From Candidatus Coatesbacteria bacterium (GTDB lineage: Bacteria; RBG-13-66-14): a DNA stretch of 64,000 bases. The translations under genes were made by a program, and so were the position numbers. Below, piece after piece: positions 1 to 64,000 of the stretch (its first letter is position 1; each line of letters begins with the position of its first letter). The DNA is taken from the NCBI GenBank assembly GCA_014728225.1, contig WJLX01000050.1, positions 3,008-67,007 of the forward strand, in the 5' to 3' direction. The notes below the pieces were generated by a model. The model was given only the letters and a program-made list of their open reading frames with translations, made no database searches and was not told the origin of the DNA.

Positions 1-823
1 CCAGCCGGTGCTCCGGTGCCAGCACCACGTAGGTCATGCCGTAGACCGTATCCACTCGGGTGGTGAAGACGGAGAAGGCTTCGTCCAGCCCATCGATGGG
101 CAGCTCGAACTCGACGCCCTCGGAGCGGCCGATCCAGTTGCGCTGCATGGTGCGCACCTGCTCCGGCCACTCGGGCAGCGCTTCGAGATCGTCCAACAAC
201 TCCTGGGCGTAGTCGGTGATCTTGAAGAACCACTGTTCGAGATGCTTCTGGGTCACCTTGCCGTCGCAGCGCTCGCAAAGCCCCCCGACGACCTGCTCGT
301 TGGCCAGCACCGTCTGGCAGCTCGGACACCAGTTGGCCGGGCTGGCCTTGCGCTCCACCAGGTTCATCTCGTAAAGCTGCAAAAAGATCCACTGGGTCCA
401 GCCGTAGTAGTCGGGCTTGGAGGTGTCGACCTCGCGGTCCCAGTTATAGGGGATCCCCAGGCGGCTCATGGCCTCCTTGAAGGTGGCGATGTTGGCCTGG
501 GTCCACTCGTCGGGATGGATGTCGCGTTGGATGGCGGCGTTCTCCGCCGGCAGGCCGAAGGCGTCCCAACCCATCGGGTGCAGCACAGTATGCCCGTTGC
601 GGTGGCGGTAGCGGGCGATGACGTCGCCGATGGCATAGTTGCGCGCGTGGCCCATGTGCAGCTTGCCCGAGGGGTAGGGGAACATATCGAGGACGTAGTA
701 CTTGTCCCGCGGCGGCTCCAGCCCCAGACGATCCGGCTGGGCGAATCGACAAAAACCCTCGCGCCAGCGGTGCTGCCAGCGCTCCTCCAAGCCGCGGGGA
801 TCGTAGTGCTCTGCAGGACTCAT
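1..823 (-). CDS. leuS: leucyl-tRNA synthetase, N-terminal part (partial; continues past the window start)
   Basis: Minus-strand translation from ATG at 821-823 gives [24 protein letters not shown]...[32 protein letters not shown] (class I aaRS HIGH motif, LeuS-type N-terminus), open to the window edge; the + strand track ORF 8..883 is its antisense shadow. Confidence 0.85.
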
Positions 824-907
824 ACTTGGACTCCGGGGGAAATGGCATGGGTGCCGCTGCTCAGGCCGGGTGTGGCGCGGTGACATCGACTGTGTGGTGC
901 ACCGGTG

Positions 908-1104
908 CCGGCGACCTTTGAAAACAGCCCTCGTCGTTTCGGCGGTCGTAGACTGCTCCACCGCCGGAACTGGCACGGTTTTTGCATCTCGGCGCCCGTT
1001 ACGATTGATGCTAACGGTCGGCCTCCGCAAAAACCGTGCCAGTTCCGGCGGGGCGGCAGGTGGTTTTCACGGGGCGTTGGTTTCGTGTTTTCAAAGGTCG
1101 CCGG
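908..1104. repeat. long nested palindromic element, copy 1 (conserved core 964-1048)
   Basis: Outer arms ccggcgacctttgaaaaca (908-926) / tgttttcaaaggtcgccgg (1086-1104). Core ccggaactggcacggtttttgcatctcggcg...cggcctccgcaaaaaccgtgccagttccgg with inner cgtta...taacg stem. Paralogous copies at 29947-30137 and 46504-46699. Confidence 0.7.
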
Positions 1105-1359
1105 TGTGTTGTCGCAGATTGTACCAAACCGCCGTCCCGGGTTGTCGACGGCGGTTTTATGTAATGCGCGAAGAAGCTCTACCGGCCGTCAACCGTGGAG
1201 GGTGGGCGGCAGGGTAAGTCGGCGGCTGGCGCCGTAATCTTTGCTGGGTTTGACTGTAGATGTCTTCATGGTGGAGCAGCTCGGGTGGTTGTTTTCCGCT
1301 GCGGTGGCGGGCGCGTGGGCCTGAATATAGCCGACGTTCTCGTGGGTGTCAAGGCGGCG

Positions 1360-1788
1360 CTATTTCTTCTTCTTGTCGCCGTTGTCGTCTTTATTCTGGG
1401 GTTCGTCCCAGATGAGGATCGCGCCGCAGTTCTCGCAGTATTCGATTCCCTCGGTGCGGCGCACGCGCATGGACTTCGCGCTGGGGACTGAGACGAAGCA
1501 ATTGGTGCAGACTCCGCCGGAGAGCTTGGCGACGGCGTGTTCGTGGTGGCGGCGGTAGAAGCGCTGGTAGTGCTGGAGGAGGTCCTGGCGGATCTTGGAC
1601 TTCATTTCTTCTTTCCCGACGGCGATCTGTTCCAGCTCCTGGGAGATGCCGTGGATCTCCTCGGGGGAGAGTCCCTGCTCGCGCAGGTCCTCCAGCACCT
1701 CGCCGAGTCGGTTGAGCAGGCGGTCTACTTCCTGGAGTTTGGCGACTAGTTTTAGCTGTTCCTTCATTTGCTTCTCCCGCTTGATCAC
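1360..1788 (-). CDS. zinc-ribbon domain protein (COG1579-like: coiled-coil N-term, C-terminal CxxC...CxxC ribbon)
   Basis: Track ORF; coiled-coil-like Glu/Lys/Leu-rich N-half, C-terminal CTNC...CENCG zinc ribbon, Lys tail. Confidence 0.55.
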   Translation of the reverse strand: MIKREKQMKEQLKLVAKLQEVDRLLNRLGEVLEDLREQGLSPEEIHGISQELEQIAVGKEEMKSKIRQDLLQHYQRFYRRHHEHAVAKLSGGVCTNCFVSVPSAKSMRVRRTEGIEYCENCGAILIWDEPQNKDDNGDKKKK

Positions 1789-2010
1789 GGCGTCGGGCCG
1801 CTGCGTGTCTTCGCTTGATCGGAGGTTTGCCCCCGAGGCGGCCGTCTTCCCTTGGTAGCTGCTTTCCTAGTTTAGACAATTTTAGTCCCGGACGCCGTTA
1901 AATGCAAGCTGTTCAAAACCGCCACTTCCGTGAGACAACGGAGTCTCGTTTGCCGAGGCGGCACCGGGCGACGGGAACGTTGTCTTGCAGCATCCCTTCA
2001 CCAATTCGGG

Positions 2011-2039
2011 TTGACGCCGGGGAAGTTTTACACTAATGT
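2011..2039 (+). promoter_or_regulatory. putative sigma70-like promoter (ttgacg-17-taatgt) about 380 nt upstream of the 2417 CDS
   Basis: -35 ttgacg 2011-2016, 17-nt spacer, -10 taatgt 2034-2039; would give a long untranslated leader. Confidence 0.3.
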
Positions 2040-2416
2040 TTATCTGTCGGGTTTTACGTTGAACGATAAACAATGATCCAGGGTTCATTGTCAGATGGTT
2101 TTCGCCTATCCCCTCCAAGTACAACGGGTATCGGTGATTAATGAGCGCCGACCCGGCGTCGGGATCCACGGCGTTCAAATCCGACAACCCGGCCTCGAGC
2201 AACTACCGCGGTTCTTCTCACCCCCGCGGCCGGGAGCGATAAATGGTAAGCCGAGTACCCGCCGGACACCGCATCTTTTAAGAAACGTCGGCTCAAACCA
2301 ACCCGGATTACGAGTAACACGGTCGGCGATGAGTAAACAGACGCCCCCTTGGACGGCGAACCGGTGGTAAACGCGGTTCCGTCGACTATGAGGCATCAAC
2401 GAAGGGAGACCGACAG

Positions 2417-3370
2417 ATGAAAAGGACTGTTGCACTGCTACTAGTATTGGCCCTCGGCAGCCTGGTTTTCGCCGCGGCGGGCATCTCGATACACTCGACC
2501 AATCCCCCGGCGGGTTCGGGTAACCTGGGCCTGGAGCCCCAACCGTTAATGGACCCCCAGGTCATCGTCACCGGCTCGACGATGTTCCTTGGTGCCGCCT
2601 GGTACTATCATTACAACAATGACGACGACGGCGATGACGATTACCAGGACGGGGAGATATATCCGGCCAACAGCGAGCCCCTGGAGCTGGTTTACAACTG
2701 CATGAACTATCTCATCGGAGAATCGGGCAGCGTGGCCTGTATGGGCGAGTTTTCACCCTACAGTCTCTCGGGACTGCAGACGGATTACTATATACCACGG
2801 TATGATCAGAACTACATGGAGTTTCTCGAGGAGAACCTCAACGGCACCAACCCGAACATGCCCAGCCCGCCCTTCAGCTGCAGTTACGACTTCGTCCAGG
2901 TCACCAACTCCGATCCCCTCACCGGCGGGGGCACTCCATACTATGATCTGCTGATGATCGGTGAGGAGTGGGCGCTCTACCCGACGAATTTCCTCCATGA
3001 GCGGGCGGAGTTGACCGCCTACGTCGCCGCCGGCGGCCGGATCATCATCGCCGGTTCCACCAAATCCGATCCGGTGACCGGCCAGCAGCTGATCTTCCTG
3101 CCGAAGGACCAGATCTGGATGTACGCCAGTACGGGACCCTTCAACCTCCCGCCGGTGCGGCCCGGACATCCGGTGGCCCAGGGGATCGATCGCGAGGAAT
3201 GGGATATCCAGAACGAGATTTACGCTCACGTAGACAACTGGGACCAGCAGTATTACGTTGTCGTCTTCGAGGATGACGACGGCTATCCCACCCTACTCGT
3301 CGGCGATCTCGACGCCCAGGACGTGGCCCCGACAAGCTGGGGCGCCTTGAAAGCCTCGGTTTCCCAGTAG
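2417..3370 (+). CDS. secreted protein of unknown function, paralog A
   Basis: RBS aagggag, signal peptide MKRTVALLLVLALGSLVFAAAG. About 45% identical to the 4389..5330 product, with shared blocks GSTMF.AAWY, YDQNYMEF.EENLNGTNP, AAGG.IIIAGSTK, FLPKDQIWM, PTSWGALKA. Confidence 0.7.
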   Translation: MKRTVALLLVLALGSLVFAAAGISIHSTNPPAGSGNLGLEPQPLMDPQVIVTGSTMFLGAAWYYHYNNDDDGDDDYQDGEIYPANSEPLELVYNCMNYLIGESGSVACMGEFSPYSLSGLQTDYYIPRYDQNYMEFLEENLNGTNPNMPSPPFSCSYDFVQVTNSDPLTGGGTPYYDLLMIGEEWALYPTNFLHERAELTAYVAAGGRIIIAGSTKSDPVTGQQLIFLPKDQIWMYASTGPFNLPPVRPGHPVAQGIDREEWDIQNEIYAHVDNWDQQYYVVVFEDDDGYPTLLVGDLDAQDVAPTSWGALKASVSQ

Positions 3371-4306
3371 ACCCGGCTTCCAGCTCGCTTTCGGGCTACC
3401 GGCGACGGTTTGGCGGATTGTAACCCCGCCAGGGCGTCGTCGGTTTTTCACCGGGTTTCCGTTGACTCGATCCGTCCAGACCGTGAGTGTTGCGGGCCGG
3501 CTCAGTCGATTGGACCTATCTAGATGGTCTCCCATTCAAACAGTAGTATGGCTTAACCGCAGCCTGAAGGCCCCTCGCTGAGACAGAGGCGCAACCACCG
3601 TCGGCGGTCCAGCCGACCCCTCAGCCTGCCGCAGCATCGAGCGGCCACGCCCATGTTCGCTGAGCAACTGCGGTGATTTGGCTCTGAGCCCTCGAAGCCT
3701 GTGTTGTCAATACACTCCCCCTGGTCCTTTCATGGTCGAGTTGACTAGGTGGTCTCTGACGATAACATCCGTCGGGACAACACCTTATCCATCGTCAGCG
3801 CTTCAGGAGTTAATCCTCAGCTCCAGGGCCAAGTCAGCCCGGATTGTCCTGGAGTTGGTGGTGAAGCTGAACTGAAGTAGCTATCCGACGCAATTATTGA
3901 CGATTCGGCGGTTTAATCACCATTCCGCATTTGTTAAAGCTGCGGTTTACACTCATTTAACAATGTTTCGCACTTCGTTCATCCCGGACGGCCTGCGCCA
4001 ATCCGGATCAGCCGACACTGGGTCAAGCTGCCGGGCGTGCATGGCAGACTCCCGGGGCACTATTCACTTTACCCGCCCTTTGCACCCAAGATCCGGCGCA
4101 ATCTCCTGACGGATAGGCCTGCCCTGCGGTCCGGGACCAGTTAAAATGCGCTCATATCTCAAAACCGTTAACGAATTACCCAGTTATTAAAGAAACTAGT
4201 GCACCTTGCCCGCTACCTCCTCACCCCATCGCCGATATACCTGTTGCAAGCGTCACTTTTTCCCCCACCGCTTGGCGAAGGGATGAAAAATCGGTCCGGT
4301 GACACC

Positions 4307-4335
4307 TTGACAATGGCTTTCTCATCAGCTAAATT
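4307..4335 (+). promoter_or_regulatory. putative sigma70-like promoter for paralog B (ttgaca-17-taaatt)
   Basis: ttgaca 4307-4312, 17-nt spacer, taaatt 4330-4335, about 50 nt upstream of the ggag RBS and ATG 4389. Confidence 0.4.
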
Positions 4336-4388
4336 ACTCTATGAATAAACGATGACAAAACCGAACTCCAACGAGCGAGGAGTGGATC

Positions 4389-5330
4389 ATGTCGCGTCGT
4401 TTACTGTTGCTGTTTCTGTGTCTGGTCGTTCCCCTGTGGGCGGCTGGAGGGTTGTGCGTCAACTCCGCGATACCGCCGCGCACCGAGCAGGCGCCCCCGC
4501 AACCCAGTTGGGGTAAAGAGGACGACGTGGTGATCACCGGCTCGACGATGTTCATCGCCGCCGCCTGGTACTGCCATGAAACCAAAAACGGCGACGCATA
4601 CCCGGCCAACCGCGAGGGATTGGATCTGGTTTTCAACTCCATGTTCTACCTGATCGGCAACACCGGCAACGTTGCTTGTATGGGCGACTTTGGTCAATAC
4701 AGCCTTTCCGGTCTGCAGACCGGTTTCTACCTCGCAGATTACGATCAGAATTACATGGAGTTCGTCGAGGAGAACCTCAACGGCACCAACCCCAGCCTGC
4801 CCGGCAATCATCCCTACCACTGCAGCTACGATATGACCCAGATCACCAAGGACGATCCCCTGGTGCTCAACAATGAACCGCTCTACGATCTGCTGATGAT
4901 CAGCGAGGAGTGGAAGATCGAAGACGGCGACAATTACCTGCACACCCGCCAGGAGATCAGTTCGTTCATCGCCGCCGGCGGCAAGGTGATCATCGCCGGC
5001 AGCACCAAGGTCGACTCGATCACGGGTACCCGCTTGAGTTTTCTGCCCAAGGATCAGATCTGGATGTTCGAGAGTGTGCTTGGCACCTTCCCCTTGCCCC
5101 CCGCCGATCCCGGTCATCCGATCGCCGCGGGGATCGACGAGGCAGAGTGGAACATCCAAAACGAGATCTTCTCCGTCATCCGCGACTACGACGAGAACTA
5201 CTACTACAAGATCTTCAGCAACTCGAGCTTCCTCGATGGCAACTCCACCGTCCTCGTCGTCGGCGGCGACGAGTGGAGCGGGGTTCAGCCAACCTCCTGG
5301 GGGGCGCTCAAGGCCGGTCTGGCCGACTAG
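4389..5330 (+). CDS. secreted protein of unknown function, paralog B
   Basis: Signal peptide MSRRLLLLFLCLVVPLWAAG; co-linear similarity to 2417..3370; followed by an intrinsic terminator. Confidence 0.7.
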   Translation: MSRRLLLLFLCLVVPLWAAGGLCVNSAIPPRTEQAPPQPSWGKEDDVVITGSTMFIAAAWYCHETKNGDAYPANREGLDLVFNSMFYLIGNTGNVACMGDFGQYSLSGLQTGFYLADYDQNYMEFVEENLNGTNPSLPGNHPYHCSYDMTQITKDDPLVLNNEPLYDLLMISEEWKIEDGDNYLHTRQEISSFIAAGGKVIIAGSTKVDSITGTRLSFLPKDQIWMFESVLGTFPLPPADPGHPIAAGIDEAEWNIQNEIFSVIRDYDENYYYKIFSNSSFLDGNSTVLVVGGDEWSGVQPTSWGALKAGLAD

Positions 5331-5354
5331 CAAGCCGTCAGTTGATCAATAACA

Positions 5355-5380
5355 CCGGGGCCGACGGCCCCGGTTTTTTT
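5355..5380 (+). terminator. rho-independent terminator
   Basis: ccggggccgacggccccgg followed by ttttttt, 25 nt after the stop of the 4389..5330 gene. Confidence 0.7.
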
Positions 5381-5602
5381 AGCGGCATCGTCCACCCTGC
5401 TAGACCGACTCGCAGCGAATAGAGAGCAAAAGCTCAAATCGCGAAAACGGCTGAGAGAAGAGGGCTGGTAGAGGACATCTCGACCACTGTCGATAACGAC
5501 TGCCTTCTGCAACTACTCGAGGAGCAACCCGAGACTGAAGGTGTTGAACCGTATAGTCTTGGTTACAAACCGCTTAGGTTGCTTGTGTCAATCTGTCACC
5601 GC

Positions 5603-6147
5603 CTCCCTGATAACCAGGCTGAGGTTGCGTTTGAAACCGCCGTGGTGGGCCTTTCGCCGGCGTTCGGCGTAGCCCCGGAAGTTCTCGAGGTCCTTGATAT
5701 GCACCCTGCCAGTGGCCGGGGTCTTGTCATGATTGATGCGCCTGTGATGGAAGCCGTTGAATGAGACAGCTCGTTAGCGGCCTGTCAGCCGTCGGAGTGG
5801 ACGCTCGAGTCCAGCTCGGCCTCCCGAGCCGCGGCGATGCGCTAGTGCTTGGCGACCGTACTGGGATGGACGCCGACCCTCTTGGCCTTCCCGGCTGCGG
5901 TTGCTTCAAGCCGAAGCAGCACGGCGATCAACCAGCGCTGTTCCAAGGCGCTCGCACGTCCGCCGCCCGTCGCCTAACCTGTAGTGATAGCGGTAGTTAC
6001 ACTTCGCACACTTGACGCGCCTGGCGGGATTACCCTTTGAGCCGGCGGCCACAGCGCCTCCTTTGCCCGTGACGTGGCGGCATCCCGTCAACTCTCGTGA
6101 AGACAAGACAATCACACATATGACGACCCATGGGCGTTAGGGTAGCC
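5603..6147 (-). pseudogene. degenerate IS1595/IS1-superfamily transposase remnant, copy A
   Basis: About 85% nucleotide identity over ~545 bp to 15620-16193. Zinc-ribbon-like N-terminus (KCAKCNYRYHYRLGDGRRTCE) but reading frame broken by stops and deletions relative to copy B. Confidence 0.6.
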
Positions 6148-6370
6148 GAAAACCAACACCCCCCATTCAGGAGTCAATAGCTCCAGGAGTCAATGGCTCC
6201 AAAATACAATAGTAAGACTTCATTATTGAAGTAGCCGGGTCCGCTGCCAAGTGAACCCGGTTATTGACCCTTTGCCGCTTTGGAGCCCTGGCTAACCAGG
6301 CTCCCGGCCATAGCTGACGCCGGCCCGGTGGTTAGACCGGGTCGGCGATTTACTGCTTGACGGCACAGGC

Positions 6371-7507
6371 TTAATCCGCGTCGCGGACACCGAGCACGCT
6401 GTTGTAGATCCGCACCTCGTCGTTCTGCGGTCCGCGGCCTGTGGGATAATCCCCGGGGTCGCCGCTCTTGGGATCGCTGCGCAGGGCTCCGGCGCCGTGG
6501 ACGTCGGTCCCCCGGTAGTCGACGGCCTTGCCGAAGCAGACGTAGACGGCGCTACGATAATCGTCGCCGTGGGTGGTCGCCGTCCAGCCCCAGACGTCGG
6601 GATCGCTGAGCTCGAAGAGGGGGTCCAGCGCCGGGTCGTTGCTGGAGTAGTCGATGATCGATTGCAGCTCCTTGGCGTCGGGCAGGCGCCAGTCGTCGAA
6701 GCCCGCCAGTTCGAGCCCCTCGGCGTAGGCCAGGGCCTCCTCCCAGTTGTAGCATTCACCGTCGTCGCCCCGCTGCCACATCAGCCCCGTCGATTGGTCG
6801 GTCAGCGTGCCGTCGCCGTTGTCGATGAAGACGCTTTCGCCGTAAGCCTCGCCCCGGACGCAGCGTACATAGGCCTCGAAGGGACTCCCGTCCGGGCCGT
6901 GCCGCGTCGGGTAGGCCTTGATGTGACCGTCGGCGAAATTGAAGCCGAAGGCCGCTTCATCGCCGGCGAAAACCAGGCCGACGTACAGATTGCTCGACCA
7001 GTACTGGCCGTCGATGTCCCGGTACGGCGGCCGGGGGTACTCGAAAGCGAAGTAGTCGGTGTCCAGATAGGGGGTCTGGGTCAGCATACCGCCGGAGAAC
7101 AGGGCGATCGAAGTCAACTCCTCGATCGTCGGCAGGCGCCAGTCCTCGCAACCGGCCAGCTCGAGCTCCGCGGCGTAGTCGCCGGCCTCCTCCCAGCTCA
7201 TCCGCCCGGCGAAGTCCTGTTGCCAGACCAGGCCGGTGTTGAGATCGGTCACCGTGCCGTCGCCGTTGTCCCGGTACGACGGCTGGACGCCGTCATACTG
7301 AGCGTCCTGTCCGTAGAAGGCCTCCCCGGAGCCCGGGGGGTTTATCGGGCCCGTGTTGTCGTAGCAGGTGCTCTGCTCGGTATCGACGACGGAACCGTCG
7401 CCCGCCGCCTCGCCGTCGCCCGCCGCGGCGACGCTGTCGCAGGCCGCGACCGCGAACAGGATCAGGGCCGGCAAGATGAACAGATATCGCCTGTTGGTGC
7501 GTCGCAT
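6371..7507 (-). CDS. DUF1566-domain lipoprotein (Lcl-like repeats)
   Basis: Start at second Met (RBS gaggagg): MRRTNRRYLFILPALILFAVAAC lipobox. Repeated DNGDGTVTD..TGL.WQ and W..A..YA..LELAG.DDWRLP..EL.SI motifs typical of DUF1566. Confidence 0.7.
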   Translation of the reverse strand: MRRTNRRYLFILPALILFAVAACDSVAAAGDGEAAGDGSVVDTEQSTCYDNTGPINPPGSGEAFYGQDAQYDGVQPSYRDNGDGTVTDLNTGLVWQQDFAGRMSWEEAGDYAAELELAGCEDWRLPTIEELTSIALFSGGMLTQTPYLDTDYFAFEYPRPPYRDIDGQYWSSNLYVGLVFAGDEAAFGFNFADGHIKAYPTRHGPDGSPFEAYVRCVRGEAYGESVFIDNGDGTLTDQSTGLMWQRGDDGECYNWEEALAYAEGLELAGFDDWRLPDAKELQSIIDYSSNDPALDPLFELSDPDVWGWTATTHGDDYRSAVYVCFGKAVDYRGTDVHGAGALRSDPKSGDPGDYPTGRGPQNDEVRIYNSVLGVRDAD

Positions 7508-7760
7508 CGGTATCCTCCTCGGATCGGGTTCAAACGCCTCGCGGCCGCTGCACCGCACCATCAGCTAAATGCAAGAAGTGTGCCAGTCGTTCATTATCAA
7601 CAAGATGCGCAGTATGCACCCCGCGGAACGGCCCGTTGAGCCAGAACCGTGCATGATTTGCTGCGCCCAACGACCAGGGCCGGGCGCTGCGGGGCTCCGA
7701 GAACGTCCCGGACGCCCGGCTGAAGCGTCACCAGGCGATACAGCTTATGCTGCAGGCGGC

Positions 7761-7830
7761 GGCCCCGGCGCGGTTCTTGCCCGCGGGACGCCGACGGCGG
7801 ACCGCGGAATGCAAGAACCGTGACGGGGCC
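7761..7830. repeat. short hairpin sharing the cggttcttgc...gcaagaaccg motif
   Basis: ggccccggcgcggttcttgc / palindromic loop ccgcgg..ccgcgg / gcaagaaccgtgacggggcc; sits between the comEC 3' end and the DUF1566 gene start. Confidence 0.5.
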
Positions 7831-7962
7831 GGGGCCGGGAAAGGGGAAAGCGCTGAGCGACGGAGGATAAAGCGCAACCGCGGGGGGTCGGCGAGCGGTC
7901 GGGAGGTGGGGGGACGACCGTCCGCGCGGAACTGAGGGTGGCTTGACGAGGAGAGCGGTTGT

Positions 7963-10380
7963 CTACCTACCTCCGGCCGACTCGACCACCGCCGGGGCGA
8001 AGGCGCCGTCGAAGCGCCCCAGACTGAACCGCCGGCCGTCGGTCTGCAGCACCGCCGCGCCGAGTTCGCCGACGTTGTACAGCCAGCAGCCGTGCTCGGC
8101 CAGGCGCCAGCGCACCGGCTCGTCGAAGGTGCCCGCCGACGGGAAGACCACGGCGTGTCCGGGACGCAGCGCCTCGAGGAGCTGGGGCGTCGTCCCGCTG
8201 AGCGAGCCGTGGTGGGGCACCTTGAGCAGGTCGACGACCTCGCCGGGCCAGCGTGACAGCAAGGCGGCTTCACCCTCGGCCTCGAGATCGCCGGTGAACA
8301 GGGCGCTGAAACCGCCGTAGTTCAGCAACAGCACCAGCGAGGCGTTGTTGGTGTCGTCGCCGGGGTAACCGACCGCCGAGTTCGACAGCACGGTCAGGCT
8401 CAAAGCGGGATCCCGCGTCGGTGGGCGGGTTCCGAAGGCCGGATGGATCACCGCGGCCCCGCAAGCCGCCTCGGCGCCGAGGTACTCGCTGAAGGCCGCC
8501 GTGCCCAGGACCTCCGGCGGGCGGTAGACGCGCTCGACGGTACAGTGTTGCAGTACTGGAACCAGTCCGGCGCAGTGGTCCTCGTCGGGGTGGGTCAGCA
8601 CGACGGCGTCCAGCTCGTCGATGCCCCGCCGCCGCAGATACTCGGCGGCCGGATCGGCCCAATCCGCCCCGCCGTCGAGCAGGATCCGGTCGCCCGCCGG
8701 ACTCTCGAGCAGGATGCAGTCCCCCCGGGCGACGTCGAAGAAGGTGAGCCGCAGCTCGTCGGGGTGGGCGGTTCGCAGCACCTGCACGGCCCAGAGGGTC
8801 AGGAGAACGGCGGCGGGCGCCAGAGCCCAGAGCCGCCGTCGGCGTTCGAGCTTAACCAGCAGCCACCAGGCGAGGCTCAGCAAGCCCAGGGTGCCCAGTA
8901 CGAGCCACCACGAGGGCTGACGCACGTCGACGGTCAGCGGCGCCCAGGCCAGGGCCTCGCCGACCAGCCAGTCCAGGGCCCGCAGCAGGTGGGTCAGGGG
9001 GACGCCGAGCAGGGGCGCCGCCGCGCTCCAGGCGGCGGCCAGCAACAGATAGGGCAGGCCGACCAGCAGGATCATCCCCACCAGGGGGACGACCAGCAGG
9101 TTGAGCAGCATGCCCGCCAGGGGCACCCGGGAGAAGTGCAGGGCCAATAGCGGGAACAGCGCCAGTTGGGCGCCGCAGGTCGCCGCCAGGGGTTCGGCAA
9201 CGAGGCCGGGCAGCCGCCGCCGTTTCAACCAGCGCGCCGTCCGCGGAGTGAAGGCGGCGATGCCCGCGGCGGCGGTGAAAGAAAGCTGAAAGCTGATGTC
9301 GGTTATCTGCAGCGGTTCGACGAGCAACAGCAGCAGTCCGGCGGCGGCCACCGAGGTGCCCAGGTGGGCCGGGCGACCCAGCAGGCGACCGCCGAGGTAG
9401 ATCCCGGCCATCAGGCAGGCCCGCAGCGCCGGTGGGCGGGCCCCGGTCAGCAGGGTGAAGGCCGCGATCCCCACCAGGGCCAGCAGGTAGCGACCGCGAC
9501 GCCTCAGCGGCAGCGTCCCGCCCAGGGCGAACAGCAGATAACCGACCAGGCCGACGTGGAGCCCACTGACGGCGAAGACGTGGAAGACGCCGGAGCGGCG
9601 GTAGCGCTCCAGCTCCTGCGTCGGGATACCCGAGCGGTCGCCCAGCAGCAAGGCACTTGCCAGGCCCCGGGCCTCCTCCTCCAGCGGCGTCAAGGCGTGA
9701 GCTGTCAGCCAGGCCCGCAGCCTGAGGAAGGCCTCCAGCGGCCCGACGGCCTCGCCGACCCGTTCGAGTCCGCTGACGTTCCTGGCCCAACCGGCCACGC
9801 CCCGGGCGCTCAGATACTCGCCGTAGTCGGGGACCAGGGGATTGGCCGGCGGGTCCACGCCGTCGAGGAACAGCGGTCCGTGGAGTAGCTCGCCGGGCCG
9901 CGGCGTCAGCTCCGGCGCGTCGTAGACGCCCAGGCTCAGGCGGGCGCCGCGCAGGTCGTCCAGGGCCGCCGGGGTGTGGACGATCTCGACGACGGCCCGG
10001 CAGCGCTCGTCGTCGACGTCGACGGGGCCGACCACCCGGACGGTCAGCTCGCTGGCGCCGCTCAGGGCCTCCAGCCGCGCCCGCTGGGCGGTCAGCTCGT
10101 CGTGGGCGGCGGCGTGGAGTCCCAACCCCGCCGCCAGCGAAGCCAGGGTGGCGGCGACGAGGGCCAGGTGTTTGACCGTTCGGCCCCAGAGCAGGATCAG
10201 GGTCAGGCCGGCCAGCACCCCGGCCGCGCCCACCGCGACGGGCGGATCCAGCCAGGCCGATGTTCCGGCGCCCAAAGCGCAGGCCGCCGCCAGCAGCACC
10301 AGGGGTGACGCCGGCGGCGGCCGTTCGGTTCTGCGGTAGGCCGGGCGGGTGTCGAAACCGCGCTGGTCCTCCCGCTCCAT
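7963..10380 (-). CDS. comEC: DNA internalization competence protein ComEC/Rec2 (membrane channel + C-terminal metallo-beta-lactamase domain)
   Basis: 805-aa polytopic membrane protein; C-terminal LTHPDEDHCAG...VPHHGS beta-lactamase-fold motifs. Confidence 0.8.
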   Translation of the reverse strand: MEREDQRGFDTRPAYRRTERPPPASPLVLLAAACALGAGTSAWLDPPVAVGAAGVLAGLTLILLWGRTVKHLALVAATLASLAAGLGLHAAAHDELTAQRARLEALSGASELTVRVVGPVDVDDERCRAVVEIVHTPAALDDLRGARLSLGVYDAPELTPRPGELLHGPLFLDGVDPPANPLVPDYGEYLSARGVAGWARNVSGLERVGEAVGPLEAFLRLRAWLTAHALTPLEEEARGLASALLLGDRSGIPTQELERYRRSGVFHVFAVSGLHVGLVGYLLFALGGTLPLRRRGRYLLALVGIAAFTLLTGARPPALRACLMAGIYLGGRLLGRPAHLGTSVAAAGLLLLLVEPLQITDISFQLSFTAAAGIAAFTPRTARWLKRRRLPGLVAEPLAATCGAQLALFPLLALHFSRVPLAGMLLNLLVVPLVGMILLVGLPYLLLAAAWSAAAPLLGVPLTHLLRALDWLVGEALAWAPLTVDVRQPSWWLVLGTLGLLSLAWWLLVKLERRRRLWALAPAAVLLTLWAVQVLRTAHPDELRLTFFDVARGDCILLESPAGDRILLDGGADWADPAAEYLRRRGIDELDAVVLTHPDEDHCAGLVPVLQHCTVERVYRPPEVLGTAAFSEYLGAEAACGAAVIHPAFGTRPPTRDPALSLTVLSNSAVGYPGDDTNNASLVLLLNYGGFSALFTGDLEAEGEAALLSRWPGEVVDLLKVPHHGSLSGTTPQLLEALRPGHAVVFPSAGTFDEPVRWRLAEHGCWLYNVGELGAAVLQTDGRRFSLGRFDGAFAPAVVESAGGR

Positions 10381-10387
10381 CGTCGCG

Positions 10388-11296
10388 CTACTTCCCCGAG
10401 CCGCTCTTCTTGGCCCGGCTCTTGCCGCGTTGCTTGCGGTAGTTGGCGCTGCGCTTGGCGATCGTCTGCCACTCGGCGGCCGGATCGAGCAATTCGCCCT
10501 TCTTGCGCACGTAGAGCCAGCGCCAGATGATGATCGCCACCCCGACCAGGGTGATGACGATGCTGATGATCTGGTTCTTGGACAGCAGGCCGCCCAGGGC
10601 TTGCATGTCGTCCTCGCGGTAGCGGTAGAACTCGATGAACAGGCGCCAGGCGCCGAAGAGGGCCACCATCAGGCCGAAGAGCAGGCCGTGGAAGCGCTTC
10701 CACTTGCGCTCGACCAGCAGCAGCAGGCCGAAGAAGGCGAAGCCGGCGGCGGATTCGAACAGCTGGGTCGGCAGGACCGGCGTACCCGGCAGGATGCCCG
10801 TTTTGATCGAGTACGCCGGGGCGTTGTTGGGGAAGACCACGCCCAGCCAGGAATCCGTCGGCCGGCCGAAGCAGCAGCCGTTGAGGAAGCAGCCGATCCG
10901 GGTGAAGCCCAGCCCCAGGGGTACCGCCGGGGCGATGATGTCGGTGATCTCCCACAGGGGCTGTTTCTTGACACGCAGGTAGACGAGCGAGCCGATTAAG
11001 GCGAAGATGAAACCGCCGAAGAGCATCAGGCCGCCGTCCCAGATGCGCAGCAGTTGCAGCCAGGGCTCGCCGGTGACGGCGTAGGCCTCGTAGTGGAAGG
11101 CGAAATGGAACAGCCGGGCGCCGATGACGGCCGACAGCAGGATCACCAGGGAGAGGTCGTAGACGTGGCGGGGATCGATACCACGATTACGCGCCCGGTT
11201 GGCCGAGACCAGCATGCCGACGATGAAGGAGGTCGCCAGCATCAGGCCGTAGGCGCGCAGGGTCAGCGGGCCACAGGTGAGGATGGTCGGTAGCAT
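10388..11296 (-). CDS. lgt: prolipoprotein diacylglyceryl transferase
   Basis: Motifs GGLMLFGGFIFA, GCFLNGCCFGRPT, YPTQLYE-like; typical Lgt length. Confidence 0.9.
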   Translation of the reverse strand: MLPTILTCGPLTLRAYGLMLATSFIVGMLVSANRARNRGIDPRHVYDLSLVILLSAVIGARLFHFAFHYEAYAVTGEPWLQLLRIWDGGLMLFGGFIFALIGSLVYLRVKKQPLWEITDIIAPAVPLGLGFTRIGCFLNGCCFGRPTDSWLGVVFPNNAPAYSIKTGILPGTPVLPTQLFESAAGFAFFGLLLLVERKWKRFHGLLFGLMVALFGAWRLFIEFYRYREDDMQALGGLLSKNQIISIVITLVGVAIIIWRWLYVRKKGELLDPAAEWQTIAKRSANYRKQRGKSRAKKSGSGK

Positions 11297-11472
11297 ACCG
11301 GATTCTCGCTTTAGCTGTAGGCTGGGCGGTTGTCTGTTAGTTCAGCGGGATGCTTGTTGGAACCGGTGGGGAATGTTAATCTTGCCCATTGTAACACGAG
11401 GCCGGCCCGTCGGTGGGGTCGATTCCACCCCCGCGGCCGACACCGCCGTTTCTCCAATACAACAGGACCGCT

Positions 11473-12459
11473 ATGACCCCCCGCCGGCCGTTGGGCATCA
11501 CAGCCACTGTTCCCCTCGAGATCGCCCTGGCGGCGGGGCTGCGCCTGGTGGACCTCAACAATGCCCTGGTTCGCGGTCCGGACCCCGCCGGCGCCGTCGC
11601 CGCCGCCGAGGCCGACGGCTTTCCCCGCAACACCTGCGCCTGGATCAAGGGCATCTACACCACGATCAAGCGGCTGGGCCTCCAGCGCGTCGTCGGGGTG
11701 ACCCAGGGCGACTGCTCCAACACCGAGGCCCTGCTGGAGTTGCTGACCGACGAGGGCGTCGAGACCGTGCCCTTCGCCTACCCGGCCTCGCGCGAGCCCG
11801 CCGAGCTGCGCCGGGCCATGGAGGGCTTCGCCGCCGACCTCGGTACCACCCTCGCCGCCGCCGAGGAGTGCCGCGAAGGCCTGCGCCCCCAGAGGGCCGG
11901 ACTCGAACGCCTCGACGAACTCGTCGTCCGCGGCGAGCGTCGGGGGGTCGATTACTTCGAGCTGGCCCTGACCGCCACCGATTTCGGCGGTGACCCGGCC
12001 GCCTATCTAAACCGACTTGAAGAGGTCCTGCGCCACGGTCCGCCGCCGACGGCCCGCGGTCTGCGCCTGGGCTGCCTCGGCGTGCCCCCGGCCTTCAGCG
12101 ACCTGTCCGAGCGCCTGGCCGACTTCGGCGCCGAGATCGTCTACTGGGAGATCCCCCGTCAGTTCACCATGCCCCACGACAGCGCCGATCTCGTCGCCCA
12201 GTACCGCGCCTACAGCTATCCCTACGGCATGGCCTTCCGCCTGCGCGACATCGCTCGCCAGACCGCCCGCCGCCGTCTCGACGGCCTCGTCCACTACGTC
12301 CAGGCCTTCTGCTTCCGCCAAATCGAAGACATACTGGTTCGGCGTATTTTGCCCGATGTACCCCTGCTGACGCTCGAAGGCGACCGCCCCGGTCCCCTGG
12401 ACGGCCGGGACCTGCTGCGCCTGGAGAGCTTCTGCGAAAGCCTGCTGCTGGAGCTCTGA
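11473..12459 (+). CDS. 2-hydroxyacyl-CoA dehydratase / benzoyl-CoA reductase subunit family protein (HgdB/BcrC-like)
   Basis: Blocks NTCAWIKG, GVTQGDCSNTEALLE and the C-terminal region match the HgdB/BadD family; no partner subunit or activator adjacent. Confidence 0.55.
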   Translation: MTPRRPLGITATVPLEIALAAGLRLVDLNNALVRGPDPAGAVAAAEADGFPRNTCAWIKGIYTTIKRLGLQRVVGVTQGDCSNTEALLELLTDEGVETVPFAYPASREPAELRRAMEGFAADLGTTLAAAEECREGLRPQRAGLERLDELVVRGERRGVDYFELALTATDFGGDPAAYLNRLEEVLRHGPPPTARGLRLGCLGVPPAFSDLSERLADFGAEIVYWEIPRQFTMPHDSADLVAQYRAYSYPYGMAFRLRDIARQTARRRLDGLVHYVQAFCFRQIEDILVRRILPDVPLLTLEGDRPGPLDGRDLLRLESFCESLLLEL

Positions 12460-12836
12460 AGCGCCGCCGTAGGCGGGTTGACCGTCTCCGGTTCGCTCGG
12501 GCCCTCATCGACCTCAGACGCGGCGGTTCGGTGCTGTCGGCCGCTGCGTCACCCGGTCCTGGTATGTCGAGGGCCCCGGCCCCGTAGCGGCTCGGCCGGC
12601 GCACGTCACTGCCGCTCAACCGCAGGCGGCGCGACCCCCGGAGCGGATGATCTGGTGGGGTGCTCGGGGACGCTGCAGCCCCAGCGCACTCCCCGCCCCT
12701 TCAGCGATCCGCTTGCGAGCGCCGGGCGCCATCCCCGGCCTCGGCACAAGATCCCGACACATTGACAGGTCGGCGGCGCTGGGGTACGGTATCCGGGTCA
12801 AGAGTAAACAATGCTGAAAACGGCGCCGGGAAGACG

Positions 12837-14063
12837 ATGCTCATCCTGCACTACACCCACGACCTGCCCCTCTCCGGTCCCCAGCGCGGCACGGCCGACG
12901 TCTGCGCCGGGCTGCGCGCGCGGGGCTGGCCCACGGCGGCGGCCAGCCTGACCGGCGACGGCCCGGCCCGAGCCTACTTCAACGCCCGGGGCCTCGAGGT
13001 CCACCCCGTCGGCCGACCCGCTGACTCCCAGCTCGTCCTGGGGTTCAAGCTGGCCCGCCTGGCCCGGCGCCTCGGCGCCACGGCCCTCCACGGTCACCCG
13101 GACCGCGTGCCGAGCTGGATCGCCGGCCTGCTGACCGGCCTGCCCGTCTTCATCACCTTCCACCGCTACGGTTTCGACGGCCGGGCCATCCGTCTGCTGA
13201 CCCGGCTGGCCGCCCCGGCGACGGCGGGCTTCGGCGCCGTCAGCCGCCGGGTGCGCCGCTACGCCGTCGACCGCGTCGGCCTGCCCGCCGACAAGGTCGT
13301 CTACATCCCCAACGGCATGGACACCGAGCGCTTCCACCCCGGCTTCATGAGCCGGGAGCGGGCGCGTCGCGAGCTGGAGCTGCCCGCCGAAGCCCCGGTG
13401 CTGTGCTACGTCGGTCGTCTGGCCCATCGCAAGGGCCTGGCTCCGGCGCTCAAGGCCCTGGTCCGGCTGGAGGGGGCCGTTCTCGTTCTCGTTGGCGACG
13501 GCGACTACCGCGACGAGTTGGAGCGCCTGGCCCGGCGGTTGCGGCTGGGCGGGCGTCTGCGCTTCACCGGCCGCCTGGCCGATCCCCGTCCAGTCTACGC
13601 CGCCAGCGACGTCGCCGTGGCCGTCGGCCGCGGCGAGAGTTTCAACCGCGGGCTGGTCGAGCCGTTGCTGATGGGCATTCCCGCCGTGGGCCTGGCCCAG
13701 GGCGGCGTACCCGCCGTGGTGCCCCGGGAGTGCTGGGAGCTGCTCATCCCGCGCTACGAGGCGGAGCTGCTGGCCGCCAAGCTGCGCGAGGTGCTGGCCG
13801 ATCCGGTCCGCTACCGCCGCCTGGCCGCCCTGGCCGCCGAGCGCGTGCGCGTCGAATTCACCGTCGCGGCGATGGTCGAGGCCCACGCCCGGCTCTACGA
13901 ACGGGTCCTGTTGCGCGGCCTGCCGCCCTCCGCCGAGCCGGCCGGCCGACGCTTTCCCCGCTTCCCCGGCGCCGTCGACCCCGACGTCACTCCACCGCGG
14001 CTGCCCTGCGAAACCATCGACGTCGTCGGTTACACCCTTGACGAACGCCCGCCGAAGACCTAA
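12837..14063 (+). CDS. glycosyltransferase family 4 (GT-B, group 1)
   Basis: C-terminal GT1 domain (CYVGRLAHRKG...GESFNRGLVEPLLMGIPAV); start taken at in-frame MLILHY. Confidence 0.75.
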   Translation: MLILHYTHDLPLSGPQRGTADVCAGLRARGWPTAAASLTGDGPARAYFNARGLEVHPVGRPADSQLVLGFKLARLARRLGATALHGHPDRVPSWIAGLLTGLPVFITFHRYGFDGRAIRLLTRLAAPATAGFGAVSRRVRRYAVDRVGLPADKVVYIPNGMDTERFHPGFMSRERARRELELPAEAPVLCYVGRLAHRKGLAPALKALVRLEGAVLVLVGDGDYRDELERLARRLRLGGRLRFTGRLADPRPVYAASDVAVAVGRGESFNRGLVEPLLMGIPAVGLAQGGVPAVVPRECWELLIPRYEAELLAAKLREVLADPVRYRRLAALAAERVRVEFTVAAMVEAHARLYERVLLRGLPPSAEPAGRRFPRFPGAVDPDVTPPRLPCETIDVVGYTLDERPPKT

Positions 14064-14674
14064 TATCGCTCCACGTCGGTCATCCTAGCCGGGGCGCCAG
14101 CGGTGCCCTCCCGCCGGAAACCCGCTATATGCCGGGGCGAACGCCCGGTGAGGCGCAGGCGGGCTTCGGGGCGTCGGGTGAGCGAAGCCGTGAAGGTCTG
14201 GACCGTCGCATCCGGGTACTCCCGAACCCCGTCAGGCCCGGGAGGGAGCAGCGGTAGGGAGCCGCCCGGAGTGCCGGCGAACATCTGGGCTGGAGCCGAG
14301 CGAGCCCGGCGGCGCGGAGTTGCGCACGTCGAGCCGGTGCCGGATGACCGCCGTGGGGCCCGCCAGGGCCCCGCCTTTTTATCTCTGACCTTTACGGTGG
14401 TTGTTGACCAGCCGAGACCGGCCGAACGCCTCGCCCCTCCCAGCGCCGGCGCCGCCGCTCAGAACCAGCCGCTGCGGGTCTAATTGCTTCAGCGGACTCC
14501 CTGGCAGAATGACATGGTCCTTTTCAAGATGAGCAGGGGCAATTATCGCCGCCGACGGCGCGCAATACTGTGATTTTGATAGCATTCTCCGGCCTTGGCT
14601 TAACTGGATCGGCTGAGTTAAGATAAAATCAAGTAGTATTTTGCCACCCCAACGTCACCACGTAGACGAGGGCG

Positions 14675-15526
14675 ATGAAACCGTCAATCCTCCACCCCAC
14701 CCCGGATATCGACACCCCCATGCGACTGCCTCAGGGTACGCAAATCCTCTCCGAGCTGAGTCCCCTGCAGGGCGGGCTGGACCAGGTGCTGCGCATCCTC
14801 TCCGCCGGCGCTTTCTCGGGCTATCTACAACTGACCGACGGACGCTGCGCCGGCAGCGTCATCCTCGGCGCCGGCCGGCCGATCTACGCCCGCTGGTCCA
14901 GCGGGCGGGAATTGGTCTGCGAGGGCGTCCACGCCGCCTCCCACCTGGCCCAACGGGCCGACGGAATGCGGTTGCGCGTCGTCCAGTTGGACAAGAAACG
15001 TTTCGACTACGCCCGGATCATCGCTCAGGCCGAAGCCGCCGGTCGCGGCCTGACCCCGGTCTGCGACGAGCTGACCCTGTTCTACTCCCGCCTGGTTCGT
15101 GGCAACCGCAGCGGTCTGATCCAGATGTACAACGAGCGCAGTGAGTACTACATTCACATCAACCGCGGTCAGATCGTCGACAAGCCCTCCAGCCTCGACG
15201 AGGCTTTCGATCGCTTCCGCTCCGCGCGCGATTACCTCATCGATGTCTACAACTACCGGCCGGAGCGGCTGCTCTTCCAGGAGCTCGAGGTCGCCGACTT
15301 CGACCCCGGTCGGCTGAAGAAGCTGTTCATCGAACAGCTCAACGCGGAGTTCGGCTACCGCGCCAAGGCCCTGGTGGATGAGATTCAGGCCGGAACCGTG
15401 GGCCTGCACAACGCCGAGGATTGGCTGGAACGGATCGAGAAGTTCCTGCGCCAGTTCATCTGCAGCCGCCCGGCAGCGCGGAGCTTCACCGCCGGCCTGG
15501 CCCGCGGGCTGCCCGATGACGAATGA
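14675..15526 (+). CDS. hypothetical protein with N-terminal DUF4388-like domain
   Basis: N-terminal pattern L.GGLDQVLRILSAGAFSGYLQL...VILGAGRPIYA resembles DUF4388; remainder unknown. Confidence 0.45.
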   Translation: MKPSILHPTPDIDTPMRLPQGTQILSELSPLQGGLDQVLRILSAGAFSGYLQLTDGRCAGSVILGAGRPIYARWSSGRELVCEGVHAASHLAQRADGMRLRVVQLDKKRFDYARIIAQAEAAGRGLTPVCDELTLFYSRLVRGNRSGLIQMYNERSEYYIHINRGQIVDKPSSLDEAFDRFRSARDYLIDVYNYRPERLLFQELEVADFDPGRLKKLFIEQLNAEFGYRAKALVDEIQAGTVGLHNAEDWLERIEKFLRQFICSRPAARSFTAGLARGLPDDE

Positions 15527-15544
15527 GCAAGGGATCACACACGA

Positions 15545-16120
15545 TCATGGACCAATCAGGCTGTTGTTGGGGTAGTCTAGCCTGCCGGGATCGTTTCTGT
15601 GGTTGAAGCTGAACTCCATCTCCCTGATGAAGAGACTGAAGTTGCGCTTGAAACCGCCGTGGTGGGCCTTTAGCCGGCGTTTGGAATAGCCCCGGAAGCT
15701 CTCGAGGCCCTTGATATGCACTTTACCATTGACCGGGGTCTTGTCATGATTGATGCGCTTGTGGTGTAATCCATTGAGCGACGGCCAGTTACAGACCTTC
15801 CAGCCGTCGGAGTATACGATCGATTCCACCTCGAACTTCTCCAGTTCGGCCTCCCGAGCGGCGGCGATGCGCTCGCCAATGATACGCTCGTACTTGGCGA
15901 GCGTACTGGGCTGGACGCGAGCCTTCTTTGCCGTCCTGGCCGCGGTTACTTCAAGCCACAACAGCACGGCGATCAACTCGCGCTGTTCTAAGGCGCTTAC
16001 ACATCCGCCGCCCGTCGCCAAACCTCTACTGATAGCGAAAGTTAAACTACGCACACTTGACGCGCCTGTCGGGATTACCCTTTGAGCCGGCGGCCACAGC
16101 GCCGCCTTTACTTGTGGCAT
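15545..16120 (-). pseudogene. truncated IS1595-type (ISXO2-like DDE) transposase ORF within copy B
   Basis: C-terminus VYSDGWKVCNW..HKRINHDKTPVNGKVHIKGLESFRGYSKRRLKAHHGGFKRNFSLFIREMEFSFNHRN matches the IS1595 DDE C-terminal signature; the N-terminal zinc ribbon is in another frame with stops, and the first catalytic region appears deleted. Confidence 0.55.
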
Positions 16121-16193
16121 GAAAGCATCCTGGTAACTCTCGTGACTACAAGATTATCACAATATATGATGATCCATAAGCGTTAGGGTATCC
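15620..16193 (-). mobile_element. degenerate IS1595/IS1-superfamily element, copy B (same orientation as copy A)
   Basis: Homologous to 5603-6147; both end in gcgttagggta(g/t)cc. Confidence 0.6.
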
Positions 16194-16194
16194 C

Positions 16195-16977
16195 ATGAGC
16201 AATTCCTGCCGCCTGACCCTCTACCCCGCCTTCGACCGCGCCGTCACCATCAAGCGCCACAACCGCTTCGTCGCCGGGGTGCGCCGTCCCGACGGCGGCT
16301 GCGAGGACGTTCACGTTCCCAATTCCGGCCGTCTGCCCGAGCTGTTCACCCCGGGGCTGCCCTGCCTGCTGGTGCATTACGGCGGCGCGCGCAAGTATCC
16401 CTCCAGCGTGGTCGCGGTGTATTACGACGACGCCTGGGTGCTGATCGACACCCAGGCCACCAACCGCATCGCCGCTGAGCTGCTGCGGCGCGGTCTGTTG
16501 GAGCCCTTCGCCGGCTACGGCGCCGTGCGCGCCGAGGTCGTGCGCAAGCCGCCGGGCCATTCGGGCTCGGTCAAGGGCCTGCCGCGCTTCGACTTCCGCC
16601 TGGACGACCACGCCGCCGGCCGACCGCCCTGCTGGCTGGAGGTCAAGAGCGTCACCCTGGCCCTCGACGGCACGGCCCTGTTCCCCGACGCCGTCACCAG
16701 CCGCGGCGCCCGACATGTTGAGGAGCTGGGCGGGATCGCCGCCGCCGGGCACGAGGCCGCCGCCCTGCTGTTCCTCGTCCAGCGGGCCGATCCGCGGCGC
16801 TTCGCTCCCAACGACGCGACCGATCCCGCCTTCGGCGCCGCCCTGCGCCGGGCCGTCGAGCGGGGGCTGGAGGTCCACGTCCGCCGCCTGCGAATCGAAC
16901 CCTGCGCCGAGAACGGCGGCCCCCTCGAGGTCGTCCTCGACGGTCATCTGCCGCTGGAGCTGAGCCGCGGCAGCTGA
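16195..16977 (+). CDS. sfsA: sugar fermentation stimulation protein A
   Basis: Blocks FPDAVTSRGARHVEEL, HVPNSGRL, LVHYGGARKYP; typical length. Confidence 0.85.
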   Translation: MSNSCRLTLYPAFDRAVTIKRHNRFVAGVRRPDGGCEDVHVPNSGRLPELFTPGLPCLLVHYGGARKYPSSVVAVYYDDAWVLIDTQATNRIAAELLRRGLLEPFAGYGAVRAEVVRKPPGHSGSVKGLPRFDFRLDDHAAGRPPCWLEVKSVTLALDGTALFPDAVTSRGARHVEELGGIAAAGHEAAALLFLVQRADPRRFAPNDATDPAFGAALRRAVERGLEVHVRRLRIEPCAENGGPLEVVLDGHLPLELSRGS

Positions 16978-17047
16978 TGCTCCGGCCGCTGTTCCTTAAC
17001 CATCCCGCCGCTTGCGTCCCGCGCCCCGGGGAACTATAATTCCAGCG

Positions 17048-18007
17048 ATGTTTCACTCCGATGAGCAGATGAGAAAAAGACTCGTCCCAGCTTTGCTGCT
17101 AGTCGCGTCCCTGGCCGTTCCCGCGACGGCCGGCGACCTGGAGGATCGCGCCCTGGTCTATATCTCCAGCGATCGCACCAGCGCCGGAGCCGCGGTGATG
17201 ATCCTCGAACTGGCCCTGCCCCTGCTGCCCCGGCCGCTGACCCCGGCCGTCGACGAGGACGGCGAACCCAACCTGGCCACCAACGCCAGCCTGTCCCCCG
17301 ACGCCCGCACCGTGGCCTTCGAGGCCGGCGGCCTGGAACCGTCCAGCCTGGAGATCTACCTGACCGAGATCGACCGCCCCGGCGTCTACCGCAACTTCAC
17401 CCGCAACAGCGCCGCCGACACCGCCCCGGCCTGGAGCCCCGACGGTACCATGCTGGCCCTGATCTCGGACCGCGACGGCACCCCGGACCTCTACGTCGTC
17501 GATACCGGCACCGGCGAGCTCAGCCGGCGGCTGACCAACTCCGTCGCCCGGGAGTCAGATCCGGCCTGGCACCCCGACTCGGTCCGCCTGGCCTACGTCA
17601 GCGACAGCGACGGCGACAAGGACGTCTACCTGACCGACGCCGTGGGGAGCTTCCACGAGCGCCTGACCGACAACGAGTGGTCGGACAGCGATCCGGCCTG
17701 GCACCCCGACGGCAGCCGACTGGCCCTGGCCACCACCGTCCCCGGCGAGCGCTCCGCCGCCGGTGACACCAATCTCGACATCGTCATCCTCGATGTCGAC
17801 AGCGGCGGCGTCGAGTACCCGGTGCGCTCGGCCGGCCGCGACATCAACCCCGCCTTCAGCCCCGACGGTCGCTATCTGGCCTACGCCTCGGACCGCAACG
17901 GCGATTACGAGCTGTTCGTCTACGATCTGGAAACCGGCTTCGAGAAGCAGGTGACCTTCAACGACGCCGCCGACGACCTCTTCCCCCTCTGGCTGGAGGA
18001 GCGCTGA
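17048..18007 (+). CDS. PD40 (TolB-like WD40) beta-propeller repeat protein 1
   Basis: Repeated PAWSPDG / SDRDG...DLY motifs; signal peptide. Start uncertain (alternatives 17012 or 17069). Confidence 0.65.
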   Translation: MFHSDEQMRKRLVPALLLVASLAVPATAGDLEDRALVYISSDRTSAGAAVMILELALPLLPRPLTPAVDEDGEPNLATNASLSPDARTVAFEAGGLEPSSLEIYLTEIDRPGVYRNFTRNSAADTAPAWSPDGTMLALISDRDGTPDLYVVDTGTGELSRRLTNSVARESDPAWHPDSVRLAYVSDSDGDKDVYLTDAVGSFHERLTDNEWSDSDPAWHPDGSRLALATTVPGERSAAGDTNLDIVILDVDSGGVEYPVRSAGRDINPAFSPDGRYLAYASDRNGDYELFVYDLETGFEKQVTFNDAADDLFPLWLEER

Positions 18008-18933
18008 TGGAGACTCCGCCGCGCGGAACCGCTCTGCTCCTCCTCGGGCTGCTCGCCGCTCCCGCCGCCGCCGCCGACGCCCCGGCCCTGGTCTTCAGCC
18101 GCTCCAGCGGCGAGGGCGTCGACGTCGTCGCCGTCAGCACCGCCCGACCGCGCCGCGTCGTCGCCCTGCTCACCGACACCGGCGACAACTGGTACCCCCG
18201 CGCCGCCGTGTCGCCCGACGGCCGCTACCTGGCCTACGTTACCGACCAGCCGCTGCAGCGCGGTCGCGACTTCACCGCCGAGTTCGGCAACGGCGCCCAA
18301 CTGATGCTCTACGACCGCCGGCGCGACGAGCTGACCCACCTCGATCACGGCGGCTTCGGCGCCGACCGGCCCGCCTTCAGCCCCGACGGCGACTACCTGG
18401 CCTTCGATCGTCAGGACGCCGGCGGCGACTGGGACATCTACCGCCTCGACCTCGACGGCGGGCCCCCGCAGCCCCTCAGTGACGAGGAGATCTTCGAGGA
18501 GGCCGCCGCCTTCTCCCCCGACGGACGCGCCATCGTCTACTGCGCCGGGGAGCTCGAGGCCCTGCAGCTCCAGTATCTCGACCTGGTCACAAGCGAGCGC
18601 CGGACCTTGACGAGGGGCGGCGTCTCCAACCTCGACCCCGCCTTCTCCCCCGACGGCGCCGCTATCGTCTACGCCCGCCGCGAGGGCGGCGAGACCGACC
18701 TCTACGTCATGGGACTCACGGGCGACGCGGGAGCCCGCCGGGTGGCCGAACTGCCCGGCGATCAGCGCTACCCCAGCTTCTCCCCCGACGGCGAGTTCAT
18801 CGCCTTCGCCACCTACTACCCCGACGGCGGCTCGGACATCTACCTCATCGACGCCCGGGGCTGGGGTCCCCCGGTGCGGGTGACCTCGACCCTGGCCCGG
18901 GAGACCTATCCCGCCTGGATCGAGCTGGACTAG
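18007..18933 (+). CDS. PD40 beta-propeller repeat protein 2
   Basis: Repeated P.FSPDG...DIY motifs; signal peptide; ATGA overlap with the previous gene. Confidence 0.65.
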   Translation: METPPRGTALLLLGLLAAPAAAADAPALVFSRSSGEGVDVVAVSTARPRRVVALLTDTGDNWYPRAAVSPDGRYLAYVTDQPLQRGRDFTAEFGNGAQLMLYDRRRDELTHLDHGGFGADRPAFSPDGDYLAFDRQDAGGDWDIYRLDLDGGPPQPLSDEEIFEEAAAFSPDGRAIVYCAGELEALQLQYLDLVTSERRTLTRGGVSNLDPAFSPDGAAIVYARREGGETDLYVMGLTGDAGARRVAELPGDQRYPSFSPDGEFIAFATYYPDGGSDIYLIDARGWGPPVRVTSTLARETYPAWIELD

Positions 18934-18997
18934 CGCCCCGCCGCCTTCGGCTCCGCCTCGACCGCCCCGCGGTCCGCCACCCCCCAAGGAGAACACG

Positions 18998-19867
18998 ATG
19001 CGCAAATTACTGCTCTCGGCCGCCCTGGCGGCTCTACTCCTCGTCGGCGCCTGCGGACCGCAGCGCACCTCGGACCTCTACGTTTTCGCCTCCAACCGCG
19101 ACGGCGGCACCAACCTCTACACCGCCAAGCTCTCCGCCGCCGAGCTGCGCCCCGTGACCAGCGACCTGGGCCCCGACTTCCTGCCCCACGCCTCGCTGTG
19201 CCCCAGGGGCGAGCGGATAGCCTTCGTCTCCGATATCGACGGCGACGGCGAAATCTACCTCTGCGACCTCGACGGCTCCAACCGTCAGAAGCTCACCGAC
19301 AACGGTGACGGCGAGGATTGCCCCTGCTTCACCCCCGACGGCCGCATCCTCTTCGACTCCGACCGCAGCGGCGACTGGGAGATCTGGATCATGAACGCCG
19401 ACGGCTCCGAGCAGCGCCGCCTGACCGACTCCCCGGGCCTCGACGAGGACGCCTGCATGAGCCCCGACGGCCGTAAAATCATCTTCTGCTCCGAGCGCGA
19501 CGGCTACCGCAACCTGATGCTGATGAACGCCGACGGCTCCGACCCCGTCGCCCTGTGGGGCGACGGCTACTCCTGGATCGGCGATCCCTGCTTCCACCCC
19601 GCCGGCGACCGCGTGGCCTTCTCCACCGACACCTACGGCGACGAGGACGTCGTGGTGATGGACCTCGAGGGCGGCCAGCCCATCGATCTGACCTACGATT
19701 CCTCGATGGCCGACCGCTTCCCCCACTACTCCGCCGACGGCTCCCAACTGCTCTACGCCACCGACTACGACATGGACTGGGAAATCTGGATCATGAACGC
19801 CGACGGCACCGGCAAACGCCAACTCACCAACAACGAGGACGTCGCCGACTACCTCCCCGCCTGGTAG
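18998..19867 (+). CDS. PD40 beta-propeller repeat lipoprotein 3
   Basis: LLVGACGP lipobox; repeated SDRSGDWEIWIMNADGS motifs. Confidence 0.65.
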   Translation: MRKLLLSAALAALLLVGACGPQRTSDLYVFASNRDGGTNLYTAKLSAAELRPVTSDLGPDFLPHASLCPRGERIAFVSDIDGDGEIYLCDLDGSNRQKLTDNGDGEDCPCFTPDGRILFDSDRSGDWEIWIMNADGSEQRRLTDSPGLDEDACMSPDGRKIIFCSERDGYRNLMLMNADGSDPVALWGDGYSWIGDPCFHPAGDRVAFSTDTYGDEDVVVMDLEGGQPIDLTYDSSMADRFPHYSADGSQLLYATDYDMDWEIWIMNADGTGKRQLTNNEDVADYLPAW

Positions 19868-20057
19868 GTGGGCTGGAGGGGCTGGATTCGGGGCCGGACC
19901 GCCGGGGGTCATCCACGAAAAACCGGCACCAAGTCGACCGACACCCCGCCCGGTGGGCTGGAGGGGCTGGATTCGGGGCCGGACCGCCGGAGGTCATCCA
20001 CGAAAAACCGGCACCAAGTCGGCCGACACCCCGCCTGGTGGGTGGGCTGGACGAGGG
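19867..20057. repeat. 85-bp tandem direct repeat, 2 full copies plus a partial third
   Basis: Unit ggtgggctggaggggctggattcggggccggaccgccgg(g/a)ggtcatccacgaaaaaccggcaccaagtcg(a/g)ccgacaccccgcc at 19867-19951 and 19952-20036, partial copy 20037-20057; begins at the stop codon of the PD40-3 gene. Confidence 0.8.
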
Positions 20058-20376
20058 GGTAAAGGCCCCCACAGGGTGAACACCGATTGCGCCAGGACCG
20101 TCCCAGTGGCCGGTCCTGGCGTATACAATAACCGCGGCAACGACTGTCCCCAGCAGCCCGCTTCTCTACCGCCAAAACTACCGGAGCGACGGCTGCCCCC
20201 ATTCCCTGGGGCGGGAGCTCCGGGCCCCGCCTGGTATTGGATTAGCCGGTCCGTCAACACCGGCCAACGGCGCTGCGCCTCCTCGCATCCTTGGGGAACG
20301 GACCGGGGGAGGGGCAACCGGCCGCCCGTGGGTCGTTTAGCAAAACGCCCTGACGTTACCGCACGGCGATAACCCA

Positions 20377-20446
20377 GGGCCGGCGGGCGTTTTTGCGACG
20401 ACGGAGCCCCGGAGCTCCGTCGTCGATGCAAAAACCCTGCCGGCCC
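20377..20446. repeat. short hairpin with gcgtttttgc...gcaaaaacc motif
   Basis: gggccggcgggcgtttttgc / gacgacggagccccggagctccgtcgtc / gatgcaaaaaccctgccggccc, then gggaagcgt; between convergent genes. Confidence 0.5.
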
Positions 20447-20667
20447 GGGAAGCGTAAAAAAAAGCTCGCAGGCTCCGCAGGCCTAAGATAAAGCGACCCT
20501 CGATTGGTAACATCTCGGGCCGCTCGGGAATGGCCGGCTTCACAGCGAAAACCGCCTTTCCTCAAGGCGGTGCCCCGCCGCGCGGTAGTTAACTAAAACC
20601 GCCGGGCGGGATGCCGGCTCCCGGCCCGGCGGGCGCAGCTCAGGCGAAGGCGTCGTCGCTGCGTGGC

Positions 20668-21165
20668 TCAGCCACGCTGCTTCATCAGGTCCATGTCCTC
20701 CAGCAGGGCCTCCAGATCGTCCTCGTGCTCGATCTCGTCCTCCAGGATGCTCTGGGCGATGTTGTAGGTCGTGCGGTCCTTGTCGTAGACCATGTCGGAG
20801 AGCTTCTGGTAGACGTCGATGGCGCACTGCTCGGCCTTGATGTTCTGCTCGATGACCACCCGGACGTAGGGGTCCGTCGGCGGCTCGTAGCCGCAGTTGG
20901 TATGGTCGTACCAGGCCCGGGGCTCCAGCAGCGGGGTGCCGCCGAGCTGGGCGATACGGTCGGCCAGCAACTCGGCGTGACGCAGTTCGTCGTTCGCGTG
21001 CTCGACGAGCTCGGCGATGACGTTCTCGCGCATCGGTCCGGCGACGATCTTCGAGGCCACCCAGTACTGGTAGTAGGCCAGCCACTCGTCGGCCAGGGCC
21101 TTGTTCATCACGACGAGGAGTTCATCGACATCCACGCCGACGATGGCGCGTCCACGGGTTCCCAT
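20668..21165 (-). CDS. ferritin-like (bacterioferritin-like) diiron protein
   Basis: 165 aa from ATG 21163-21165 with aggagg RBS; ...EL.HAELLADRIAQLGG...ILEDEIEHEDDLE ferritin-like pattern. The track ORF extension to 22269 is antisense of the 21337..22287 gene. Confidence 0.75.
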   Translation of the reverse strand: MGTRGRAIVGVDVDELLVVMNKALADEWLAYYQYWVASKIVAGPMRENVIAELVEHANDELRHAELLADRIAQLGGTPLLEPRAWYDHTNCGYEPPTDPYVRVVIEQNIKAEQCAIDVYQKLSDMVYDKDRTTYNIAQSILEDEIEHEDDLEALLEDMDLMKQRG

Positions 21166-21336
21166 CCTGTACCTCCTGGATCTGGGGCTCGTTGTCAGCG
21201 AAAAACGACTTATTGATAATAACACCGGCGGCGGCTTGAGGCAATTGTCACACCGCAGCCCCGTCCGGGGCCGCTTGGCCGCGCCGCGGAACCGCACCGG
21301 GATGACAAAGACGGTCCGGCGGTGTAGAATCGGCCC

Positions 21337-22287
21337 ATGCGATACCCGCCGCCGCCCGAGAGCGCCCGCCACCTGGACCTCGACGAGTTCCTCGCTGGTG
21401 ATGAGCCGTCCGCCCGCCACGCACCGCCCGACTTCGCCCTCTCTGCGCGGGAAGACGATCGCCGGGAGTCCGAGGATTTCCTCACTCGAGCCCACTGGCT
21501 GCTGGAGTACGATCTGCGGGGAACCGACGACTGGGTCGACGAGAGCAACCCCCTGGAGCGGGACACCGCCCAGCGTCGACGCCGCCTGGTCGAACTGGCG
21601 CCGCCCCGGGAACACTGCCTGCTCTGCGCCGAGCCGGCGGCGCGGACCGTCGGCGTCAACTTCGGCGGCCGCCACCTGACCATCGAGGCCCGGGGAGAGA
21701 AGGACGCCCGCATCGAGCGCAGCTTCGAGCTGCCCCTCGAGCTGCCCTACTGCGCCGCGCATTACGACGAGTTCTTCGGCAAGGACCTGCGCGAGCTGCT
21801 GGCCACCACCGAGCCCCGCCTGCCCGACGGCGGCCGGGGCTTCCAGCCCGACCGGGACTGGCGGGCCGCCGTCAACCGCCTGTCGACCCCCGGGGTGATG
21901 CTGGAGGCCCTGTTCGACGACGACCGGCGGGGCTTCCGGCTGCGCTGGCGCTTCCACCGGCGCGGCTATCTGGAGGCCTTCGTCGCCGCCCGACGGGAGG
22001 GGCTGGCGGAGCTCGATCCGCTGCTGCTGCGCATCGATGAGCTGAGCCTGGCCGAGGCCGAGCTGCGCCGCCGGCTGGTGCCGCCCCGGCGTACGGCCTA
22101 CGCCCTGTCCGGCGCCGTCGGCGGAGCCCTGCTGGCCTGGCTGGCCACCGCCAGCCCCGGTTGGCCCGGCTGGCTGACCTGGCTTTTCGGCGCCGGGGGA
22201 GCCGTCGGCCTGGCCGTTTTCCTCCACGATCTGCTGCGACGCGGGCGTCTCCGCCGCCGGCTGGAACACCTGTTACGCAGCACCTGA
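21337..22287 (+). CDS. hypothetical protein with C-terminal transmembrane segment
   Basis: Protein-like composition versus the G/Q/P-rich opposite-strand ORF; C-terminal hydrophobic helices. Confidence 0.45.
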   Translation: MRYPPPPESARHLDLDEFLAGDEPSARHAPPDFALSAREDDRRESEDFLTRAHWLLEYDLRGTDDWVDESNPLERDTAQRRRRLVELAPPREHCLLCAEPAARTVGVNFGGRHLTIEARGEKDARIERSFELPLELPYCAAHYDEFFGKDLRELLATTEPRLPDGGRGFQPDRDWRAAVNRLSTPGVMLEALFDDDRRGFRLRWRFHRRGYLEAFVAARREGLAELDPLLLRIDELSLAEAELRRRLVPPRRTAYALSGAVGGALLAWLATASPGWPGWLTWLFGAGGAVGLAVFLHDLLRRGRLRRRLEHLLRST

Positions 22288-22446
22288 GGGGCCGGACGTA
22301 TTGTCCACCCCGGCGGCCTCTGCTATACTCTCCGTGACACGACAGCCACCTTTGGGTTTGCCAGGACCACCAGCAGCTTCAACGGCGCCCCGCTCCGGCC
22401 CCGCGGCCGGCCGGGGTCTTTTTTTCACCGCCAATCGGGGAGGAGC

Positions 22447-23913
22447 ATGAAAACGCTACGCTGGACCGCGCTGTTGACGACCATCGCCGTCGGCGCCCTC
22501 GTCACCGGCTGCTGCGTCGAGCTCGACGCTGACGGCACTGCGCCTGCCGCCGCCGCAGAACAATCGCGCTACGTGATCCTGATGATCTCCGACGGCTGGA
22601 GCTACAATCACCTCGCCGCCGCCGCCGCCTACACCGGCCGGGAGCCCGCCTACACCGACTGGCTGCATTTCCCGATGAGCACCTGGGACTTCAACGCCCG
22701 GCGTCTGGCCGGCGGAACGGGGTACGACCCGGCCCGCGCCTGGAGCGAGTTCGATTACGTCGCCGCCGCCTACACCGACAGCGCCTCGGCCGCCACGGCG
22801 ATGTACACCGGCTTCAAGGTCGACAAGGCCAACATCAACACCGCGCCGGCCGATGTTCTGCCCCTGGAGCCCTTCAGCGCCTACGCCCGCCGGGCCGGGC
22901 TGGCCGTCGGCGTCGTCAGCACCGTCCAGGCCTCCCACGCCACCCCGGCCTGCTGGTACGCCCACAACTCGACGCGCAAGAACGGTTACGCCATCTTCGC
23001 CGAGGGCGTCTGGGGCTTCGGCGGCATCCAAGGCGAGGGCCCCGGTTACGGCGGCGCCTACGACGTCGAACCGATCCTGCCCGAGGTGCTCATCGGCGCC
23101 GGTCACCCCGACTACAACGACTCCTACGTCGACGCCGACCAGGTCGAGAGGCTGGCCGCCGACTGCGCCGGGCGCGACGACTGGGCTCTCGTCGAGCGCC
23201 TCGACGGCCGGGACGACGCCGGAGAACGCCTGCTGAGCGCCGCCGCCGATCCCGCCGTCGAACGCCTCTTCGGCCTGTTCGGCGGACGCGAGGGCTGCTT
23301 CGACTGGACCCTGGCCGACCTTTCAGGCCGCGATCCGGAGAACCCGACCCTGGCCGAATGCTCCCGGGCCGCCCTCAAAGTACTCGGCCGCGACGGTAAC
23401 GGCTTCGCCCTGCTGATCGAAGGCGGAGCCGTCGACTGGGCCGGACACGCCAACAGCATGGATTACATGATCGGCGAGCAGCGGGACTTCGACGCCGCCG
23501 TCGAAACCGTCGTCGACTGGATCGAGGACGAGACCACCCCGGCGGACTGGGACAACACCCTGCTGATCGTCACCGGCGACCACGAGTGCGGCTACCTGAC
23601 CGCCGGGCCCGGCGTCTTCGCCGACCAGCCCCTGGGCGAGGTCTCCGAGCGCACCCTGGAGCTGGAACGTCCCACCGGCGCCCGCCGGGTCAGTTGGGGG
23701 GACGCCGACGCCGACGGCGAAATCGACGAGGACGAGGAGGTTTACTGGGCCTGGAACTCCGGCGAGCACACCAACCAGTTGATCCCCCTCTACGCCCGCG
23801 GCAACCGCGCCGAGGCCTTCCACGGCTTCATCATCGCCGAGGACCCCGTGCGCGGCGAGTACATCGACAACACCGCGATCTTCTTCGCCATGCTGGCGGC
23901 CCTCGGTCGCTAG
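22447..23913 (+). CDS. alkaline phosphatase (PhoA family), secreted lipoprotein
   Basis: LVTGCC lipobox; ISDGWS, TDSASAATA (DSAxS nucleophile region), GGAVDWAGHAN, VTGDHECG metal-site motifs. Confidence 0.8.
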   Translation: MKTLRWTALLTTIAVGALVTGCCVELDADGTAPAAAAEQSRYVILMISDGWSYNHLAAAAAYTGREPAYTDWLHFPMSTWDFNARRLAGGTGYDPARAWSEFDYVAAAYTDSASAATAMYTGFKVDKANINTAPADVLPLEPFSAYARRAGLAVGVVSTVQASHATPACWYAHNSTRKNGYAIFAEGVWGFGGIQGEGPGYGGAYDVEPILPEVLIGAGHPDYNDSYVDADQVERLAADCAGRDDWALVERLDGRDDAGERLLSAAADPAVERLFGLFGGREGCFDWTLADLSGRDPENPTLAECSRAALKVLGRDGNGFALLIEGGAVDWAGHANSMDYMIGEQRDFDAAVETVVDWIEDETTPADWDNTLLIVTGDHECGYLTAGPGVFADQPLGEVSERTLELERPTGARRVSWGDADADGEIDEDEEVYWAWNSGEHTNQLIPLYARGNRAEAFHGFIIAEDPVRGEYIDNTAIFFAMLAALGR

Positions 23914-24011
23914 GCCGACGGCTTCGCCCTCCACAACCTAGTCAGTAGTGCTGGGTTTATCCGGCGCGGGACGCGGGGTCCTCCAGGAACTCAACGGCAC
24001 CGACAAGCGCC

Positions 24012-24085
24012 GGGCCGGCACGCGTTTTTGCCCGCAGACCTCCCGGTCAAGGGAGGTCTGCGGAATGCAAAAACCGTGACGGCCC
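24012..24085. repeat. short hairpin with gcgtttttgc...gcaaaaaccgtg motif
   Basis: gggccggcacgcgtttttgc / ccgcagacctcccggtcaagggaggtctgcgg / aatgcaaaaaccgtgacggccc, then gggaagcgt; between convergent PhoA-like and M28 genes. Confidence 0.5.
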
Positions 24086-24376
24086 GGGAAGCGTTAAGCC
24101 GTCGCAGATCGCAGACCGCAGATCCCGTGGTGGTACGGATAACGTAGAGAGTGGGGCGCCGCCGACAACGGTTCCGGCGAGGCGGAATCACCAAGCCGGA
24201 GCCGAGCAAGCTCCGGCTTCGATAGGTTCGTTCGCGCTCAACGCCCAAGGCCAAGCTCAGCAAACCGCCGGACGAATATGGGGCCGACCAGCAGGTCGGC
24301 CCCAGGCGTTTGACCAAGCTCATTCAGGACCGGGCGCGCCGCAGTTCCCCGCCCATGATACGATTCAACACCAGAC

Positions 24377-26788
24377 CTAGCGGATCAACGCCGCCTTGCC
24401 CGTCGTCGGTTCACCCTGCGGCGGAACGATAACCCAGAGATAGACCCCGGAAGCCACCGAATACCCGCTGTCGTTGATCAGCCGCCAGGTGAACTCCTCC
24501 AGGGGGATGGTCACCCGGTAGACCAGGGCGCCGGCGGTGTCGTAGATCGACAGCTCGCTGCCCGGCTCGAGACGGGCGAAGGTCAGACCCTCGTGCTCGG
24601 CCCGGCAGGGGTTGGGGTAGGCGTAGGGGCCCGTGGGACGATCTTCGAAATCATCTGTGGGTCCGACGCCGGCCAGGCGGCCCAGGGCGGCCACCAGCCC
24701 CCGGGTCACCTGGCGGGTCAGCGGGAAGTGGTCCAGCAGGTTGGGATAGTCGTCGTTTCGGGAATGGTAGTAGGGGTACTCGAGCGGTATGTCCTCGATG
24801 CCCAGCAGGGCGTCGTAACCGTAGCGCCAGAACCGGTAGTGATCCGAACCGCCGTGTTCGCTCTCCAGGACCTTGGTCGTCAGGCCGTCGCCGTAGTCGG
24901 CGCAGGCCTCGGCGAAGGCTTCGGCCAGCCAGAGGCTGTCACCGTTGTGGAAGATGTCCAAGTCCTCCTGTTCGGCGGGATCGCTGCTCCAGACCACCAT
25001 GTCCAGGTTCAACAGCCCCTCGATGGCCAGGCCCTCCGCAGCCGCCCATTGAGCGTGATAGCCGCTGCCGACCAGACCGACCTCCTCGGCGTCGAAGAAG
25101 GCGAAGCGCAGGCTCTTGTCCGTGGGGAATTCGGCCAGCACCCGGGCTGCCTCCAGCAGCGCCGTCGAGCCCGAACCGTTGTCGTTGGCTCCGGGGGCCA
25201 ACACCTGGACGTCGGAGTCGGAGCTGATCGAATCGAAGTGCGCCGTGGCGTAGATCCAGTTGAGCGGCTCGACCCCGCCGATCTTGTCGGCCAGGATGTT
25301 GGTGATGTAAATGCCCCGCCCGACGTCCCGGGGCAGCCAGTCCTCGAGCAGGGTGAAGGAACCGCCGTCGTCGTCGGTGTAGCCGGGCTGCTGGGAGGCG
25401 ATGAACCACAGCCGGTCCCCGGCGGCGTCGCCGTCCCGGATCTCGGCGACCGGAGCGCTGTCGAGCAGCTGCCAGGTGGAGCCGTAGTCGTCGGTCTGGT
25501 AGGCCGCGCCGTCCTCGGCCAGGGCGATGAACTCGTCGCCGCCGCGGTGGTAGAGGGCGCGCAGGTAGGTCTCCGCGGGACAACCCAGCTCCTCCCAGCT
25601 CAGCCCGCCGTCGCTGGTGCGGATGACGTTGTCGCCCACGGCCAGACCGCGCTGGGTATCGGTGAACAGAAGCTGGTAGAAGAAGTAATCCGTCGTCGGA
25701 TAGACGATCGTCCAGTCGGCCCCGCCGTCGGTGGAGCGCAGCACCCGGCCGGTACCGGCGCAGAACAGGACGGTGTCGGGGTCGCCCGGTAGAGTGCCGG
25801 CGTCCTGGGCGCTGTTGACCAGCCCGGTCCGGCGATCCCAGCTTGTTCCGCCGTCGCTGGTGCGGTAGACCCCGCCGGCGTTGCTGAAGGCGTAGCCGTG
25901 TTGTTCGTCGGCGAAGTGCAGGGCCAGGAAGGCCTCCTGGGGGTCCTCGAAGATTGTTTGCTCCTCCCAGGAAGCCCCGCCGTCCGTCGAGCGGTAGTAG
26001 TGGTTGTAGGCGCCGTAGTGGAAGGTCGCCGGGGCGAAACAGCAAACCCCGCCCCAACCCGTGATCGAGGACTCGTCGGCGGAGAGCAGCAGGGAAAAAC
26101 TCCCGCCGCCGTCGCTGGAGTAGAAGCAGAAGGGGGAAACATCGTAGCCGCCGCCGCAGAACAGCAGCAGGTCGCCGTCGGCGTGGACCTTGGCCAGACT
26201 GCCGCTCAGATAATTGTCGTAGGTTACGGTGTAGCCGTAATCGCTCAGCGTCTGGGCCAGGTAGTCCTGGGCGGCATGGTTGCCGTCGGTACCGACATAG
26301 CGGGTGCGAAAGCCGGCCAGGTCCGCATCGAAGCCCTGGATGGCGTCCAGGCTGACCTGCTCGACCAGGTAGGCCACCACCTCCTCGTCGGCGGCGCGGG
26401 GGCGCTGATCGACGTCCAGCCGCTCCAGCCGCCGTTGGGGCTGCAGGCGGATGTAGTAGAGGTTGGGATCGCCGCAGGCGGCGAGCAGTTCGTCCTCGCT
26501 CCAGCGGCAGACCAAACCGCCGTCGGGCAGGGCGCCCTGGACACCGGGGAGGACCGCCGCGTCGGGTTCGCCGCGGTAGGAACCGACGTAGAACAGCCCA
26601 CCTGGGGCGTCGTCGAGTCCGACGGCCGCGGCTGCGGGTTCGGCGGTGCGGTAGAGCTCCCAGTCACCGACGGAGCCGTAGTAGACACCGGCGGGTGCAG
26701 CGTCGCCGGTCTCGACGGCGGTCAGCCAGGCCGCTGGGGCGGCGGCGGCCAGAAGACAGAGGGCGAGGACGGTCGAACGTTGGAGCAT
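24377..26788 (-). CDS. M28-family metallopeptidase with N-terminal BNR/Asp-box repeat region and C-terminal Por/T9SS-type sorting domain
   Basis: Signal peptide MLQRSTVLALCLLAAAAPAAW; repeats STDGGASWEE / TSDGGTSWD / STDGGADWT; M28 block APGANDNGSGSTALLEAARVLAE...FAFFDAEEVGLVGS; C-terminus ...GVYLWVIVPP...GKAALIR. Confidence 0.75.
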   Translation of the reverse strand: MLQRSTVLALCLLAAAAPAAWLTAVETGDAAPAGVYYGSVGDWELYRTAEPAAAAVGLDDAPGGLFYVGSYRGEPDAAVLPGVQGALPDGGLVCRWSEDELLAACGDPNLYYIRLQPQRRLERLDVDQRPRAADEEVVAYLVEQVSLDAIQGFDADLAGFRTRYVGTDGNHAAQDYLAQTLSDYGYTVTYDNYLSGSLAKVHADGDLLLFCGGGYDVSPFCFYSSDGGGSFSLLLSADESSITGWGGVCCFAPATFHYGAYNHYYRSTDGGASWEEQTIFEDPQEAFLALHFADEQHGYAFSNAGGVYRTSDGGTSWDRRTGLVNSAQDAGTLPGDPDTVLFCAGTGRVLRSTDGGADWTIVYPTTDYFFYQLLFTDTQRGLAVGDNVIRTSDGGLSWEELGCPAETYLRALYHRGGDEFIALAEDGAAYQTDDYGSTWQLLDSAPVAEIRDGDAAGDRLWFIASQQPGYTDDDGGSFTLLEDWLPRDVGRGIYITNILADKIGGVEPLNWIYATAHFDSISSDSDVQVLAPGANDNGSGSTALLEAARVLAEFPTDKSLRFAFFDAEEVGLVGSGYHAQWAAAEGLAIEGLLNLDMVVWSSDPAEQEDLDIFHNGDSLWLAEAFAEACADYGDGLTTKVLESEHGGSDHYRFWRYGYDALLGIEDIPLEYPYYHSRNDDYPNLLDHFPLTRQVTRGLVAALGRLAGVGPTDDFEDRPTGPYAYPNPCRAEHEGLTFARLEPGSELSIYDTAGALVYRVTIPLEEFTWRLINDSGYSVASGVYLWVIVPPQGEPTTGKAALIR

Positions 26789-26958
26789 CGATCTTCTCCC
26801 GGTCGGGGCGGCGGCTTTAGTATAGCCCCGGCGGCGCCTGGAGGCAAGAACCCGAGCCGACGGGACAAACACCGCCCCGTCGTCGTATACTGATAACCGA
26901 CTCCAATCGCCGGCCCTCGTCGGCGTGATAAACCCACAGACCTTACGGGGAGGTCGAG

Positions 26959-29082
26959 ATGCGTAAAGCGACCACGCTGCTGTTGTCGATCCTGGCCGTC
27001 GCCTGTCTGGCCGACGGCGTCGTGGTGCCCGGATCCTACTTCCAGGAGCCCCTGGGGCCGCCGGAGCTCCGGGTGACCATCGCCGAGCACCACGTCACCA
27101 CCACCATCGACGATGGCCTGGCCGTGACCAGCGTTGAGGAAGTTTTCGTCAACGACTACGATCACGCCATCGAGGCCGTTTACATCTTCCCCGTCCCGGA
27201 GGGCGCCGCCGTCAGCGAGTTCAGCGTTACCGTCGACGGCCGCGAGGTGAGCGCCGAGGTGCTGGAGGCCGCGGAGGCGGCCGAGCTCTATGCCGACGCC
27301 CTGCGCCAGGGCGGCAACGCCGCCCTGCTGGAATTCATGGGTCGCGGGGCCTTCCGGGCCGCGCTGGGCGAGATGGCCGCCGGGGAGCGCCGGCCCGTCC
27401 GCTTGGAGTACACCGAGCTGCTGGAGCCCCAGGACGGCCTCTACCACTACTCCTACCCCCTGGACATCGACACCTTCACCTACCGCACCGTCGACAACCT
27501 GTCCCTCGAGGTGACCATCGCCTCGGCCGCCCCCGTGCTCAACGTTTATTCCACCAGCCACACCCTGACGCGGGAGGAGCTGCAGGACGGCGTCAAGGTG
27601 ACCTACTACGAACAAAACGCCCGCCCCGCCGGAGACTTCGAGCTCTACTACCAGACCTCGACGCAGGAGCTGGCCGCCGCCCTGCTGACCCATCGGCTCG
27701 AAGAAGACGGGGCCTTCCTGCTGATCCTCTCGCCCCAGCGGCGCGCCGACGACGAGGTGCTGCCCAAGGACATCGTCTTCTGCCTCGACATCTCGGGCTC
27801 GATGCGCGGCGACAAACTGACCCAGGCCAAAACGGCCCTGGCTTACTGCCTGGAGCGGCTCAACCCCGCCGACCGCTTCGAGGTCGTGACCTTCACCACG
27901 GAGGTCGAAAGCCTGTTCGGCGAGCTGCGCCCGGCCGACCAGGACAACCGCAGTCGAGCCCTGGAGTTCATCGCCGGTCTCGAGGCCCAGGCGCGGACCA
28001 ATATCGACGGCGCCCTGCAGACCTCCCTCGAGGCCCTCGGTGATCCCGGACAGCGGCCGCAGTCGCTGATCTTCCTCACCGACGGCAAGCCCACCGTCGG
28101 CGAACGCGAGCCCGTCGACATCGTCGCCAACGTCGAGGGACGCGGCTCCAGCGCCCGGGCCTACATCTTCGGTGTCGGCCACGACCTCAACAGCCTGCTC
28201 CTGGACCATCTGGCCGTCGTCCAGCGCGGCAGCGTGGTCTACGTCGAGCCCGGCGAGGACCTGGAAGCCGCCGTGACCAGCTTCTACGAGAAGATCCAGG
28301 GTCCCGTGCTGACCGACCTGGAGCTGGATTTCGGCGGCACCGACGTCGCTGAACTCTACCCCCCGATCCTGCCGGACCTGTTCTCCGGCGAGCAGTTGAC
28401 CCTCTCCGGGCGCTTCGCTGAACCGGGGCGACGGACCGTCACCCTCAGCGGCCGCGCCGGGGGCGAGATTCTGCGTCGGGAGTTCGAGCTGGACTTCGCC
28501 GCCGTCGACAACCCCGCCGTCGAGCTGATCTGGGCCCGGCGCAAGGTCGGTTACCTGCTGGAGCTGGTCCGCCTCGAAGGCGAGGACGAGGAAACCGTCG
28601 AGACGATCACCGAGCTGGCCCTGCGTTTCGGCATCGTCACCCCCTACACCAGCCTGGCCTGGGCCGAGGACGACCGCGGCGAGCCCCTGGCCGCCAACGG
28701 TGGTCATGGGCACTTCTCCGGCGGAACGGCCGCCGGTGACGCCCCGTCGGCTTCAGAGATGGAGCTCCGGGCCATCGAAGGCGCCGCCGGCGTCGCCGCC
28801 AGCGAGTCCATCGACGAGTTGCAGGCCGGGGTGGGCGACGACGAATCCGCTCAGGTCCGCCGGGCCATGGGCCGGGCCTTCTACCTGCGTGACGGCGTCT
28901 GGACCGACTCCATCTACGACGAGGATTCGATGACGCCGACCGAAGTCGTCCAGGCCTCCGACGACTACTTCACCCTGCTGACAGAACACCCCGAGCTGGC
29001 CCGGGCCTTCGCCCTGGGCGACGAGCTGATCGTCGTCGTCGCCGGACAAGCCTATCGCATCAGCCCCGCCGACGCCCAGTAA
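26959..29082 (+). CDS. VIT + von Willebrand factor A domain protein, secreted
   Basis: Signal peptide; VIT-like N-terminus; vWA MIDAS DISGSM...TDG...; followed by a terminator. Confidence 0.8.
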   Translation: MRKATTLLLSILAVACLADGVVVPGSYFQEPLGPPELRVTIAEHHVTTTIDDGLAVTSVEEVFVNDYDHAIEAVYIFPVPEGAAVSEFSVTVDGREVSAEVLEAAEAAELYADALRQGGNAALLEFMGRGAFRAALGEMAAGERRPVRLEYTELLEPQDGLYHYSYPLDIDTFTYRTVDNLSLEVTIASAAPVLNVYSTSHTLTREELQDGVKVTYYEQNARPAGDFELYYQTSTQELAAALLTHRLEEDGAFLLILSPQRRADDEVLPKDIVFCLDISGSMRGDKLTQAKTALAYCLERLNPADRFEVVTFTTEVESLFGELRPADQDNRSRALEFIAGLEAQARTNIDGALQTSLEALGDPGQRPQSLIFLTDGKPTVGEREPVDIVANVEGRGSSARAYIFGVGHDLNSLLLDHLAVVQRGSVVYVEPGEDLEAAVTSFYEKIQGPVLTDLELDFGGTDVAELYPPILPDLFSGEQLTLSGRFAEPGRRTVTLSGRAGGEILRREFELDFAAVDNPAVELIWARRKVGYLLELVRLEGEDEETVETITELALRFGIVTPYTSLAWAEDDRGEPLAANGGHGHFSGGTAAGDAPSASEMELRAIEGAAGVAASESIDELQAGVGDDESAQVRRAMGRAFYLRDGVWTDSIYDEDSMTPTEVVQASDDYFTLLTEHPELARAFALGDELIVVVAGQAYRISPADAQ

Positions 29083-29109
29083 CCCGGGCTGGGCCGCGGC
29101 AACGCCGAA

Positions 29110-29141
29110 CCGCCCCCGTGGCCGGGGGCGGTTCTTGTGTT
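29110..29141 (+). terminator. rho-independent terminator
   Basis: ccgcccccgtggccgggggcgg followed by ttcttgtgtt. Confidence 0.6.
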
Positions 29142-29571
29142 GCTGGTTGGTAGAGACTTGACAGGGCGCCCCAAGAAGGGGAATCCATGCCCTTTAACAC
29201 CATTAACCGCCGGGCGGGCGCCTGTACCCGCCCTGGTTTCTTAAGGTACCAATTACCAACCGCTTACTGTGGATGGGAGTGCGTAACAGCCAGGGAGTTT
29301 GCGTGGTTTTCACGTCGCAAGACTCCCGCCGGCGGCCTGGCAGTGATCAAGCGACTGCCCGACGCTGCTCGCCCCATCAGGGACGGCTGGTCCTGTGCCG
29401 TTTGAAGCTACCGGTTAGGGCTGGAAATCGATGTGTTGGCAGACGGGCTGATGGAACAACCTATGAGTTGACGGTGAAAACCGATGTTCATTACGCTCGA
29501 TAGAGTGCCTTCTCAGCAATGTCGTAATGACAGGTTGCTGATGGTCCAGAAGCGTGGTCAAGCCGACTGGA

Positions 29572-29928
29572 TTACAGCTCCTCCCCCGGGAAGGTGTTGA
29601 AGTAGATGCAGTTGCCGTCGGGATCGAGGATCTCGGCCGCCGCGCTGCCGTCCTCCTCGGCGCGGGCTTCTTTGCTCAGCTTCAAGCCCGCGGCCCGGAG
29701 GGCCTCGGCGATGGCGAAAACGTCACCGCCGCGGAAGTTGAGCAGGTTGCGCTCGATGTGACCCTGGAACAGCCCCAGGGTGCAGTCGCCGTGACGCATG
29801 ATGGCCCAGCCTTCTTCGACGACGCCGCCGAGCATCTCGAAGCCCAGCCTGCGGTAGAACTCCAGCGATCTGCCCAGCTCGGCCACGTTCAGGCAGAACT
29901 CGAAGCGTCCCAGGGGCTCCTCGTTCAT
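29572..29928 (-). CDS. VOC-family (glyoxalase/bleomycin-resistance fold) protein
   Basis: 118 aa from ATG with ggagg RBS; FEFCLNV...LGF glyoxalase-like pattern. Confidence 0.65.
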   Translation of the reverse strand: MNEEPLGRFEFCLNVAELGRSLEFYRRLGFEMLGGVVEEGWAIMRHGDCTLGLFQGHIERNLLNFRGGDVFAIAEALRAAGLKLSKEARAEEDGSAAAEILDPDGNCIYFNTFPGEEL

Positions 29929-29946
29929 GACTCCTCCAGGCGCTGC

Positions 29947-30137
29947 GGCGACCAGCGAAAACGGCCCTTGAAGAATCCGACCCGGCAAAGACTCCGGCGC
30001 CCCGGAACCGGCACGGTTTTTGCATCTCGGCGAACGTTACGGGCGAGTTTAACGCTGCGCCTCCGCAAAAACCGTGCCGGTTCCGGGGCAGACGTCAACG
30101 GTGTGTGTCTTTTCGGCGGCCGTTTTCGCTGGTCGCC
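29947..30137. repeat. long nested palindromic element, copy 2 (core 30002-30086)
   Basis: Outer arms ggcgaccagcgaaaacggcc / ggccgttttcgctggtcgcc are perfectly complementary; core nearly identical to copies 1 and 3. Confidence 0.7.
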
Positions 30138-30147
30138 GGGGTCTTTG

Positions 30148-30900
30148 TCAGCTCTCGTCGAGCTTGGCGAAGGTGACGTACATGTGGGTGAACTCGCGAC
30201 CGGCGGGTTTCTCCAGCAGATTGCCGTGGGCGCAGACCAGGTCGAGGCCGTGAGGGGCGGCGAGGTTGACCAACTCGTGAAGGGTGTAGAGGCGCAGATC
30301 GACCAGGCGCTGGTGGCGTTGGCCCTGCGGCGAGACCCAGGTCCAGCGGGTTTTCAGCCGTCCGGTGTGGTAATCGGGCTCGGAGTCCTCGACCAGCAGC
30401 CAGCCGTCGGGGGCGACGCGACCGCTGCGGGGGCGGAAGTCGGCCATGATGCCGTCGCGGTTGACGAGCTGCATCAGCAGGCGGCCGCCGGGACGCAGCA
30501 GGCGGGCCCATTCGGCGAGGGCGCGGGCGTTCTCGGCCTCGTCGGTGAAGTAGCCGAAGCTGGTCCACCAGTTGAGGACGGCATCGAAGGAGGCGCTTTT
30601 GAGTCCGGTGGAGCGCATGTCGGCTTCGAGGAACTCGGCGCTGGCTCCGGCGGCGCGGCGGCGGGCGCGCTCGAGGTAGGCGGCGCAGAAGTCGACGCCG
30701 ATGACCCAGACCCCGCGGCGGGCCAGGGGCAGGGCGCAGCGGCCGATACCGCAGCAGACGTCGGCCAGCCGGGCGCCGGGGCGCAGCTTCAACCGGCGCC
30801 AGATGTAGCCGACTTCTGCGGACCGGGCCTCGAGGCCGGCACCGCCGAAGCCGCCGGCGGCCCAGACATCGTCGAAGAAGTCCTCCCACCATTCGCTCAT
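30148..30900 (-). CDS. class I SAM-dependent methyltransferase
   Basis: Motif I VCCGIGRCALPLA; post-I acidic residue; about 250 aa. Confidence 0.75.
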   Translation of the reverse strand: MSEWWEDFFDDVWAAGGFGGAGLEARSAEVGYIWRRLKLRPGARLADVCCGIGRCALPLARRGVWVIGVDFCAAYLERARRRAAGASAEFLEADMRSTGLKSASFDAVLNWWTSFGYFTDEAENARALAEWARLLRPGGRLLMQLVNRDGIMADFRPRSGRVAPDGWLLVEDSEPDYHTGRLKTRWTWVSPQGQRHQRLVDLRLYTLHELVNLAAPHGLDLVCAHGNLLEKPAGREFTHMYVTFAKLDES

Positions 30901-30913
30901 CGGTCATCTCCGG

Positions 30914-32146
30914 CTAGGCCCGTTCGGATTGTCCCATGTTCTCGTGGGCGCCGACGGCGGGTTCCATCAACATGTAGAAAACGGCGCCGACGACGGCCAC
31001 CCCGGCGGCCACCAGGACGGCGGCGCCGTAACCCGCGGTCAGGTCGAAGATCAGGCCGCCGATGAAGGGCCCCGTCGTTCCGGACAGGCCGTAGGCCAGG
31101 GAGACGAAGGCGTAGACCCGGCCGAAGTTTTGCGCGCCGAAGGTGTCCTGGGTCTGTGTGGCGTAGAGAACCATCGCGGCGCCGAAGTTGAAGCCGACGA
31201 GGGCGGCGACAATGAGGAACCACCAGCCCCAGCCCGCCGCCGGCAGCAGCAGCAGGATGCTTGCGGCCAGCAGGATCAGGCTCAGCACGCTGGCCGGATG
31301 GCGGCCGAAGCGATCGGCGATCAGTCCCCAGGCGATGCGGCCGGCACTGTTGCCGACGGCCAGGGCACCGACGGCTCCGGCGGCGATCAGCTCCCCGGCC
31401 CCGCCGTCCAGGCCGATCAGCTTGAGGTTGCCGATCACCAGCAACCCGGAGAAGGTCCCGGCGAACATGGCGCCGAAGAAGCGCCAGAAGCGGGGGTCCC
31501 GGCCGACGCGGGGCAGCTCGGCGGTCTTGACGGCCAGCTTCGCCCCGGGCGGGTTGGCCAGAATGAAGGCGCAGACGATGATCAGGGCGCCGTAGGCCAG
31601 GCCCACCCACTGGAAGATCTGCAGGGGACCCAGGCCGTGGGCCAGCAGGGTCTCGATCACGGTCGAGAGCAGGATCGCCCCGCCGCCGAAACCGGCCACA
31701 GCGACGCCGGTCACCAGGCCCTTGCGTTTGGGGAACCAGCGCCCGGCGGTGGCGATCGGACAGAGGTAGACGAAACCGATGCCGGCGCCGGCGACGACGC
31801 CGTATCCCAGCAGCAGCCAGATGAACCGGCCGCCGGAGAGGGAGGCGATCAGCAGGCCCGCGGCGAAGAGCAGGCCGCCGATGGTCACCGGCAGGGTGGG
31901 GCCGCGGCGGTCCAGCAGCCGCCCGGCGAACAGCATCGTCAGGGCGAAGACGGCGATGTTGAGGCCGAAGATCAACTGGCCCTGCCACTCCATCAGGCCG
32001 TAATCGGCGGTCAACGGCTTGGCGATGGCGCTCCAGGCGTAGATACCGCCGACACAGAGCTGAACAAGGACCACGGCGGCCAGGATCAGCCAGCGGCGCG
32101 GTCCGCGGGGTGCTTCGGTTGGTGACGCAGCGGGTTTGCTTGTCAT
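30914..32146 (-). CDS. MFS transporter (oxalate/formate antiporter-like)
   Basis: 12-TM pattern; start taken at MTSKP; the longer 32263 start is possible. Confidence 0.7.
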   Translation of the reverse strand: MTSKPAASPTEAPRGPRRWLILAAVVLVQLCVGGIYAWSAIAKPLTADYGLMEWQGQLIFGLNIAVFALTMLFAGRLLDRRGPTLPVTIGGLLFAAGLLIASLSGGRFIWLLLGYGVVAGAGIGFVYLCPIATAGRWFPKRKGLVTGVAVAGFGGGAILLSTVIETLLAHGLGPLQIFQWVGLAYGALIIVCAFILANPPGAKLAVKTAELPRVGRDPRFWRFFGAMFAGTFSGLLVIGNLKLIGLDGGAGELIAAGAVGALAVGNSAGRIAWGLIADRFGRHPASVLSLILLAASILLLLPAAGWGWWFLIVAALVGFNFGAAMVLYATQTQDTFGAQNFGRVYAFVSLAYGLSGTTGPFIGGLIFDLTAGYGAAVLVAAGVAVVGAVFYMLMEPAVGAHENMGQSERA

Positions 32147-32216
32147 CGTATCGGGGGTTGTGGGCCGTGGACGCGGAAAGTCGTCCAGCGGCACAGGGGT
32201 TGTGTAGACGACTCGC

Positions 32217-33884
32217 TTATCCGCCGTACTCGGCGGGTTGGATTCTGGCCGCTGGTCCGACACTGGGACCGGCCATGGAGGTTCCGCGCAGGTTCAGGGG
32301 AACCGGGCTGACTTCGGGCGGTTCCAGCCGTTCATGCACGAAGAGGTGGAAGTAGCGGCCGGAGAAGGGGATCAGGAAACCAAAGTCATAGGGCGGTCGC
32401 CACTCGGCGACCATCACCCGACGATAGTCCCGCTGCAGCACCTCGGCCGGCACGCCGTACTTTTGCCGGCCGTACCAGCCCACCTGGTCGTAGAAGCACG
32501 AGGTGACGACGATGAAATCCAGCTGGTGATCGGCGATGTATTCGTAATCCCCGGGATTGTTGAAGAGGTGGTAGTTGCAGATGGGCTTGACTTCGGCGTC
32601 GATGGCCGGTACATCGGCGAAGTAGGGCAACACCCCCATGTCCGTGGTAATCATCCAGGAATCTTCGGCCTTGAGGCGGGCGATCAGGCGGCCCATCTCT
32701 TCGGCGGGAGAGCCGGGGTGGTTGTAGTGGTAGAAGATAAAGGCGCGCCAGCCCGTCAGTCCCGCCGCCAGGGAACAGAGCAGGGCGAGGGTCAGGGCCA
32801 GACGACCTCTCAGTTTTTCTACCAGGCGCAAGATCAGCGGCAGGGTGACGGCCAGGGCCGTCACCGCCGAGGGCAGCCACAGCCGCTGGACGCCCATCCA
32901 GTCGCCGGTCAACAGGTACTTGCCGATGTGAATGAGGGCCAGCAGGGCCAGGATCAGTTTAAGCGGCCATTCGAACCGGGTCTCGTCGTCGGGATCCCGG
33001 CTGAGCAGGAACCAGCCGGCGCCGAGATAGATCAACAGGTTACCGGGCGTCTTGAAGGCGTAGTAGAGCAGGAACTTGGTGTTGTTGAACAGGATTGCCG
33101 GCAGGTTGGCCCAGATGTCGGGCACCTTGGCCAGGGCGCTGGTCGGCAGCAGGGTAGGATAGAAGAAGACGGGCAGGATGAACAGCGCCAGGCCCGGCAG
33201 CAGGCCGACCAGGGGACGCCAGGCCTCGCGCAGCCGGTGGGGCCGACGGCGGTCGATTAGCAGCCAGAGCGCGGCCGCGGCCAGAAGGGCGGCGTTGAAG
33301 AAGGCGTCGGGTCGGCTGACGAGTTGCAGACCCAGGGCCAGACCGAAGGCCGCGCTCAAGCGGCCGCTCTTGTAATCGCGCAGCAGCAGACGCACCGTCA
33401 ACAGCAGGCTGAAGACGTTGAGCAGCGTCTCCAGCCCGCTCACCGACCAGTAGACCGCCGGGGCGTAAGTCAGCAGGAGACCCCCGAGGGCCCAGGCCGT
33501 CAGGCGGGGAGTTCCGGGTCGAACCAGCCGCACGACGGCCTGGAGCTGCCAGACCGTTCCGAGCAGCAGCAGGACGCCCAGCAGCTTGCTCCAGAATAAC
33601 GGGTTGAGCCCCAGCAGGTACCCCGGGGTCAGCATGGCCAGCCAGAGATAGCTGCCCCAGGCGTTGGTCGGCGTCTCCCCCGGGGTCATGTTGGGCAGCT
33701 CGCCCCGGGCCAGTTGCCGGGCGCCGTTGAAGTAGATGTAGGCGTCGTCGGGGCTGTAGGCGCCGGTGTCCCAGATGATTACCAGGCAGATCAGCACCTC
33801 AAGGGCGATCAGCAGCCACCACCAGGACGAGCCCCGGCTGGTTCGCTGCACGTCGAGCGACGGATTAGCATGTACCAGCATCAA
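32217..33884 (-). CDS. polytopic membrane protein, GT-C-like glycosyltransferase candidate, paralog 1
   Basis: N-terminal ~400 aa multi-TM with DDAYIY..GARQLARGELPN.TPGE.PTNA block; soluble C-terminal domain; 40-45% identical to the 33985..35640 product. Confidence 0.55.
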   Translation of the reverse strand: MMLVHANPSLDVQRTSRGSSWWWLLIALEVLICLVIIWDTGAYSPDDAYIYFNGARQLARGELPNMTPGETPTNAWGSYLWLAMLTPGYLLGLNPLFWSKLLGVLLLLGTVWQLQAVVRLVRPGTPRLTAWALGGLLLTYAPAVYWSVSGLETLLNVFSLLLTVRLLLRDYKSGRLSAAFGLALGLQLVSRPDAFFNAALLAAAALWLLIDRRRPHRLREAWRPLVGLLPGLALFILPVFFYPTLLPTSALAKVPDIWANLPAILFNNTKFLLYYAFKTPGNLLIYLGAGWFLLSRDPDDETRFEWPLKLILALLALIHIGKYLLTGDWMGVQRLWLPSAVTALAVTLPLILRLVEKLRGRLALTLALLCSLAAGLTGWRAFIFYHYNHPGSPAEEMGRLIARLKAEDSWMITTDMGVLPYFADVPAIDAEVKPICNYHLFNNPGDYEYIADHQLDFIVVTSCFYDQVGWYGRQKYGVPAEVLQRDYRRVMVAEWRPPYDFGFLIPFSGRYFHLFVHERLEPPEVSPVPLNLRGTSMAGPSVGPAARIQPAEYGG

Positions 33885-33984
33885 TCACGCCCGCGTTGGA
33901 TGAAGGTTCACCTTGCCAGGTTCGACAGGTTCGAGAAGCTCCGGTCAATCGTTTCCGCCCGCGCAAACCGTATCCGTCAGCTAC

Positions 33985-35640
33985 TCACCAAATGAAGCCC
34001 TCTTCGATGCCCAGTCGAGGGTAGGACGGCGGGACGGAGCCGAAATAGCGCAGCTTGATCGGCAACGGCTCGGGAACGTCATAGTCGATACGGTCGGAGA
34101 TGAAGAGGTGGAAGTAGCGGCCGCCCTTTTCCAGGAAGATGTCCAGGGCCAGGCTCTGCCTCCACTCGGCGATCAGCGCCGGGCGGAAGTGCTCACGGAA
34201 GTAGTCGGTCTGGTAAAGCAGGCCGCCGACGGCGGGATGGGTGTAATCCCCTCCAAGGGGTGTTAAATGCTCGGAGACGACGATAACGAAGTCCACCTGA
34301 TGCTCGAGAACGTAATCCAGATCGCCGGGGTGCTGCTGCAGGTGGCGGTTGGCCACCGGATGGACCTCGGCATCGAGAGTCGGGATCTCGGCGTAGTAGG
34401 GCGTTACGCCCATGTCCGGTGTCAGCAGCCAGGAATCTTCCCGGGCCAGCTCGTTGATCAGTTCACCCATCTCCCGGGCCGGGCCGGTCGGCTTGGCGTA
34501 GTTGGCGAAGATGAAGGTCCGCCAACCCCACAGGCCGCCGAAGAGGGAGACGCCGAGGAGCAGGATCGCCGCCGCCCGGCTCCGCAGCGTCGTCAGTAGA
34601 TCGTACAACAACAGCACGGCACAGGCCAGGGCCAGCAGCAGACCGCCGACCCACAGGCGGTTGACCATCGTCCAGTCGTTGACGATCCACATCTGCAGGA
34701 TCCGCCCGCCGATCAACAGCGCCAGGGCCACCCGCAGGGGGAGACCGGGCGGCGACTCCCCGCCGCGCCGGAGCAGGAAGACCGCCGCCGCCGGCAGGAC
34801 CACCAACACCCCCGGCGAGGCGGCCAGCTCCTGGACCATGGGAAAGAGATTGTAGCTCAACCAGTGAAAGGACAACAGGTAGGCCGGGTCGGGGGTTTTC
34901 GCCAGGGCGCTGTGGGGCAGGGGGGTGCCGTAGATCGACCACAGCAGCGCCATCAACGCCAGACCGGGCAGCAGGCCGACCAGGGGCCGCCAGGCGTCGC
35001 GCGGGCGAAAGGGATGAGTACGTGAGATGACCAGCCAGGCCGTGCAGCCCAGCAACACGAGAAGCTCGAGGAAGGCGTCGGGCCGGCTGAGCAGCAGCAG
35101 GCTCCAGGACAGCCCCAGCGCGACGGTCGGCCTGCCGGCGCCGGCGTCCCGCGCCGTCAGCCGTACCGCGGTCAGCAGGGCGAACAGGTAGAGGGCGGTT
35201 TCCAGCAGGTTCACCGAACCGTAGACCAGGGGCACGGCAGTCAGGGCGACGCCGGCCAGGGCCAGAGCGGCCGGCGGCTCCATGCTCGGCCGCCACAACC
35301 GCAGCAGGCCGGCCAGCTGCCACAGTCCGCCGAGCAGCAGGATGAAGCCGACGACTTTGCCCCAGACCAGGGGGTTGAGCCCCAGCAGATAGGCCGGCGC
35401 CAGCAGCGTCAACCAGATGTGGGAGCCGAAGGCGTTGGTCGGCGCTTCCCCCGGAGTGGTGTTCGGCAACTCGCCCCGGGCCAGCTGCCGAGCCCCGCCC
35501 AGGTAGATGTAGCCGTCGTCCATGGTGTAGTTGGACAGATCGAGCAGAATCACCAGGCAGAGCAGCAGCTCCAGCCCCAGTAACACCCACCAGACCCAGG
35601 GGACGCTTTTTTTGACGCTGCCGGGGTAGACCGTCTGCAT
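33985..35640 (-). CDS. polytopic membrane protein, GT-C-like glycosyltransferase candidate, paralog 2
   Basis: Co-linear with paralog 1 (DDGYIYLGGARQLARGELPNTTPGEAPTNA). Confidence 0.55.
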   Translation of the reverse strand: MQTVYPGSVKKSVPWVWWVLLGLELLLCLVILLDLSNYTMDDGYIYLGGARQLARGELPNTTPGEAPTNAFGSHIWLTLLAPAYLLGLNPLVWGKVVGFILLLGGLWQLAGLLRLWRPSMEPPAALALAGVALTAVPLVYGSVNLLETALYLFALLTAVRLTARDAGAGRPTVALGLSWSLLLLSRPDAFLELLVLLGCTAWLVISRTHPFRPRDAWRPLVGLLPGLALMALLWSIYGTPLPHSALAKTPDPAYLLSFHWLSYNLFPMVQELAASPGVLVVLPAAAVFLLRRGGESPPGLPLRVALALLIGGRILQMWIVNDWTMVNRLWVGGLLLALACAVLLLYDLLTTLRSRAAAILLLGVSLFGGLWGWRTFIFANYAKPTGPAREMGELINELAREDSWLLTPDMGVTPYYAEIPTLDAEVHPVANRHLQQHPGDLDYVLEHQVDFVIVVSEHLTPLGGDYTHPAVGGLLYQTDYFREHFRPALIAEWRQSLALDIFLEKGGRYFHLFISDRIDYDVPEPLPIKLRYFGSVPPSYPRLGIEEGFIW

Positions 35641-35800
35641 TAGTCCTTTTCCAGGCGCGGGATGAAAGGGCGGCACGGATGCTAATCAGTAAAGGATTAT
35701 ACCAGAAAGCGTCTTCCACGTCGGCCTTGCGCCCCACCGGAACGAGTGCTAAACTGATTCCCATAATGTACCCAGCCGCAAAGTACGCCAAAGGAGAACC

Positions 35801-37453
35801 ATGCCGCGCAAGCTGAAGAGCCCCACGGGCAGCGAGCTGCACTGCAAGGGCTGGCAGCAGGAGGCCGCCTACCGAATGCTGCAGAATAATCTCGACCCCG
35901 AGGTCGCCGAGGACCCGGACAACCTGATCGTCTACGGCGGCAGCGGCAAGGCCGCCCGCAACTGGGAGGCCCTCGAGACCATCCTGCGCACCCTCACCAA
36001 ACTCGAGGACGACGAGACGCTGCTGGTGCAGTCCGGCAAGCCCGTCGGCGTCTTCAAGACCCACCCCTGGGCCCCGACGGTGCTGCTGGCCAACTCCAAC
36101 CTCGTCCCGCGCTGGGCCGACTGGGAGCACTACTACGAACTCGAGGCCAAGGGCCTGATGATGTACGGCCAGATGACCGCCGGGAGCTGGATCTATATCG
36201 GCACCCAGGGCATCCTCCAGGGCACCTACGAGACCCTGGCCGAGCTGGCCCGCCAGCACTTCGACGGCAGCCTGCAGGGCCGCTGGGTCCTCACCGGCGG
36301 CATGGGCGGCATGTCCGGTGCCCAGCCCCTGGCCGTGACGATGAACGACGGGGTCTGCCTCGACGTCGAGTGCCGTCCCGAGCGCATCCAACGGCGCATC
36401 GATCAGGGGTACTGCGACCGGATGACCACCGACCTCGACGAGGCCCTCGGATTGGTCGAAGAGTACACCGCCAAGGGCGAGCCCCTCTCCATCGGCCTGG
36501 TCGGCAACTGCGCCGACGTCCTGCCCGAACTCGTCCGGCGCAACGTCGTCCCCGACGTGCTCACCGACCAGACCAGCGCCCACGACGAACTCAACGGCTA
36601 CGTCCCCCACGGGATGAGCGTCGCCGAGGCCGACGAGCTGCGCACCAAAGACCCCGAGACCTACAAGGCACGCTCCCTCGAGTCGATGGTCGCCCACATG
36701 AACGCCATGCTCGAGCTCCAGCGCCGCGGCGCCGCAGCCTTCGACTACGGTAACAACATCCGTGGACAGACCGTCGAGCGCGGCGCCCCCGAGGCCTTCA
36801 ACATCAAGGGCTTCGTCCCCCTCTATATCCGACCCCTGTTCTGCGACGGCAAGGGGCCCTTCCGCTGGGCCGCCCTCTCCGGCGATCCCGAGGACATCTA
36901 CCGCACCGACGAAGCCGCCCTGCGACTGTTCCCCGAGGATACCGCCCTCAAACGCTGGATCGAGAAGGCTCAGCGGCAGGTCCGCTTCCAGGGCCTGCCC
37001 TGCCGCATCTGCTGGCTGGGCTACGGCGACCGCGAGCGCTTCGGCCTCGAGATCAACCGCATGGTCCGCGAGGGCGAGCTCAAGGCCCCCATCGTCATCG
37101 GCCGCGACCACCTCGACTGCGGCTCCGTGGCCAGCCCCAACCGCGAGACCGAGGGGATGAAGGACGGCTCCGACGCCGTCAGCGACTGGGCCTTCCTCAA
37201 CGCCATGCTCAACGCCGTCGGCGGGGCCAGTTGGGTCAGTGTCCACCACGGCGGCGGCGTCGGCATGGGCTACTCCCAACACGCCGGCCAGGTCATCGTC
37301 GCCGACGGCTCCGAGATGATGGACGCCCGCCTGTCCCGCGTCCTGACCACCGACCCCGGCCTGGGCATCTGCCGCCACGCCGACGCCGGCTACCAGCGCG
37401 CCCTCGATAACGCCAAACGCTTCGGCGTCAAGATACCGCTGCTGAAGGATTAA
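35801..37453 (+). CDS. hutU: urocanate hydratase
   Basis: 550 aa; urocanase-specific blocks [28 protein letters not shown]; RBS aaaggag. Confidence 0.9.
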
Positions 37454-37499
37454 CCGACCCGTCCGAATCCTTTAGCCCGTCGGAGTACGAGACAACACA

Positions 37500-37570
37500 G
37501 ACGGCGGCGCGGTTGTTGCCCGAGTCCACCCGCCAGGGTGGACTCGGTGCGCAAGAACCGTGCCGCCGTC
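37500..37570. repeat. short hairpin with gcggttgttgc...gcgcaagaaccgtg motif
   Basis: gacggcggcgcggttgttgc / ccgagtccacccgccagggtggactcgg / tgcgcaagaaccgtgccgccgtc, 47 nt after the hutU stop. Confidence 0.5.
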
Positions 37571-37884
37571 GACGCAGAGGGGTGCCCTGAGCGACTGGCT
37601 ACCGGGGCGGTTCTGCGCGTCCAGCGGTCCCGGCAACCTCACCACCGCAGACCCGCTCACCGTCCACCCTAAGGAAATGTATGACGAACACAAGAGTCTT
37701 TGTTGCCTACAACCGCCCCATAAATTAAGAATATGTATATAAATGTGCGTTCAAGCCGATCATATATTACGACAACCGCTTTTACATATAGGTTCACCTG
37801 TAGAAAAAGTGCAACTTTATCGTCATAATGTGCTACACTACAATCAGCGGACAAGGAGGAAAACCCAACAGATAGGAGCAGAAG

Positions 37885-38433
37885 ATGGCCAGGGTCGCCA
37901 GAGAGATGGTCGAAAAAGCCGGGGTGGACGTGGACAAGCTGCTGAAGCTGTTGGTGAAGAACGCAGCCGCCGAGCTTACGACCTACTACTATTACACCAT
38001 CCTGCGCGCCAACCTCATCGGTCTGGACGGCGAGACACTCAAAGAGATTACCGAAGTCGCCCGCATCGAGGACCGCAACCACTTCGAGGCGCTGATACCA
38101 CGGATCTACGAGCTGGGAGGCAAGCTCCCCGATTGCCTGAAGGAGTTCCACGACATCTCCGCCTGTCCCCCGGCAAGCCTGCCCGAGACGCCGGACGCCA
38201 AAGCCATCCTCAAGGTGCTCGTCGAGGCTGAACGCTGCGCCGTCCGAGGCTATACGGAAATCTGCAGCATGACGGCCGGCAAGGATCACCGCACCCACGA
38301 CCTCGCCCTGGCCATCTTAAATGAAGAGATCGAGCACGAATCCTGGTTCTCCGAGTTTTTGGGGGAGGGACCGTCGGGCCACTTCATGCGCCGGGGTGAA
38401 AGCTCGCCTTTCGTCTCCAAGTTTCTAAGGTAG
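37885..38433 (+). CDS. ferritin-like (bacterioferritin-like) protein, paralog of 20668..21165
   Basis: VDKLLKLLVKNAAAELTTYYYYTIL... and ILNEEIEHESWFSEFL parallel the other ferritin-like gene; RBS aaggagg; AT-rich upstream region. Confidence 0.7.
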   Translation: MARVAREMVEKAGVDVDKLLKLLVKNAAAELTTYYYYTILRANLIGLDGETLKEITEVARIEDRNHFEALIPRIYELGGKLPDCLKEFHDISACPPASLPETPDAKAILKVLVEAERCAVRGYTEICSMTAGKDHRTHDLALAILNEEIEHESWFSEFLGEGPSGHFMRRGESSPFVSKFLR

Positions 38434-38462
38434 GCGGCAGCGTTACCCACAGTCAAGAAGAG

Positions 38463-38490
38463 CAGGGGCCGACCGGCCGGTCGGCCCCTG
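38463..38490 (+). terminator. perfect GC hairpin (possible terminator; no T-tract)
   Basis: caggggccgaccggccggtcggcccctg, 30 nt after the stop. Confidence 0.4.
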
Positions 38491-38808
38491 CTGGTCGGCC
38501 CGTTGATCAGCGACGACGGCGAAAACCCGCCGGGACGCCTGTCCTCAGTCGCCCGCTGAATACCGGCGGCGCTCTGGGTGCTTAGACCCCAGGCCCCGCC
38601 GGTGCGGTGTACCCCGCCCTCACTGCGTTCGAGTCGGCCGGAAAGGCAAACCGCCTCAACGACAAGGACGGACTGCAACCTCCATACCTTTGCTGTGCTG
38701 CGTCAGGCCGACCACCGGCGTACCGTCGACCGCTGAACAGCCGACCAATGAAATGAACCAAAGAAAAACGGACGCCCGGTGGCGCCCGTAGAATAATTGA
38801 AAACGACC

Positions 38809-39003
38809 CTAGCCCGCCGGTTTGACGACCTTCCCGGCACGGATGCAGCTCGAACAGACGCGGATCCGCCGGGTCCGGCCGTCGACGACGGCGCGCACCT
38901 TGAACAGGTTGGGCTTGAAGACCCGCTTGGTCCGCCGGATGGAATGGCTGACGTTGTGGCCGGTCGAGGACTGTTTGCCGCAGATCGCGCAGCGGTTGCT
39001 CAT
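38809..39003 (-). CDS. rpmB: 50S ribosomal protein L28
   Basis: MSNRCAICGK..GHNVSHS.RRTKR...PNL...V..DGRTRRIRVCSSCIRAGKV: canonical L28. Confidence 0.9.
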   Translation of the reverse strand: MSNRCAICGKQSSTGHNVSHSIRRTKRVFKPNLFKVRAVVDGRTRRIRVCSSCIRAGKVVKPAG

Positions 39004-39132
39004 GGCGGTGCTCCGGGCTGTGCTGTTGGACTGGCTGTTGTACTGTTTAGTGACGCCTTGGCCGTCGTTTTGCGTCGTCTTGAGCGACGGGGGCGAAGTT
39101 TAGCACGCCGGCCGGGGCGTGTCAAGCGTTCG

Positions 39133-40467
39133 TCACTGCTCGACGTAGTAGGGCAGGCGGTGCTCGGTTTTGCGGCGCTGGTGGCGCTCGTGGTAGTCGC
39201 GGAAGAGGTAGGCGATGAAGATCGCGTTGGCGCCGATGAAGGCGGCGGCGATGAAGAAGGGCCAGACCGGTCCGGCGGACTCGTAGAGCGCCGTGGCGGC
39301 GATCGGTCCCACCACCAGGCCGAAGCTGGTGATCGTCCCGACACCGCCCAGCACCGTGGCCCGGTTACGCGCCGGGAGCTGCTCGAGAATCAGGCTCATC
39401 CAGCTCGGCAGCACCAGGGCGATGCCCACCCCGACAACGGCCATCATCACGTAGTAGGAGCCGATGATAGTGATGAAAGGGATGGTCACCAGTCCGGCGC
39501 AGATCAGCAGCATCCCGGTGATCATCAGGTACTTGCGCCCGATGCGCTCGGCGAAGCGTCCCGCCGGGTAGACGACGATCACCGTGGCGATCGAGAGCAC
39601 CAGGAAGCCGAAGCCGGACTCGGATTCGGTAAAGCCGACGTCGTTGTTGATGAACAGCACCAGCACCGAGGTGTTGATGCCGACGATGAACATGTTGATG
39701 AAGCCCTGGATGGAGAGGGCCAGCAGGCGACCGTTGGTGTAGAGCTCCTTCAGCGCGCCGCCGAGTTCACGCAGCCAGTCCAGGAAGGGATGCTCGGCGG
39801 CTCGGGCCGCCGCCCGGCGCTTGGACTTGCGCGGCCGGCGCAGGGTCTCCTGCAGGAACAGCAAGCACAGCAGGGCCGTGGCGCCGATCAGCATGCTGGC
39901 CGAGTAGAAGGTCCAGCGCGCCCCGCCCCCGGCCACCCCGCCGAACCAGTCCATCAGGTACAGGCCGATGGCCGGGCCGACGCCGGTGCCCACGGCGAAG
40001 GCCAGGTTGAGAATGCCCAGGGCGGCGTCGCGCCGGCCCCGGGACATCATGTCGGCCACCATGGCGTTGGCCGCGGGCCAGATGACGGAGTTGCCGGCGC
40101 CGTCGGCGGCGCGGATGGGGATGTAGAGCCAGACCAGGGAGCCTACGCCGATCAGGGACAACAGCAGCGGGCTGGCCATCGAGACCAGCAGGCCGAGGAT
40201 GATCATCAACCGGCGGCCGAAACGATCGGCCAGCGAACCGCCGAAGATCTTGAGGAAGGTGTTGGAGAAGGAGAAGGCGGCGATGGCCACGCCGACCAGT
40301 CCCACCGAGGCGCCGAGGTTGTTGGTGGCGTGGAGCTGGATGGCCGGGATGACGATGCCGTAGCCCAGCTCGGCGGCGAAGATCGAGACGATCAGCAGCA
40401 GGTAGTTGCGCCCCACGCTGATGTTGCGCAGTCCTTTGCCGCCGCGGCTGTCTCGTCCCAGGGTCAT
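39133..40467 (-). CDS. MFS transporter
   Basis: 444 aa, 12-TM, MFS signature G.LADRFGRR. Confidence 0.8.
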   Translation of the reverse strand: MTLGRDSRGGKGLRNISVGRNYLLLIVSIFAAELGYGIVIPAIQLHATNNLGASVGLVGVAIAAFSFSNTFLKIFGGSLADRFGRRLMIILGLLVSMASPLLLSLIGVGSLVWLYIPIRAADGAGNSVIWPAANAMVADMMSRGRRDAALGILNLAFAVGTGVGPAIGLYLMDWFGGVAGGGARWTFYSASMLIGATALLCLLFLQETLRRPRKSKRRAAARAAEHPFLDWLRELGGALKELYTNGRLLALSIQGFINMFIVGINTSVLVLFINNDVGFTESESGFGFLVLSIATVIVVYPAGRFAERIGRKYLMITGMLLICAGLVTIPFITIIGSYYVMMAVVGVGIALVLPSWMSLILEQLPARNRATVLGGVGTITSFGLVVGPIAATALYESAGPVWPFFIAAAFIGANAIFIAYLFRDYHERHQRRKTEHRLPYYVEQ

Positions 40468-40563
40468 CGTCGGTTCCTCATGACGGCCTTACGAACCCGC
40501 TCGGCGCTGCGGCGTAGAAGCGGGGACCCGACCGGGTCCCCGGCGCAGTGCCGCGAAATCGCT

Positions 40564-41562
40564 CTAGATGCCGCCGTGGTCGGCCTTGGCCAGGCCGGTC
40601 AGCAGCTCGACGGCGCCCCGGTAATCTTCCAGATGGGCCGTCTCGCTGGGCTGATGGACATAGCGGGTGGGGATGCTGACCGCGCCGACGGGCACGCCGC
40701 CCTTGGTGAACTGGATGCCGAAGGCGTCGGTGGTGCCGCCGCGCAGAACCTCGCGCTGGTAGGGCAGGCCGAGCTCCTCGCAGGTGGCGATCATCAGCTT
40801 GCGGATGCTGGTCGGGATCACCGTGCCGCCGTCCATCATCTTCAGCGCCACCCCCTTGCCCAGCTCGCAGGGCATCGGTTTGCACAGCGGTGTGTCGCCG
40901 GACATGGTCACATCGACGGCGTAGGCCACCTCGGGATCGATGCCGTAGGCGCTGGTGCGCGCCCCGCGGACTCCGACCTCCTCCTGGACGGTGAAGACGA
41001 AGTGGCATTCGTTGGGCGCCGCGCCGTCGAGCTTGCGCAGGGTCTCGACGAGGGCGGCGCAGCCCAGGCGGTCGTCGAGGGCCTTGGAGACGACGACGTC
41101 GCCCTGGAAGACCGTCGGCCGGGTGAAGCAGGCGGCGTCGCCGATATCCACCCGTTTCGCGGCGGCGGCGCGATCCGGGGCGCCGATATCGACGAACAGG
41201 TGCTGCCAGCCGTGCTTGCCGGCTTCCACGCCCCGGCCCTCGAGGCCGATGACCCCGACGGTGCCGTCGGCGAACTCGACCCGGCGTCCCACCAGATGCT
41301 GGTGGTAGACGCCGCCCAGAGGGGTGACGCGCAGGAAGCCGGCTTCATCGACGTAATGGCAGGCCAGGCCGATCTCGTCGGCGTGGGCGGCGAACATCAA
41401 CCGGCGGCCGCCGGAGCCCACCCGGCAGATCAGGTTACCCATCACGTCGTAGCGTAGCTCGTCGACGTGGGGCTTGACCATTTCGGCGATCTTCTCCAGC
41501 ACGGGGCGCTCGGAGCCCGAGGGGCCGAAGGCTTGACAGAGGGTGCGGATGGTGTCTTGCAT
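40564..41562 (-). CDS. M42-family aminopeptidase (FrvX/YsdC/TET-like), paralog 1
   Basis: AAHADEIGL, TVQEEVGVRGA, metal-binding pattern of the M42 family. Confidence 0.8.
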   Translation of the reverse strand: MQDTIRTLCQAFGPSGSERPVLEKIAEMVKPHVDELRYDVMGNLICRVGSGGRRLMFAAHADEIGLACHYVDEAGFLRVTPLGGVYHQHLVGRRVEFADGTVGVIGLEGRGVEAGKHGWQHLFVDIGAPDRAAAAKRVDIGDAACFTRPTVFQGDVVVSKALDDRLGCAALVETLRKLDGAAPNECHFVFTVQEEVGVRGARTSAYGIDPEVAYAVDVTMSGDTPLCKPMPCELGKGVALKMMDGGTVIPTSIRKLMIATCEELGLPYQREVLRGGTTDAFGIQFTKGGVPVGAVSIPTRYVHQPSETAHLEDYRGAVELLTGLAKADHGGI

Positions 41563-41592
41563 GGCGGTCTTGGACCTCCTCGGAGCTCCGGG

Positions 41593-42645
41593 TTAGGCCT
41601 TGAACTCGCCCAGGCGGCGGATGACGGCGCCGAGCAGGCGGAGCATATTCTGATAGTCGTTCTCGTCGGCGATGCCCACGGGTGAATGGATGTAACGCAC
41701 CGGCAGGGAAACGGTCAGCACCCGGGTACCGGCGCGGGCGCGCTGAACCACGGAGGATTCCGTTCCGCCGGTGATCGAGCGCTTGTACTGGTAGGGGATC
41801 CCCTCGTCCTCGGCCACGCCGCGGACGAAGTCCAGCCAGGCCCGGTCGGCGATGTGGGAGCGGTCGAGGATCGAAAGGGCCGGACCGGCGCCCAGCTCCG
41901 TCGAGGGCGGCTCGTCGCGGCCGCGCCAGTCGCCGGGCACGTCGCCGGCCGTCGTGCCCTCGCAGGCGATGAACACGTCGGGCCGCAGGGTGTAACCGGC
42001 CACGCGGCCGCCGCGGACGCCGATCTCCTCCTGGGTGGTGAAGGCCCCGAAGAAGGGGGTGCCGTCGACGCCGTCGGGATGGCTCTTGAGCAGTTCGGCG
42101 ATCACGGCGCAGCCCGCCCGGTCGTCGAAGCACTTGCCGAAGTAGCGTCCGTTCTGGGCGAAGAAACGGGTGTCGAAGTGGATCGGATCACCGACGTTGA
42201 CCAGCTTCTCGGCCTCGTCCTTCTTCGAGCAACCGACGTCGATGAACAGGGCGTCGTGCTTGATGATCTTGTTGAACTCCTCGCGGCTCTTGTGCAGGTG
42301 GGGGCTCTTGAGGCCCACCACGCCGGGGATGCGCTTGTCGCCCCGGCCGACGACGACACGCTTCGAGGCCAGCACCCGATCGTCGATGCCGCCCAGCTTC
42401 TCGAACTTGAGCGCTCCCGAGGAGGTGAGCTCGGTGACGCACATCCCGACCTCGTCCATGTGAGCCGAGAGCAACAGCCGCGGTCCGGCGAAAGCCGCCG
42501 GATCGCCGACCTTGCACAGCAGATTGCCCAGGGCGTCGACCCGGTGATCGGTCAGCGCGCCCTCCAGCTCCGCCAGCAGCAGCTCGCGGACCTCGTCCTC
42601 GTAACCCGAGGTGCCGTGAACGTTGCTCAGTTTCTCCAGCAGCAT
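41593..42645 (-). CDS. M42-family aminopeptidase, paralog 2
   Basis: SAHMDEVGM, TTQEEIGVRGG. Confidence 0.8.
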   Translation of the reverse strand: MLLEKLSNVHGTSGYEDEVRELLLAELEGALTDHRVDALGNLLCKVGDPAAFAGPRLLLSAHMDEVGMCVTELTSSGALKFEKLGGIDDRVLASKRVVVGRGDKRIPGVVGLKSPHLHKSREEFNKIIKHDALFIDVGCSKKDEAEKLVNVGDPIHFDTRFFAQNGRYFGKCFDDRAGCAVIAELLKSHPDGVDGTPFFGAFTTQEEIGVRGGRVAGYTLRPDVFIACEGTTAGDVPGDWRGRDEPPSTELGAGPALSILDRSHIADRAWLDFVRGVAEDEGIPYQYKRSITGGTESSVVQRARAGTRVLTVSLPVRYIHSPVGIADENDYQNMLRLLGAVIRRLGEFKA

Positions 42646-42654
42646 CCTTACCCC

Positions 42655-43722
42655 CTACCAGTCGACCGGTCGGAAGACCGGCAGGTCGCGGCTGTCGGCG
42701 GCGGCGATGATCAGCCGGCCGACGGCCTTGATGTCGTCGAGGTTGACCGTCTCGACGGTGGAGTGCATGTAGCGCAGGGGGATGCCCAGGTTGGCCGTCG
42801 GCACGCCCCCGGCGCTGACCTCGATCGTCGAGCCGTCGGTGCCGTAGGGGCTGTGCCAGAAGATCTTCTGCTTGGTGACGCCGCTCTCCCCGGCGGCGCG
42901 CTCCAGCGCCTCGACCAGCTTGGGATGGTTGTTGAGGCCGAAGGTGACGGCCACCCCCTGGCCCAGCTCGATGGAGTCCTTCTCCGGCACCCCCTCGTGG
43001 CGGCCCTGGTCGACATCGATGACCAGCACGGCGTCGGGGCGGTTGGCGTAGGTGAAACCGGCGGCCCCCAGCCCCGTCCACTCCTCCTGGACGCCGGCTA
43101 CAGCGACGAGGTCGTGGAAGTGGCGACGGCGTTGGGCCAGCCGCAGGGCCCAGGTCACCGCGGCCACGGCGCTGCGGTCGTCGCAGGCGGCCACGGCGCG
43201 GACGGCGCCGTCCAGCCTGGTGTAGTCGCTGGGAAAGCTGACCGGATCGCCGACGGCGACCTTGTCCCGAACCTCGGCTTCGGGGAGGCCGAGATCGAGG
43301 AAAAGGTCATCCCAGCCCACGACCTGCTTGCGCTCATCCGGGGACTGCAGGTGGGGCGGGGTGGCGCCGACGACGCCACGCAGGGTCTCGCTGCCGTGGA
43401 CGGTCAGGACCTGCCCCGGCAGGATGCGTTTATCTACGCCGCCGACCATCTGCAGGCGCAGAAAGCCGCCGGTCTCGATACGGTAGACCTCCAGGCCGAT
43501 CTGGTCCAGATGGGCCACGGCGGCCAGCTTGAGCCGCTCGCCGTCGGGACCGTCGCCGCGCTTGACTCCGATGACGTTGCCCACGCGGTCCGTGGTCAAC
43601 TCATCGACCAGGGGCTCCCAGAGTTCGCGGACCACCTCGGCGGCGGGGCCTTCGGTGCCGGTGAGACCGGCGACGCCGGTCAGGCGTTCCAGCAGCTCAT
43701 CCAAGTCTGTTCCACCTTTCAA
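42655..43722 (-). CDS. M42-family aminopeptidase, paralog 3
   Basis: VAHLDQIGL, GVQEEWTGLGA. Confidence 0.75.
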   Translation of the reverse strand: MKGGTDLDELLERLTGVAGLTGTEGPAAEVVRELWEPLVDELTTDRVGNVIGVKRGDGPDGERLKLAAVAHLDQIGLEVYRIETGGFLRLQMVGGVDKRILPGQVLTVHGSETLRGVVGATPPHLQSPDERKQVVGWDDLFLDLGLPEAEVRDKVAVGDPVSFPSDYTRLDGAVRAVAACDDRSAVAAVTWALRLAQRRRHFHDLVAVAGVQEEWTGLGAAGFTYANRPDAVLVIDVDQGRHEGVPEKDSIELGQGVAVTFGLNNHPKLVEALERAAGESGVTKQKIFWHSPYGTDGSTIEVSAGGVPTANLGIPLRYMHSTVETVNLDDIKAVGRLIIAAADSRDLPVFRPVDW

Positions 43723-44331
43723 GCCGTCTTGTCGCGATTGTCAAAGGGGTCTAAGTTTAGGCCATCGACGGCCTCCGGGTCAAGGGAGAGGGTGTGGCGG
43801 GCCCCGACGCACGCTACCACTGCCAACGGGCCATCCGAGGTACGGCGCACGCATTCCCGATGGACGCCCTGGAACAGATGGCCGGCGCACCGTTGGTGAG
43901 CTTGCAAACGATGGCGTCGGTTTCCGCGCAGAGGCCTGCAATGGCGATAACAACGCTGATGCATCGGTTGATCGATGCTATCGCCGCCAACGGGTGATGG
44001 GTGGATGATGGCTCGAAGTTTCGTCAACGTGTGATTACCGTTCCCGCTTGGCGCGATCCAGTTATTAGGTCGTATCCGCAGGTTCGGTTGGATTGCTGGG
44101 ACTGTGGATCATGGTTTTCGTTGGAAAAGGGGACTCGTTCGCTTGTTTATTAATGTATGTCGGTTTCATGTTGGACTTTCGCGTGCACCGATAACTATCA
44201 GTAGGCCGGTTACCTTGAGAACGTCAAACCTGCTTGCGGTGATTTATACGCAGGGACGCTCATCCTGTCTAGCTTCATATGCAGCATTGAATTGGTATAG
44301 GCTAGCAAAATGATGAAATCCAAAAATATAA

Positions 44332-44360
44332 TTGCAAAACTGTTCGATAATATGTTATAA
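44332..44360 (+). promoter_or_regulatory. putative sigma70-like promoter (ttgcaa-17-ttataa)
   Basis: In a low-GC stretch about 100 nt upstream of the 44462 gene. Confidence 0.35.
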
Positions 44361-44461
44361 GTGTAAAGTCGAGTTCAAGCCCCAACTATCAAACTCTACG
44401 GTTTAAACCAACTGTTTAAGCGGATAAGTAAAGATTTGCCTACCAACAGGAAGGATCGATC

Positions 44462-44791
44462 ATGACGCCTCAAGACAAACTGGTCAAGGCCCGCAAGAAG
44501 GCCCGTCAGGCTCGGGAGAACCGCTCGGCCAAAGAATCCAAGTTCCTCAACAAGTTCGATGTCCCCGACGAAAAGAAGCAGGAGCTCGAGGCCCCCGACG
44601 AGAAGTACTACCTCACCCCGCGGGGCATCGCCGAGAACCTGGGCATCTCCTACCAGGTCGTGATGAAGCACCTGCACCTGGCCGCCGAGACAGAGGGCCA
44701 GGAAGGCCTGCGCCACCGCCGTAAGGGACCGCGCTACGTCGTCAGCGAGGAGGACTTCGAGGACTGGTACGACAAGTACATCGCCGGTTAA
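44462..44791 (+). CDS. excisionase-family (HTH_17/MerR-superfamily) DNA-binding protein with basic N-terminus
   Basis: YYLTPRGIAENLGISYQVVMKHL...RRKGPRYVVSEEDFEDWY matches the excisionase/HTH_17 pattern; RBS aggaagg. Confidence 0.55.
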   Translation: MTPQDKLVKARKKARQARENRSAKESKFLNKFDVPDEKKQELEAPDEKYYLTPRGIAENLGISYQVVMKHLHLAAETEGQEGLRHRRKGPRYVVSEEDFEDWYDKYIAG

Positions 44792-44810
44792 GCGAGAACA
44801 AGTGTTGGTT

Positions 44811-44838
44811 GCAGGCCCCCGCTTCAACGGGGGCCTGC
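44811..44838 (+). terminator. GC hairpin directly after the stop
   Basis: gcaggcccccgcttcaacgggggcctgc. Confidence 0.5.
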
Positions 44839-44874
44839 TGTCAAGGGGCCTGCTGTCAAGGGGCCTGCTGTCAA
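44830..44874. repeat. 15-bp tandem repeat ggggcctgctgtcaa x3
   Basis: Three perfect copies; the first overlaps the terminator hairpin arm. Confidence 0.75.
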
Positions 44875-44977
44875 GACGATGGACTCGTATTAACAGGTTG
44901 CGGCTCGATTCGACCGGCCAGTAAAGGAGCGCCCCGCGGCGCTCCTCGTCTTTGAACCCGGCGCTCGTCCGCCGGAC

Positions 44978-46348
44978 TCAATACTGGGTCAGGTCGAAGT
45001 ACAGCGGCTCGCCGGTGCCCACGTTATAGTTGTTGACGTAGACGATCGGCGTCACCGCCAGGTTGTGGAAGCCCGGCGCCATGTTCAAAGCCCAGTAGGG
45101 AATATAGAGCGCCAGGTCCTCGAAGTAGATGTCGTTGCCCTCGACGATGAACTGCTCGGTGTAGACGGCCACCTGGCCGTAAATGTCGGCGTAGTATTGG
45201 GAGTTGGCGTACAGCGGCTGGCCGTTGGCGAAGGTGAACTGCAGCACTACCTGGCCCACGCCGCCGTAGCAGTTGGAGAGCTCGCCGTCGAGATAGACGA
45301 CCATGCCGAAACCGTCCGGGGTCTCGACGTCGTACTCGACCCAGGTGGTGTCGACTTCGGCGTAGGGGTAATCGGCGGGGGCGTAGATGTCCGGATCGTA
45401 GGAATCGACGTAGTAGTCCGTGGGATCAGCCTCCGGGCTGTCCTCCACCTGGTAGGGGCCCTTGCCGTCGTCGTAGGGATCGTACTCGATCTCGTCGGGA
45501 CCGTCGTAGGTCACGTCGTCGGGAACGCTGATGATCAGGTCCTGGCAGACATAGCCCTCGACGACGATCTGCTTCATCGCCTCGTAGGAGATCCAGCCGC
45601 AGCCGTTGTCGCCCCAGCCCGTGCCCCAGGAATTGAAGATCTTGAAGGCCCCGCGGGCATCATCGTAACCGATGGCCACCACGGCGTGGCCCCCCGTCGA
45701 ATAGCCCGAGTAGCTGGAGTAAATCTCGCCGGGTCCCAGGTATTCCAAGGCGTTGTCGACCATGATGCCCAGCATCACCGGGAAACCGCTGGAGATCTGA
45801 GCCTTCATCTCGACGGTGTCCATCACGTTGACCCGCCGCCAGGTGGCGATGCGGTAGGGGTTGGCCCGGCTGCGCTCGTTGTGCGTCGGCATGGTCGAGC
45901 AGTCCCACTGGTTGTAACCGAACTCCGACAACGGCAGGGCACCCTGCTCGGTCAGGACGTTGAAGGCGTCGATATAGCTGGCGCCGCCCATCCGGTTGCC
46001 CGGAGGATAGGCGATCTGGTTATAGACATAGGCCGGTGAGAACCGGTGATCGTCGTCCTCGATGTTCCAGCCGCGCTCCACCCCCTCCTGATAAGTCTTG
46101 ACGCCGTAAGCCGCCGCCCAGCCGACACAGGAGGACTGCTCGCCCTGATCGCCCGGGGAGGGGAAGTAACGTCGCAGGTCGGCCGACGAGGGCACCTCGC
46201 CCATCAACGGCGGACTGGCCAGGGGGATCGAACGGTAGCGGTCCTCCTCGGCGAACACCAGCCCCGTCGAGCGCTGGGCCGCCAGGGGACTCAGCGTCCC
46301 GAGGGCCAAAACCAACACCAATGCCGTGTAAACGAAACGCCTGTGCAT
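44978..46348 (-). CDS. papain-like cysteine peptidase (C1 family), secreted
   Basis: Signal peptide; catalytic QGEQSSCVGWAAAY (Cys), GGHAVVAIGYDD (His), NSWGTGWGDNG (Asn). Confidence 0.85.
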   Translation of the reverse strand: MHRRFVYTALVLVLALGTLSPLAAQRSTGLVFAEEDRYRSIPLASPPLMGEVPSSADLRRYFPSPGDQGEQSSCVGWAAAYGVKTYQEGVERGWNIEDDDHRFSPAYVYNQIAYPPGNRMGGASYIDAFNVLTEQGALPLSEFGYNQWDCSTMPTHNERSRANPYRIATWRRVNVMDTVEMKAQISSGFPVMLGIMVDNALEYLGPGEIYSSYSGYSTGGHAVVAIGYDDARGAFKIFNSWGTGWGDNGCGWISYEAMKQIVVEGYVCQDLIISVPDDVTYDGPDEIEYDPYDDGKGPYQVEDSPEADPTDYYVDSYDPDIYAPADYPYAEVDTTWVEYDVETPDGFGMVVYLDGELSNCYGGVGQVVLQFTFANGQPLYANSQYYADIYGQVAVYTEQFIVEGNDIYFEDLALYIPYWALNMAPGFHNLAVTPIVYVNNYNVGTGEPLYFDLTQY

Positions 46349-46503
46349 GGCATAAACCTCCGTTAAACCTGCGGGACCCGGCTCGGGAGCTCTACCACCC
46401 GGGTCGGCGCAGCCGCTGGTTGCCGTGGTGGATGCTTACTACCATTTTAGCCCAACTCGGTGCCGTTGTCAGGTGGCTTGACCAAAACCACAAACGCCTC
46501 GAC

Positions 46504-46699
46504 GGCGGCGGGAGGCCGTTGATAGCGATACCGAGGTCTGCGGCCGCCGCAGACCCCCGGCCGGAACTGGCACGGTTTTTGCATCTCGGCGACCGTTAAT
46601 GACGATGATAACGGTCGGCCTCCGCAAAAACCGTGCCAGTTCCGGCCGGGGGTCGTGGTTTTTCGGGGGTTGGCGGGTTTTCAGCGGCCTCCCGCCGCC
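46504..46699. repeat. long nested palindromic element, copy 3 (core 46561-46645)
   Basis: Outer arms ggcggcgggaggccg / cggcctcccgccgcc; inner palindrome ggtctgcggccgccgcagacc; core identical to copy 1 except the loop. Confidence 0.7.
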
Positions 46700-46722
46700 G
46701 GTTCGTCAACGTCCCGCGAGGT

Positions 46723-48036
46723 TTAGAAGAACAGCCGACTGATGTCGGAGTAGACGGCGAGGATGAACAGGCCGCCGATCAGCAGGATGCCGAGGTAGGC
46801 GAAGCCGCGCTGGACGGCGGGCGGTGTGGGGCGTCGGCGGATCATCTCGCCGATGAGCAGGGTCAGGTGGCCGCCGTCGAGGGGGAAGACGGGCAGCAGG
46901 TTGAAGATGGCCAAGAGGACGGATAGGGTGGCGACAAAGCGCAGGAAGGCGGAGATGCCTTGTTGGGCGATCCGGCCCGAGGCGTAGGCGATGGTCAGGA
47001 TCGAGCCCAGGTTCTGCTTGACGGGCAGTCGGTTGGTCAGCAGCAGGGAGATGCCGCGGTAGGTGCTCTGGAGTTGACCGTAGGTTTCGCCGGCGGCGAG
47101 GGCCAGGCCGTCGAAGGGTCCGGGGTGGATCTCGCGCACCCGGCCGCCGAGGATGAACAGGGCTTCTTCGGCCAGCACCCGGGTTTCGATCTGCAGGTTG
47201 AAGGCCTCACCGTTTTCATGGATACGCAACAGCACGGTCTCGGCGTCGTTGTCGACGGCGGCGGCCAACTCGGCGCGGAAGTCTTGCAGGGTGGTGACGC
47301 CGACGCCGTCGACGGCGGAGATGCGCTGGCCCTCGCGGAAGCCCAGTTCCCGGGCGTACTCCCCGGTTTCGGCGATCGTGGTCTCGATGTGCGGGGCGAC
47401 GCCGATCTGGCCGTATCCCAGTTCGGGGTTGGTGTAGGGAGTCAGTTGGAGTTCGCGGTGCTGGCCGCCGCGCTCGACGGTCATGCTGAAGGAGCCGCCG
47501 GAGTGCATCATCACCTGTTCGGTGAACTCTTTCCAGCTCGCCACGGGTTCGTCCTCGACGGCCAGGACGCGATCGCCGGGTTCGAGACCGGCCAGGGCGG
47601 CCGGTGAGCTTTGGCCCTCGGGTAGCTCGGCGACGACCTGGCCGATGACTGGCTCATAGTAGACCTCTTCGTAGCCGATCCAGTTGACGACGCTGAAGAT
47701 AAACAGGGCCAGAACGAGGTTGGCGACGGGCCCGGCCAGGTAGACCAGCAGGCGGTGGGAGCGGGGGTGGCTGAGCAGGTGGTGGGGTTCGGACTGCAGG
47801 GGGTCCTGGATGTTGTCGCCGGCCAGGCGGACGTAGCCTCCCAGGGGGACCAGGGAGAGCCGGTAGTCGGTGTTGCCGCGCTGGAGGCCGAAGAGCCGCT
47901 TGCCGAAACCGACGCTGTAGGTGTCGACGCCGATGCCCAGGGCGCGGGCGACCCACATGTGACCGGCCTCGTGGAACAGCACCACGGGGAAGAAGGCCAG
48001 CAGGAAGTAGATGATCGACTCGAAGATGGTTTCCAC
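46723..48036 (-). CDS. rseP: RIP metalloprotease RseP (site-2 protease, M50)
   Basis: HEAGHMWVARA HExxH, PDZ region, LDGGH. Confidence 0.85.
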   Translation of the reverse strand: METIFESIIYFLLAFFPVVLFHEAGHMWVARALGIGVDTYSVGFGKRLFGLQRGNTDYRLSLVPLGGYVRLAGDNIQDPLQSEPHHLLSHPRSHRLLVYLAGPVANLVLALFIFSVVNWIGYEEVYYEPVIGQVVAELPEGQSSPAALAGLEPGDRVLAVEDEPVASWKEFTEQVMMHSGGSFSMTVERGGQHRELQLTPYTNPELGYGQIGVAPHIETTIAETGEYARELGFREGQRISAVDGVGVTTLQDFRAELAAAVDNDAETVLLRIHENGEAFNLQIETRVLAEEALFILGGRVREIHPGPFDGLALAAGETYGQLQSTYRGISLLLTNRLPVKQNLGSILTIAYASGRIAQQGISAFLRFVATLSVLLAIFNLLPVFPLDGGHLTLLIGEMIRRRPTPPAVQRGFAYLGILLIGGLFILAVYSDISRLFF

Positions 48037-48047
48037 GGGCGACCTCG

Positions 48048-49199
48048 TCAGCGGTTGTCGAGTTCGGTCAGCAGACGGCGGGCGGTCGCTCGGCCGCGAT
48101 CCAGGGCCGTGCGGACCTCGTCGAGGGAACGGTAATCCGGGGCGCCGAGTTCGTCCAGCACCCGTTCCAGGATGACCGGGATCCCGGTGAAGGGCAGGCG
48201 GCCTTCGAGGAAGGCGGCCACGGCGACCTCGTCGGCCGCAGAGATATGGGCGGGGGCCAGGCCGCCGGCCTCCCAGGCCCGCCGGGCCAGGCCCAGGCAG
48301 GGGAAGCGCACCTCGTCGGGGGGTTCGAAGTCCAGCCGGCCGACCATTGACAGGTCGAGCTTCGGAGCGGGGCCGGGCCGGCGCTGCGGAGACGTCAGCG
48401 CGTACTGGATCGGCAACAGCATGTCCGGGGCGCCGAGCTGGGCGACGACGGAGCCGTCGACGTACTCGACCAGGCTGTGGACCACGCTCTGAGGATGGAC
48501 GACGACGTCGACACGCTCGACGTCGAAGAGCCAGTGGGCCTCGATCAGCTCCAGGCCTTTATTGAATAGGGTGGCGGAGTCGATGGTGATCTTGGCGCCC
48601 ATCGACCAGTTGGGATGCTCGAGGGCTTCGCCCGGGGTGACGTCACCCAGCTTTTCGCGTTCGCGGAAGGGCCCGCCCGAGGCGGTCAGGATCAGTCGCT
48701 CGACATCACCGACACCGCGTTCGCCCAGGCACTGCCAGATGGCCGAGTGCTCGGAGTCGACGGGCAGTAGTCGGACGTTGAATTCCGCCGCGGCCGTGGT
48801 GAACAGCTTACCGGCGGCGACGAGGACTTCCTTGTTGGCCAGGGCGATGTCCTTGCCGGCGGCCATGGCGGCGTGGACGGCCTCGAGTCCCACGGAACCG
48901 GAGCTGGCGGCGACGAAGGTGTCGGCGCCCTCCAGTTCGGCCAGGTCCAGCAGCCCCCGGGGTCCGGCGGCGACCTCCGTCGGCGCATCGAGCTCGCGCA
49001 GCTTCAGCCGCAGCCGCTCGGCGGCCTCGACATCGTAGAGCGCGGCCAGCAGCGGCCGGAATTCCTCGATCTGGGCCAGGACCTCGTCGACCTCGTCCAG
49101 GGCGCCGACGCCGACCACGGGCAGCTCCAGCTCCCGGGCCACGCGCAGGGTGTTGGTGCCGATCGAGCCCGTCGAGCCGAGGATCGCCAGGGAGCGCAT
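48048..49199 (-). CDS. dxr: 1-deoxy-D-xylulose 5-phosphate reductoisomerase
   Basis: ILGSTGSIGTNTL, typical Dxr blocks. Confidence 0.9.
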   Translation of the reverse strand: MRSLAILGSTGSIGTNTLRVARELELPVVGVGALDEVDEVLAQIEEFRPLLAALYDVEAAERLRLKLRELDAPTEVAAGPRGLLDLAELEGADTFVAASSGSVGLEAVHAAMAAGKDIALANKEVLVAAGKLFTTAAAEFNVRLLPVDSEHSAIWQCLGERGVGDVERLILTASGGPFREREKLGDVTPGEALEHPNWSMGAKITIDSATLFNKGLELIEAHWLFDVERVDVVVHPQSVVHSLVEYVDGSVVAQLGAPDMLLPIQYALTSPQRRPGPAPKLDLSMVGRLDFEPPDEVRFPCLGLARRAWEAGGLAPAHISAADEVAVAAFLEGRLPFTGIPVILERVLDELGAPDYRSLDEVRTALDRGRATARRLLTELDNR

Positions 49200-49248
49200 C
49201 CGTTTCCTTCCGTTCAGGTGTTGTAGATTATCATGAGATATCGAGCGC

Positions 49249-50109
49249 TTAATCGAAGCCCACGCGGTAGAGGAAGATGACCACCTGTTCGACGGCGGCG
49301 AGGTAGAGCAGGGTCGCGGGGGCGGCGACGAGGAAGCTGTCCAGGCGGTCGAGGACGCCGCCGTGGCCGGGTATCAGCCTGCCGGTATCGTCGAGACCGG
49401 CGCGGCGCTTGAGGGCCGAGATCAGCAGGTCGCCGACCAGGGCGAAGGCGGCGACGACGAGGCCGAAACCGATAGCCACGCCGTCGCCCAGGGCGGTGTC
49501 GAGCAGCCAGCGGTCGAGGGCCCAGGCGGCGCCGGCGGCGAAGAACAAACCAAAGATCAACCCGGCGACGGTCTTCTTGGGGCTCAGCTCCGGGGTCAGC
49601 TTGCGCCGGCCCAGGAGTTTGCCGAAGATGTAGGCGGCGGTGTCCGCCGTCCAGAGGGCGGCCAGGAAGAGCAACAGCCGCTGTCCGCCGGACACCCCGC
49701 GGCCGAGCAGAAAGGCGGCGCCCAGTCCTAAGCCTACGTGGAGGGCGGCCAGGCTGGTTCCCAGGGGCCGGCCGCCCGCCGCGGGCTTGACCAGCAGCAC
49801 CACTGGGGTGGTGACGATCAGCGCCCCCAGGGTGCCCAGGGCCAACCCGCCGAGGTCCCGGGCCCAGGCGCCGCCGATGATCAGCACGGCGCCAACGACG
49901 GCGGCCCCCCGGTACGGCCGCCAGGGCACGGGCAGCAGCCCGGCGTACTCGTTGACAGACAGCACGGCCAAGGCGATCAGCAGGCCCAGCCAGGGCCACC
50001 AGGCGCCCCACCAGGCCGCCGCCACGAAGACCCCGGCCCACAACAGGCCGAAGATGCCCCGCAGCAGCAGCTTGATCCCGCTCCGCCGCTTGTTGTCCGT
50101 CTCAACCAT
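49249..50109 (-). CDS. cdsA: phosphatidate cytidylyltransferase
   Basis: C-terminal GHGGVLDRLDSFL signature. Confidence 0.85.
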   Translation of the reverse strand: MVETDNKRRSGIKLLLRGIFGLLWAGVFVAAAWWGAWWPWLGLLIALAVLSVNEYAGLLPVPWRPYRGAAVVGAVLIIGGAWARDLGGLALGTLGALIVTTPVVLLVKPAAGGRPLGTSLAALHVGLGLGAAFLLGRGVSGGQRLLLFLAALWTADTAAYIFGKLLGRRKLTPELSPKKTVAGLIFGLFFAAGAAWALDRWLLDTALGDGVAIGFGLVVAAFALVGDLLISALKRRAGLDDTGRLIPGHGGVLDRLDSFLVAAPATLLYLAAVEQVVIFLYRVGFD

Positions 50110-50303
50110 CGCTTCGTCGATAACCTCTGGGGCGCACAGAGCCGCTCGGCTTGCTCGTCAACGTCTACCGCGCCGCGGCGCTGCAACCGGTACGGCATTT
50201 GAGCTAACTGCCACAGCGCGGCGGACATAGGCAAGGACCCCGGCGGGGTCCATGATAGCATTCCCGAGGTGTGAAGGGAAAAGGCCACCTCGAGCCGCGG
50301 GGC

Positions 50304-50699
50304 TCAATAGCCCAGGTCGAGTTCGACGAGCACCGCGCCGTCGGGCTGGACGACCATCGTCACCTGGTAGGCCGACGAATCCTCGATGTACTCGCCCCGG
50401 GATTCGACGCATGAGCCGTCGGGGCGGCGGTAGCTGATCCAGACCAGGCTCTCGCCCTCGACGCCCTCGAGGTCGACTGCGGTGCGTCCGCCGTCGGTCA
50501 GCTCGCCCAGGGTGAACTCGTGCCCCTCCTCGAGGTGGGCGGTCAGGTCCTCGACGGTCTCCCGGCTCTGGTTGATCACCGTCAGCGTGGCCCCGGCGTA
50601 GCCGTCGCCGGCGTCGGTCAACAGGTAGACCAGCACGGCGCCGGCGCAGGTCACCAGCAGGATGGTGATTATCCGTTTCAGCCGCGCGCTATCCATCAT
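50304..50699 (-). CDS. hypothetical membrane-anchored protein
   Basis: N-terminal signal-anchor; located between uppS and cdsA. Confidence 0.4.
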   Translation of the reverse strand: MMDSARLKRIITILLVTCAGAVLVYLLTDAGDGYAGATLTVINQSRETVEDLTAHLEEGHEFTLGELTDGGRTAVDLEGVEGESLVWISYRRPDGSCVESRGEYIEDSSAYQVTMVVQPDGAVLVELDLGY

Positions 50700-51480
50700 C
50701 CTCCCCCTGCAGTTGATCGCCCAGACGGCCGAAGCGCCGCTCCCGCCCGGCGTAGGCCGCCAGGGCCTTGTAGAGCTCCTCGCGGGAGAAGTCGGGCCAG
50801 TAGGCTTCCGTTACATAGATCTCGGCGTAGGCGATCTGCCAGAGCAGGAAGTCCGACACCCGCAGCTCCCCCGAGGTGCGCACCAGCAGATCGACGTTGG
50901 GTTGCCCAGCCGTGTAGAGGCGGCGTTCGATCAGCCCCTCGGTTATCGGCTGCTCGTCGATCACCCCGTCGGCCATGTCGCGGCGCAGGGCGTTGACGGC
51001 GTCGCAGATCTCGGCCCGGCCGCCGTAGCTGACCGCCAGGTTGAGGTTCAGCCCGCTGTTGGCCGCCGTGGTGATCTCGTCCTCGCGCACCGCGTCCATG
51101 ACGAACTCCGGCAGCAGCTCCCGCCGTCCCAACACCCGGAAGCGGATGTTGGAGTCCATCATCTCCTCCAGCTCACTCTTCAGAAATTTTACTAAGAGCC
51201 GCATTAGCGTGTTGACTTCGCTCTTCGGCCGGTTCCAGTTGTCCAGGCTGAAGGCGTAGAGTGTCAGCGACTCCAGCAGCAGGTCGCCGCAGGCGCGGAC
51301 GATGTCCTTGGCCCGCTCCATCCCCCGGCGGTGGCCGAAGACCCGGGGCCGTTTACGCTTGGCCGCCCAGCGGCCGTTGCCGTCCATGATGATCGCCAGG
51401 TGGCGCGGCAGCCTGGCGAAGCTCGGCACCTCCGGCTTCTCGGCGTGGGGGTCGAAGCTGTGTTTTTTCCGTAGCGGCAT
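50689..51480 (-). CDS. uppS: ditrans,polycis-undecaprenyl-diphosphate synthase
   Basis: HLAIIMDGNGRWA, LTLYAFSLDNWNRP. Confidence 0.9.
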   Translation of the reverse strand: MPLRKKHSFDPHAEKPEVPSFARLPRHLAIIMDGNGRWAAKRKRPRVFGHRRGMERAKDIVRACGDLLLESLTLYAFSLDNWNRPKSEVNTLMRLLVKFLKSELEEMMDSNIRFRVLGRRELLPEFVMDAVREDEITTAANSGLNLNLAVSYGGRAEICDAVNALRRDMADGVIDEQPITEGLIERRLYTAGQPNVDLLVRTSGELRVSDFLLWQIAYAEIYVTEAYWPDFSREELYKALAAYAGRERRFGRLGDQLQGEDDG

Positions 51481-51666
51481 GGGGCGGGGGTTTGTCCGTT
51501 CCGGGTGCGCCGGGTGGGGTTGGCGGGGGCTTTGGCAGTATAGCCCCGCCCCCGGGGGCTGTCAAGGCGGGGTGGGCGGGATTGATGACTATCGCCTGTC
51601 GACAAATAAGTCAAACATATTGATATTGGAGATTGTTGTTACAACCGAGACGTCAGGAGGCTGTAA

Positions 51667-51963
51667 ATGGGATCTGGATACGATTACTACATCTCCTGCT
51701 GCTCATACAGCAGCGGACACATCAGTAGCGCCGGGGTGCATGAGAACCTGCATGGATCGTTGGGAAGCAAGGTCATCCGTTCGAGGTCTTGGATTGTTGG
51801 CAGGATTAAGGCAATGTACTCCTTCTGCACCATCGTCAGAACGGCGGGGAGGTGGCGCAAGGGTGCCAAGGTCAATGTCATCACCGTCGGGGGTAATCTG
51901 TATCTGAGAACGGACGCTAACCGGACAAAGCGTGACAATCTCGGCGAGTTGCCCGAGTGCTGA
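51667..51963 (+). CDS. small Cys-rich hypothetical protein (98 aa)
   Basis: aggagg RBS 7 nt upstream, terminator downstream, lower-GC segment; no homology recognised. Confidence 0.4.
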   Translation: MGSGYDYYISCCSYSSGHISSAGVHENLHGSLGSKVIRSRSWIVGRIKAMYSFCTIVRTAGRWRKGAKVNVITVGGNLYLRTDANRTKRDNLGELPEC

Positions 51964-51989
51964 CCCCCGGCCGGTTCAAGGTCTGATTA

Positions 51990-52017
51990 AACCGCAGCCC
52001 GCGCGCTGCGGTTTGTC
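51990..52017 (+). terminator. rho-independent terminator
   Basis: accgcagcccgcgcgctgcggt followed by ttgtcatt. Confidence 0.5.
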
Positions 52018-52208
52018 ATTGTGCGACTGAGGGGCTATACTGGTGTAATTGACCCTTACGAACTTGCTGCGAAATCCAGAGCGATGAAACCGAACACCCG
52101 CCCCCGTTGAATGGTCGTCGGCGACGTCGATCCTGCCGTCACCGGCGAGCCGGAGTTCAGCGAACGCGTGACAGTGACTTGTTTACCCAACCGGACCCGA
52201 GGAGGTCG

Positions 52209-52811
52209 ATGATGAAACGTTTACTGGTGCTATTCCTTTCCATCCTGCTGCTGACCTTCGTTCTGACGGGCTGTGACAGTGCGACAGACGGCGACGGCGA
52301 CGGTGGTGGTGACGGCGGCGGCGACGGTGGCGACGATCCCGGCGAGCTGGGCTGGGCCTTCGATATCGCCGACGGCGTCAGCGAGGTCGAAGACCTGTTG
52401 ATCATCCTCGGCGGCTACATCGACGGCGACGGCGAGCTCGACGATCAGATGGGCACGTGGACCTTCATCTTCGGCGACGTCGACGGCTCTCAGGACCAGG
52501 TCTATCAGGTAACGGTCTTCCCCGACGGTTCCCACGGCGCCGAGTGGGTCGAGGCCGGCGACTTCGATCCCTTCTGGACGGCGATCCCCGAGTACCGCAG
52601 CGCCGCCGACTGGGTCGCCAAGGCCGACGACGCCGTTTCCGGAACGACCTTCGACAGCCGGACCCTGATGGTAGAGTACGACGGCCTCGGCGAGTTCACC
52701 GCCGCCGACAACATCTGCTGGGTGGTTTACCTCAATACCGACTACCAGCCCGTGGCCATGGTCATCCTGGACGCCGACGACGACGACGTGCTGGATACGT
52801 TCATCTATTAG
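52209..52811 (+). CDS. acidic Gly/Asp-repeat lipoprotein
   Basis: MMKRLLVLFLSILLLTFVLTGC lipobox; DGDGDGGGDGGGDGGDD repeats. Confidence 0.6.
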   Translation: MMKRLLVLFLSILLLTFVLTGCDSATDGDGDGGGDGGGDGGDDPGELGWAFDIADGVSEVEDLLIILGGYIDGDGELDDQMGTWTFIFGDVDGSQDQVYQVTVFPDGSHGAEWVEAGDFDPFWTAIPEYRSAADWVAKADDAVSGTTFDSRTLMVEYDGLGEFTAADNICWVVYLNTDYQPVAMVILDADDDDVLDTFIY

Positions 52812-52834
52812 GTTCGTTCGGCGCGCTTGCCGAA

Positions 52835-52884
52835 GTTCTTTGTAGTTCTTTGATGTTCTTTGACGTTCTTTGACGTTCTTTGTT
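52835..52884. repeat. 10-bp tandem repeat gttctttgNN x5
   Basis: gttctttgta / gttctttgat / gttctttgac / gttctttgac / gttctttgtt, between the stop and the terminator. Confidence 0.7.
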
Positions 52885-52893
52885 GATTTCCAA

Positions 52894-52918
52894 CCCGGGC
52901 CCTCGCGGCCCGGGTTTT
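52894..52918 (+). terminator. rho-independent terminator
   Basis: cccgggccctcgcggcccggg followed by tttt. Confidence 0.65.
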
Positions 52919-53243
52919 ACTTACCTTGCGCACCTTCCAGCGGCCTTTTGACTTCCCCAGCGGGGAACGTTACAATCTGAGCGGATAAAACAACTAAAAA
53001 CCCGATCCCGCGAGGAGAAGAATCCGGGCGATGTTCCGCACCTTCCACCACAACGCCCGCACCCCCCACGGCCAGGCCTTCCGCCGCCTGCGCCTGCTCG
53101 TCCTTTTCTCCGACTCCGAACCTCCCGTTTCAGCATAGGCCCCTGACGGGGTCTCCCTTTACCCAACCGGCCCCCGGCCGGACGGTTTGCAGAGCCAAAA
53201 AAACAACCACGGGCCGCACGGCCCAAACGCTGGAGAAACAACG

Positions 53244-54575
53244 ATGGAGAAGAAAAAGGTCCTGATCATGGGAGCCGCCGGTCGCGACTTCCATAACTTC
53301 AACACCTACTTCCGCAACAACAAGGAATTCGAGGTCGTGGCCTTCACCGCCACCCAGATCCCCGACATCGACGGGCGCAAGTACCCCGCCGAGCTGGCCG
53401 GTGAGCTCTACCCCAACGGCGTACCGATCTACGACGAGTGCGAGCTGGTCAACCTGATCGAGAAGAACGACATCCACACCGTGGTCTTCTCCTACTCCGA
53501 CGTGCCCCACGAGTACGTCATGCACAAGGCCTCGATCGTCAACGCCGCCGGAGCCAACTTCGCCCTGCTGGGCGGTCCCGCGGTGACCATCGAAGCGGGC
53601 AAGCCGCTGATCAGCGTCTGCGCCGTGCGCACCGGCTGCGGCAAGAGCCAGACCTCGCGCAAGGTCATCGACACCCTGCTCAAGGCCGACAAGCAGGTCG
53701 TCGCCATCCGCCACCCCATGCCCTACGGCGATCTGGTCAAGCAGAAGGTCCAGCGCTTCGCCGAGTTGGCCGATCTCGACAAGCACAACTGCACCATCGA
53801 GGAGATGGAGGAGTACGAGCCCCACATCGCCGCCGGCAACGTCATCTACGCCGGGGTCGACTACGGCGCCATCCTGGCCGAGGCCGAGCAGGAGGCCGAC
53901 ATCATCCTCTGGGACGGCGGCAACAACGATACTCCCTTCTACAAGAGCGACCTGCACATCGTCGTCGTCGATCCCTTCCGCGCCGGTCACGAGCTGGCCT
54001 ACTACCCCGGCGAGACCAACCTGCGGATGGCCGACGTGATCGTCGTCAACAAGCTCGGCGCCGTCGATCCCGACGAGCTGGCCTACCTGCGCGAGAACAT
54101 CCGCTGCGTCAACCCCGAGGCCGTGGTCATCGAGGCCGCCAGCCCGCTGACCGTCGAGAGCCCGGAGAACATCACCGGCAAGCGCGTGCTGTGCATCGAG
54201 GACGGTCCGACGCTGACCCACGGCGAGATGACCTTCGGCGCCGCCGTGGCCGCCGCCGAGAAGTTCGGCGCCGGCAGCCTGGTCGACCCGCGCCGCTGGG
54301 CTGTAGACAGCATCGCCGAGACCTTCGAGAAGTACCCGGAGATCGGCGTCCTGCTGCCCGCCATGGGCTACGGCTCCCAGCAGATCAAGGACCTGGAGAA
54401 GACCATCAACGCCATGGTCGCCGACGGCGCCATCGACAGCGTGGTCATCGGCACCCCGATCGATCTCAACCGCATCGTCGAGATCAACTGCCCGACCAGC
54501 CGGGTCAAGTACGAGCTGCAGGAGATCGGCCATCCCGACCTGGCCGACGTCCTGTCGCAGAAGGGTTTCATGTAG
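53244..54575 (+). CDS. P-loop protein of the cyclic 2,3-diphosphoglycerate synthetase / DUF1611-like family (tentative)
   Basis: 444 aa; Walker-A-like AVRTGCGKSQTS; overall layout resembles CPGS/DUF1611 proteins. Family assignment is from memory, not a search. Confidence 0.45.
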   Translation: MEKKKVLIMGAAGRDFHNFNTYFRNNKEFEVVAFTATQIPDIDGRKYPAELAGELYPNGVPIYDECELVNLIEKNDIHTVVFSYSDVPHEYVMHKASIVNAAGANFALLGGPAVTIEAGKPLISVCAVRTGCGKSQTSRKVIDTLLKADKQVVAIRHPMPYGDLVKQKVQRFAELADLDKHNCTIEEMEEYEPHIAAGNVIYAGVDYGAILAEAEQEADIILWDGGNNDTPFYKSDLHIVVVDPFRAGHELAYYPGETNLRMADVIVVNKLGAVDPDELAYLRENIRCVNPEAVVIEAASPLTVESPENITGKRVLCIEDGPTLTHGEMTFGAAVAAAEKFGAGSLVDPRRWAVDSIAETFEKYPEIGVLLPAMGYGSQQIKDLEKTINAMVADGAIDSVVIGTPIDLNRIVEINCPTSRVKYELQEIGHPDLADVLSQKGFM

Positions 54576-54760
54576 CAACCGCTCGTTGAGGGCCGGTGAA
54601 GCGGTCTTGTGATCACCGTCCTTCTTGGACGAAGGGTCATGTTGAGCAGGCCTTCAGCCCTTCGTTGACGACGGGGAGTCTGTCTGATGATCCCCGCCCC
54701 CGTTTCGAGTGAAGGGCCATAGTACGTTGCCCTTCGTCGAATACGGTACTTCCCGCGCGA

Positions 54761-54792
54761 GGGGACGGTCCGCCCGGACCGTCCCCGTTTTT
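54761..54792 (+). terminator. rho-independent terminator
   Basis: ggggacggtccgcccggaccgtcccc followed by gttttt, about 190 nt after the stop. Confidence 0.65.
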
Positions 54793-55042
54793 CATGCTTG
54801 AAACAGGTCGCGCACCCTCGGCAGAAGAGAGCGAGCCGGGGAAGCCCGCTCAGAGCGCCGTGAGCACACCCGGGAAGATACCCGACCAAAAAACTCGAAA
54901 AATAAGCCACAATGTGATTGCCGTCACATTAATCGACAACAACAGCGGCTATTAATGTAGGTGATGCAGATGAGAAGGGGTCTCAACAAAAGCGCGATCG
55001 GTTGATCAAACGACGTTAGGCCCCATAACTTAAGGAGTTACG

Positions 55043-55465
55043 ATGAAGAAGCTCGCCTACATCTCCCTGTTCGTCCTGCTGCTGGCCTCCCTGGGCGCGG
55101 CCCAGATCAGTGACAGTCCCAATTCGCCCCGCGAGGGCATCATCCCCGATCTGGGGCCCGGCGAGATCCTCATTCCCCGTTACGACCCGGGGAACAAAAC
55201 TGAACCCCTACCGCCCAACGGTCTGCCCATGAACGCCCTGAACCCGGACGGCTACGTCGGACCCGACGATGTCAAGAATCGAGTCAACCCGACCGGCGGC
55301 TCAGCCCTGGACAGCCTGGAACAGAACCCGTCCGAGGCCGTCAACCCGCTCTACGGTATCGCTCCCTACGAGCCCCCGCGCTGGGAGCCCAAGGACCGCT
55401 TGAACCCGGAGCGCGGCGACGACTCCTTCGAACCCAAGGACCGCTTGAACCCTCAAGCTCGGTAG
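55043..55465 (+). CDS. secreted Pro/Asn-rich repeat protein
   Basis: Signal peptide; repeated EPKDRLNP units. Confidence 0.5.
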   Translation: MKKLAYISLFVLLLASLGAAQISDSPNSPREGIIPDLGPGEILIPRYDPGNKTEPLPPNGLPMNALNPDGYVGPDDVKNRVNPTGGSALDSLEQNPSEAVNPLYGIAPYEPPRWEPKDRLNPERGDDSFEPKDRLNPQAR

Positions 55466-55633
55466 GCTCGACCAGCGGCAGACCGGGCTCGCGAAGGACT
55501 GTTAACAGTCGACAAACCGCATATTAACGTTGGGACAATCCGGCGGCCCATGGGTCGCCGGGTTGTCGATTACGCCGACGGGGTCGAATGTTGTATACTT
55601 GATACTCAACCTACAACACACGGGAGGTCATCA

Positions 55634-56188
55634 ATGATCAAGCGCGGCAACCTGATCCCCCTGGGCACCATCGCCCTGGGCATGAGTACCCTGATGCTCG
55701 GTCTCTACCTGACGAACCTGTTCCAGACCTACGGCGGACTGGAATCGTTGTTGCCCATCGGGTTGAACATGGGCGGCCTGGCCCAGGTGCTGATCGGCAT
55801 CTTATGCTACTTCCGCGGCAGTACCCGCGAGGCGACGGCCTTCCTCGCCGTGGGTCTGTTCTGGTTCGGTTACGGCTTCGTCGGTCTGGGCTCGTTATTT
55901 GGTGAGGGCGGCGCCCTGATCGGCTTCTTCTACCTGCTGTGGCTGGTCCTCGTCGGCAGCTTAGCCCTGATCTACTGGAAGCGCGGCAGCCATATCCGCG
56001 CCGCGGGTTACGCCGGACTGGCCCTGTGCTTCTTCTTCCAGGCCCTGGCCCACTGGACCACCCTGGGGCTGCTGTCGATCAGCGGCGGGGTGATGGCCGT
56101 GCTGGGCGGTCTGCCCCTGCTCCATCTCGGGCTGAAGTCCTTCATCGACAAGGCCGTAGCGGAGCCGGAACTGGAAGACGAGGTCTAA
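55634..56188 (+). CDS. GPR1/FUN34/YaaH (SatP-like acetate/succinate channel) family membrane protein
   Basis: 184 aa, 6 TM; N-terminal NLIPLGTIALGMSTLMLGL parallels the NPAPLGL signature; gggagg RBS. Confidence 0.5.
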   Translation: MIKRGNLIPLGTIALGMSTLMLGLYLTNLFQTYGGLESLLPIGLNMGGLAQVLIGILCYFRGSTREATAFLAVGLFWFGYGFVGLGSLFGEGGALIGFFYLLWLVLVGSLALIYWKRGSHIRAAGYAGLALCFFFQALAHWTTLGLLSISGGVMAVLGGLPLLHLGLKSFIDKAVAEPELEDEV

Positions 56189-56298
56189 CGGAAAACCCGC
56201 TGCGGATCCAGACGAACCGGCCGTAACCTCCGGCCTTCTATGTGACAGCTAAGGCCGCCGCCGCTTACGTTTCCGCTTGATCGAAGAAAGGAAAACCC

Positions 56299-58185
56299 AT
56301 GCGCGCTAGCATCATCGTCATCTGCTGCCTGTCCGTCATGCCCGGCCTGGCTGATCAGGGTGCCAGTCAGATCCACCTCGACGACGGCGGCGGCCTGATC
56401 GAATACTGGGACACCACGAGCCTGACCTCGCCCGGCGTCAACGACCAATGGAGCGGTCGACCCCTCGACGGCGATGTTCTCTGGCACTACCACATCCCCG
56501 ACGGCGGCGGCGGGCAGCGCAACACCTGCGCCTTCGGAAACGATTACGACCACGTCCTCTCGGGCGGCTGGTTCCTGGGCTTCAAGCTGTTCGCCACCCT
56601 GGGCGACGGGCAGCCCGTCTGGGAGTGGTACGAGGAGGGCTCCGAGGGTCACCGCGGCGGCTTCGCTCCCGTCGGCGCCGAGAGCGCCGACATCTTCTAC
56701 GGCGTCTGGTACAACAACTTCGACACCAGCTTGTTCCGCATTTACCGCTTCGACTCGCAGACCGCCGGTCCGCTGTGGACCTACGACGCCTCCGCCGCCG
56801 GTTACACCACCGAGAACATGTGGAGCAATGATCTGCGGCTGGACTGCACCCCCGATGGCTCTCTGCTGGCCGTGGGGGTCAAGCATGACGGCCATCCGGC
56901 GGTGCTCTTCTTCGGTCCCGACTCCTCCACGCCCCTGGGCGTCTGGGAGGACACCGGCAACGCTTTCGGACCCTCCAAGGTCCGGTTGAGCGACGACGGC
57001 TCCGTCGTCGTGCTGCGTGCCGGAACAACCTTCTACCGCGTCGACGTCGCCACCGCCGCCACGGTCGCCTCCTGGAGTGCGGGCAGCAACGAGGGCTGGG
57101 CCGTCAGCACCGACGCCTCGCTGATGGGCTACGCCAACGCCCCGTTGACCGTGGTGGAGTGGAACGCCGGTGCCGGCGAATACCAGCAGCTCTGGCAGTA
57201 CCAACACCCCGGCAGCCCCACCCATTATGTCGGCACCATGGCCTTCAGCGACGATAACGCCGAGCTGGCCGTCGGCTGGTGGGAGTTCGACATGTATAAC
57301 ATGCTGCAGTGCTTCTTCACCCACCATCAGGTGGCCGGCGACGGCCAACCCGATTGGGAGTACGCCACCCCGCGGGGTACCGACAGCGAATATCAGGACC
57401 GTCCCGTCAGCTGCAGCCTCTCCGCCGACGGCCGGTTGATCGCTTTCGGAACCTGGGGCAACGCCGACCAGACTCATGACGAGGTGCTGGTCTTCGACAA
57501 CGAGAACCCGACGGAGCCCTACTACGGCCTCGATCACCTCGGTTCCTGCGAGCACGTTGAGCTCTCCGCCGACGGCCTGCTGCTGACCTCGGCGGGCAAG
57601 ACCGTCCACGTCAACGAGATGGGCTCCGGCGGCGACGTCTACGCCGCCGAGTTGGACCCCCTTGTCGGCGTCGGTGACGGCGTCCTGAGCGCCGAGGGCC
57701 TCGAGGACGGCGTCCTGCTCGACTGGACCTCGGCGGTCGGCGGCCGGGCGACGGTCCTGCGCGACGGCGCCGTTGTGGCCGCCGGCCTGACCTCGAGCGC
57801 CTGGCTGGACCGCGACGCCGCCCCCGGCCGGACCCACCGCTACACGGTGCGCCTGCAAACGCCCGACGGCGAACTCCTCCTCCTGGGCCCCGTCGAGGTT
57901 TTCTACGATGCCGGTACCGCGAACCGGTCCGCGCTGGACCTGCCGCATCCCTGCCCCTGCGATACGGCTTGCGTGGTCGAGGTCGAGCTGTCCAGCGCCA
58001 GCCTAGCCGAACTGGTCCTATACGATCTGGCCGGTCGCCGGATCCAAGTAATCCATTGCGGTGTGCTGGCTCCCGGGCGACACGATTTCACCTTGCAGAC
58101 CTCGTCACTGTCCGAAGGCCTCTATCTCCTGCGGTTGACCGTCGCAGGCGAGGTTCAGAACCGCCGCTTGATCGTGGCCCGCTAG
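56299..58185 (+). CDS. secreted beta-propeller-like protein with C-terminal Por/T9SS-type sorting domain
   Basis: Signal peptide; C-terminus ...LSEGLYLLRLTVAGEVQNRRLIVAR. Confidence 0.6.
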   Translation: MRASIIVICCLSVMPGLADQGASQIHLDDGGGLIEYWDTTSLTSPGVNDQWSGRPLDGDVLWHYHIPDGGGGQRNTCAFGNDYDHVLSGGWFLGFKLFATLGDGQPVWEWYEEGSEGHRGGFAPVGAESADIFYGVWYNNFDTSLFRIYRFDSQTAGPLWTYDASAAGYTTENMWSNDLRLDCTPDGSLLAVGVKHDGHPAVLFFGPDSSTPLGVWEDTGNAFGPSKVRLSDDGSVVVLRAGTTFYRVDVATAATVASWSAGSNEGWAVSTDASLMGYANAPLTVVEWNAGAGEYQQLWQYQHPGSPTHYVGTMAFSDDNAELAVGWWEFDMYNMLQCFFTHHQVAGDGQPDWEYATPRGTDSEYQDRPVSCSLSADGRLIAFGTWGNADQTHDEVLVFDNENPTEPYYGLDHLGSCEHVELSADGLLLTSAGKTVHVNEMGSGGDVYAAELDPLVGVGDGVLSAEGLEDGVLLDWTSAVGGRATVLRDGAVVAAGLTSSAWLDRDAAPGRTHRYTVRLQTPDGELLLLGPVEVFYDAGTANRSALDLPHPCPCDTACVVEVELSSASLAELVLYDLAGRRIQVIHCGVLAPGRHDFTLQTSSLSEGLYLLRLTVAGEVQNRRLIVAR

Positions 58186-58212
58186 CGACCAGGGGTCGCA
58201 GACTCTTGATAA

Positions 58213-58242
58213 AACCGGGATCCTCTCGATCCCGGTTTTGTT
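58213..58242 (+). terminator. rho-independent terminator
   Basis: aaccgggatcctctcgatcccggtt followed by ttgtt. Confidence 0.65.
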
Positions 58243-58613
58243 ATGCCGATCGTTAAACAACATTGAGCTCTCTCAGCTATTACTGGCCGCCGGGAAGCGC
58301 TGAACAGGAACACGCAATTTCGATCACCCGACTTGGGGTGCGATTGTGTTCACGCTGGTATCGACACAGCAGGAACTCTTTCCTTTGACGTGGGATCTGT
58401 CGATATACCGGAACGGTTTTGCGATAACCCGAGACGGGTAACAGGCATCACCGTCGAGAATAAAAAGTGACAATAGCGACAGGTGCGCCCATGGCGACGA
58501 GGGATACTGATAAGCTGCTCGGTGAAAGGCAAGAAAGACACAGCTCTGCCAAAGTGTGTTTCACAACCGAAGCCTGTGATACAGGTTTTTACGGGAAGTT
58601 AAGGAGCAGGGGA

Positions 58614-58979
58614 ATGGGAAAGGGAATCGCTCTAACAAACGGCAGGTTGATGCCGTCGGCCCAGGGTGGACTGGCTTGCTATGACGCAATGACGCTGGTC
58701 CGGGCGCGGATCGCCCGTATGCTGCGGGCCCGGCGGGGAGAGCTGGAATCTCATCCCGATTGGGGCAATCCGTTGCTGGAGCGTCTCTCCGCTCCGACAG
58801 ACCGTGAGACTATGGTCGCCTGGACCGACGAGTTGCGTCGGCTTGTGGGCGGAGATCCTGCTGTACGCGAAGTCATGGACCTAACCATCAAACGTCTCGG
58901 CAACCGCAGTTGGTTTATCAACATCGTTTTCATTCCCCATGATCTAAGCGAACAGCAGATGGAGATTATGCTCGTCTAG
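58614..58979 (+). CDS. phage baseplate wedge protein, GPW/gp25-like (lysozyme-fold)
   Basis: 121 aa from ATG with aaggag RBS; ...ARIARMLRARRGELESHPDWGNPLLERLSAP... and C-terminal WFINIVFIPHD fit the gp25/gpW pattern. Confidence 0.6.
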   Translation: MGKGIALTNGRLMPSAQGGLACYDAMTLVRARIARMLRARRGELESHPDWGNPLLERLSAPTDRETMVAWTDELRRLVGGDPAVREVMDLTIKRLGNRSWFINIVFIPHDLSEQQMEIMLV

Positions 58980-59014
58980 ATGCTTCACGGGCGGTAGAAG
59001 AAAGGACGGCAGGA

Positions 59015-60163
59015 ATGCTATATACCGACAGTGAACTGCTAACACGAATTATCGAATACTACAGGGCCCGTTGTCCCCAACTAGACGATTACACTCCGGG
59101 CGAGGTCATGCTTGGGCTGGCCGAAGGCGATCGCGACGTCGCGGCGGACCTGCTCTACCAGGCTGAAAAGCAGCTCAATCGCTGCATGATCGACACCGCG
59201 AAAGGCGACGATCTGGACGTACTGCTAACCGGTTACGGCTTTTCAAGGCCTGCACCGGCCAAAGCGCACGGCGTAGTCACTATTTCTACACCTTCCCTAA
59301 GCAGCGATACGATCGTCGGTACGACGATCACCATCCCCAAGGGTACCAAGCTGGGGTTGGGCAGCTTTAATTACACTTCGAATGTGGTCTTCGAAACCGA
59401 TTACGACGTTGATTACACCTACGGGGACACCTCCACAACAGATGTCGACATTACGGCTGTGGAACCCGGATCCCGCGGCAATGTTAATGCTAATACGATT
59501 ACACGTATTCTAAATAACGAGAGCTGGGCGGTCAAGGTGACGAATCCCTCACCGACCAGCGGTGGGCACGACGATTGGTCCGATAGTGAGTACAGACGCC
59601 TCTTCCGCGCCTGGTTGGCCTCGATGGGCAAGACGACCAAGACCGCCGTCGAGGGCCGAGCCCTGCTGGTGCCCGGTGTCTACAACGCCCAGTTGGCAGA
59701 GAACGTTACGAGCAACGAGGAGACTGTCACCGAACTCAAGGGTAATAACGTCCTGTTTATTTGGAACGGTACAGATCAAACAGCTGACGAGGCATTGGAA
59801 ATCCGGGTCCGTGAGGTGTTGGTCGACGATTACCGTGGTATTGGCACCACCCTAACCGTCAAGCACGCAACTCCTGTAGCCGTGGACTTGACGATTGAAA
59901 GACTTACGATCAAGCAGGGTTACAGCAACAACAAGATCAAGAATGACGTCTCAGTCGCTCTGCAACGCTATATCAGGAGCTTGGCACCCTCGCAGAATGT
60001 CAGCAAGGCCAAGGCCGTCCAGCATGCAATGCAGGTGCCGGGCGTTAAGGAAATTCAATTCAATGATAGTGAAGCTATTGAAGAAATCAACATCGGATGT
60101 GTCGCCCTGCCCGGGGACGTGACCTTTACCAACATCGATCGCGCGGGGGGTGAGTCGTCGTGA
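59015..60163 (+). CDS. Baseplate J-like protein (gpJ/gp6/Mu gp47-like)
   Basis: HGVVTISTPSLSSDTIVGTTITIPKGTKLG..VVFETD typical Baseplate_J core; 382 aa. Confidence 0.65.
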   Translation: MLYTDSELLTRIIEYYRARCPQLDDYTPGEVMLGLAEGDRDVAADLLYQAEKQLNRCMIDTAKGDDLDVLLTGYGFSRPAPAKAHGVVTISTPSLSSDTIVGTTITIPKGTKLGLGSFNYTSNVVFETDYDVDYTYGDTSTTDVDITAVEPGSRGNVNANTITRILNNESWAVKVTNPSPTSGGHDDWSDSEYRRLFRAWLASMGKTTKTAVEGRALLVPGVYNAQLAENVTSNEETVTELKGNNVLFIWNGTDQTADEALEIRVREVLVDDYRGIGTTLTVKHATPVAVDLTIERLTIKQGYSNNKIKNDVSVALQRYIRSLAPSQNVSKAKAVQHAMQVPGVKEIQFNDSEAIEEINIGCVALPGDVTFTNIDRAGGESS

Positions 60164-60825
60164 ACAGGGAGCAGATACGAGAGCGATTGTTGGGTGAGTT
60201 GCCGCTGGAACTCGACGTCGACGATCCTCTCACCGGCGGCTTCATTGAGGCTAGAGTCGACCGGTTGCTGGAGGTTGCTGAACGCATCGACGAGCAGGTT
60301 TATCTGCCGACCTTCGGCCGTTCCTCTGACTGGTATCTGAGTAGGATCGCCCATTCCCTGGGTATTCAGCGCCGCCACGCTGAGAATGATCATTGGTTGA
60401 GACAGCGGGTGTTGCGGATAGTTTTCGGGCGTCATCAGGGCACCCGCTTGGGCGTCGAGGAAGCACTCGCTGATCTGCTGGTCAAGCAGGCGATCATTGT
60501 GGAATGGATACGTGATCACCTTTTCCTCGACGCCGAGCGCAGTTTTCTGGGAGGTCCGAAGAACTGGCTCTGTTCTAGAGCCACGATGGGATTGAGCTTC
60601 CGAGTCCGCGTCCGACCGCCGATGCTCTGTCTGAAGCAATATGCTCCCTATATCCATCGCACGAAAACGTATATCAGTCCAACCCATACCAAACAGGCTT
60701 TCCTCGGGGAATGCTATCTATTTGACGACGAACGGGCCGATTACTCGACGCCGCTGTGGTTGATCTGGTGGCTGGTCGACCGCCTGCGGATGGCAGGAAC
60801 AACCTTCGAAATGGAGATACTCTGA
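60160..60825 (+). CDS. phage tail protein, DUF2313 / gpI / Mu gp48-like
   Basis: GTG start overlapping the upstream stop (gtga); position and size match the gene that follows Baseplate J in P2/Mu-like tails. Confidence 0.45.
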   Translation: MNREQIRERLLGELPLELDVDDPLTGGFIEARVDRLLEVAERIDEQVYLPTFGRSSDWYLSRIAHSLGIQRRHAENDHWLRQRVLRIVFGRHQGTRLGVEEALADLLVKQAIIVEWIRDHLFLDAERSFLGGPKNWLCSRATMGLSFRVRVRPPMLCLKQYAPYIHRTKTYISPTHTKQAFLGECYLFDDERADYSTPLWLIWWLVDRLRMAGTTFEMEIL

Positions 60826-61805
60826 TGGACAAGATCAACTTTACCGACCGACAGGAGCTGACGCTGGCAGACGCCACCTCTATTTTCGATCTAGTGGAAA
60901 ATGAGTTCTGTCGTGTGCTGCGGGAGTACTTCAGCGAGACTGACGTCGTAATCAAGGGCTTTGAGGTTGCGACCACCATCCCCCCCGCGATGGCCGTCAA
61001 GGTCAAAGTGGATGACGATGCGATCATCGGCACTGACACCACGGGCTGGGCCGTCGGGATAGATCCGGCGACCTCCAAACCCGTCCGGCTGACCGCTGAC
61101 ACCACCGCCGCCATCAGTGAGGCCGATGCCTCCAGCGCCCGTGTCGACCTGGTCTGTATTCGCCGTATGACAACGGCGGCCGAACCCGAAGAGCGTTTCT
61201 TCTGGGATCCGGAGAACGAGATCATCGATAGTTCCTCGGTCTACACTCGTCTGCTCGACGATTGCGAAATCCATATCTTCGAGGGTGAACTGGGCGGATC
61301 GGCGCCGATTCTCGACGATTCGTCCAATCCGATCAGCGATAACTGGCTCAAGCTTGCCGAGGTTGAAGTGGGTGCAGGAGTCACTCAGATCGACAGCAGC
61401 AGCATCACCGATGTGCGCAACCTGTACGCTGGTCCGTACGTGAACGAAGACTTCGTCAGCGACAATGTCAAGGACTTCTCTCTGGAGCACGACAAGTTCG
61501 AAGGGGTGCGTCGGATTCTGACCGATCTGGATACAACCTACAGCGAGCTATGGAGCACGGACACCAAGGATTGGCTTGACCGGATCGTCCTGGTCTATAT
61601 GGCTCATCAACCGATGGCCACCATAAACGAAATCACCTCGCTGATCAACCTGTCGAATGTGTCGACCTCGTACAGCTTGGGATCAATCAGCGGCGACACG
61701 GCATATATCCGTGTCAACCCCAGCGGCAGGCTGGAGTTCAAGCTTGATTCCAGTTCGTTCGCTAATATCTTCATCCGCGTCGAGGACGGCGGATCCAACA
61801 GTTAG
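60825..61805 (+). CDS. tail fibre / receptor-binding-like protein (tentative)
   Basis: TGATG overlap with the upstream gene; Ser/Thr/Asp-rich 326-aa protein in the tail-fibre position. Confidence 0.4.
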   Translation: MDKINFTDRQELTLADATSIFDLVENEFCRVLREYFSETDVVIKGFEVATTIPPAMAVKVKVDDDAIIGTDTTGWAVGIDPATSKPVRLTADTTAAISEADASSARVDLVCIRRMTTAAEPEERFFWDPENEIIDSSSVYTRLLDDCEIHIFEGELGGSAPILDDSSNPISDNWLKLAEVEVGAGVTQIDSSSITDVRNLYAGPYVNEDFVSDNVKDFSLEHDKFEGVRRILTDLDTTYSELWSTDTKDWLDRIVLVYMAHQPMATINEITSLINLSNVSTSYSLGSISGDTAYIRVNPSGRLEFKLDSSSFANIFIRVEDGGSNS

Positions 61806-61815
61806 GAGCGGTCAA

Positions 61816-62043
61816 GTGAGCGGTTTACGTTTCGAGATCGAGTGGGGTACCCGGTTGACCTCGGTGGCCATGCTGGTTGGGGTGTTCATCGGCTGCGCGG
61901 TGGCCACGGCCCTTGAATGGCTGCCGCCCGACGTGCTCAACTGGGGCTGGGGGGCTCTAGGTACGGCCGTCGCCGCCTTTGTCACGGCCAGGGGCCTGGA
62001 AAAACGCAGTCGCATCAGCCGCGTAGGCGGTGAACAAGAATGA
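61816..62043 (+). CDS. holin-like small membrane protein (75 aa, GTG start)
   Basis: aggag RBS, two hydrophobic helices, ATGA overlap with the downstream amidase. Confidence 0.45.
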   Translation: MSGLRFEIEWGTRLTSVAMLVGVFIGCAVATALEWLPPDVLNWGWGALGTAVAAFVTARGLEKRSRISRVGGEQE

Positions 62044-62600
62044 GCTGGAATCCCGAAGGGCCAAGGGACCTCGATATCCGGGTCGTGCCCACCCGAGACG
62101 CCCATTTCGATCCCAAGCGTCGAATCAAAGGGGTTGTCATCCATTACACCGCCGGCGGCTTTGAGGGTTCCTTGGCCTGGCTGACGCGGCCCGACGCAAT
62201 TCCGGTTAGTTGCCACTATTTGATCGCTCGCGATGGACGTGTCGTTCAACTGTGCCGGATCGGCCACGTCGCATATCACGCCGGCCGATCCTGGGGCGAA
62301 GACAATCCCAACCGTTGGAGCGTGGGCTGCGAGCTTGTGGCTACCTCTAGTGACGGTTACACTTTCACGACCGAACAATATGACGTGCTCAGCCGTTTGC
62401 TGGCTTGGCTGTACGACACGCAGCATCTGTGCTTCGCGTACCCGGACGGCGATCCTGCTGGATACCGAGAGCGTGCCTACTGGCACGGTATCTTCCGCGG
62501 TGATGGTTTCTGCATTGGCCACAGCGCCGTCAACCCGGGAAAGCCCGACCCGGGGCCCAATTTCAACTGGAAGGCGCTGGCCGATCTGGTGGCCTCGTAG
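62040..62600 (+). CDS. N-acetylmuramoyl-L-alanine amidase (Amidase_2/PGRP fold), endolysin-like
   Basis: VVIHYTAG, SCHYLIARDGRVVQL, AYHAG, SVGCEL, GHS..NPGKPDPGPNF zinc-amidase motifs. Confidence 0.85.
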   Translation: MSWNPEGPRDLDIRVVPTRDAHFDPKRRIKGVVIHYTAGGFEGSLAWLTRPDAIPVSCHYLIARDGRVVQLCRIGHVAYHAGRSWGEDNPNRWSVGCELVATSSDGYTFTTEQYDVLSRLLAWLYDTQHLCFAYPDGDPAGYRERAYWHGIFRGDGFCIGHSAVNPGKPDPGPNFNWKALADLVAS

Positions 62601-62633
62601 TCATGAGGTCGAGACCAGACGAGTCGTCTTGAG

Positions 62634-63317
62634 ATGACACAAAAGACCAAACTTTGGCTGTTAGGCAGCGTGTTTCTGGCTCTGATCGGGGTCTTGCTGC
62701 TGCTGGTGTTTCACTGGCGCGCCACAGCCCTGGAGGCCCAGGCACGCAACGGCGCCCTGGTTGTCGACGCTTTACGCGCTAAAAGTCGTCTGACGACTGT
62801 CATAGACAATATCATGAATCTTCAGGTAGATAATATAGAGCTTCGTCGATCCCTGAACAAACGCCGGGCTGAGATCGAGCGTTTGGTCCAAGTCGAGGTC
62901 GGCACCGTGCCAATGTCTTACACCGCCGTCCCAGCTGAACCTGAAGGAGAAACCGAACCACCGGCCGCATTCAGTGGCAGCTGGACAGCCGCCGGTGATC
63001 ACTGGCGGGCACGCTTCAGTTATCCACCGCCGACCTTCGATATCGAACTGCTTCGACGCCATGCCGAGCTGGAAATCGTTTGGGATGATCAGGATATTGT
63101 GGGTGTGGCAACCGAGGCCGATTGGCTGATAATCGACGACGTGCACGGGTTGAGAAGAAGACAACCGGATAGCGACTGGTCCCTGGGAGCCACGCTGCGT
63201 TATCCAGAAACCGCTGTTGGGGCCCATCTTGACTGGAAGTGGCTGACCTTCGGCGTTGATTACTCTTTCGATGAGCAGAAGCCGGTATTGCGCATGGGAG
63301 TGGAGTTCGACCTATGA
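62634..63317 (+). CDS. membrane-anchored coiled-coil protein, i-spanin (Rz-like) candidate
   Basis: N-terminal TM helix, then coiled-coil, directly after the endolysin. Confidence 0.35.
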   Translation: MTQKTKLWLLGSVFLALIGVLLLLVFHWRATALEAQARNGALVVDALRAKSRLTTVIDNIMNLQVDNIELRRSLNKRRAEIERLVQVEVGTVPMSYTAVPAEPEGETEPPAAFSGSWTAAGDHWRARFSYPPPTFDIELLRRHAELEIVWDDQDIVGVATEADWLIIDDVHGLRRRQPDSDWSLGATLRYPETAVGAHLDWKWLTFGVDYSFDEQKPVLRMGVEFDL

Positions 63318-63478
63318 TCATCGAAGCCCGGAAACAAGGATGGTTCGTCAATGCGGATCATCGATGGTTGTCCGTTCCGGCTAACCTGGCTACGCGTTGG
63401 CTGTACGGCTCGGTCCGGGCCGAAGATGAAATCATACGATATCTGGACCCCAACGGAGGAACCGATGATGAGGCGTGA
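63314..63478 (+). CDS. small ORF (54 aa), ATGA-coupled to the upstream gene
   Basis: Overlapping start/stop; no recognisable features. Confidence 0.25.
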   Translation: MIIEARKQGWFVNADHRWLSVPANLATRWLYGSVRAEDEIIRYLDPNGGTDDEA

Positions 63479-64000
63479 GGCTTGCCCCTTGTGCGGTGCC
63501 GGGCTCGAGATGAGTGAATTGTTGCTCAAGACCGCCAAGGGTTATCCACTTCACCAGTGTTGTCGCTGCGGCCTCGTCTTCGGTGTAGAACTGCTGGACG
63601 AGGAAGAGCTCGACGGTATTTATGATGAGGAGTATGCGGAACATTATTGCAAACCGGCGCTGATACAGCAAAACCGTCATTACGCGGAACAGTTCTTTGC
63701 CGACCGACCCAGGGGTGACCTGCTCGAAATTGGATGTGGTACGGGTAGCATGCTCAAGCGTCTGCACGAGTTGGGCTTCAATGTCGAGGGACTTGAACTA
63801 TCTAAGGCCATGGCTGCCCATGTCGCTGAACTGCCGCTCATACGGGGATCTATCGAAAGGCTCGAATTGAGTACATATTACGGCTGCTACGACTACGTCG
63901 TCATGTTCCATGTGCTCGAACACCTATATGATCCGGTTGCCACCGTCGCAAAGGTGTTTAAGTTGTTGCGTCAAGGTGGATTATGGTTTAATTATATGCC
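63465..64000 (+). CDS. zinc-ribbon + class I SAM-dependent methyltransferase (partial, runs off the window end)
   Basis: ggagga RBS; MMRREACPLCGAGLE...CCRCGLVFG (CxxC...CxxC), then LLEIGCGTGSM motif I; no stop before the window end. Confidence 0.6.
   Translation, partial: MMRREACPLCGAGLEMSELLLKTAKGYPLHQCCRCGLVFGVELLDEEELDGIYDEEYAEHYCKPALIQQNRHYAEQFFADRPRGDLLEIGCGTGSMLKRLHELGFNVEGLELSKAMAAHVAELPLIRGSIERLELSTYYGCYDYVVMFHVLEHLYDPVATVAKVFKLLRQGGLWFNYM

Follow-up and report, generated by a model that had tools for sequence, protein, structure and literature searches.

The stretch of Candidatus Coatesbacteria DNA analysed here (64,000 nt; the window) carries a family of dispersed, nested palindromes in which the core arm, CTGGCACGGTTTTTGCA, agrees with the -24/-12 consensus of sigma-54 (RpoN) promoters (TGGCACG-N4-TTGCW) at all specified positions. 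The core being palindromic, each copy has a pair of such sites, facing each other across an interior of ~41 nt. The reading we prefer, and to which we would give about an even chance from the sequence, is that of a lineage-specific dispersed DNA foldback repeat, akin to MITEs and REPINs, that carries convergent sigma-54 promoters and would act as DNA. The stem would be conserved because sigma-54 RNA polymerase reads it as double-stranded DNA. The complementarity of the arms, copy-specific variants included, would be kept by intra-element template switching during replication, and the same process would occasionally flip the interior.

Anatomy and distribution of the repeat family

The window contains three full copies, which we call A-type. 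Copy 1 occupies 908-1104 as a whole nested palindrome (outer arms 908-926/1086-1104, extended core arms 953-985/1027-1059, interior 986-1026), copy 2 occupies 29946-30138 (outer arms 29946-29966/30118-30138, core arms 29999-30023/30065-30089, interior 30024-30064) and copy 3 occupies 46503-46700 (outer arms 46503-46522/46681-46700, core arms 46552-46582/46624-46654, interior 46583-46623). An earlier note on this DNA had reported three palindromes at these places, and their presence far beyond chance is borne out by both word counts and folding. The 23-mer GGCACGGTTTTTGCATCTCGGCG has three exact occurrences, all on the + strand and none elsewhere in the window (shuffle expectation 0.00), and the folding energies of copy 1 as a whole are -122 kcal/mol (+ strand) and -116 kcal/mol (- strand), or z = -9.1 and -11.0 against shuffles. 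As delimited by an inverted-repeat finder, the core arms measure 33 nt in copy 1 (91% complementary), 25 nt in copy 2 (100%) and 31 nt in copy 3 (100%), and enclose 41 nt in each case. Outer arms are 19 nt (100%), 21 nt (100%) and 20 nt (95%) in copies 1, 2 and 3, lengths that were reached in 0 of 200 shuffles. Read from the outside inwards, an A-type half consists of the terminal motif GRCCKTTGAAAAC, a spacer of ~35 nt and a sigma-54-type -24/-12 sequence pointing inwards; the ~41-nt interior has a small inverted repeat of its own. This nested hairpin architecture is held across the copies, with the variable positions of the core and outer helices still complementary, as the earlier note had seen.

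The same note held that the outer arms differ between copies while remaining complementary within each. Their complementarity stands, but their unrelatedness does not, as all of them turn out to be variants of GRCCKTTGAAAAC once aligned: GACCTTTGAAAAC in copy 1, GACCAGCGAAAAC in copy 2, GGCCGTTGATAGC in copy 3, and, in copies from other contigs, CTTTGAAAAAC (L003/L009), GACCTTCGCC (L017a/L001b) and GACCTTTGCC (L017d). Even the arm of copy 3, thought to be unlike the others, is no exception, since its GGCCGTTGA aligns with GACCTTTGA of copy 1 and the perfect pairing is merely shifted outward. The motif GRCCKTTGAAAAC is present in the outer arms of copies 1, 2 and 3 and of L003, L008 and L009, and is almost confined to the elements themselves; beyond it, perfect outer pairing runs on into copy-specific sequence. 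A perfect outer inverted repeat of 13-21 nt, located 26-47 nt from the core on both sides, is found in 12 of 16 members that are not of the B-type described below, and its length was reached by 0 of 200 shuffles for eleven of them and by one shuffle for the twelfth. The spacers between outer and core arms keep their length and not their sequence, and the two spacers of a copy are not mutually complementary. Spacers cannot be aligned even among the window copies, whereas arms are identical across loci and metagenome-assembled genomes (window, L001/L002, L003-L009).

A profile search combined with a hairpin-anchored scan gives seven family members in the window, versus 0.04 expected. The count of three in the earlier note is therefore confirmed for full A-type copies and too low for the family, as four degenerate B-type relatives had been overlooked. 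In the first of these (7755-7836), the imperfect arms GGCGCGGTTCTTGC and GCAAGAACCGTGAC enclose a separate hairpin that is rich in G and C and precedes an AAT. The second (20377-20447) and the third (B3; 24010-24087) each lie between convergent genes, and the fourth (B4; 37500-37570) lies 50 nt past the urocanase gene. All have imperfect arms of the form GGCNCGNGTTYTTGC / GCAARAACCNTGNC, inside which sits a perfect GC-rich hairpin that is different in each copy and is followed by a 3-nt bulge (AAT, GAT or TGC). Outer arms are absent from B-type members, and their hairpin is better kept than their sigma-54 spacing; they may be older, decaying copies.

The earlier note had also proposed a search for more copies in related genomes, and further copies do occur at other loci in related Coatesbacteria-like contigs (L001-L009, L015 and L017). 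An exact-pattern scan located the core in the genome-collection contigs L001 and L002, at orthologous loci, and, at loci elsewhere, in the short contigs L003-L009, all seven from a single metagenome. Contigs of relatives were retrieved via homologues of RseP, alkaline phosphatase and the methyltransferase. The methyltransferase beside copy 2 shares 100% identity with a protein assigned by NCBI to a Candidatus Coatesbacteria metagenome-assembled genome. Close strains at 93-96% identity (L010-L012, L016, L022 and L031) keep the elements at the same sites; B3 has an orthologue in L016 and B4 has orthologues in L010 and L022, all in the same orientation as in the window. L015 and L017, at about 72-85% nucleotide identity (L017 about 75%), have one and four elements respectively, and no elements were found in about 20 kb each of the more distant relatives L018-L021 and L032-L036. 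The four elements of L017 occupy intergenic sites, two of which have a comparable site in the window, between PD40 genes and upstream of the phosphatase; both window sites are element-free. Conversely, the B3 site of the window has only a plain terminator in L017. Comparison of these orthologous sites thus shows gain or loss of elements between the window and L017. Similar DNA was not found in plasmid and phage collections, a scan of viral contigs gave 0 hits, and a look-up of the zinc-ribbon protein returned no orthologue of copy 1 in other samples.

Promoter-like arms, paired variation and interior inversion

The general sigma-54 consensus is mrNrYTGGCACG-N4-TTGCWNNw, with GG near -24 and GC near -12, and the consensus of 110 predicted RpoN promoters of Geobacter sulfurreducens is TTGGCACGGTTTTTGCT (PMC2725144). 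The 15-mer TGGCACGGTTTTTGC of the core arm equals 15 consecutive bases of that Geobacter consensus (PMC2725144). In every A-type copy, each of the two arms agrees with TGGCACGNNNNTTGCW at 11 or 12 of the 12 positions, and its GG and GC are exactly 10 nt apart. Allowing at most one mismatch, the window has seven matches to the sigma-54 pattern versus 0.53 expected, and five of the seven are within copies 1-3. For copy 1, the left core arm holds a 12/12 site at 971-986 on the + strand (TGGCACGGTTTTTGCA), which points into the interior and has a predicted start near 997, and the right core arm holds the mirror site at 1026-1041 on the - strand (TGGCACGGTTTTTGCG, 11/12), which points leftwards towards leuS. 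The corresponding pairs are at 30009-30024 (+) and 30064-30079 (-) in copy 2 and at 46568-46583 (+) and 46623-46638 (-) in copy 3. Predicted start sites of the facing promoters are ~17 nt apart, inside the interior.

An alignment of the arms of 16 distinct members, covering 34 nt per side, separates two kinds of column. Those that are invariant in the stem, GGCACG and TT.TTGC, are the positions critical for sigma-54. Those that vary are positions 1 and 4 of N4 (GTTT, TTTC, TTTT, GTTC) and the bases upstream of -24, and they stay paired within a copy: 70 cells are changed on both sides, against 36 ± 4.5 in shuffles, and 79.8% of cells are paired versus about 40% with the partner slid. Since the invariant columns are the sigma-54-critical ones while the variable columns remain paired, two constraints coexist, one on sequence, which coincides with sigma-54 recognition, and one on symmetry, which bears on all other positions. 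With arms identical across loci and assembled genomes and spacers that cannot be aligned, the conservation of the arms would be explained most economically by DNA recognition by sigma-54 polymerase. If two promoters sufficed, however, N4 and the flanks would not need to pair, so some force must act on pairing itself, and selection for a hairpin is a possible one.

Sites outside the palindromes suggest that the lineage uses promoters of this type. The window has a stand-alone, non-palindromic sigma-54-type promoter at 7570-7585 on the - strand (TGGCACACTTCTTGCA), some 50 nt ahead of the Shine-Dalgarno sequence and start codon (ATG) of a gene for a lipoprotein with an Lcl_C domain, and L017 has a stand-alone site at 20183-20198 (TGGCACACTCCTTGCA), just upstream of a Nitro_FeMo-Co family gene. 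Neither an RpoN box nor a GAFTGA motif was found in the 358 kb examined, which is part of the genome only. Activator sites of sigma-54 promoters are expected at about -80 to -150. In the outer arms, GRCCKTTGAAAAC has its centre near -80 relative to each core arm, and this distance is conserved; the motif is no dyad and matches no known activator site, and no palindromic enhancer site was recognised. The better promoter (TTGCA) of copies 1-3 points antisense to both neighbouring genes. This orientation, together with the occurrence of elements in tandem, convergent and divergent contexts alike, means that a simple role as promoter of the next gene does not fit. Sigma-54 polymerase fires only once an enhancer-binding ATPase has acted on the closed complex. 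Should it bind at the elements, it might transcribe outward through the opposite half in an activator-dependent manner, titrate sigma-54 or stand as a roadblock. Closed complexes of the sigma-54 holoenzyme are stable even when no activator is present (PMC2725144).

What acts on the symmetry may be visible in copy 3. Its 41-nt interior (46583-46623) is reverse-complemented in L010, L011 and L012, three independent assemblies of a strain with 96% RseP identity, in which the flanks, the outer arms, both spacers and both core arms of the orthologous element are colinear with the window. The interiors are identical at 38 of 41 positions after inversion versus 26 of 44 when compared directly, and with the inversion TTGCAT and TTGCGG change arms. 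Three other orthologous pairs are uninverted (L001/L002, window B3 vs L016 and window B4 vs L010). Opposite orientations are thus seen only between strains. Assemblies of copy 2 may point to the same phenomenon: the k=31 contigs (Logan) of six more samples with the same strain as the window all end 5 nt past the copy 2 arm. One flank base, the 25-nt arm and the 5 nt add up to 31, as expected of a branching de Bruijn graph if the two orientations coexisted. These ends are suggestive of coexisting orientations and would fit equally well a paralogous copy that shares the 30-mer. The flanking genes that were scanned include no recombinase.

Template switching at inverted repeats is documented to invert the spacer and both homogenise and expand the arms (PMC8604942, PMC13100816). 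A single event can also bring about compensatory changes of several bases, lengthen a stem or turn a loop around completely (PMC8794818). The inverted interior bears the signature of a template switch and is direct evidence for this process, and the symmetry of the elements is probably explained at least in part by this process. Template switching would account for the block in which copies 1 and 2 differ (TTT/AAA to AGC/GCT) as well as for the copy-specific helix extensions, and we infer that it, rather than selection, keeps the arms paired. The argument of the earlier note that the compensatory pattern implies a selected RNA structure does not follow, as the interior is inverted between strains and template switching mimics compensation; because it produces block-wise "compensatory" changes mechanically, pairing alone is no proof of a structured RNA.

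Genomic context and alternative explanations

Copies occur 16-29 kb apart among housekeeping genes. For 11 members the context could be classified, as tandem (7), convergent (3) or divergent (1). Six of the seven window members lie within about 25-230 nt of a stop codon, on its downstream side, the exception being copy 1 at 256 nt. The earlier note had put all three copies immediately 3' of minus-strand genes, which holds for copies 2 and 3 (13 and 23 nt past the methyltransferase and rseP stops) but fails for copy 1. There, the zinc-ribbon gene ends 256 nt away and is separated from the repeat by an ordinary bidirectional terminator hairpin at 1128-1160 (AAACCGCCGTC...GACGGCGGTTTTA), which is not part of the repeat, and the element lies directly upstream of leuS.

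The main rival to promoter-bearing DNA repeats is a role at the RNA level, as a cis-acting hairpin in read-through mRNAs resembling REP and ERIC sequences, which might protect 3' ends, be a processing site for RNase III or insulate genes within an operon, and for which the likeness to sigma-54 promoters would be incidental or secondary. We consider this somewhat unlikely, even though the fold of the complete element has exceptional stability on either strand and its variable columns stay paired in three tiers (outer arms, core and interior). Copy 2, moreover, fills the 220 nt that separate two genes of the same direction, stopping 16 nt short of the next start codon, and is thus very probably transcribed through, and the B-type members, 50-130 nt past stop codons, have strong hairpins without a good sigma-54 match. 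What an RNA hairpin leaves unexplained is the invariance of the sigma-54-critical columns and the 12/12 consensus match. Inversion of the interior alters the sequence of the RNA loop and is still tolerated, copy 1 lies beyond a separate terminator, and an element is found in a divergent promoter region too (L017 14222-14337), with both arms facing genes. Nor is there a match to an RNA family: a search of the whole window with Rfam 15 at the gathering threshold returned nothing at the elements, the SRP RNA being the sole match, and a permissive scan of copy 1 yielded only generic long-hairpin (miRNA precursor) matches far below threshold.

Clearly less probable is a bidirectional terminator or insulator, in the form of either a hairpin that dispenses with a U-tract or a roadblock made by sigma-54 polymerase parked on both arms. 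Its attraction is that window members lie downstream of stops, that two of them and one L017 member are located between convergent genes, and that copy 3 would be at a transcription-unit boundary, given the sigma-70-like promoter beyond it for the next gene, in gene direction. The stability of sigma-54 closed complexes without an activator (PMC2725144) would suit the roadblock version. The sequence does not bear out a canonical terminator, however, contrary to one of the suggestions of the earlier note: no U-tract follows them, no T-runs in the direction of the upstream gene were found after the core or outer stems of copies 1 and 2, and a terminator scan calls none from these stems in gene direction. 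Ordinary hairpin and T-run terminators are used elsewhere in this genome (1128-1160, about 5352-5378 and 29104-29135), and the distance between copy 2 and the next gene leaves no room for a new promoter.

Another possibility, and a doubtful one, is that the palindrome is a functional device in addition to a selfish repeat. The flip of the 41-bp segment might act as a recombinase-free direction switch, setting which of the opposed promoters receives the favourable -12 context (TTGCAT vs TTGCGG) and hence the direction of activator-dependent transcription. Alternatively, a hairpin or cruciform might present the sigma-54 promoter with its duplex ending at -12, mimicking a fork junction, the form that sigma-54 binds most tightly. 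Taken together, we regard such a device as unlikely.

Very improbable, finally, is a small RNA encoded in multiple copies and dependent on sigma-54, about 70-165 nt long, fired from the TTGCA arm and carrying a conserved, anti-Shine-Dalgarno-like CCUCC: GCCTCCGC is invariant in A-type interiors of the ATCTC...CCTCC form, a rightward transcript from copy 1 would reach the T-run of the 1128-1160 terminator, and same-strand terminator-like matches follow copies 2 and 3, but RNAs from the predicted internal starts are no more stable than shuffles when folded (z from -1.4 to +1.8), the predicted starts fall inside the interior hairpin, the L010 inversion joins the interior to different downstream sequence, and the interiors of L001, L003, L005, L015 and L017 are unrelated. 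As the folding of RNAs from internal starts does not exceed that of shuffles, for any structural role the element would have to be spanned in full, by a transcript or by single-stranded DNA.

Several other candidates were rejected. The conserved ATGCAAAAACC could open a small ORF (MQKPC...) with its ATG at the junction of interior and arm, but neither length nor sequence is conserved and in two B-type members it stops after four codons. Integron attC sites have the boxes R''/R' = RYYYAAC ... GTTRRRY and stand in cassette arrays with an integrase; CCGGAAC/GTTCCGG and GAAAAC/GTTTTC do not fit these boxes, there is no integrase, and the copies are 16-29 kb apart. A retron ncRNA and a CRISPR were dismissed for want of a reverse transcriptase and an array, respectively. 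Pairs of DNA-uptake sequences, conceivable with comEC in the window, are ruled out by density, intergenic restriction and the sigma-54 match, which explains the sequence. Sigma-54 reads B-form DNA, and a 6S-like RNA decoy for this factor was rejected by inference, as an RNA copy of the promoter would not offer the same groove.

Comparison with known systems

Dispersed palindromic repeats and repeats that carry promoters are known kinds of element. In the part of the literature that our searches covered, we came across no repeat whose stem sets two perfect sigma-54 promoters face to face around a flip-flop interior, and no precedent for face-to-face, palindromic or repeat-borne sigma-54 promoters. 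As sequences, the sites resemble known sigma-54 promoters closely: TGGCACG-N4-TTGCW is exact, GG and GC are 10 nt apart, the N4 is GTTT as in Geobacter and the upstream rNrY fits. They differ in being face-to-face, 41 nt apart within a dispersed palindromic repeat, and often without a gene to drive. If sigma-54 polymerase does bind them, a genome with the density seen in the window would be rich in high-affinity sites. They would titrate sigma-54, seed activator-dependent transcription antisense to or into neighbours, or act as roadblocks; for an uncultured phylum, this would be a new route by which repeats rewire a regulon.

MITEs, including the Correia elements of Neisseria, and foldback elements share with this family a length of ~190 bp, non-coding, multi-copy and intergenic character, terminal inverted repeats with one motif common to the copies, patchy presence among related genomes and promoter-like sequences borne by the repeat. 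Unlike in those elements, the strongest conservation here is internal, in the core arms, and complementarity reaches copy-specific sequence beyond the shared termini. The ends of copies 1-3, L003, L008 and L009 have no direct repeat that would mark a target-site duplication, in line with the view of the earlier note that a simple MITE is a poor fit. Neither an autonomous parent element nor an insertion sequence with these ends was found in the contigs examined, the IS1595-type remnants being without the motif. We therefore infer mobility from distribution only, and the copies may have spread by transposition.

REPINs are inverted doublets of REP sequences mobilised by RAYT transposases. Our family is similar in having a conserved 22-nt unit, CCGGAACYGGCACGGTTTTTGC, as an inverted pair 38-43 nt apart, with a variable spacer, a long hairpin, intergenic dispersal and a frequent location 3' of genes. 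It is different in that the unit, by inspection of the arms, is no small palindrome (it has no internal dyad) and has no GTAG-type head, that its density looks lower than is usual for REPs, and that there is an additional outer tier of inverted repeats; no RAYT gene was seen in the part of the genome examined. Invertons, the invertible promoters driven by recombinases, likewise have a promoter-bearing inverted repeat around a segment that is found in both orientations. The 41-bp segment is far shorter than is typical for them, no recombinase gene adjoins any copy, and the orientations differ between strains.

With the products of template switching at inverted repeats (PMC8604942, PMC8794818) the family shares a fully inverted loop with unchanged arms between close strains, block changes on both sides (TTT/AAA vs AGC/GCT) and copy-specific stem extension. 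The cases described there are short inverted repeats in yeast genes and hairpins of rRNA and miRNA, whereas here the substrate would be a perfect repeat of 25-31 bp in a dispersed bacterial element. For motif hunters this is a caution: "compensatory" changes and perfect stems that come with loop inversion may stem from template switching during replication, and covariation by itself should not be taken as proof of a structured RNA.

Contig ends at copy 2

Independent k=31 assemblies from six further samples of the window's strain (L023, L024 and L026-L029) all end at the same point, ...GGTTTTTGCGGAGG, which lies 5 nt inside the interior of copy 2, the element that follows the methyltransferase gene. 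A contig of the close, 94% strain (L031) ends exactly at ...GGTTTTTGC. These stops fit a branch in the assembly graph caused by coexisting orientations of the interior, and they fit a paralogous copy of the element as well.

Elements and terminator in a relative

Where the window carries B-type member 3, the orthologous site of the relative L017 has nothing but a plain bidirectional terminator, GCAAAAACCTCTC-TGGAAG-GAGAGGTTTTTGC (L017 11590-11630), in which the repeat-arm words GCAAAAACC and GGTTTTTGC also occur, in reversed order. L017 also carries a member of the family at 14222-14337, whose interior is 72 nt long and whose arms both match the sigma-54 consensus at 12/12. Because this element is flanked by divergently transcribed genes, for an M28 peptidase and a VIT/VWA protein, each of its arms faces one gene across the opposite arm.

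Promoter-like and relic-like sequences

Between copy 3 and the downstream peptidase C1 gene we found a sigma-70-like promoter, CTGACA-17-TAAAAT (window 46472-46444, minus strand). The gene appears to have a promoter of its own. The sequence GCCAGAACCGTGCATGATTTGC at window 7640-7665 (plus strand) resembles a right-arm sequence, GCAAGAACCGTGCC, and may be a relic of another repeat element. Some 60 nt separate it from 7570-7585, where the stand-alone sigma-54-type site lies.

Other features of the window and its relatives

The sole Rfam match in the whole window is a bacterial small SRP RNA (14195-14294, plus strand; 68 bits vs. a gathering score of 40). The window holds two IS1595/ISXO2-type transposase remnants: a truncated gene (15548-16153, minus strand) that matches DDE_Tnp_IS1595, and a frame-broken fragment of similar DNA at about 5560-6100. 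In contig L001, a 466-bp insertion (2196-2662) codes for a zinc-ribbon transposase N-terminus; contig L002, 93-96% identical to L001, lacks it. Finally, window 58464-60160 and on to 64000, on the plus strand, carries genes for the baseplate of either a phage tail or a contractile injection system, with a weak gp25 match and Baseplate_J. The stretch in which they lie has a third-codon GC of ~0.6, well under the 0.8-0.9 of the remaining window, which suggests that it is acquired DNA.

Follow-up and report, generated by a model that had tools for sequence, protein, structure and literature searches.

Cryptic prophage remnants, such as DLP12, Qin, Rac, and e14 in Escherichia coli K-12, are found in bacterial chromosomes. 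In tail modules with the Mu/PBSX gene order, genes encoding the tape measure (TMP), a LysM protein (XkdP-like), a hub (XkdQ-like), and a spike precede gp25 (XkdS/Mu gp46), which is followed by J (XkdT/Mu gp47), a gpI-like gene (XkdU/Mu gp48), and genes for a fibre, a holin, and an amidase. Here we describe an island of nine genes, all in one orientation and tightly coupled, which extends from a gp25-like gene to a SAM methyltransferase gene at the end of a 64,000-nucleotide stretch of DNA from Candidatus Coatesbacteria (hereafter "the window"). All nine genes derive from a phage and have a foreign composition; the phage origin proposed in an initial annotation is upheld by Baseplate_J and Amidase_2 matches above the cut-offs as well as by syntenic phage contigs. 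We consider it likely that the island is the right arm of a defective prophage of a rare contractile-tailed lineage with Mu/PBSX gene order, located in the Candidatus Coatesbacteria chromosome, and that everything to the left of the gp25-like gene has been lost. The features of the island and its left flank are as follows.

56299..58185, + strand: host gene on the left flank; product a secreted protein of 628 aa, T9SS type A sorting domain at the C-terminus
58207..58243, + strand: terminator-like hairpin 3' of the host gene; stem 16 bp, loop 5 nt, followed by UUUUGUU
58245..58613, no strand: non-coding spacer between host gene and gp25 (approximately 370 bp; low GC, 0.52)
58614..58979, + strand: gp25-like baseplate wedge protein, 121 aa (weak HMM match, position, orthologues)
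59015..60163, + strand: Baseplate_J wedge protein (T4 gp6/P2 gpJ/Mu gp47 type), 382 aa (Pfam, PHROG)
60160..60825, + strand: third wedge protein, 221 aa, in the gpI/gp7/TmpF position (weak HMM match, orthologues)
60825..61805, + strand: 326-aa protein in the tail-fibre/receptor-binding position (position, orthologues)
61816..62043, + strand: 75-aa hydrophobic protein with a charged C-terminus, holin-like by position; overlaps the endolysin start
62040..62600, + strand: Amidase_2 (N-acetylmuramoyl-L-alanine amidase) endolysin, 186 aa (Pfam, PHROG)
62634..63317, + strand: 227-aa protein, spanin-like by position only; TM helix at the N-terminus, then a charged helical stretch
63314..63478, + strand: conserved 54-aa protein (58% identity to a 56-aa gene in the same position in relative L002)
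63465..64000, + strand: class I SAM methyltransferase, incomplete at the window end; N-terminal CxxC...CxxC motif

Host-type composition stops at the hairpin. The GC content is 0.66 in positions 1-58,200 and 0.56 in positions 58,250-64,000, with a step at approximately 58,245, and GC3 falls from 0.82-0.94 in four host genes on the left (0.87 in the T9SS gene) to 0.58-0.74 in the nine island genes, in agreement with the drop that the initial annotation had placed near 58.3 kb. The low GC of the island is odd, given that the host is GC-rich and so are the known relatives. The left neighbour, initially described as a T9SS-type gene with its own terminator, fits that description: the encoded protein (NCBI MBD3399455.1, "T9SS type A sorting domain-containing protein", Candidatus Coatesbacteria) scored 25.3 bits against TIGR04183 (cut-off 23), and the hairpin (-23.5 kcal/mol, z -4.47) was matched in stability by none of 200 shuffles. 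The hairpin is also listed by an inverted-repeat scan (I8), and a simple terminator scan made no call there. The spacer has stop codons in all six frames, no PHROG or Rfam match, and a similarity to the relatives' V and 72-aa proteins that is not above shuffled controls; by these searches it contains no detectable remains of upstream phage genes. Within the island, the start/stop overlaps noted initially are present (GTGA at 60160, TGATG at 60825, ATGA at 62040 and 63314).

The only detectable relatives of the island are four metagenomic contigs (L001-L004; 43-57% amino-acid identity), which share the order gp25, J, 221-aa gene, fibre, holin, amidase, small gene, and methyltransferase; judged from sequence comparison, the island is orthologous and syntenic with these metagenomic phage contigs. 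The alignments are full length, running end to end, which confirms the intact reading frames that had been proposed. Directly upstream of gp25, L001 and L002 encode a tape measure, a LysM protein, a hub, gpV (Phage_base_V), and a 72-aa protein, which is exactly the Mu/PBSX gene order and is likewise seen in Thermus phage Cumys and in Twort-like phages found via J. None of these five genes was detected in the 64-kb window by tblastn (E up to 10), which confirms the initial suggestion that the genes preceding gp25 are missing, and because they are nowhere in the window, the element is truncated at the gp25 start. Their place is taken by the host T9SS gene, the hairpin, and 370 bp of non-coding DNA; compared to a Mu/PBSX tail module, the window retains gp25 onwards and nothing before it. 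Genes for sheath, tube, tape measure, hub, and spike are absent from the entire 64 kb, as are tRNAs in the window. With regard to the initial claim that sheath, tube, and integrase are all lacking, the first two absences thus hold for the 64 kb, and the absence of an integrase holds for the window only, as the source contig runs 3.6 kb further.

Among the predicted baseplate wedge proteins, the Baseplate_J protein (100% identical to NCBI GF399_03900) matches Pfam PF04865 with E 1.1e-21 (77.7 bits, cut-off 21.1) and PHROG 6 with E 3.9e-42, and shows 45-46% identity to its orthologues in L001-L004. Its nearest deposited phages are all myoviruses (22-25% identity), and known phages with a related J are without exception myoviruses, in which the gene order is sheath, TMP, hub, gp25, J; compared to deposited phages, identity reaches at most 25%, for J only, and no DNA match of the island was found. 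The gp25-like protein scored 19.9 bits against Pfam GPW_gp25 (E 6.6e-4), below the cut-off of 27.2, and E 7.9e-5 against PHROG 975 ("baseplate protein"); its alignment with the orthologues in L001 and L002 (120 aa each; 23.6 and 26.6 bits on GPW_gp25) covers the full length, with 43% identity. Both initial labels are hence retained, that for J on a match above the Pfam cut-off and that for gp25 on a match below it with which the orthologues agree. The gp25-like gene is preceded by an AGGAG ribosome-binding site 8 nt 5' of its start; a cut exactly at the gene start that leaves a clean ribosome-binding site would fit retention by selection too. The 221-aa protein had been labelled DUF2313, a label that is not supported, as the search returned no match to this family; instead, weak N-terminal matches were found to Tail_P2_I (E 3.6e-3, below cut-off) and, in a PDB profile comparison, to the N-terminal part of TmpF from a staphylococcal myovirus (E 0.021), and likeness to known families is confined to the N-terminal ~110 residues. 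It has only four relatives among 1.84 billion representatives searched (47-49% identity to orthologues), and the L001 orthologue matches PHROG baseplate proteins (E 8e-5). For the predicted gp25 and gpI-like identities, position and orthologues provide stronger support than the HMMs, whose support is weak.

The 326-aa protein shows 45% identity, end to end, with 342-aa orthologues that match PHROG tail-fibre families (E 1.8e-9) through a 21-aa segment deleted in the window protein, which itself has no family match; its initial label as a tail fibre draws on position and on the PHROG matches of the orthologues. In an AF2 model of poor overall quality (pLDDT 50), only a C-terminal beta domain is confident, and a fold search was uninformative. 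For the adjacent lysis-type genes, the Amidase_2 label stands, with a match to Pfam PF01510 (E 1.3e-24, 87.4 bits, cut-off 26) and to 15 PHROG endolysin/amidase families; the protein is the same in 12 contigs and shows 55-57% identity to orthologues, with H35, E98, H161, K168, and D170 invariant. Behind the holin and spanin labels are position and hydrophobicity alone. The 75-aa gene, also called in L007-L016, has no Pfam or PHROG match and no sequence similarity to the 83-aa gene in the same slot of the relatives, and the 227-aa gene, which takes the place of an unrelated 65-aa gene (no similarity between them), reaches only E 0.038 against PHROG 214 (Rz-like spanin) and has no match in the phage database. 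The zinc-ribbon-type methyltransferase initially placed after the small ORF does carry the CxxC...CxxC motif and belongs to the phage module; it shows 43% identity to a 248-aa methyltransferase in the same place in L002. Its full-length version in L007 (242 aa) matches Methyltransf_23/11/12/25/31 and, below cut-offs, NCBIfam small-molecule methyltransferases.

The initial annotation had offered a truncated right arm, a retained minimal unit, and a contig chimera as explanations. In a chimera, a 58-kb Coatesbacteria contig would have been misjoined, during assembly or binning, to a 9-kb phage contig; while the source is a metagenome-assembled genome and the abrupt 10-point GC step falls exactly in the intergenic region, the same T9SS/gp25 junction occurs in another, independent MAG at NCBI (L007; GCA_054921935.1, 30.6-kb contig), with 99.6% identity over window positions 55430-64000 and 98.9% over 52196-55452, and in eight Logan contigs that span 57869-64000 at 99.6% identity and represent a separate assembly, with a different assembler, of eight sequencing runs (in the SRR33304587-95 range). 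Each of these eight contigs includes 317 bp of host-gene sequence together with the spacer and the complete island. Because the junction was found again in independent assemblies, it is genuine; the truncation in front of the gp25-like gene is a true feature of the genome, and the chimera, as an extremely improbable assembly error, is refuted. We also regard it as very unlikely that the phage is complete, with its left arm (heads, sheath, tube, TMP, hub) located elsewhere through an inversion or rearrangement or on a second contig. For the two MAGs, the analysis covered a single 64-kb window and a single 30-kb contig; MAGs have gaps, and binning often misses phage regions. In addition, all assemblies break approximately 260 bp past the methyltransferase stop. 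However, in a collection of 5.8 billion proteins, neither deposited Coatesbacteria MAG is represented by a homologue of the relatives' hub, whereas J, fibre, and amidase from the GF399 MAG are present; at the left junction lies clean host DNA with its own terminator-like hairpin, and all strains share this junction; and a tail operon broken within a translationally coupled block would probably be non-functional.

A domesticated module, in which the host retains the wedge, fibre, and lysis genes, or the lysis cassette only, as useful, is unlikely in our assessment. By analogy with the lysis genes of DLP12 or pyocin clusters, such a module might serve regulated autolysis or vesicle release, or it might provide a pool of baseplate and fibre genes for superinfecting relatives to recombine with or borrow. 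This explanation would be consistent with nine full-length genes with coupled starts that carry no stops or frameshifts in 10 assemblies (the single indel is in the gp25-J spacer), with a whole-island pN/pS of 0.47 (p 0.035), with conserved amidase active-site residues, and with only one synonymous and no non-synonymous change in the 1.6 kb of the holin, amidase, 227-aa, and 54-aa genes, which have 16 times fewer polymorphic sites than J, I, and fibre (p 9e-5). Nine genes intact in every strain, with invariant lysis genes, would fit selective retention too. On the other hand, the assemblies diverge by only ~0.4%, such that fewer than two stop codons are expected under neutrality and intact reading frames carry little weight. 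No clear sign of selection emerges from polymorphism in the structural genes (J, I, and fibre; 17 N : 10 S), for which pN/pS is 0.53 and not distinguishable from neutrality (p 0.08), with values of ~0.8 for J and fibre, and the low synonymous diversity of the lysis genes speaks for a shared history and not for purifying selection. Furthermore, the close relatives represent ordinary phage tail modules that include a hub, the truncated layout is not recurrent, no promoter-like site was found on the + strand of the spacer, and defence-system models were unmatched except for a generic methyltransferase match. Between a truncated remnant and a retained functional unit, the evidence leans towards the remnant.

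A truncated right arm could have arisen through a deletion that extended from host DNA into the prophage; alternatively, illegitimate recombination may never have integrated more than a fragment. The event was probably recent, because GC3 has not shifted towards the host value and no gene contains a stop codon or frameshift, and the best reading is that the remnant is fixed in the Candidatus Coatesbacteria population. It would be unable to build a tail and could form, at most, wedge complexes (gp25, J, gpI-like protein, fibre). The holin-like, amidase, and 227-aa genes still look competent, given that the amidase has kept its catalytic residues and that the proteins do not vary among strains; in their putative function, they would lyse the cell only if transcribed. 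The sequence beyond 64 kb may hold further phage genes, possibly for an integrase or for regulation, and tail genes are unlikely there given the synteny of the relatives.

Phage tail-like bacteriocins and contractile injection systems, namely R-pyocins, eCIS/PVC/Afp, and the T6SS baseplate (TssE-F-G-K), have in common a conserved wedge trio (gp25/TssE, gp6-J/TssF, gp7-I/TssG) and a receptor-binding protein, and pyocins carry adjacent holin and endolysin genes for release, as found beside the wedge genes of the island; R-pyocins, eCIS, and T6SS, however, all need a sheath, tube, hub/spike, and length-determining protein encoded with the wedge, none of which is present here. The island differs from the cryptic prophages of E. 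coli in that its host belongs to an uncultured candidate phylum, its phage lineage, with 4 to 6 relatives among billions of proteins, is very rare, its cut is unusually clean, at a gene start, and the available sequence contains no IS element, integrase, or att repeat. Like cryptic prophages, it is a late-gene block of foreign composition that lies amid host genes without particle-forming modules, with a lysis cassette that is still intact and with fixation in the population; it is an ordinary leftover of a contractile-tailed phage.

The low-GC island at ~58,250-64,000 is best supported as the defective right arm of a prophage, recently acquired and fixed in the population. Its composition is foreign. 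Within the window, which is part of a 67,632-bp source contig of a Candidatus Coatesbacteria metagenome-assembled genome (MAG), GC content falls from 0.66 over positions 1-58,200 to 0.56 over 58,250-64,000, and third codon positions show a sharper contrast than overall GC at the boundary, with GC3 of 0.82-0.94 in the four genes to its left vs. 0.58-0.74 in the nine island genes. The switch lies directly 3' of a hairpin and of the stop codon (58185) of the gene for a 628-aa protein (MBD3399455.1) with a T9SS type A sorting domain scoring above the NCBIfam cut-off, and the upstream neighbours of the island are host genes (this T9SS protein, a YaaH-family channel, UppS, and others). All nine island genes are on the + strand, with overlaps of 1-13 nt or short spacers between them; the overlaps at 60160, 60825, 62040, and 63314 match exactly those described in the initial annotation. 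The features with assigned coordinates are as follows.

Features at the boundary and within the island (window positions)
58207-58243: strong hairpin, fold energy -23.5 kcal/mol, z -4.5
58245-58613: low-GC spacer of 370 bp with stops in all frames
58614-58979, + strand: gp25-like gene, 121 aa; GPW_gp25 (PF04965) 19.9 bits, below the 27.2 cut-off
59015-60163, + strand: Baseplate_J gene (J); Pfam PF04865 77.7 bits vs. a cut-off of 21.1
60160-60825, + strand: 221-aa gene (I), GTGA overlap with the J stop
60825-61805, + strand: gene for the fibre-position protein, 326 aa
61816-62043, + strand: holin-like gene, 75 aa; stop overlaps the amidase start
62040-62600, + strand: Amidase_2 endolysin gene (PF01510), 87.4 bits vs. 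a cut-off of 26
62634-63317, + strand: spanin-like gene, 227 aa, N-terminal TM segment

The island is of phage origin, and its genes are orthologous to, and syntenic with, phage tail modules. A search of 5.8 billion proteins with the J protein, which is 100% identical to NCBI GF399_03900, returned, besides J itself, only three relatives (45-46% identity) and one distant match (26%); for the 221-aa protein, full HMMER searching yielded four relatives only. The metagenomic contigs of these three J relatives (L001-L004) have the order gp25, J, a 217/221-aa gene, a 342-aa gene, an 83-aa gene, Amidase_2, a small gene, a 56-aa gene, and a methyltransferase, and the window proteins align end to end with theirs at 43-57% identity. 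Upstream of gp25, the relatives carry genes for a 728-aa tape measure (PhageMin_Tail; PHROG 28, E 2e-28), a LysM protein, a 347-aa hub-class tail protein (PHROG 52, E 2.5e-29), and Phage_base_V as well as a 72-aa gene; these upstream genes directly abut gp25, with overlapping stops and starts. The same gene order as in L001 and L002 is seen in Mu/PBSX, and the deposited phages with the nearest J proteins are all myoviruses in which sheath, tube, and tape measure genes precede the baseplate genes. Matches to deposited phage genomes reach at best 25% identity and involve the J protein only, IMG/VR scans with J, the amidase, and the 221-aa protein found no relatives, and two distant phages (P0005 and P0013) have different layouts and are uninformative.

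With regard to the upstream tail genes, a tblastn search (E up to 10) with all proteins encoded before gp25 in L001 and L002 found none of them in the 64-kb window; the relatives' genes from gp25 onward match there at E 1e-11 to 1e-97. No remnant of the Phage_base_V gene or the 72-aa gene was found in the 58245-58613 spacer by tblastn, by Smith-Waterman comparison against shuffled sequences, or with PHROGs. The expectation that tail genes should precede gp25 holds for this phage lineage, and, since these genes are present in the relatives and none is found in the window, the element is truncated precisely in front of gp25. Either a deletion or the integration of only a fragment would account for the truncation. 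Lacking sheath, tube, tape measure, and hub, the products of the wedge and fibre genes would be unable to form a tail.

Among the wedge genes, J is the most firmly assigned; the predicted protein matches positions 13-241 of the 255-position PF04865 profile over residues 74-324 and PHROG 6 at E 3.9e-42, making its membership in Baseplate_J, the family of T4 gp6, P2 gpJ, and Mu gp47, solid. The 121-aa protein is probably a member of GPW_gp25, the family of T4 gp25, P2 gpW, and TssE; no gp25 match came from profile searching of PDB sequences, and we base the assignment on a match to PHROG 975 ("baseplate protein", E 7.9e-5), on the GPW_gp25 scores of the relatives' orthologues (23.6 and 26.6 bits), and on the slot before J in every comparison phage. 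Its gene ends 35 nt before the J start, where a small protein is expected upstream of J/gp6, and the gp25-before-J layout is common to L001, L002, Thermus phage Cumys, and Twort-like phages. The 221-aa protein had been labelled DUF2313, for which the HMM (PF10076) gave no match at E up to 0.1. Resemblance to known proteins is weak and confined to its N-terminal ~100 residues: the first 80 match Tail_P2_I (PF09684; the family of P2 gpI, with Mu gp48 and XkdU as counterparts) at 17.6 bits (cut-off 20.6; E 3.6e-3), and a PDB profile search matched the N-terminus of the staphylococcal myovirus baseplate protein TmpF (E 0.021). Its L001 orthologue matches PHROG baseplate families at E 8e-5; a single-sequence AF2 model was unusable (pLDDT 43). 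These matches fit, but do not prove, a role as third wedge protein of the gp7/gpI class, for which the 221-aa protein is a candidate.

For the 326-aa protein, no match was found in Pfam or NCBIfam, and a profile search against PDB sequences found nothing; a fold search with its AF2 model (pLDDT 50) gave no Foldseek match at E<=0.001, and the PDB matches were meaningless. In the L001 and L002 orthologues, a single 21-aa segment accounts for all matches to PHROG tail-fibre families, and this segment is absent from the window copy. The tail-fibre label is putative and follows the slot after the wedge genes. A distant homologue (30% identity over half the length) was observed on another contig, L019 (10001-11161), directly 3' of a gene for an SPP1_Dit-type distal tail protein; as this contig is siphovirus-like, part of the protein seems to be a module common to contractile and non-contractile tails.

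In the lysis block, the predicted amidase (MBD3399461.1) is solidly placed in Amidase_2, the T7 lysozyme/AmpD/PGRP fold, by its Pfam score and by the motifs IHYTAG...E98...GH161SAVNPGK168PD170PG, which are invariant in three orthologues and whose His, Glu, His, Lys, and Asp residues would have Zn-binding/catalytic roles, as is usual in this family; the protein also matches many PHROG endolysin families. The window copy lacks the ~27-aa basic C-terminal tail of the L001 and L002 orthologues. The holin and spanin labels are putative and follow size, hydrophobicity, and position. In the 75-aa protein, residues 11-37 form a hydrophobic core, a weaker hydrophobic stretch is also present, and the C-terminus reads KRSRISRVGGEQE; it has no family match in Pfam, PHROG, or NCBIfam. 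The 227-aa protein matches a PHROG Rz-like spanin weakly (E 0.038) and has no phage-database match, and the ORF list contains no ORF with a lipoprotein signal embedded in or adjoining its gene, which stands in place of an unrelated 65-aa gene of L001 and L002. The last island gene, downstream of a 54-aa gene, encodes a class I SAM methyltransferase with an N-terminal double CxxC (242 aa in the complete copy). As judged from their sequences, the lysis genes look competent and would act only if expressed; a scan of the + strand upstream of the island found no promoter-like site, although promoters of this phylum may follow a different consensus.

The junction between the T9SS gene and the island is a genuine chromosomal junction. 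A 30.6-kb contig of a second MAG (L007; GCA_054921935.1) is 99.6% identical to 55430-64000 and 98.9% identical to 52196-55452, and takes in T9SS gene, hairpin, spacer, and every gene of the island. Separate sequencing runs yielded eight Logan contigs, each of which covers 57869-64000, with 317 bp of host gene followed by junction and island, so that the junction is reproduced in nine independent assemblies. The GF399 MAG may come from Shark Bay and the SRR333045xx runs from Solar Lake, Taba (PMC7495880, PMC12343361); neither origin serves as evidence here. The initial annotation had listed a contig chimera among its explanations; because the same junction recurs across different assemblers and different data, a chimera is not credible, and we reject it, its probability being close to negligible. 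Exact copies of the amidase and 227-aa proteins are present on 12 contigs, which end ~260-290 bp past the methyltransferase, where two sequence variants diverge. The Logan contigs with the island (L008-L016) break at one common right-hand point, ~260 bp beyond the methyltransferase stop, and the eight full-length ones share a left end at 57869, inside the T9SS gene where SNPs cluster; the strains thus vary immediately beyond the island at either end. Genome- and metagenome-contig scans for sequence past the right end of the window found nothing.

The second MAG also differs from the window in nearby host genes. A 140-aa secreted proline-rich protein (55043-55465; L007 2838-3425) varies between strains, with numerous substitutions and indels clustered at 55387-55444 and, in the L007 MAG, an extra 169-bp copy of 55239-55407 that gives a 195-aa proline-rich product. 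The gene for the GPR1/FUN34/YaaH-family channel (55550-56188, Pfam E 6.5e-11; L007 3594-4148), intact in the window, carries a nonsense change in the L007 MAG (55803 T>G, L85*), where it is called as 56- and 112-aa fragments. Elsewhere in the window, a second low-GC patch (0.55-0.58) at 2000-6000 may be another foreign island; it holds two ~315-aa ORFs (2417-3370 and 4389-5330), neither of which matches Pfam or PHROG. A further patch of 0.58 GC, in a surrounding region of 0.65-0.70, includes a papain-family cysteine peptidase gene (44978-46348, - strand; Peptidase_C1 E 1.6e-9, PHROG peptidase E 3e-17). We rejected the patches at 2-6 kb and 44-46 kb as the missing phage arm, as PHROGs gave no structural-protein match there.

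Comparison of ten assemblies identified no stop or frameshift in any island gene; the sole indel is a +C in the 35-nt spacer between gp25 and J. Polymorphism by gene was as follows.

Polymorphism in the island genes among assemblies
gp25: non-synonymous 0, synonymous 0
J: non-synonymous 10, synonymous 4
221-aa gene: non-synonymous 2, synonymous 4
Fibre: non-synonymous 5, synonymous 2
Holin, amidase, 227-aa, and 54-aa genes (1.6 kb): non-synonymous 0, synonymous 1
Methyltransferase: non-synonymous 1, synonymous 1

The intact genes might suggest that the block is a domesticated module kept by the host, which we consider unlikely. Intactness is weak evidence of selection, as at the ~0.4% divergence among assemblies neutrality predicts fewer than two nonsense mutations. 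Based on Nei-Gojobori site counts, the combined pN/pS of J, I, and fibre is 0.53 (p 0.08), i.e., no departure from neutrality, and that of the whole island is 0.47 (p 0.035), compared to 0.26 in the host gene next to it. The density of polymorphic sites is 16-fold higher in J, I, and fibre (59015-61805; 27 sites in 2.8 kb, 17 non-synonymous and 10 synonymous) than in the lysis block (61816-63478; one in 1.6 kb; Fisher p 9e-5), and, because synonymous diversity drops in the lysis block too, a different recombination or sweep history is as likely an explanation as selection. Eight differences at 59446-59902 set the window apart from all eight assemblies that cover this stretch, which may be a recombination tract.

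A more specific form, retention of wedge, fibre, and lysis genes by the host as a minimal unit, is very improbable. As a satellite-like cassette, the unit would provide wedge and fibre proteins for the tails of a same-lineage helper phage that superinfects the host, or would recombine them into this phage; as an adhesin-releasing self-lysis device, it would free an adhesin complex upon host lysis. If either were true, the clean cut between wedge and hub would reflect function rather than accident. It is also decidedly improbable that the left arm of the prophage is located elsewhere in the genome, as the relatives' hub protein has no Coatesbacteria homologue in the protein collection, though this collection holds J, fibre, and amidase of this MAG (GF399). 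Of the three options raised in the initial annotation, whose underlying observation stands, truncation of a prophage right arm is thus the one favoured: phage origin, missing modules, GC3 contrast, and a reproduced junction together characterize a cryptic prophage remnant. Its acquisition or truncation would be recent, since GC3 has not shifted towards that of the host and no gene has decayed. The island (GC 0.56, GC3 ~0.65) is much GC-poorer than the host genes (GC3 ~0.87) and also than its sole detectable phage relatives, L001-L004 (GC 0.69-0.71, GC3 ~0.9); as host and known relatives are both GC-rich, this low GC is unexpected, and the donor lineage is compositionally unlike all its relations. 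No tRNA was found in the 64-kb window, att-like direct repeats were short, chance-level matches with none convincing, an Rfam search of 57.5-64 kb gave no match, and PADLOC gave a generic methyltransferase match only.

The GC step and the "missing" tail genes are of value mostly as a clean negative, since they reflect no assembly error and no novel minimal machine. The remnant, fixed in a population across several samples, physically ties a very rare myovirus-type phage lineage, with a handful of relatives in multi-billion-protein collections, to a host of the uncultured candidate phylum Coatesbacteria, and its intact set of Amidase_2, holin-like, and 227-aa genes, from a phylum without a cultured member, is a candidate lysis tool. 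With regard to known systems, the genes predicted in the window include neither the contiguous head, packaging, sheath/tube, tape-measure, and hub genes of a complete (inducible) prophage nor the sheath, tube, hub/spike, and length-determining protein of a tailocin, eCIS, or T6SS. The feature is an ordinary cryptic prophage remnant of a known kind, unusual only in the rarity of its phage lineage, in a host phylum that is uncultured, and in how cleanly the cut falls between wedge and hub.
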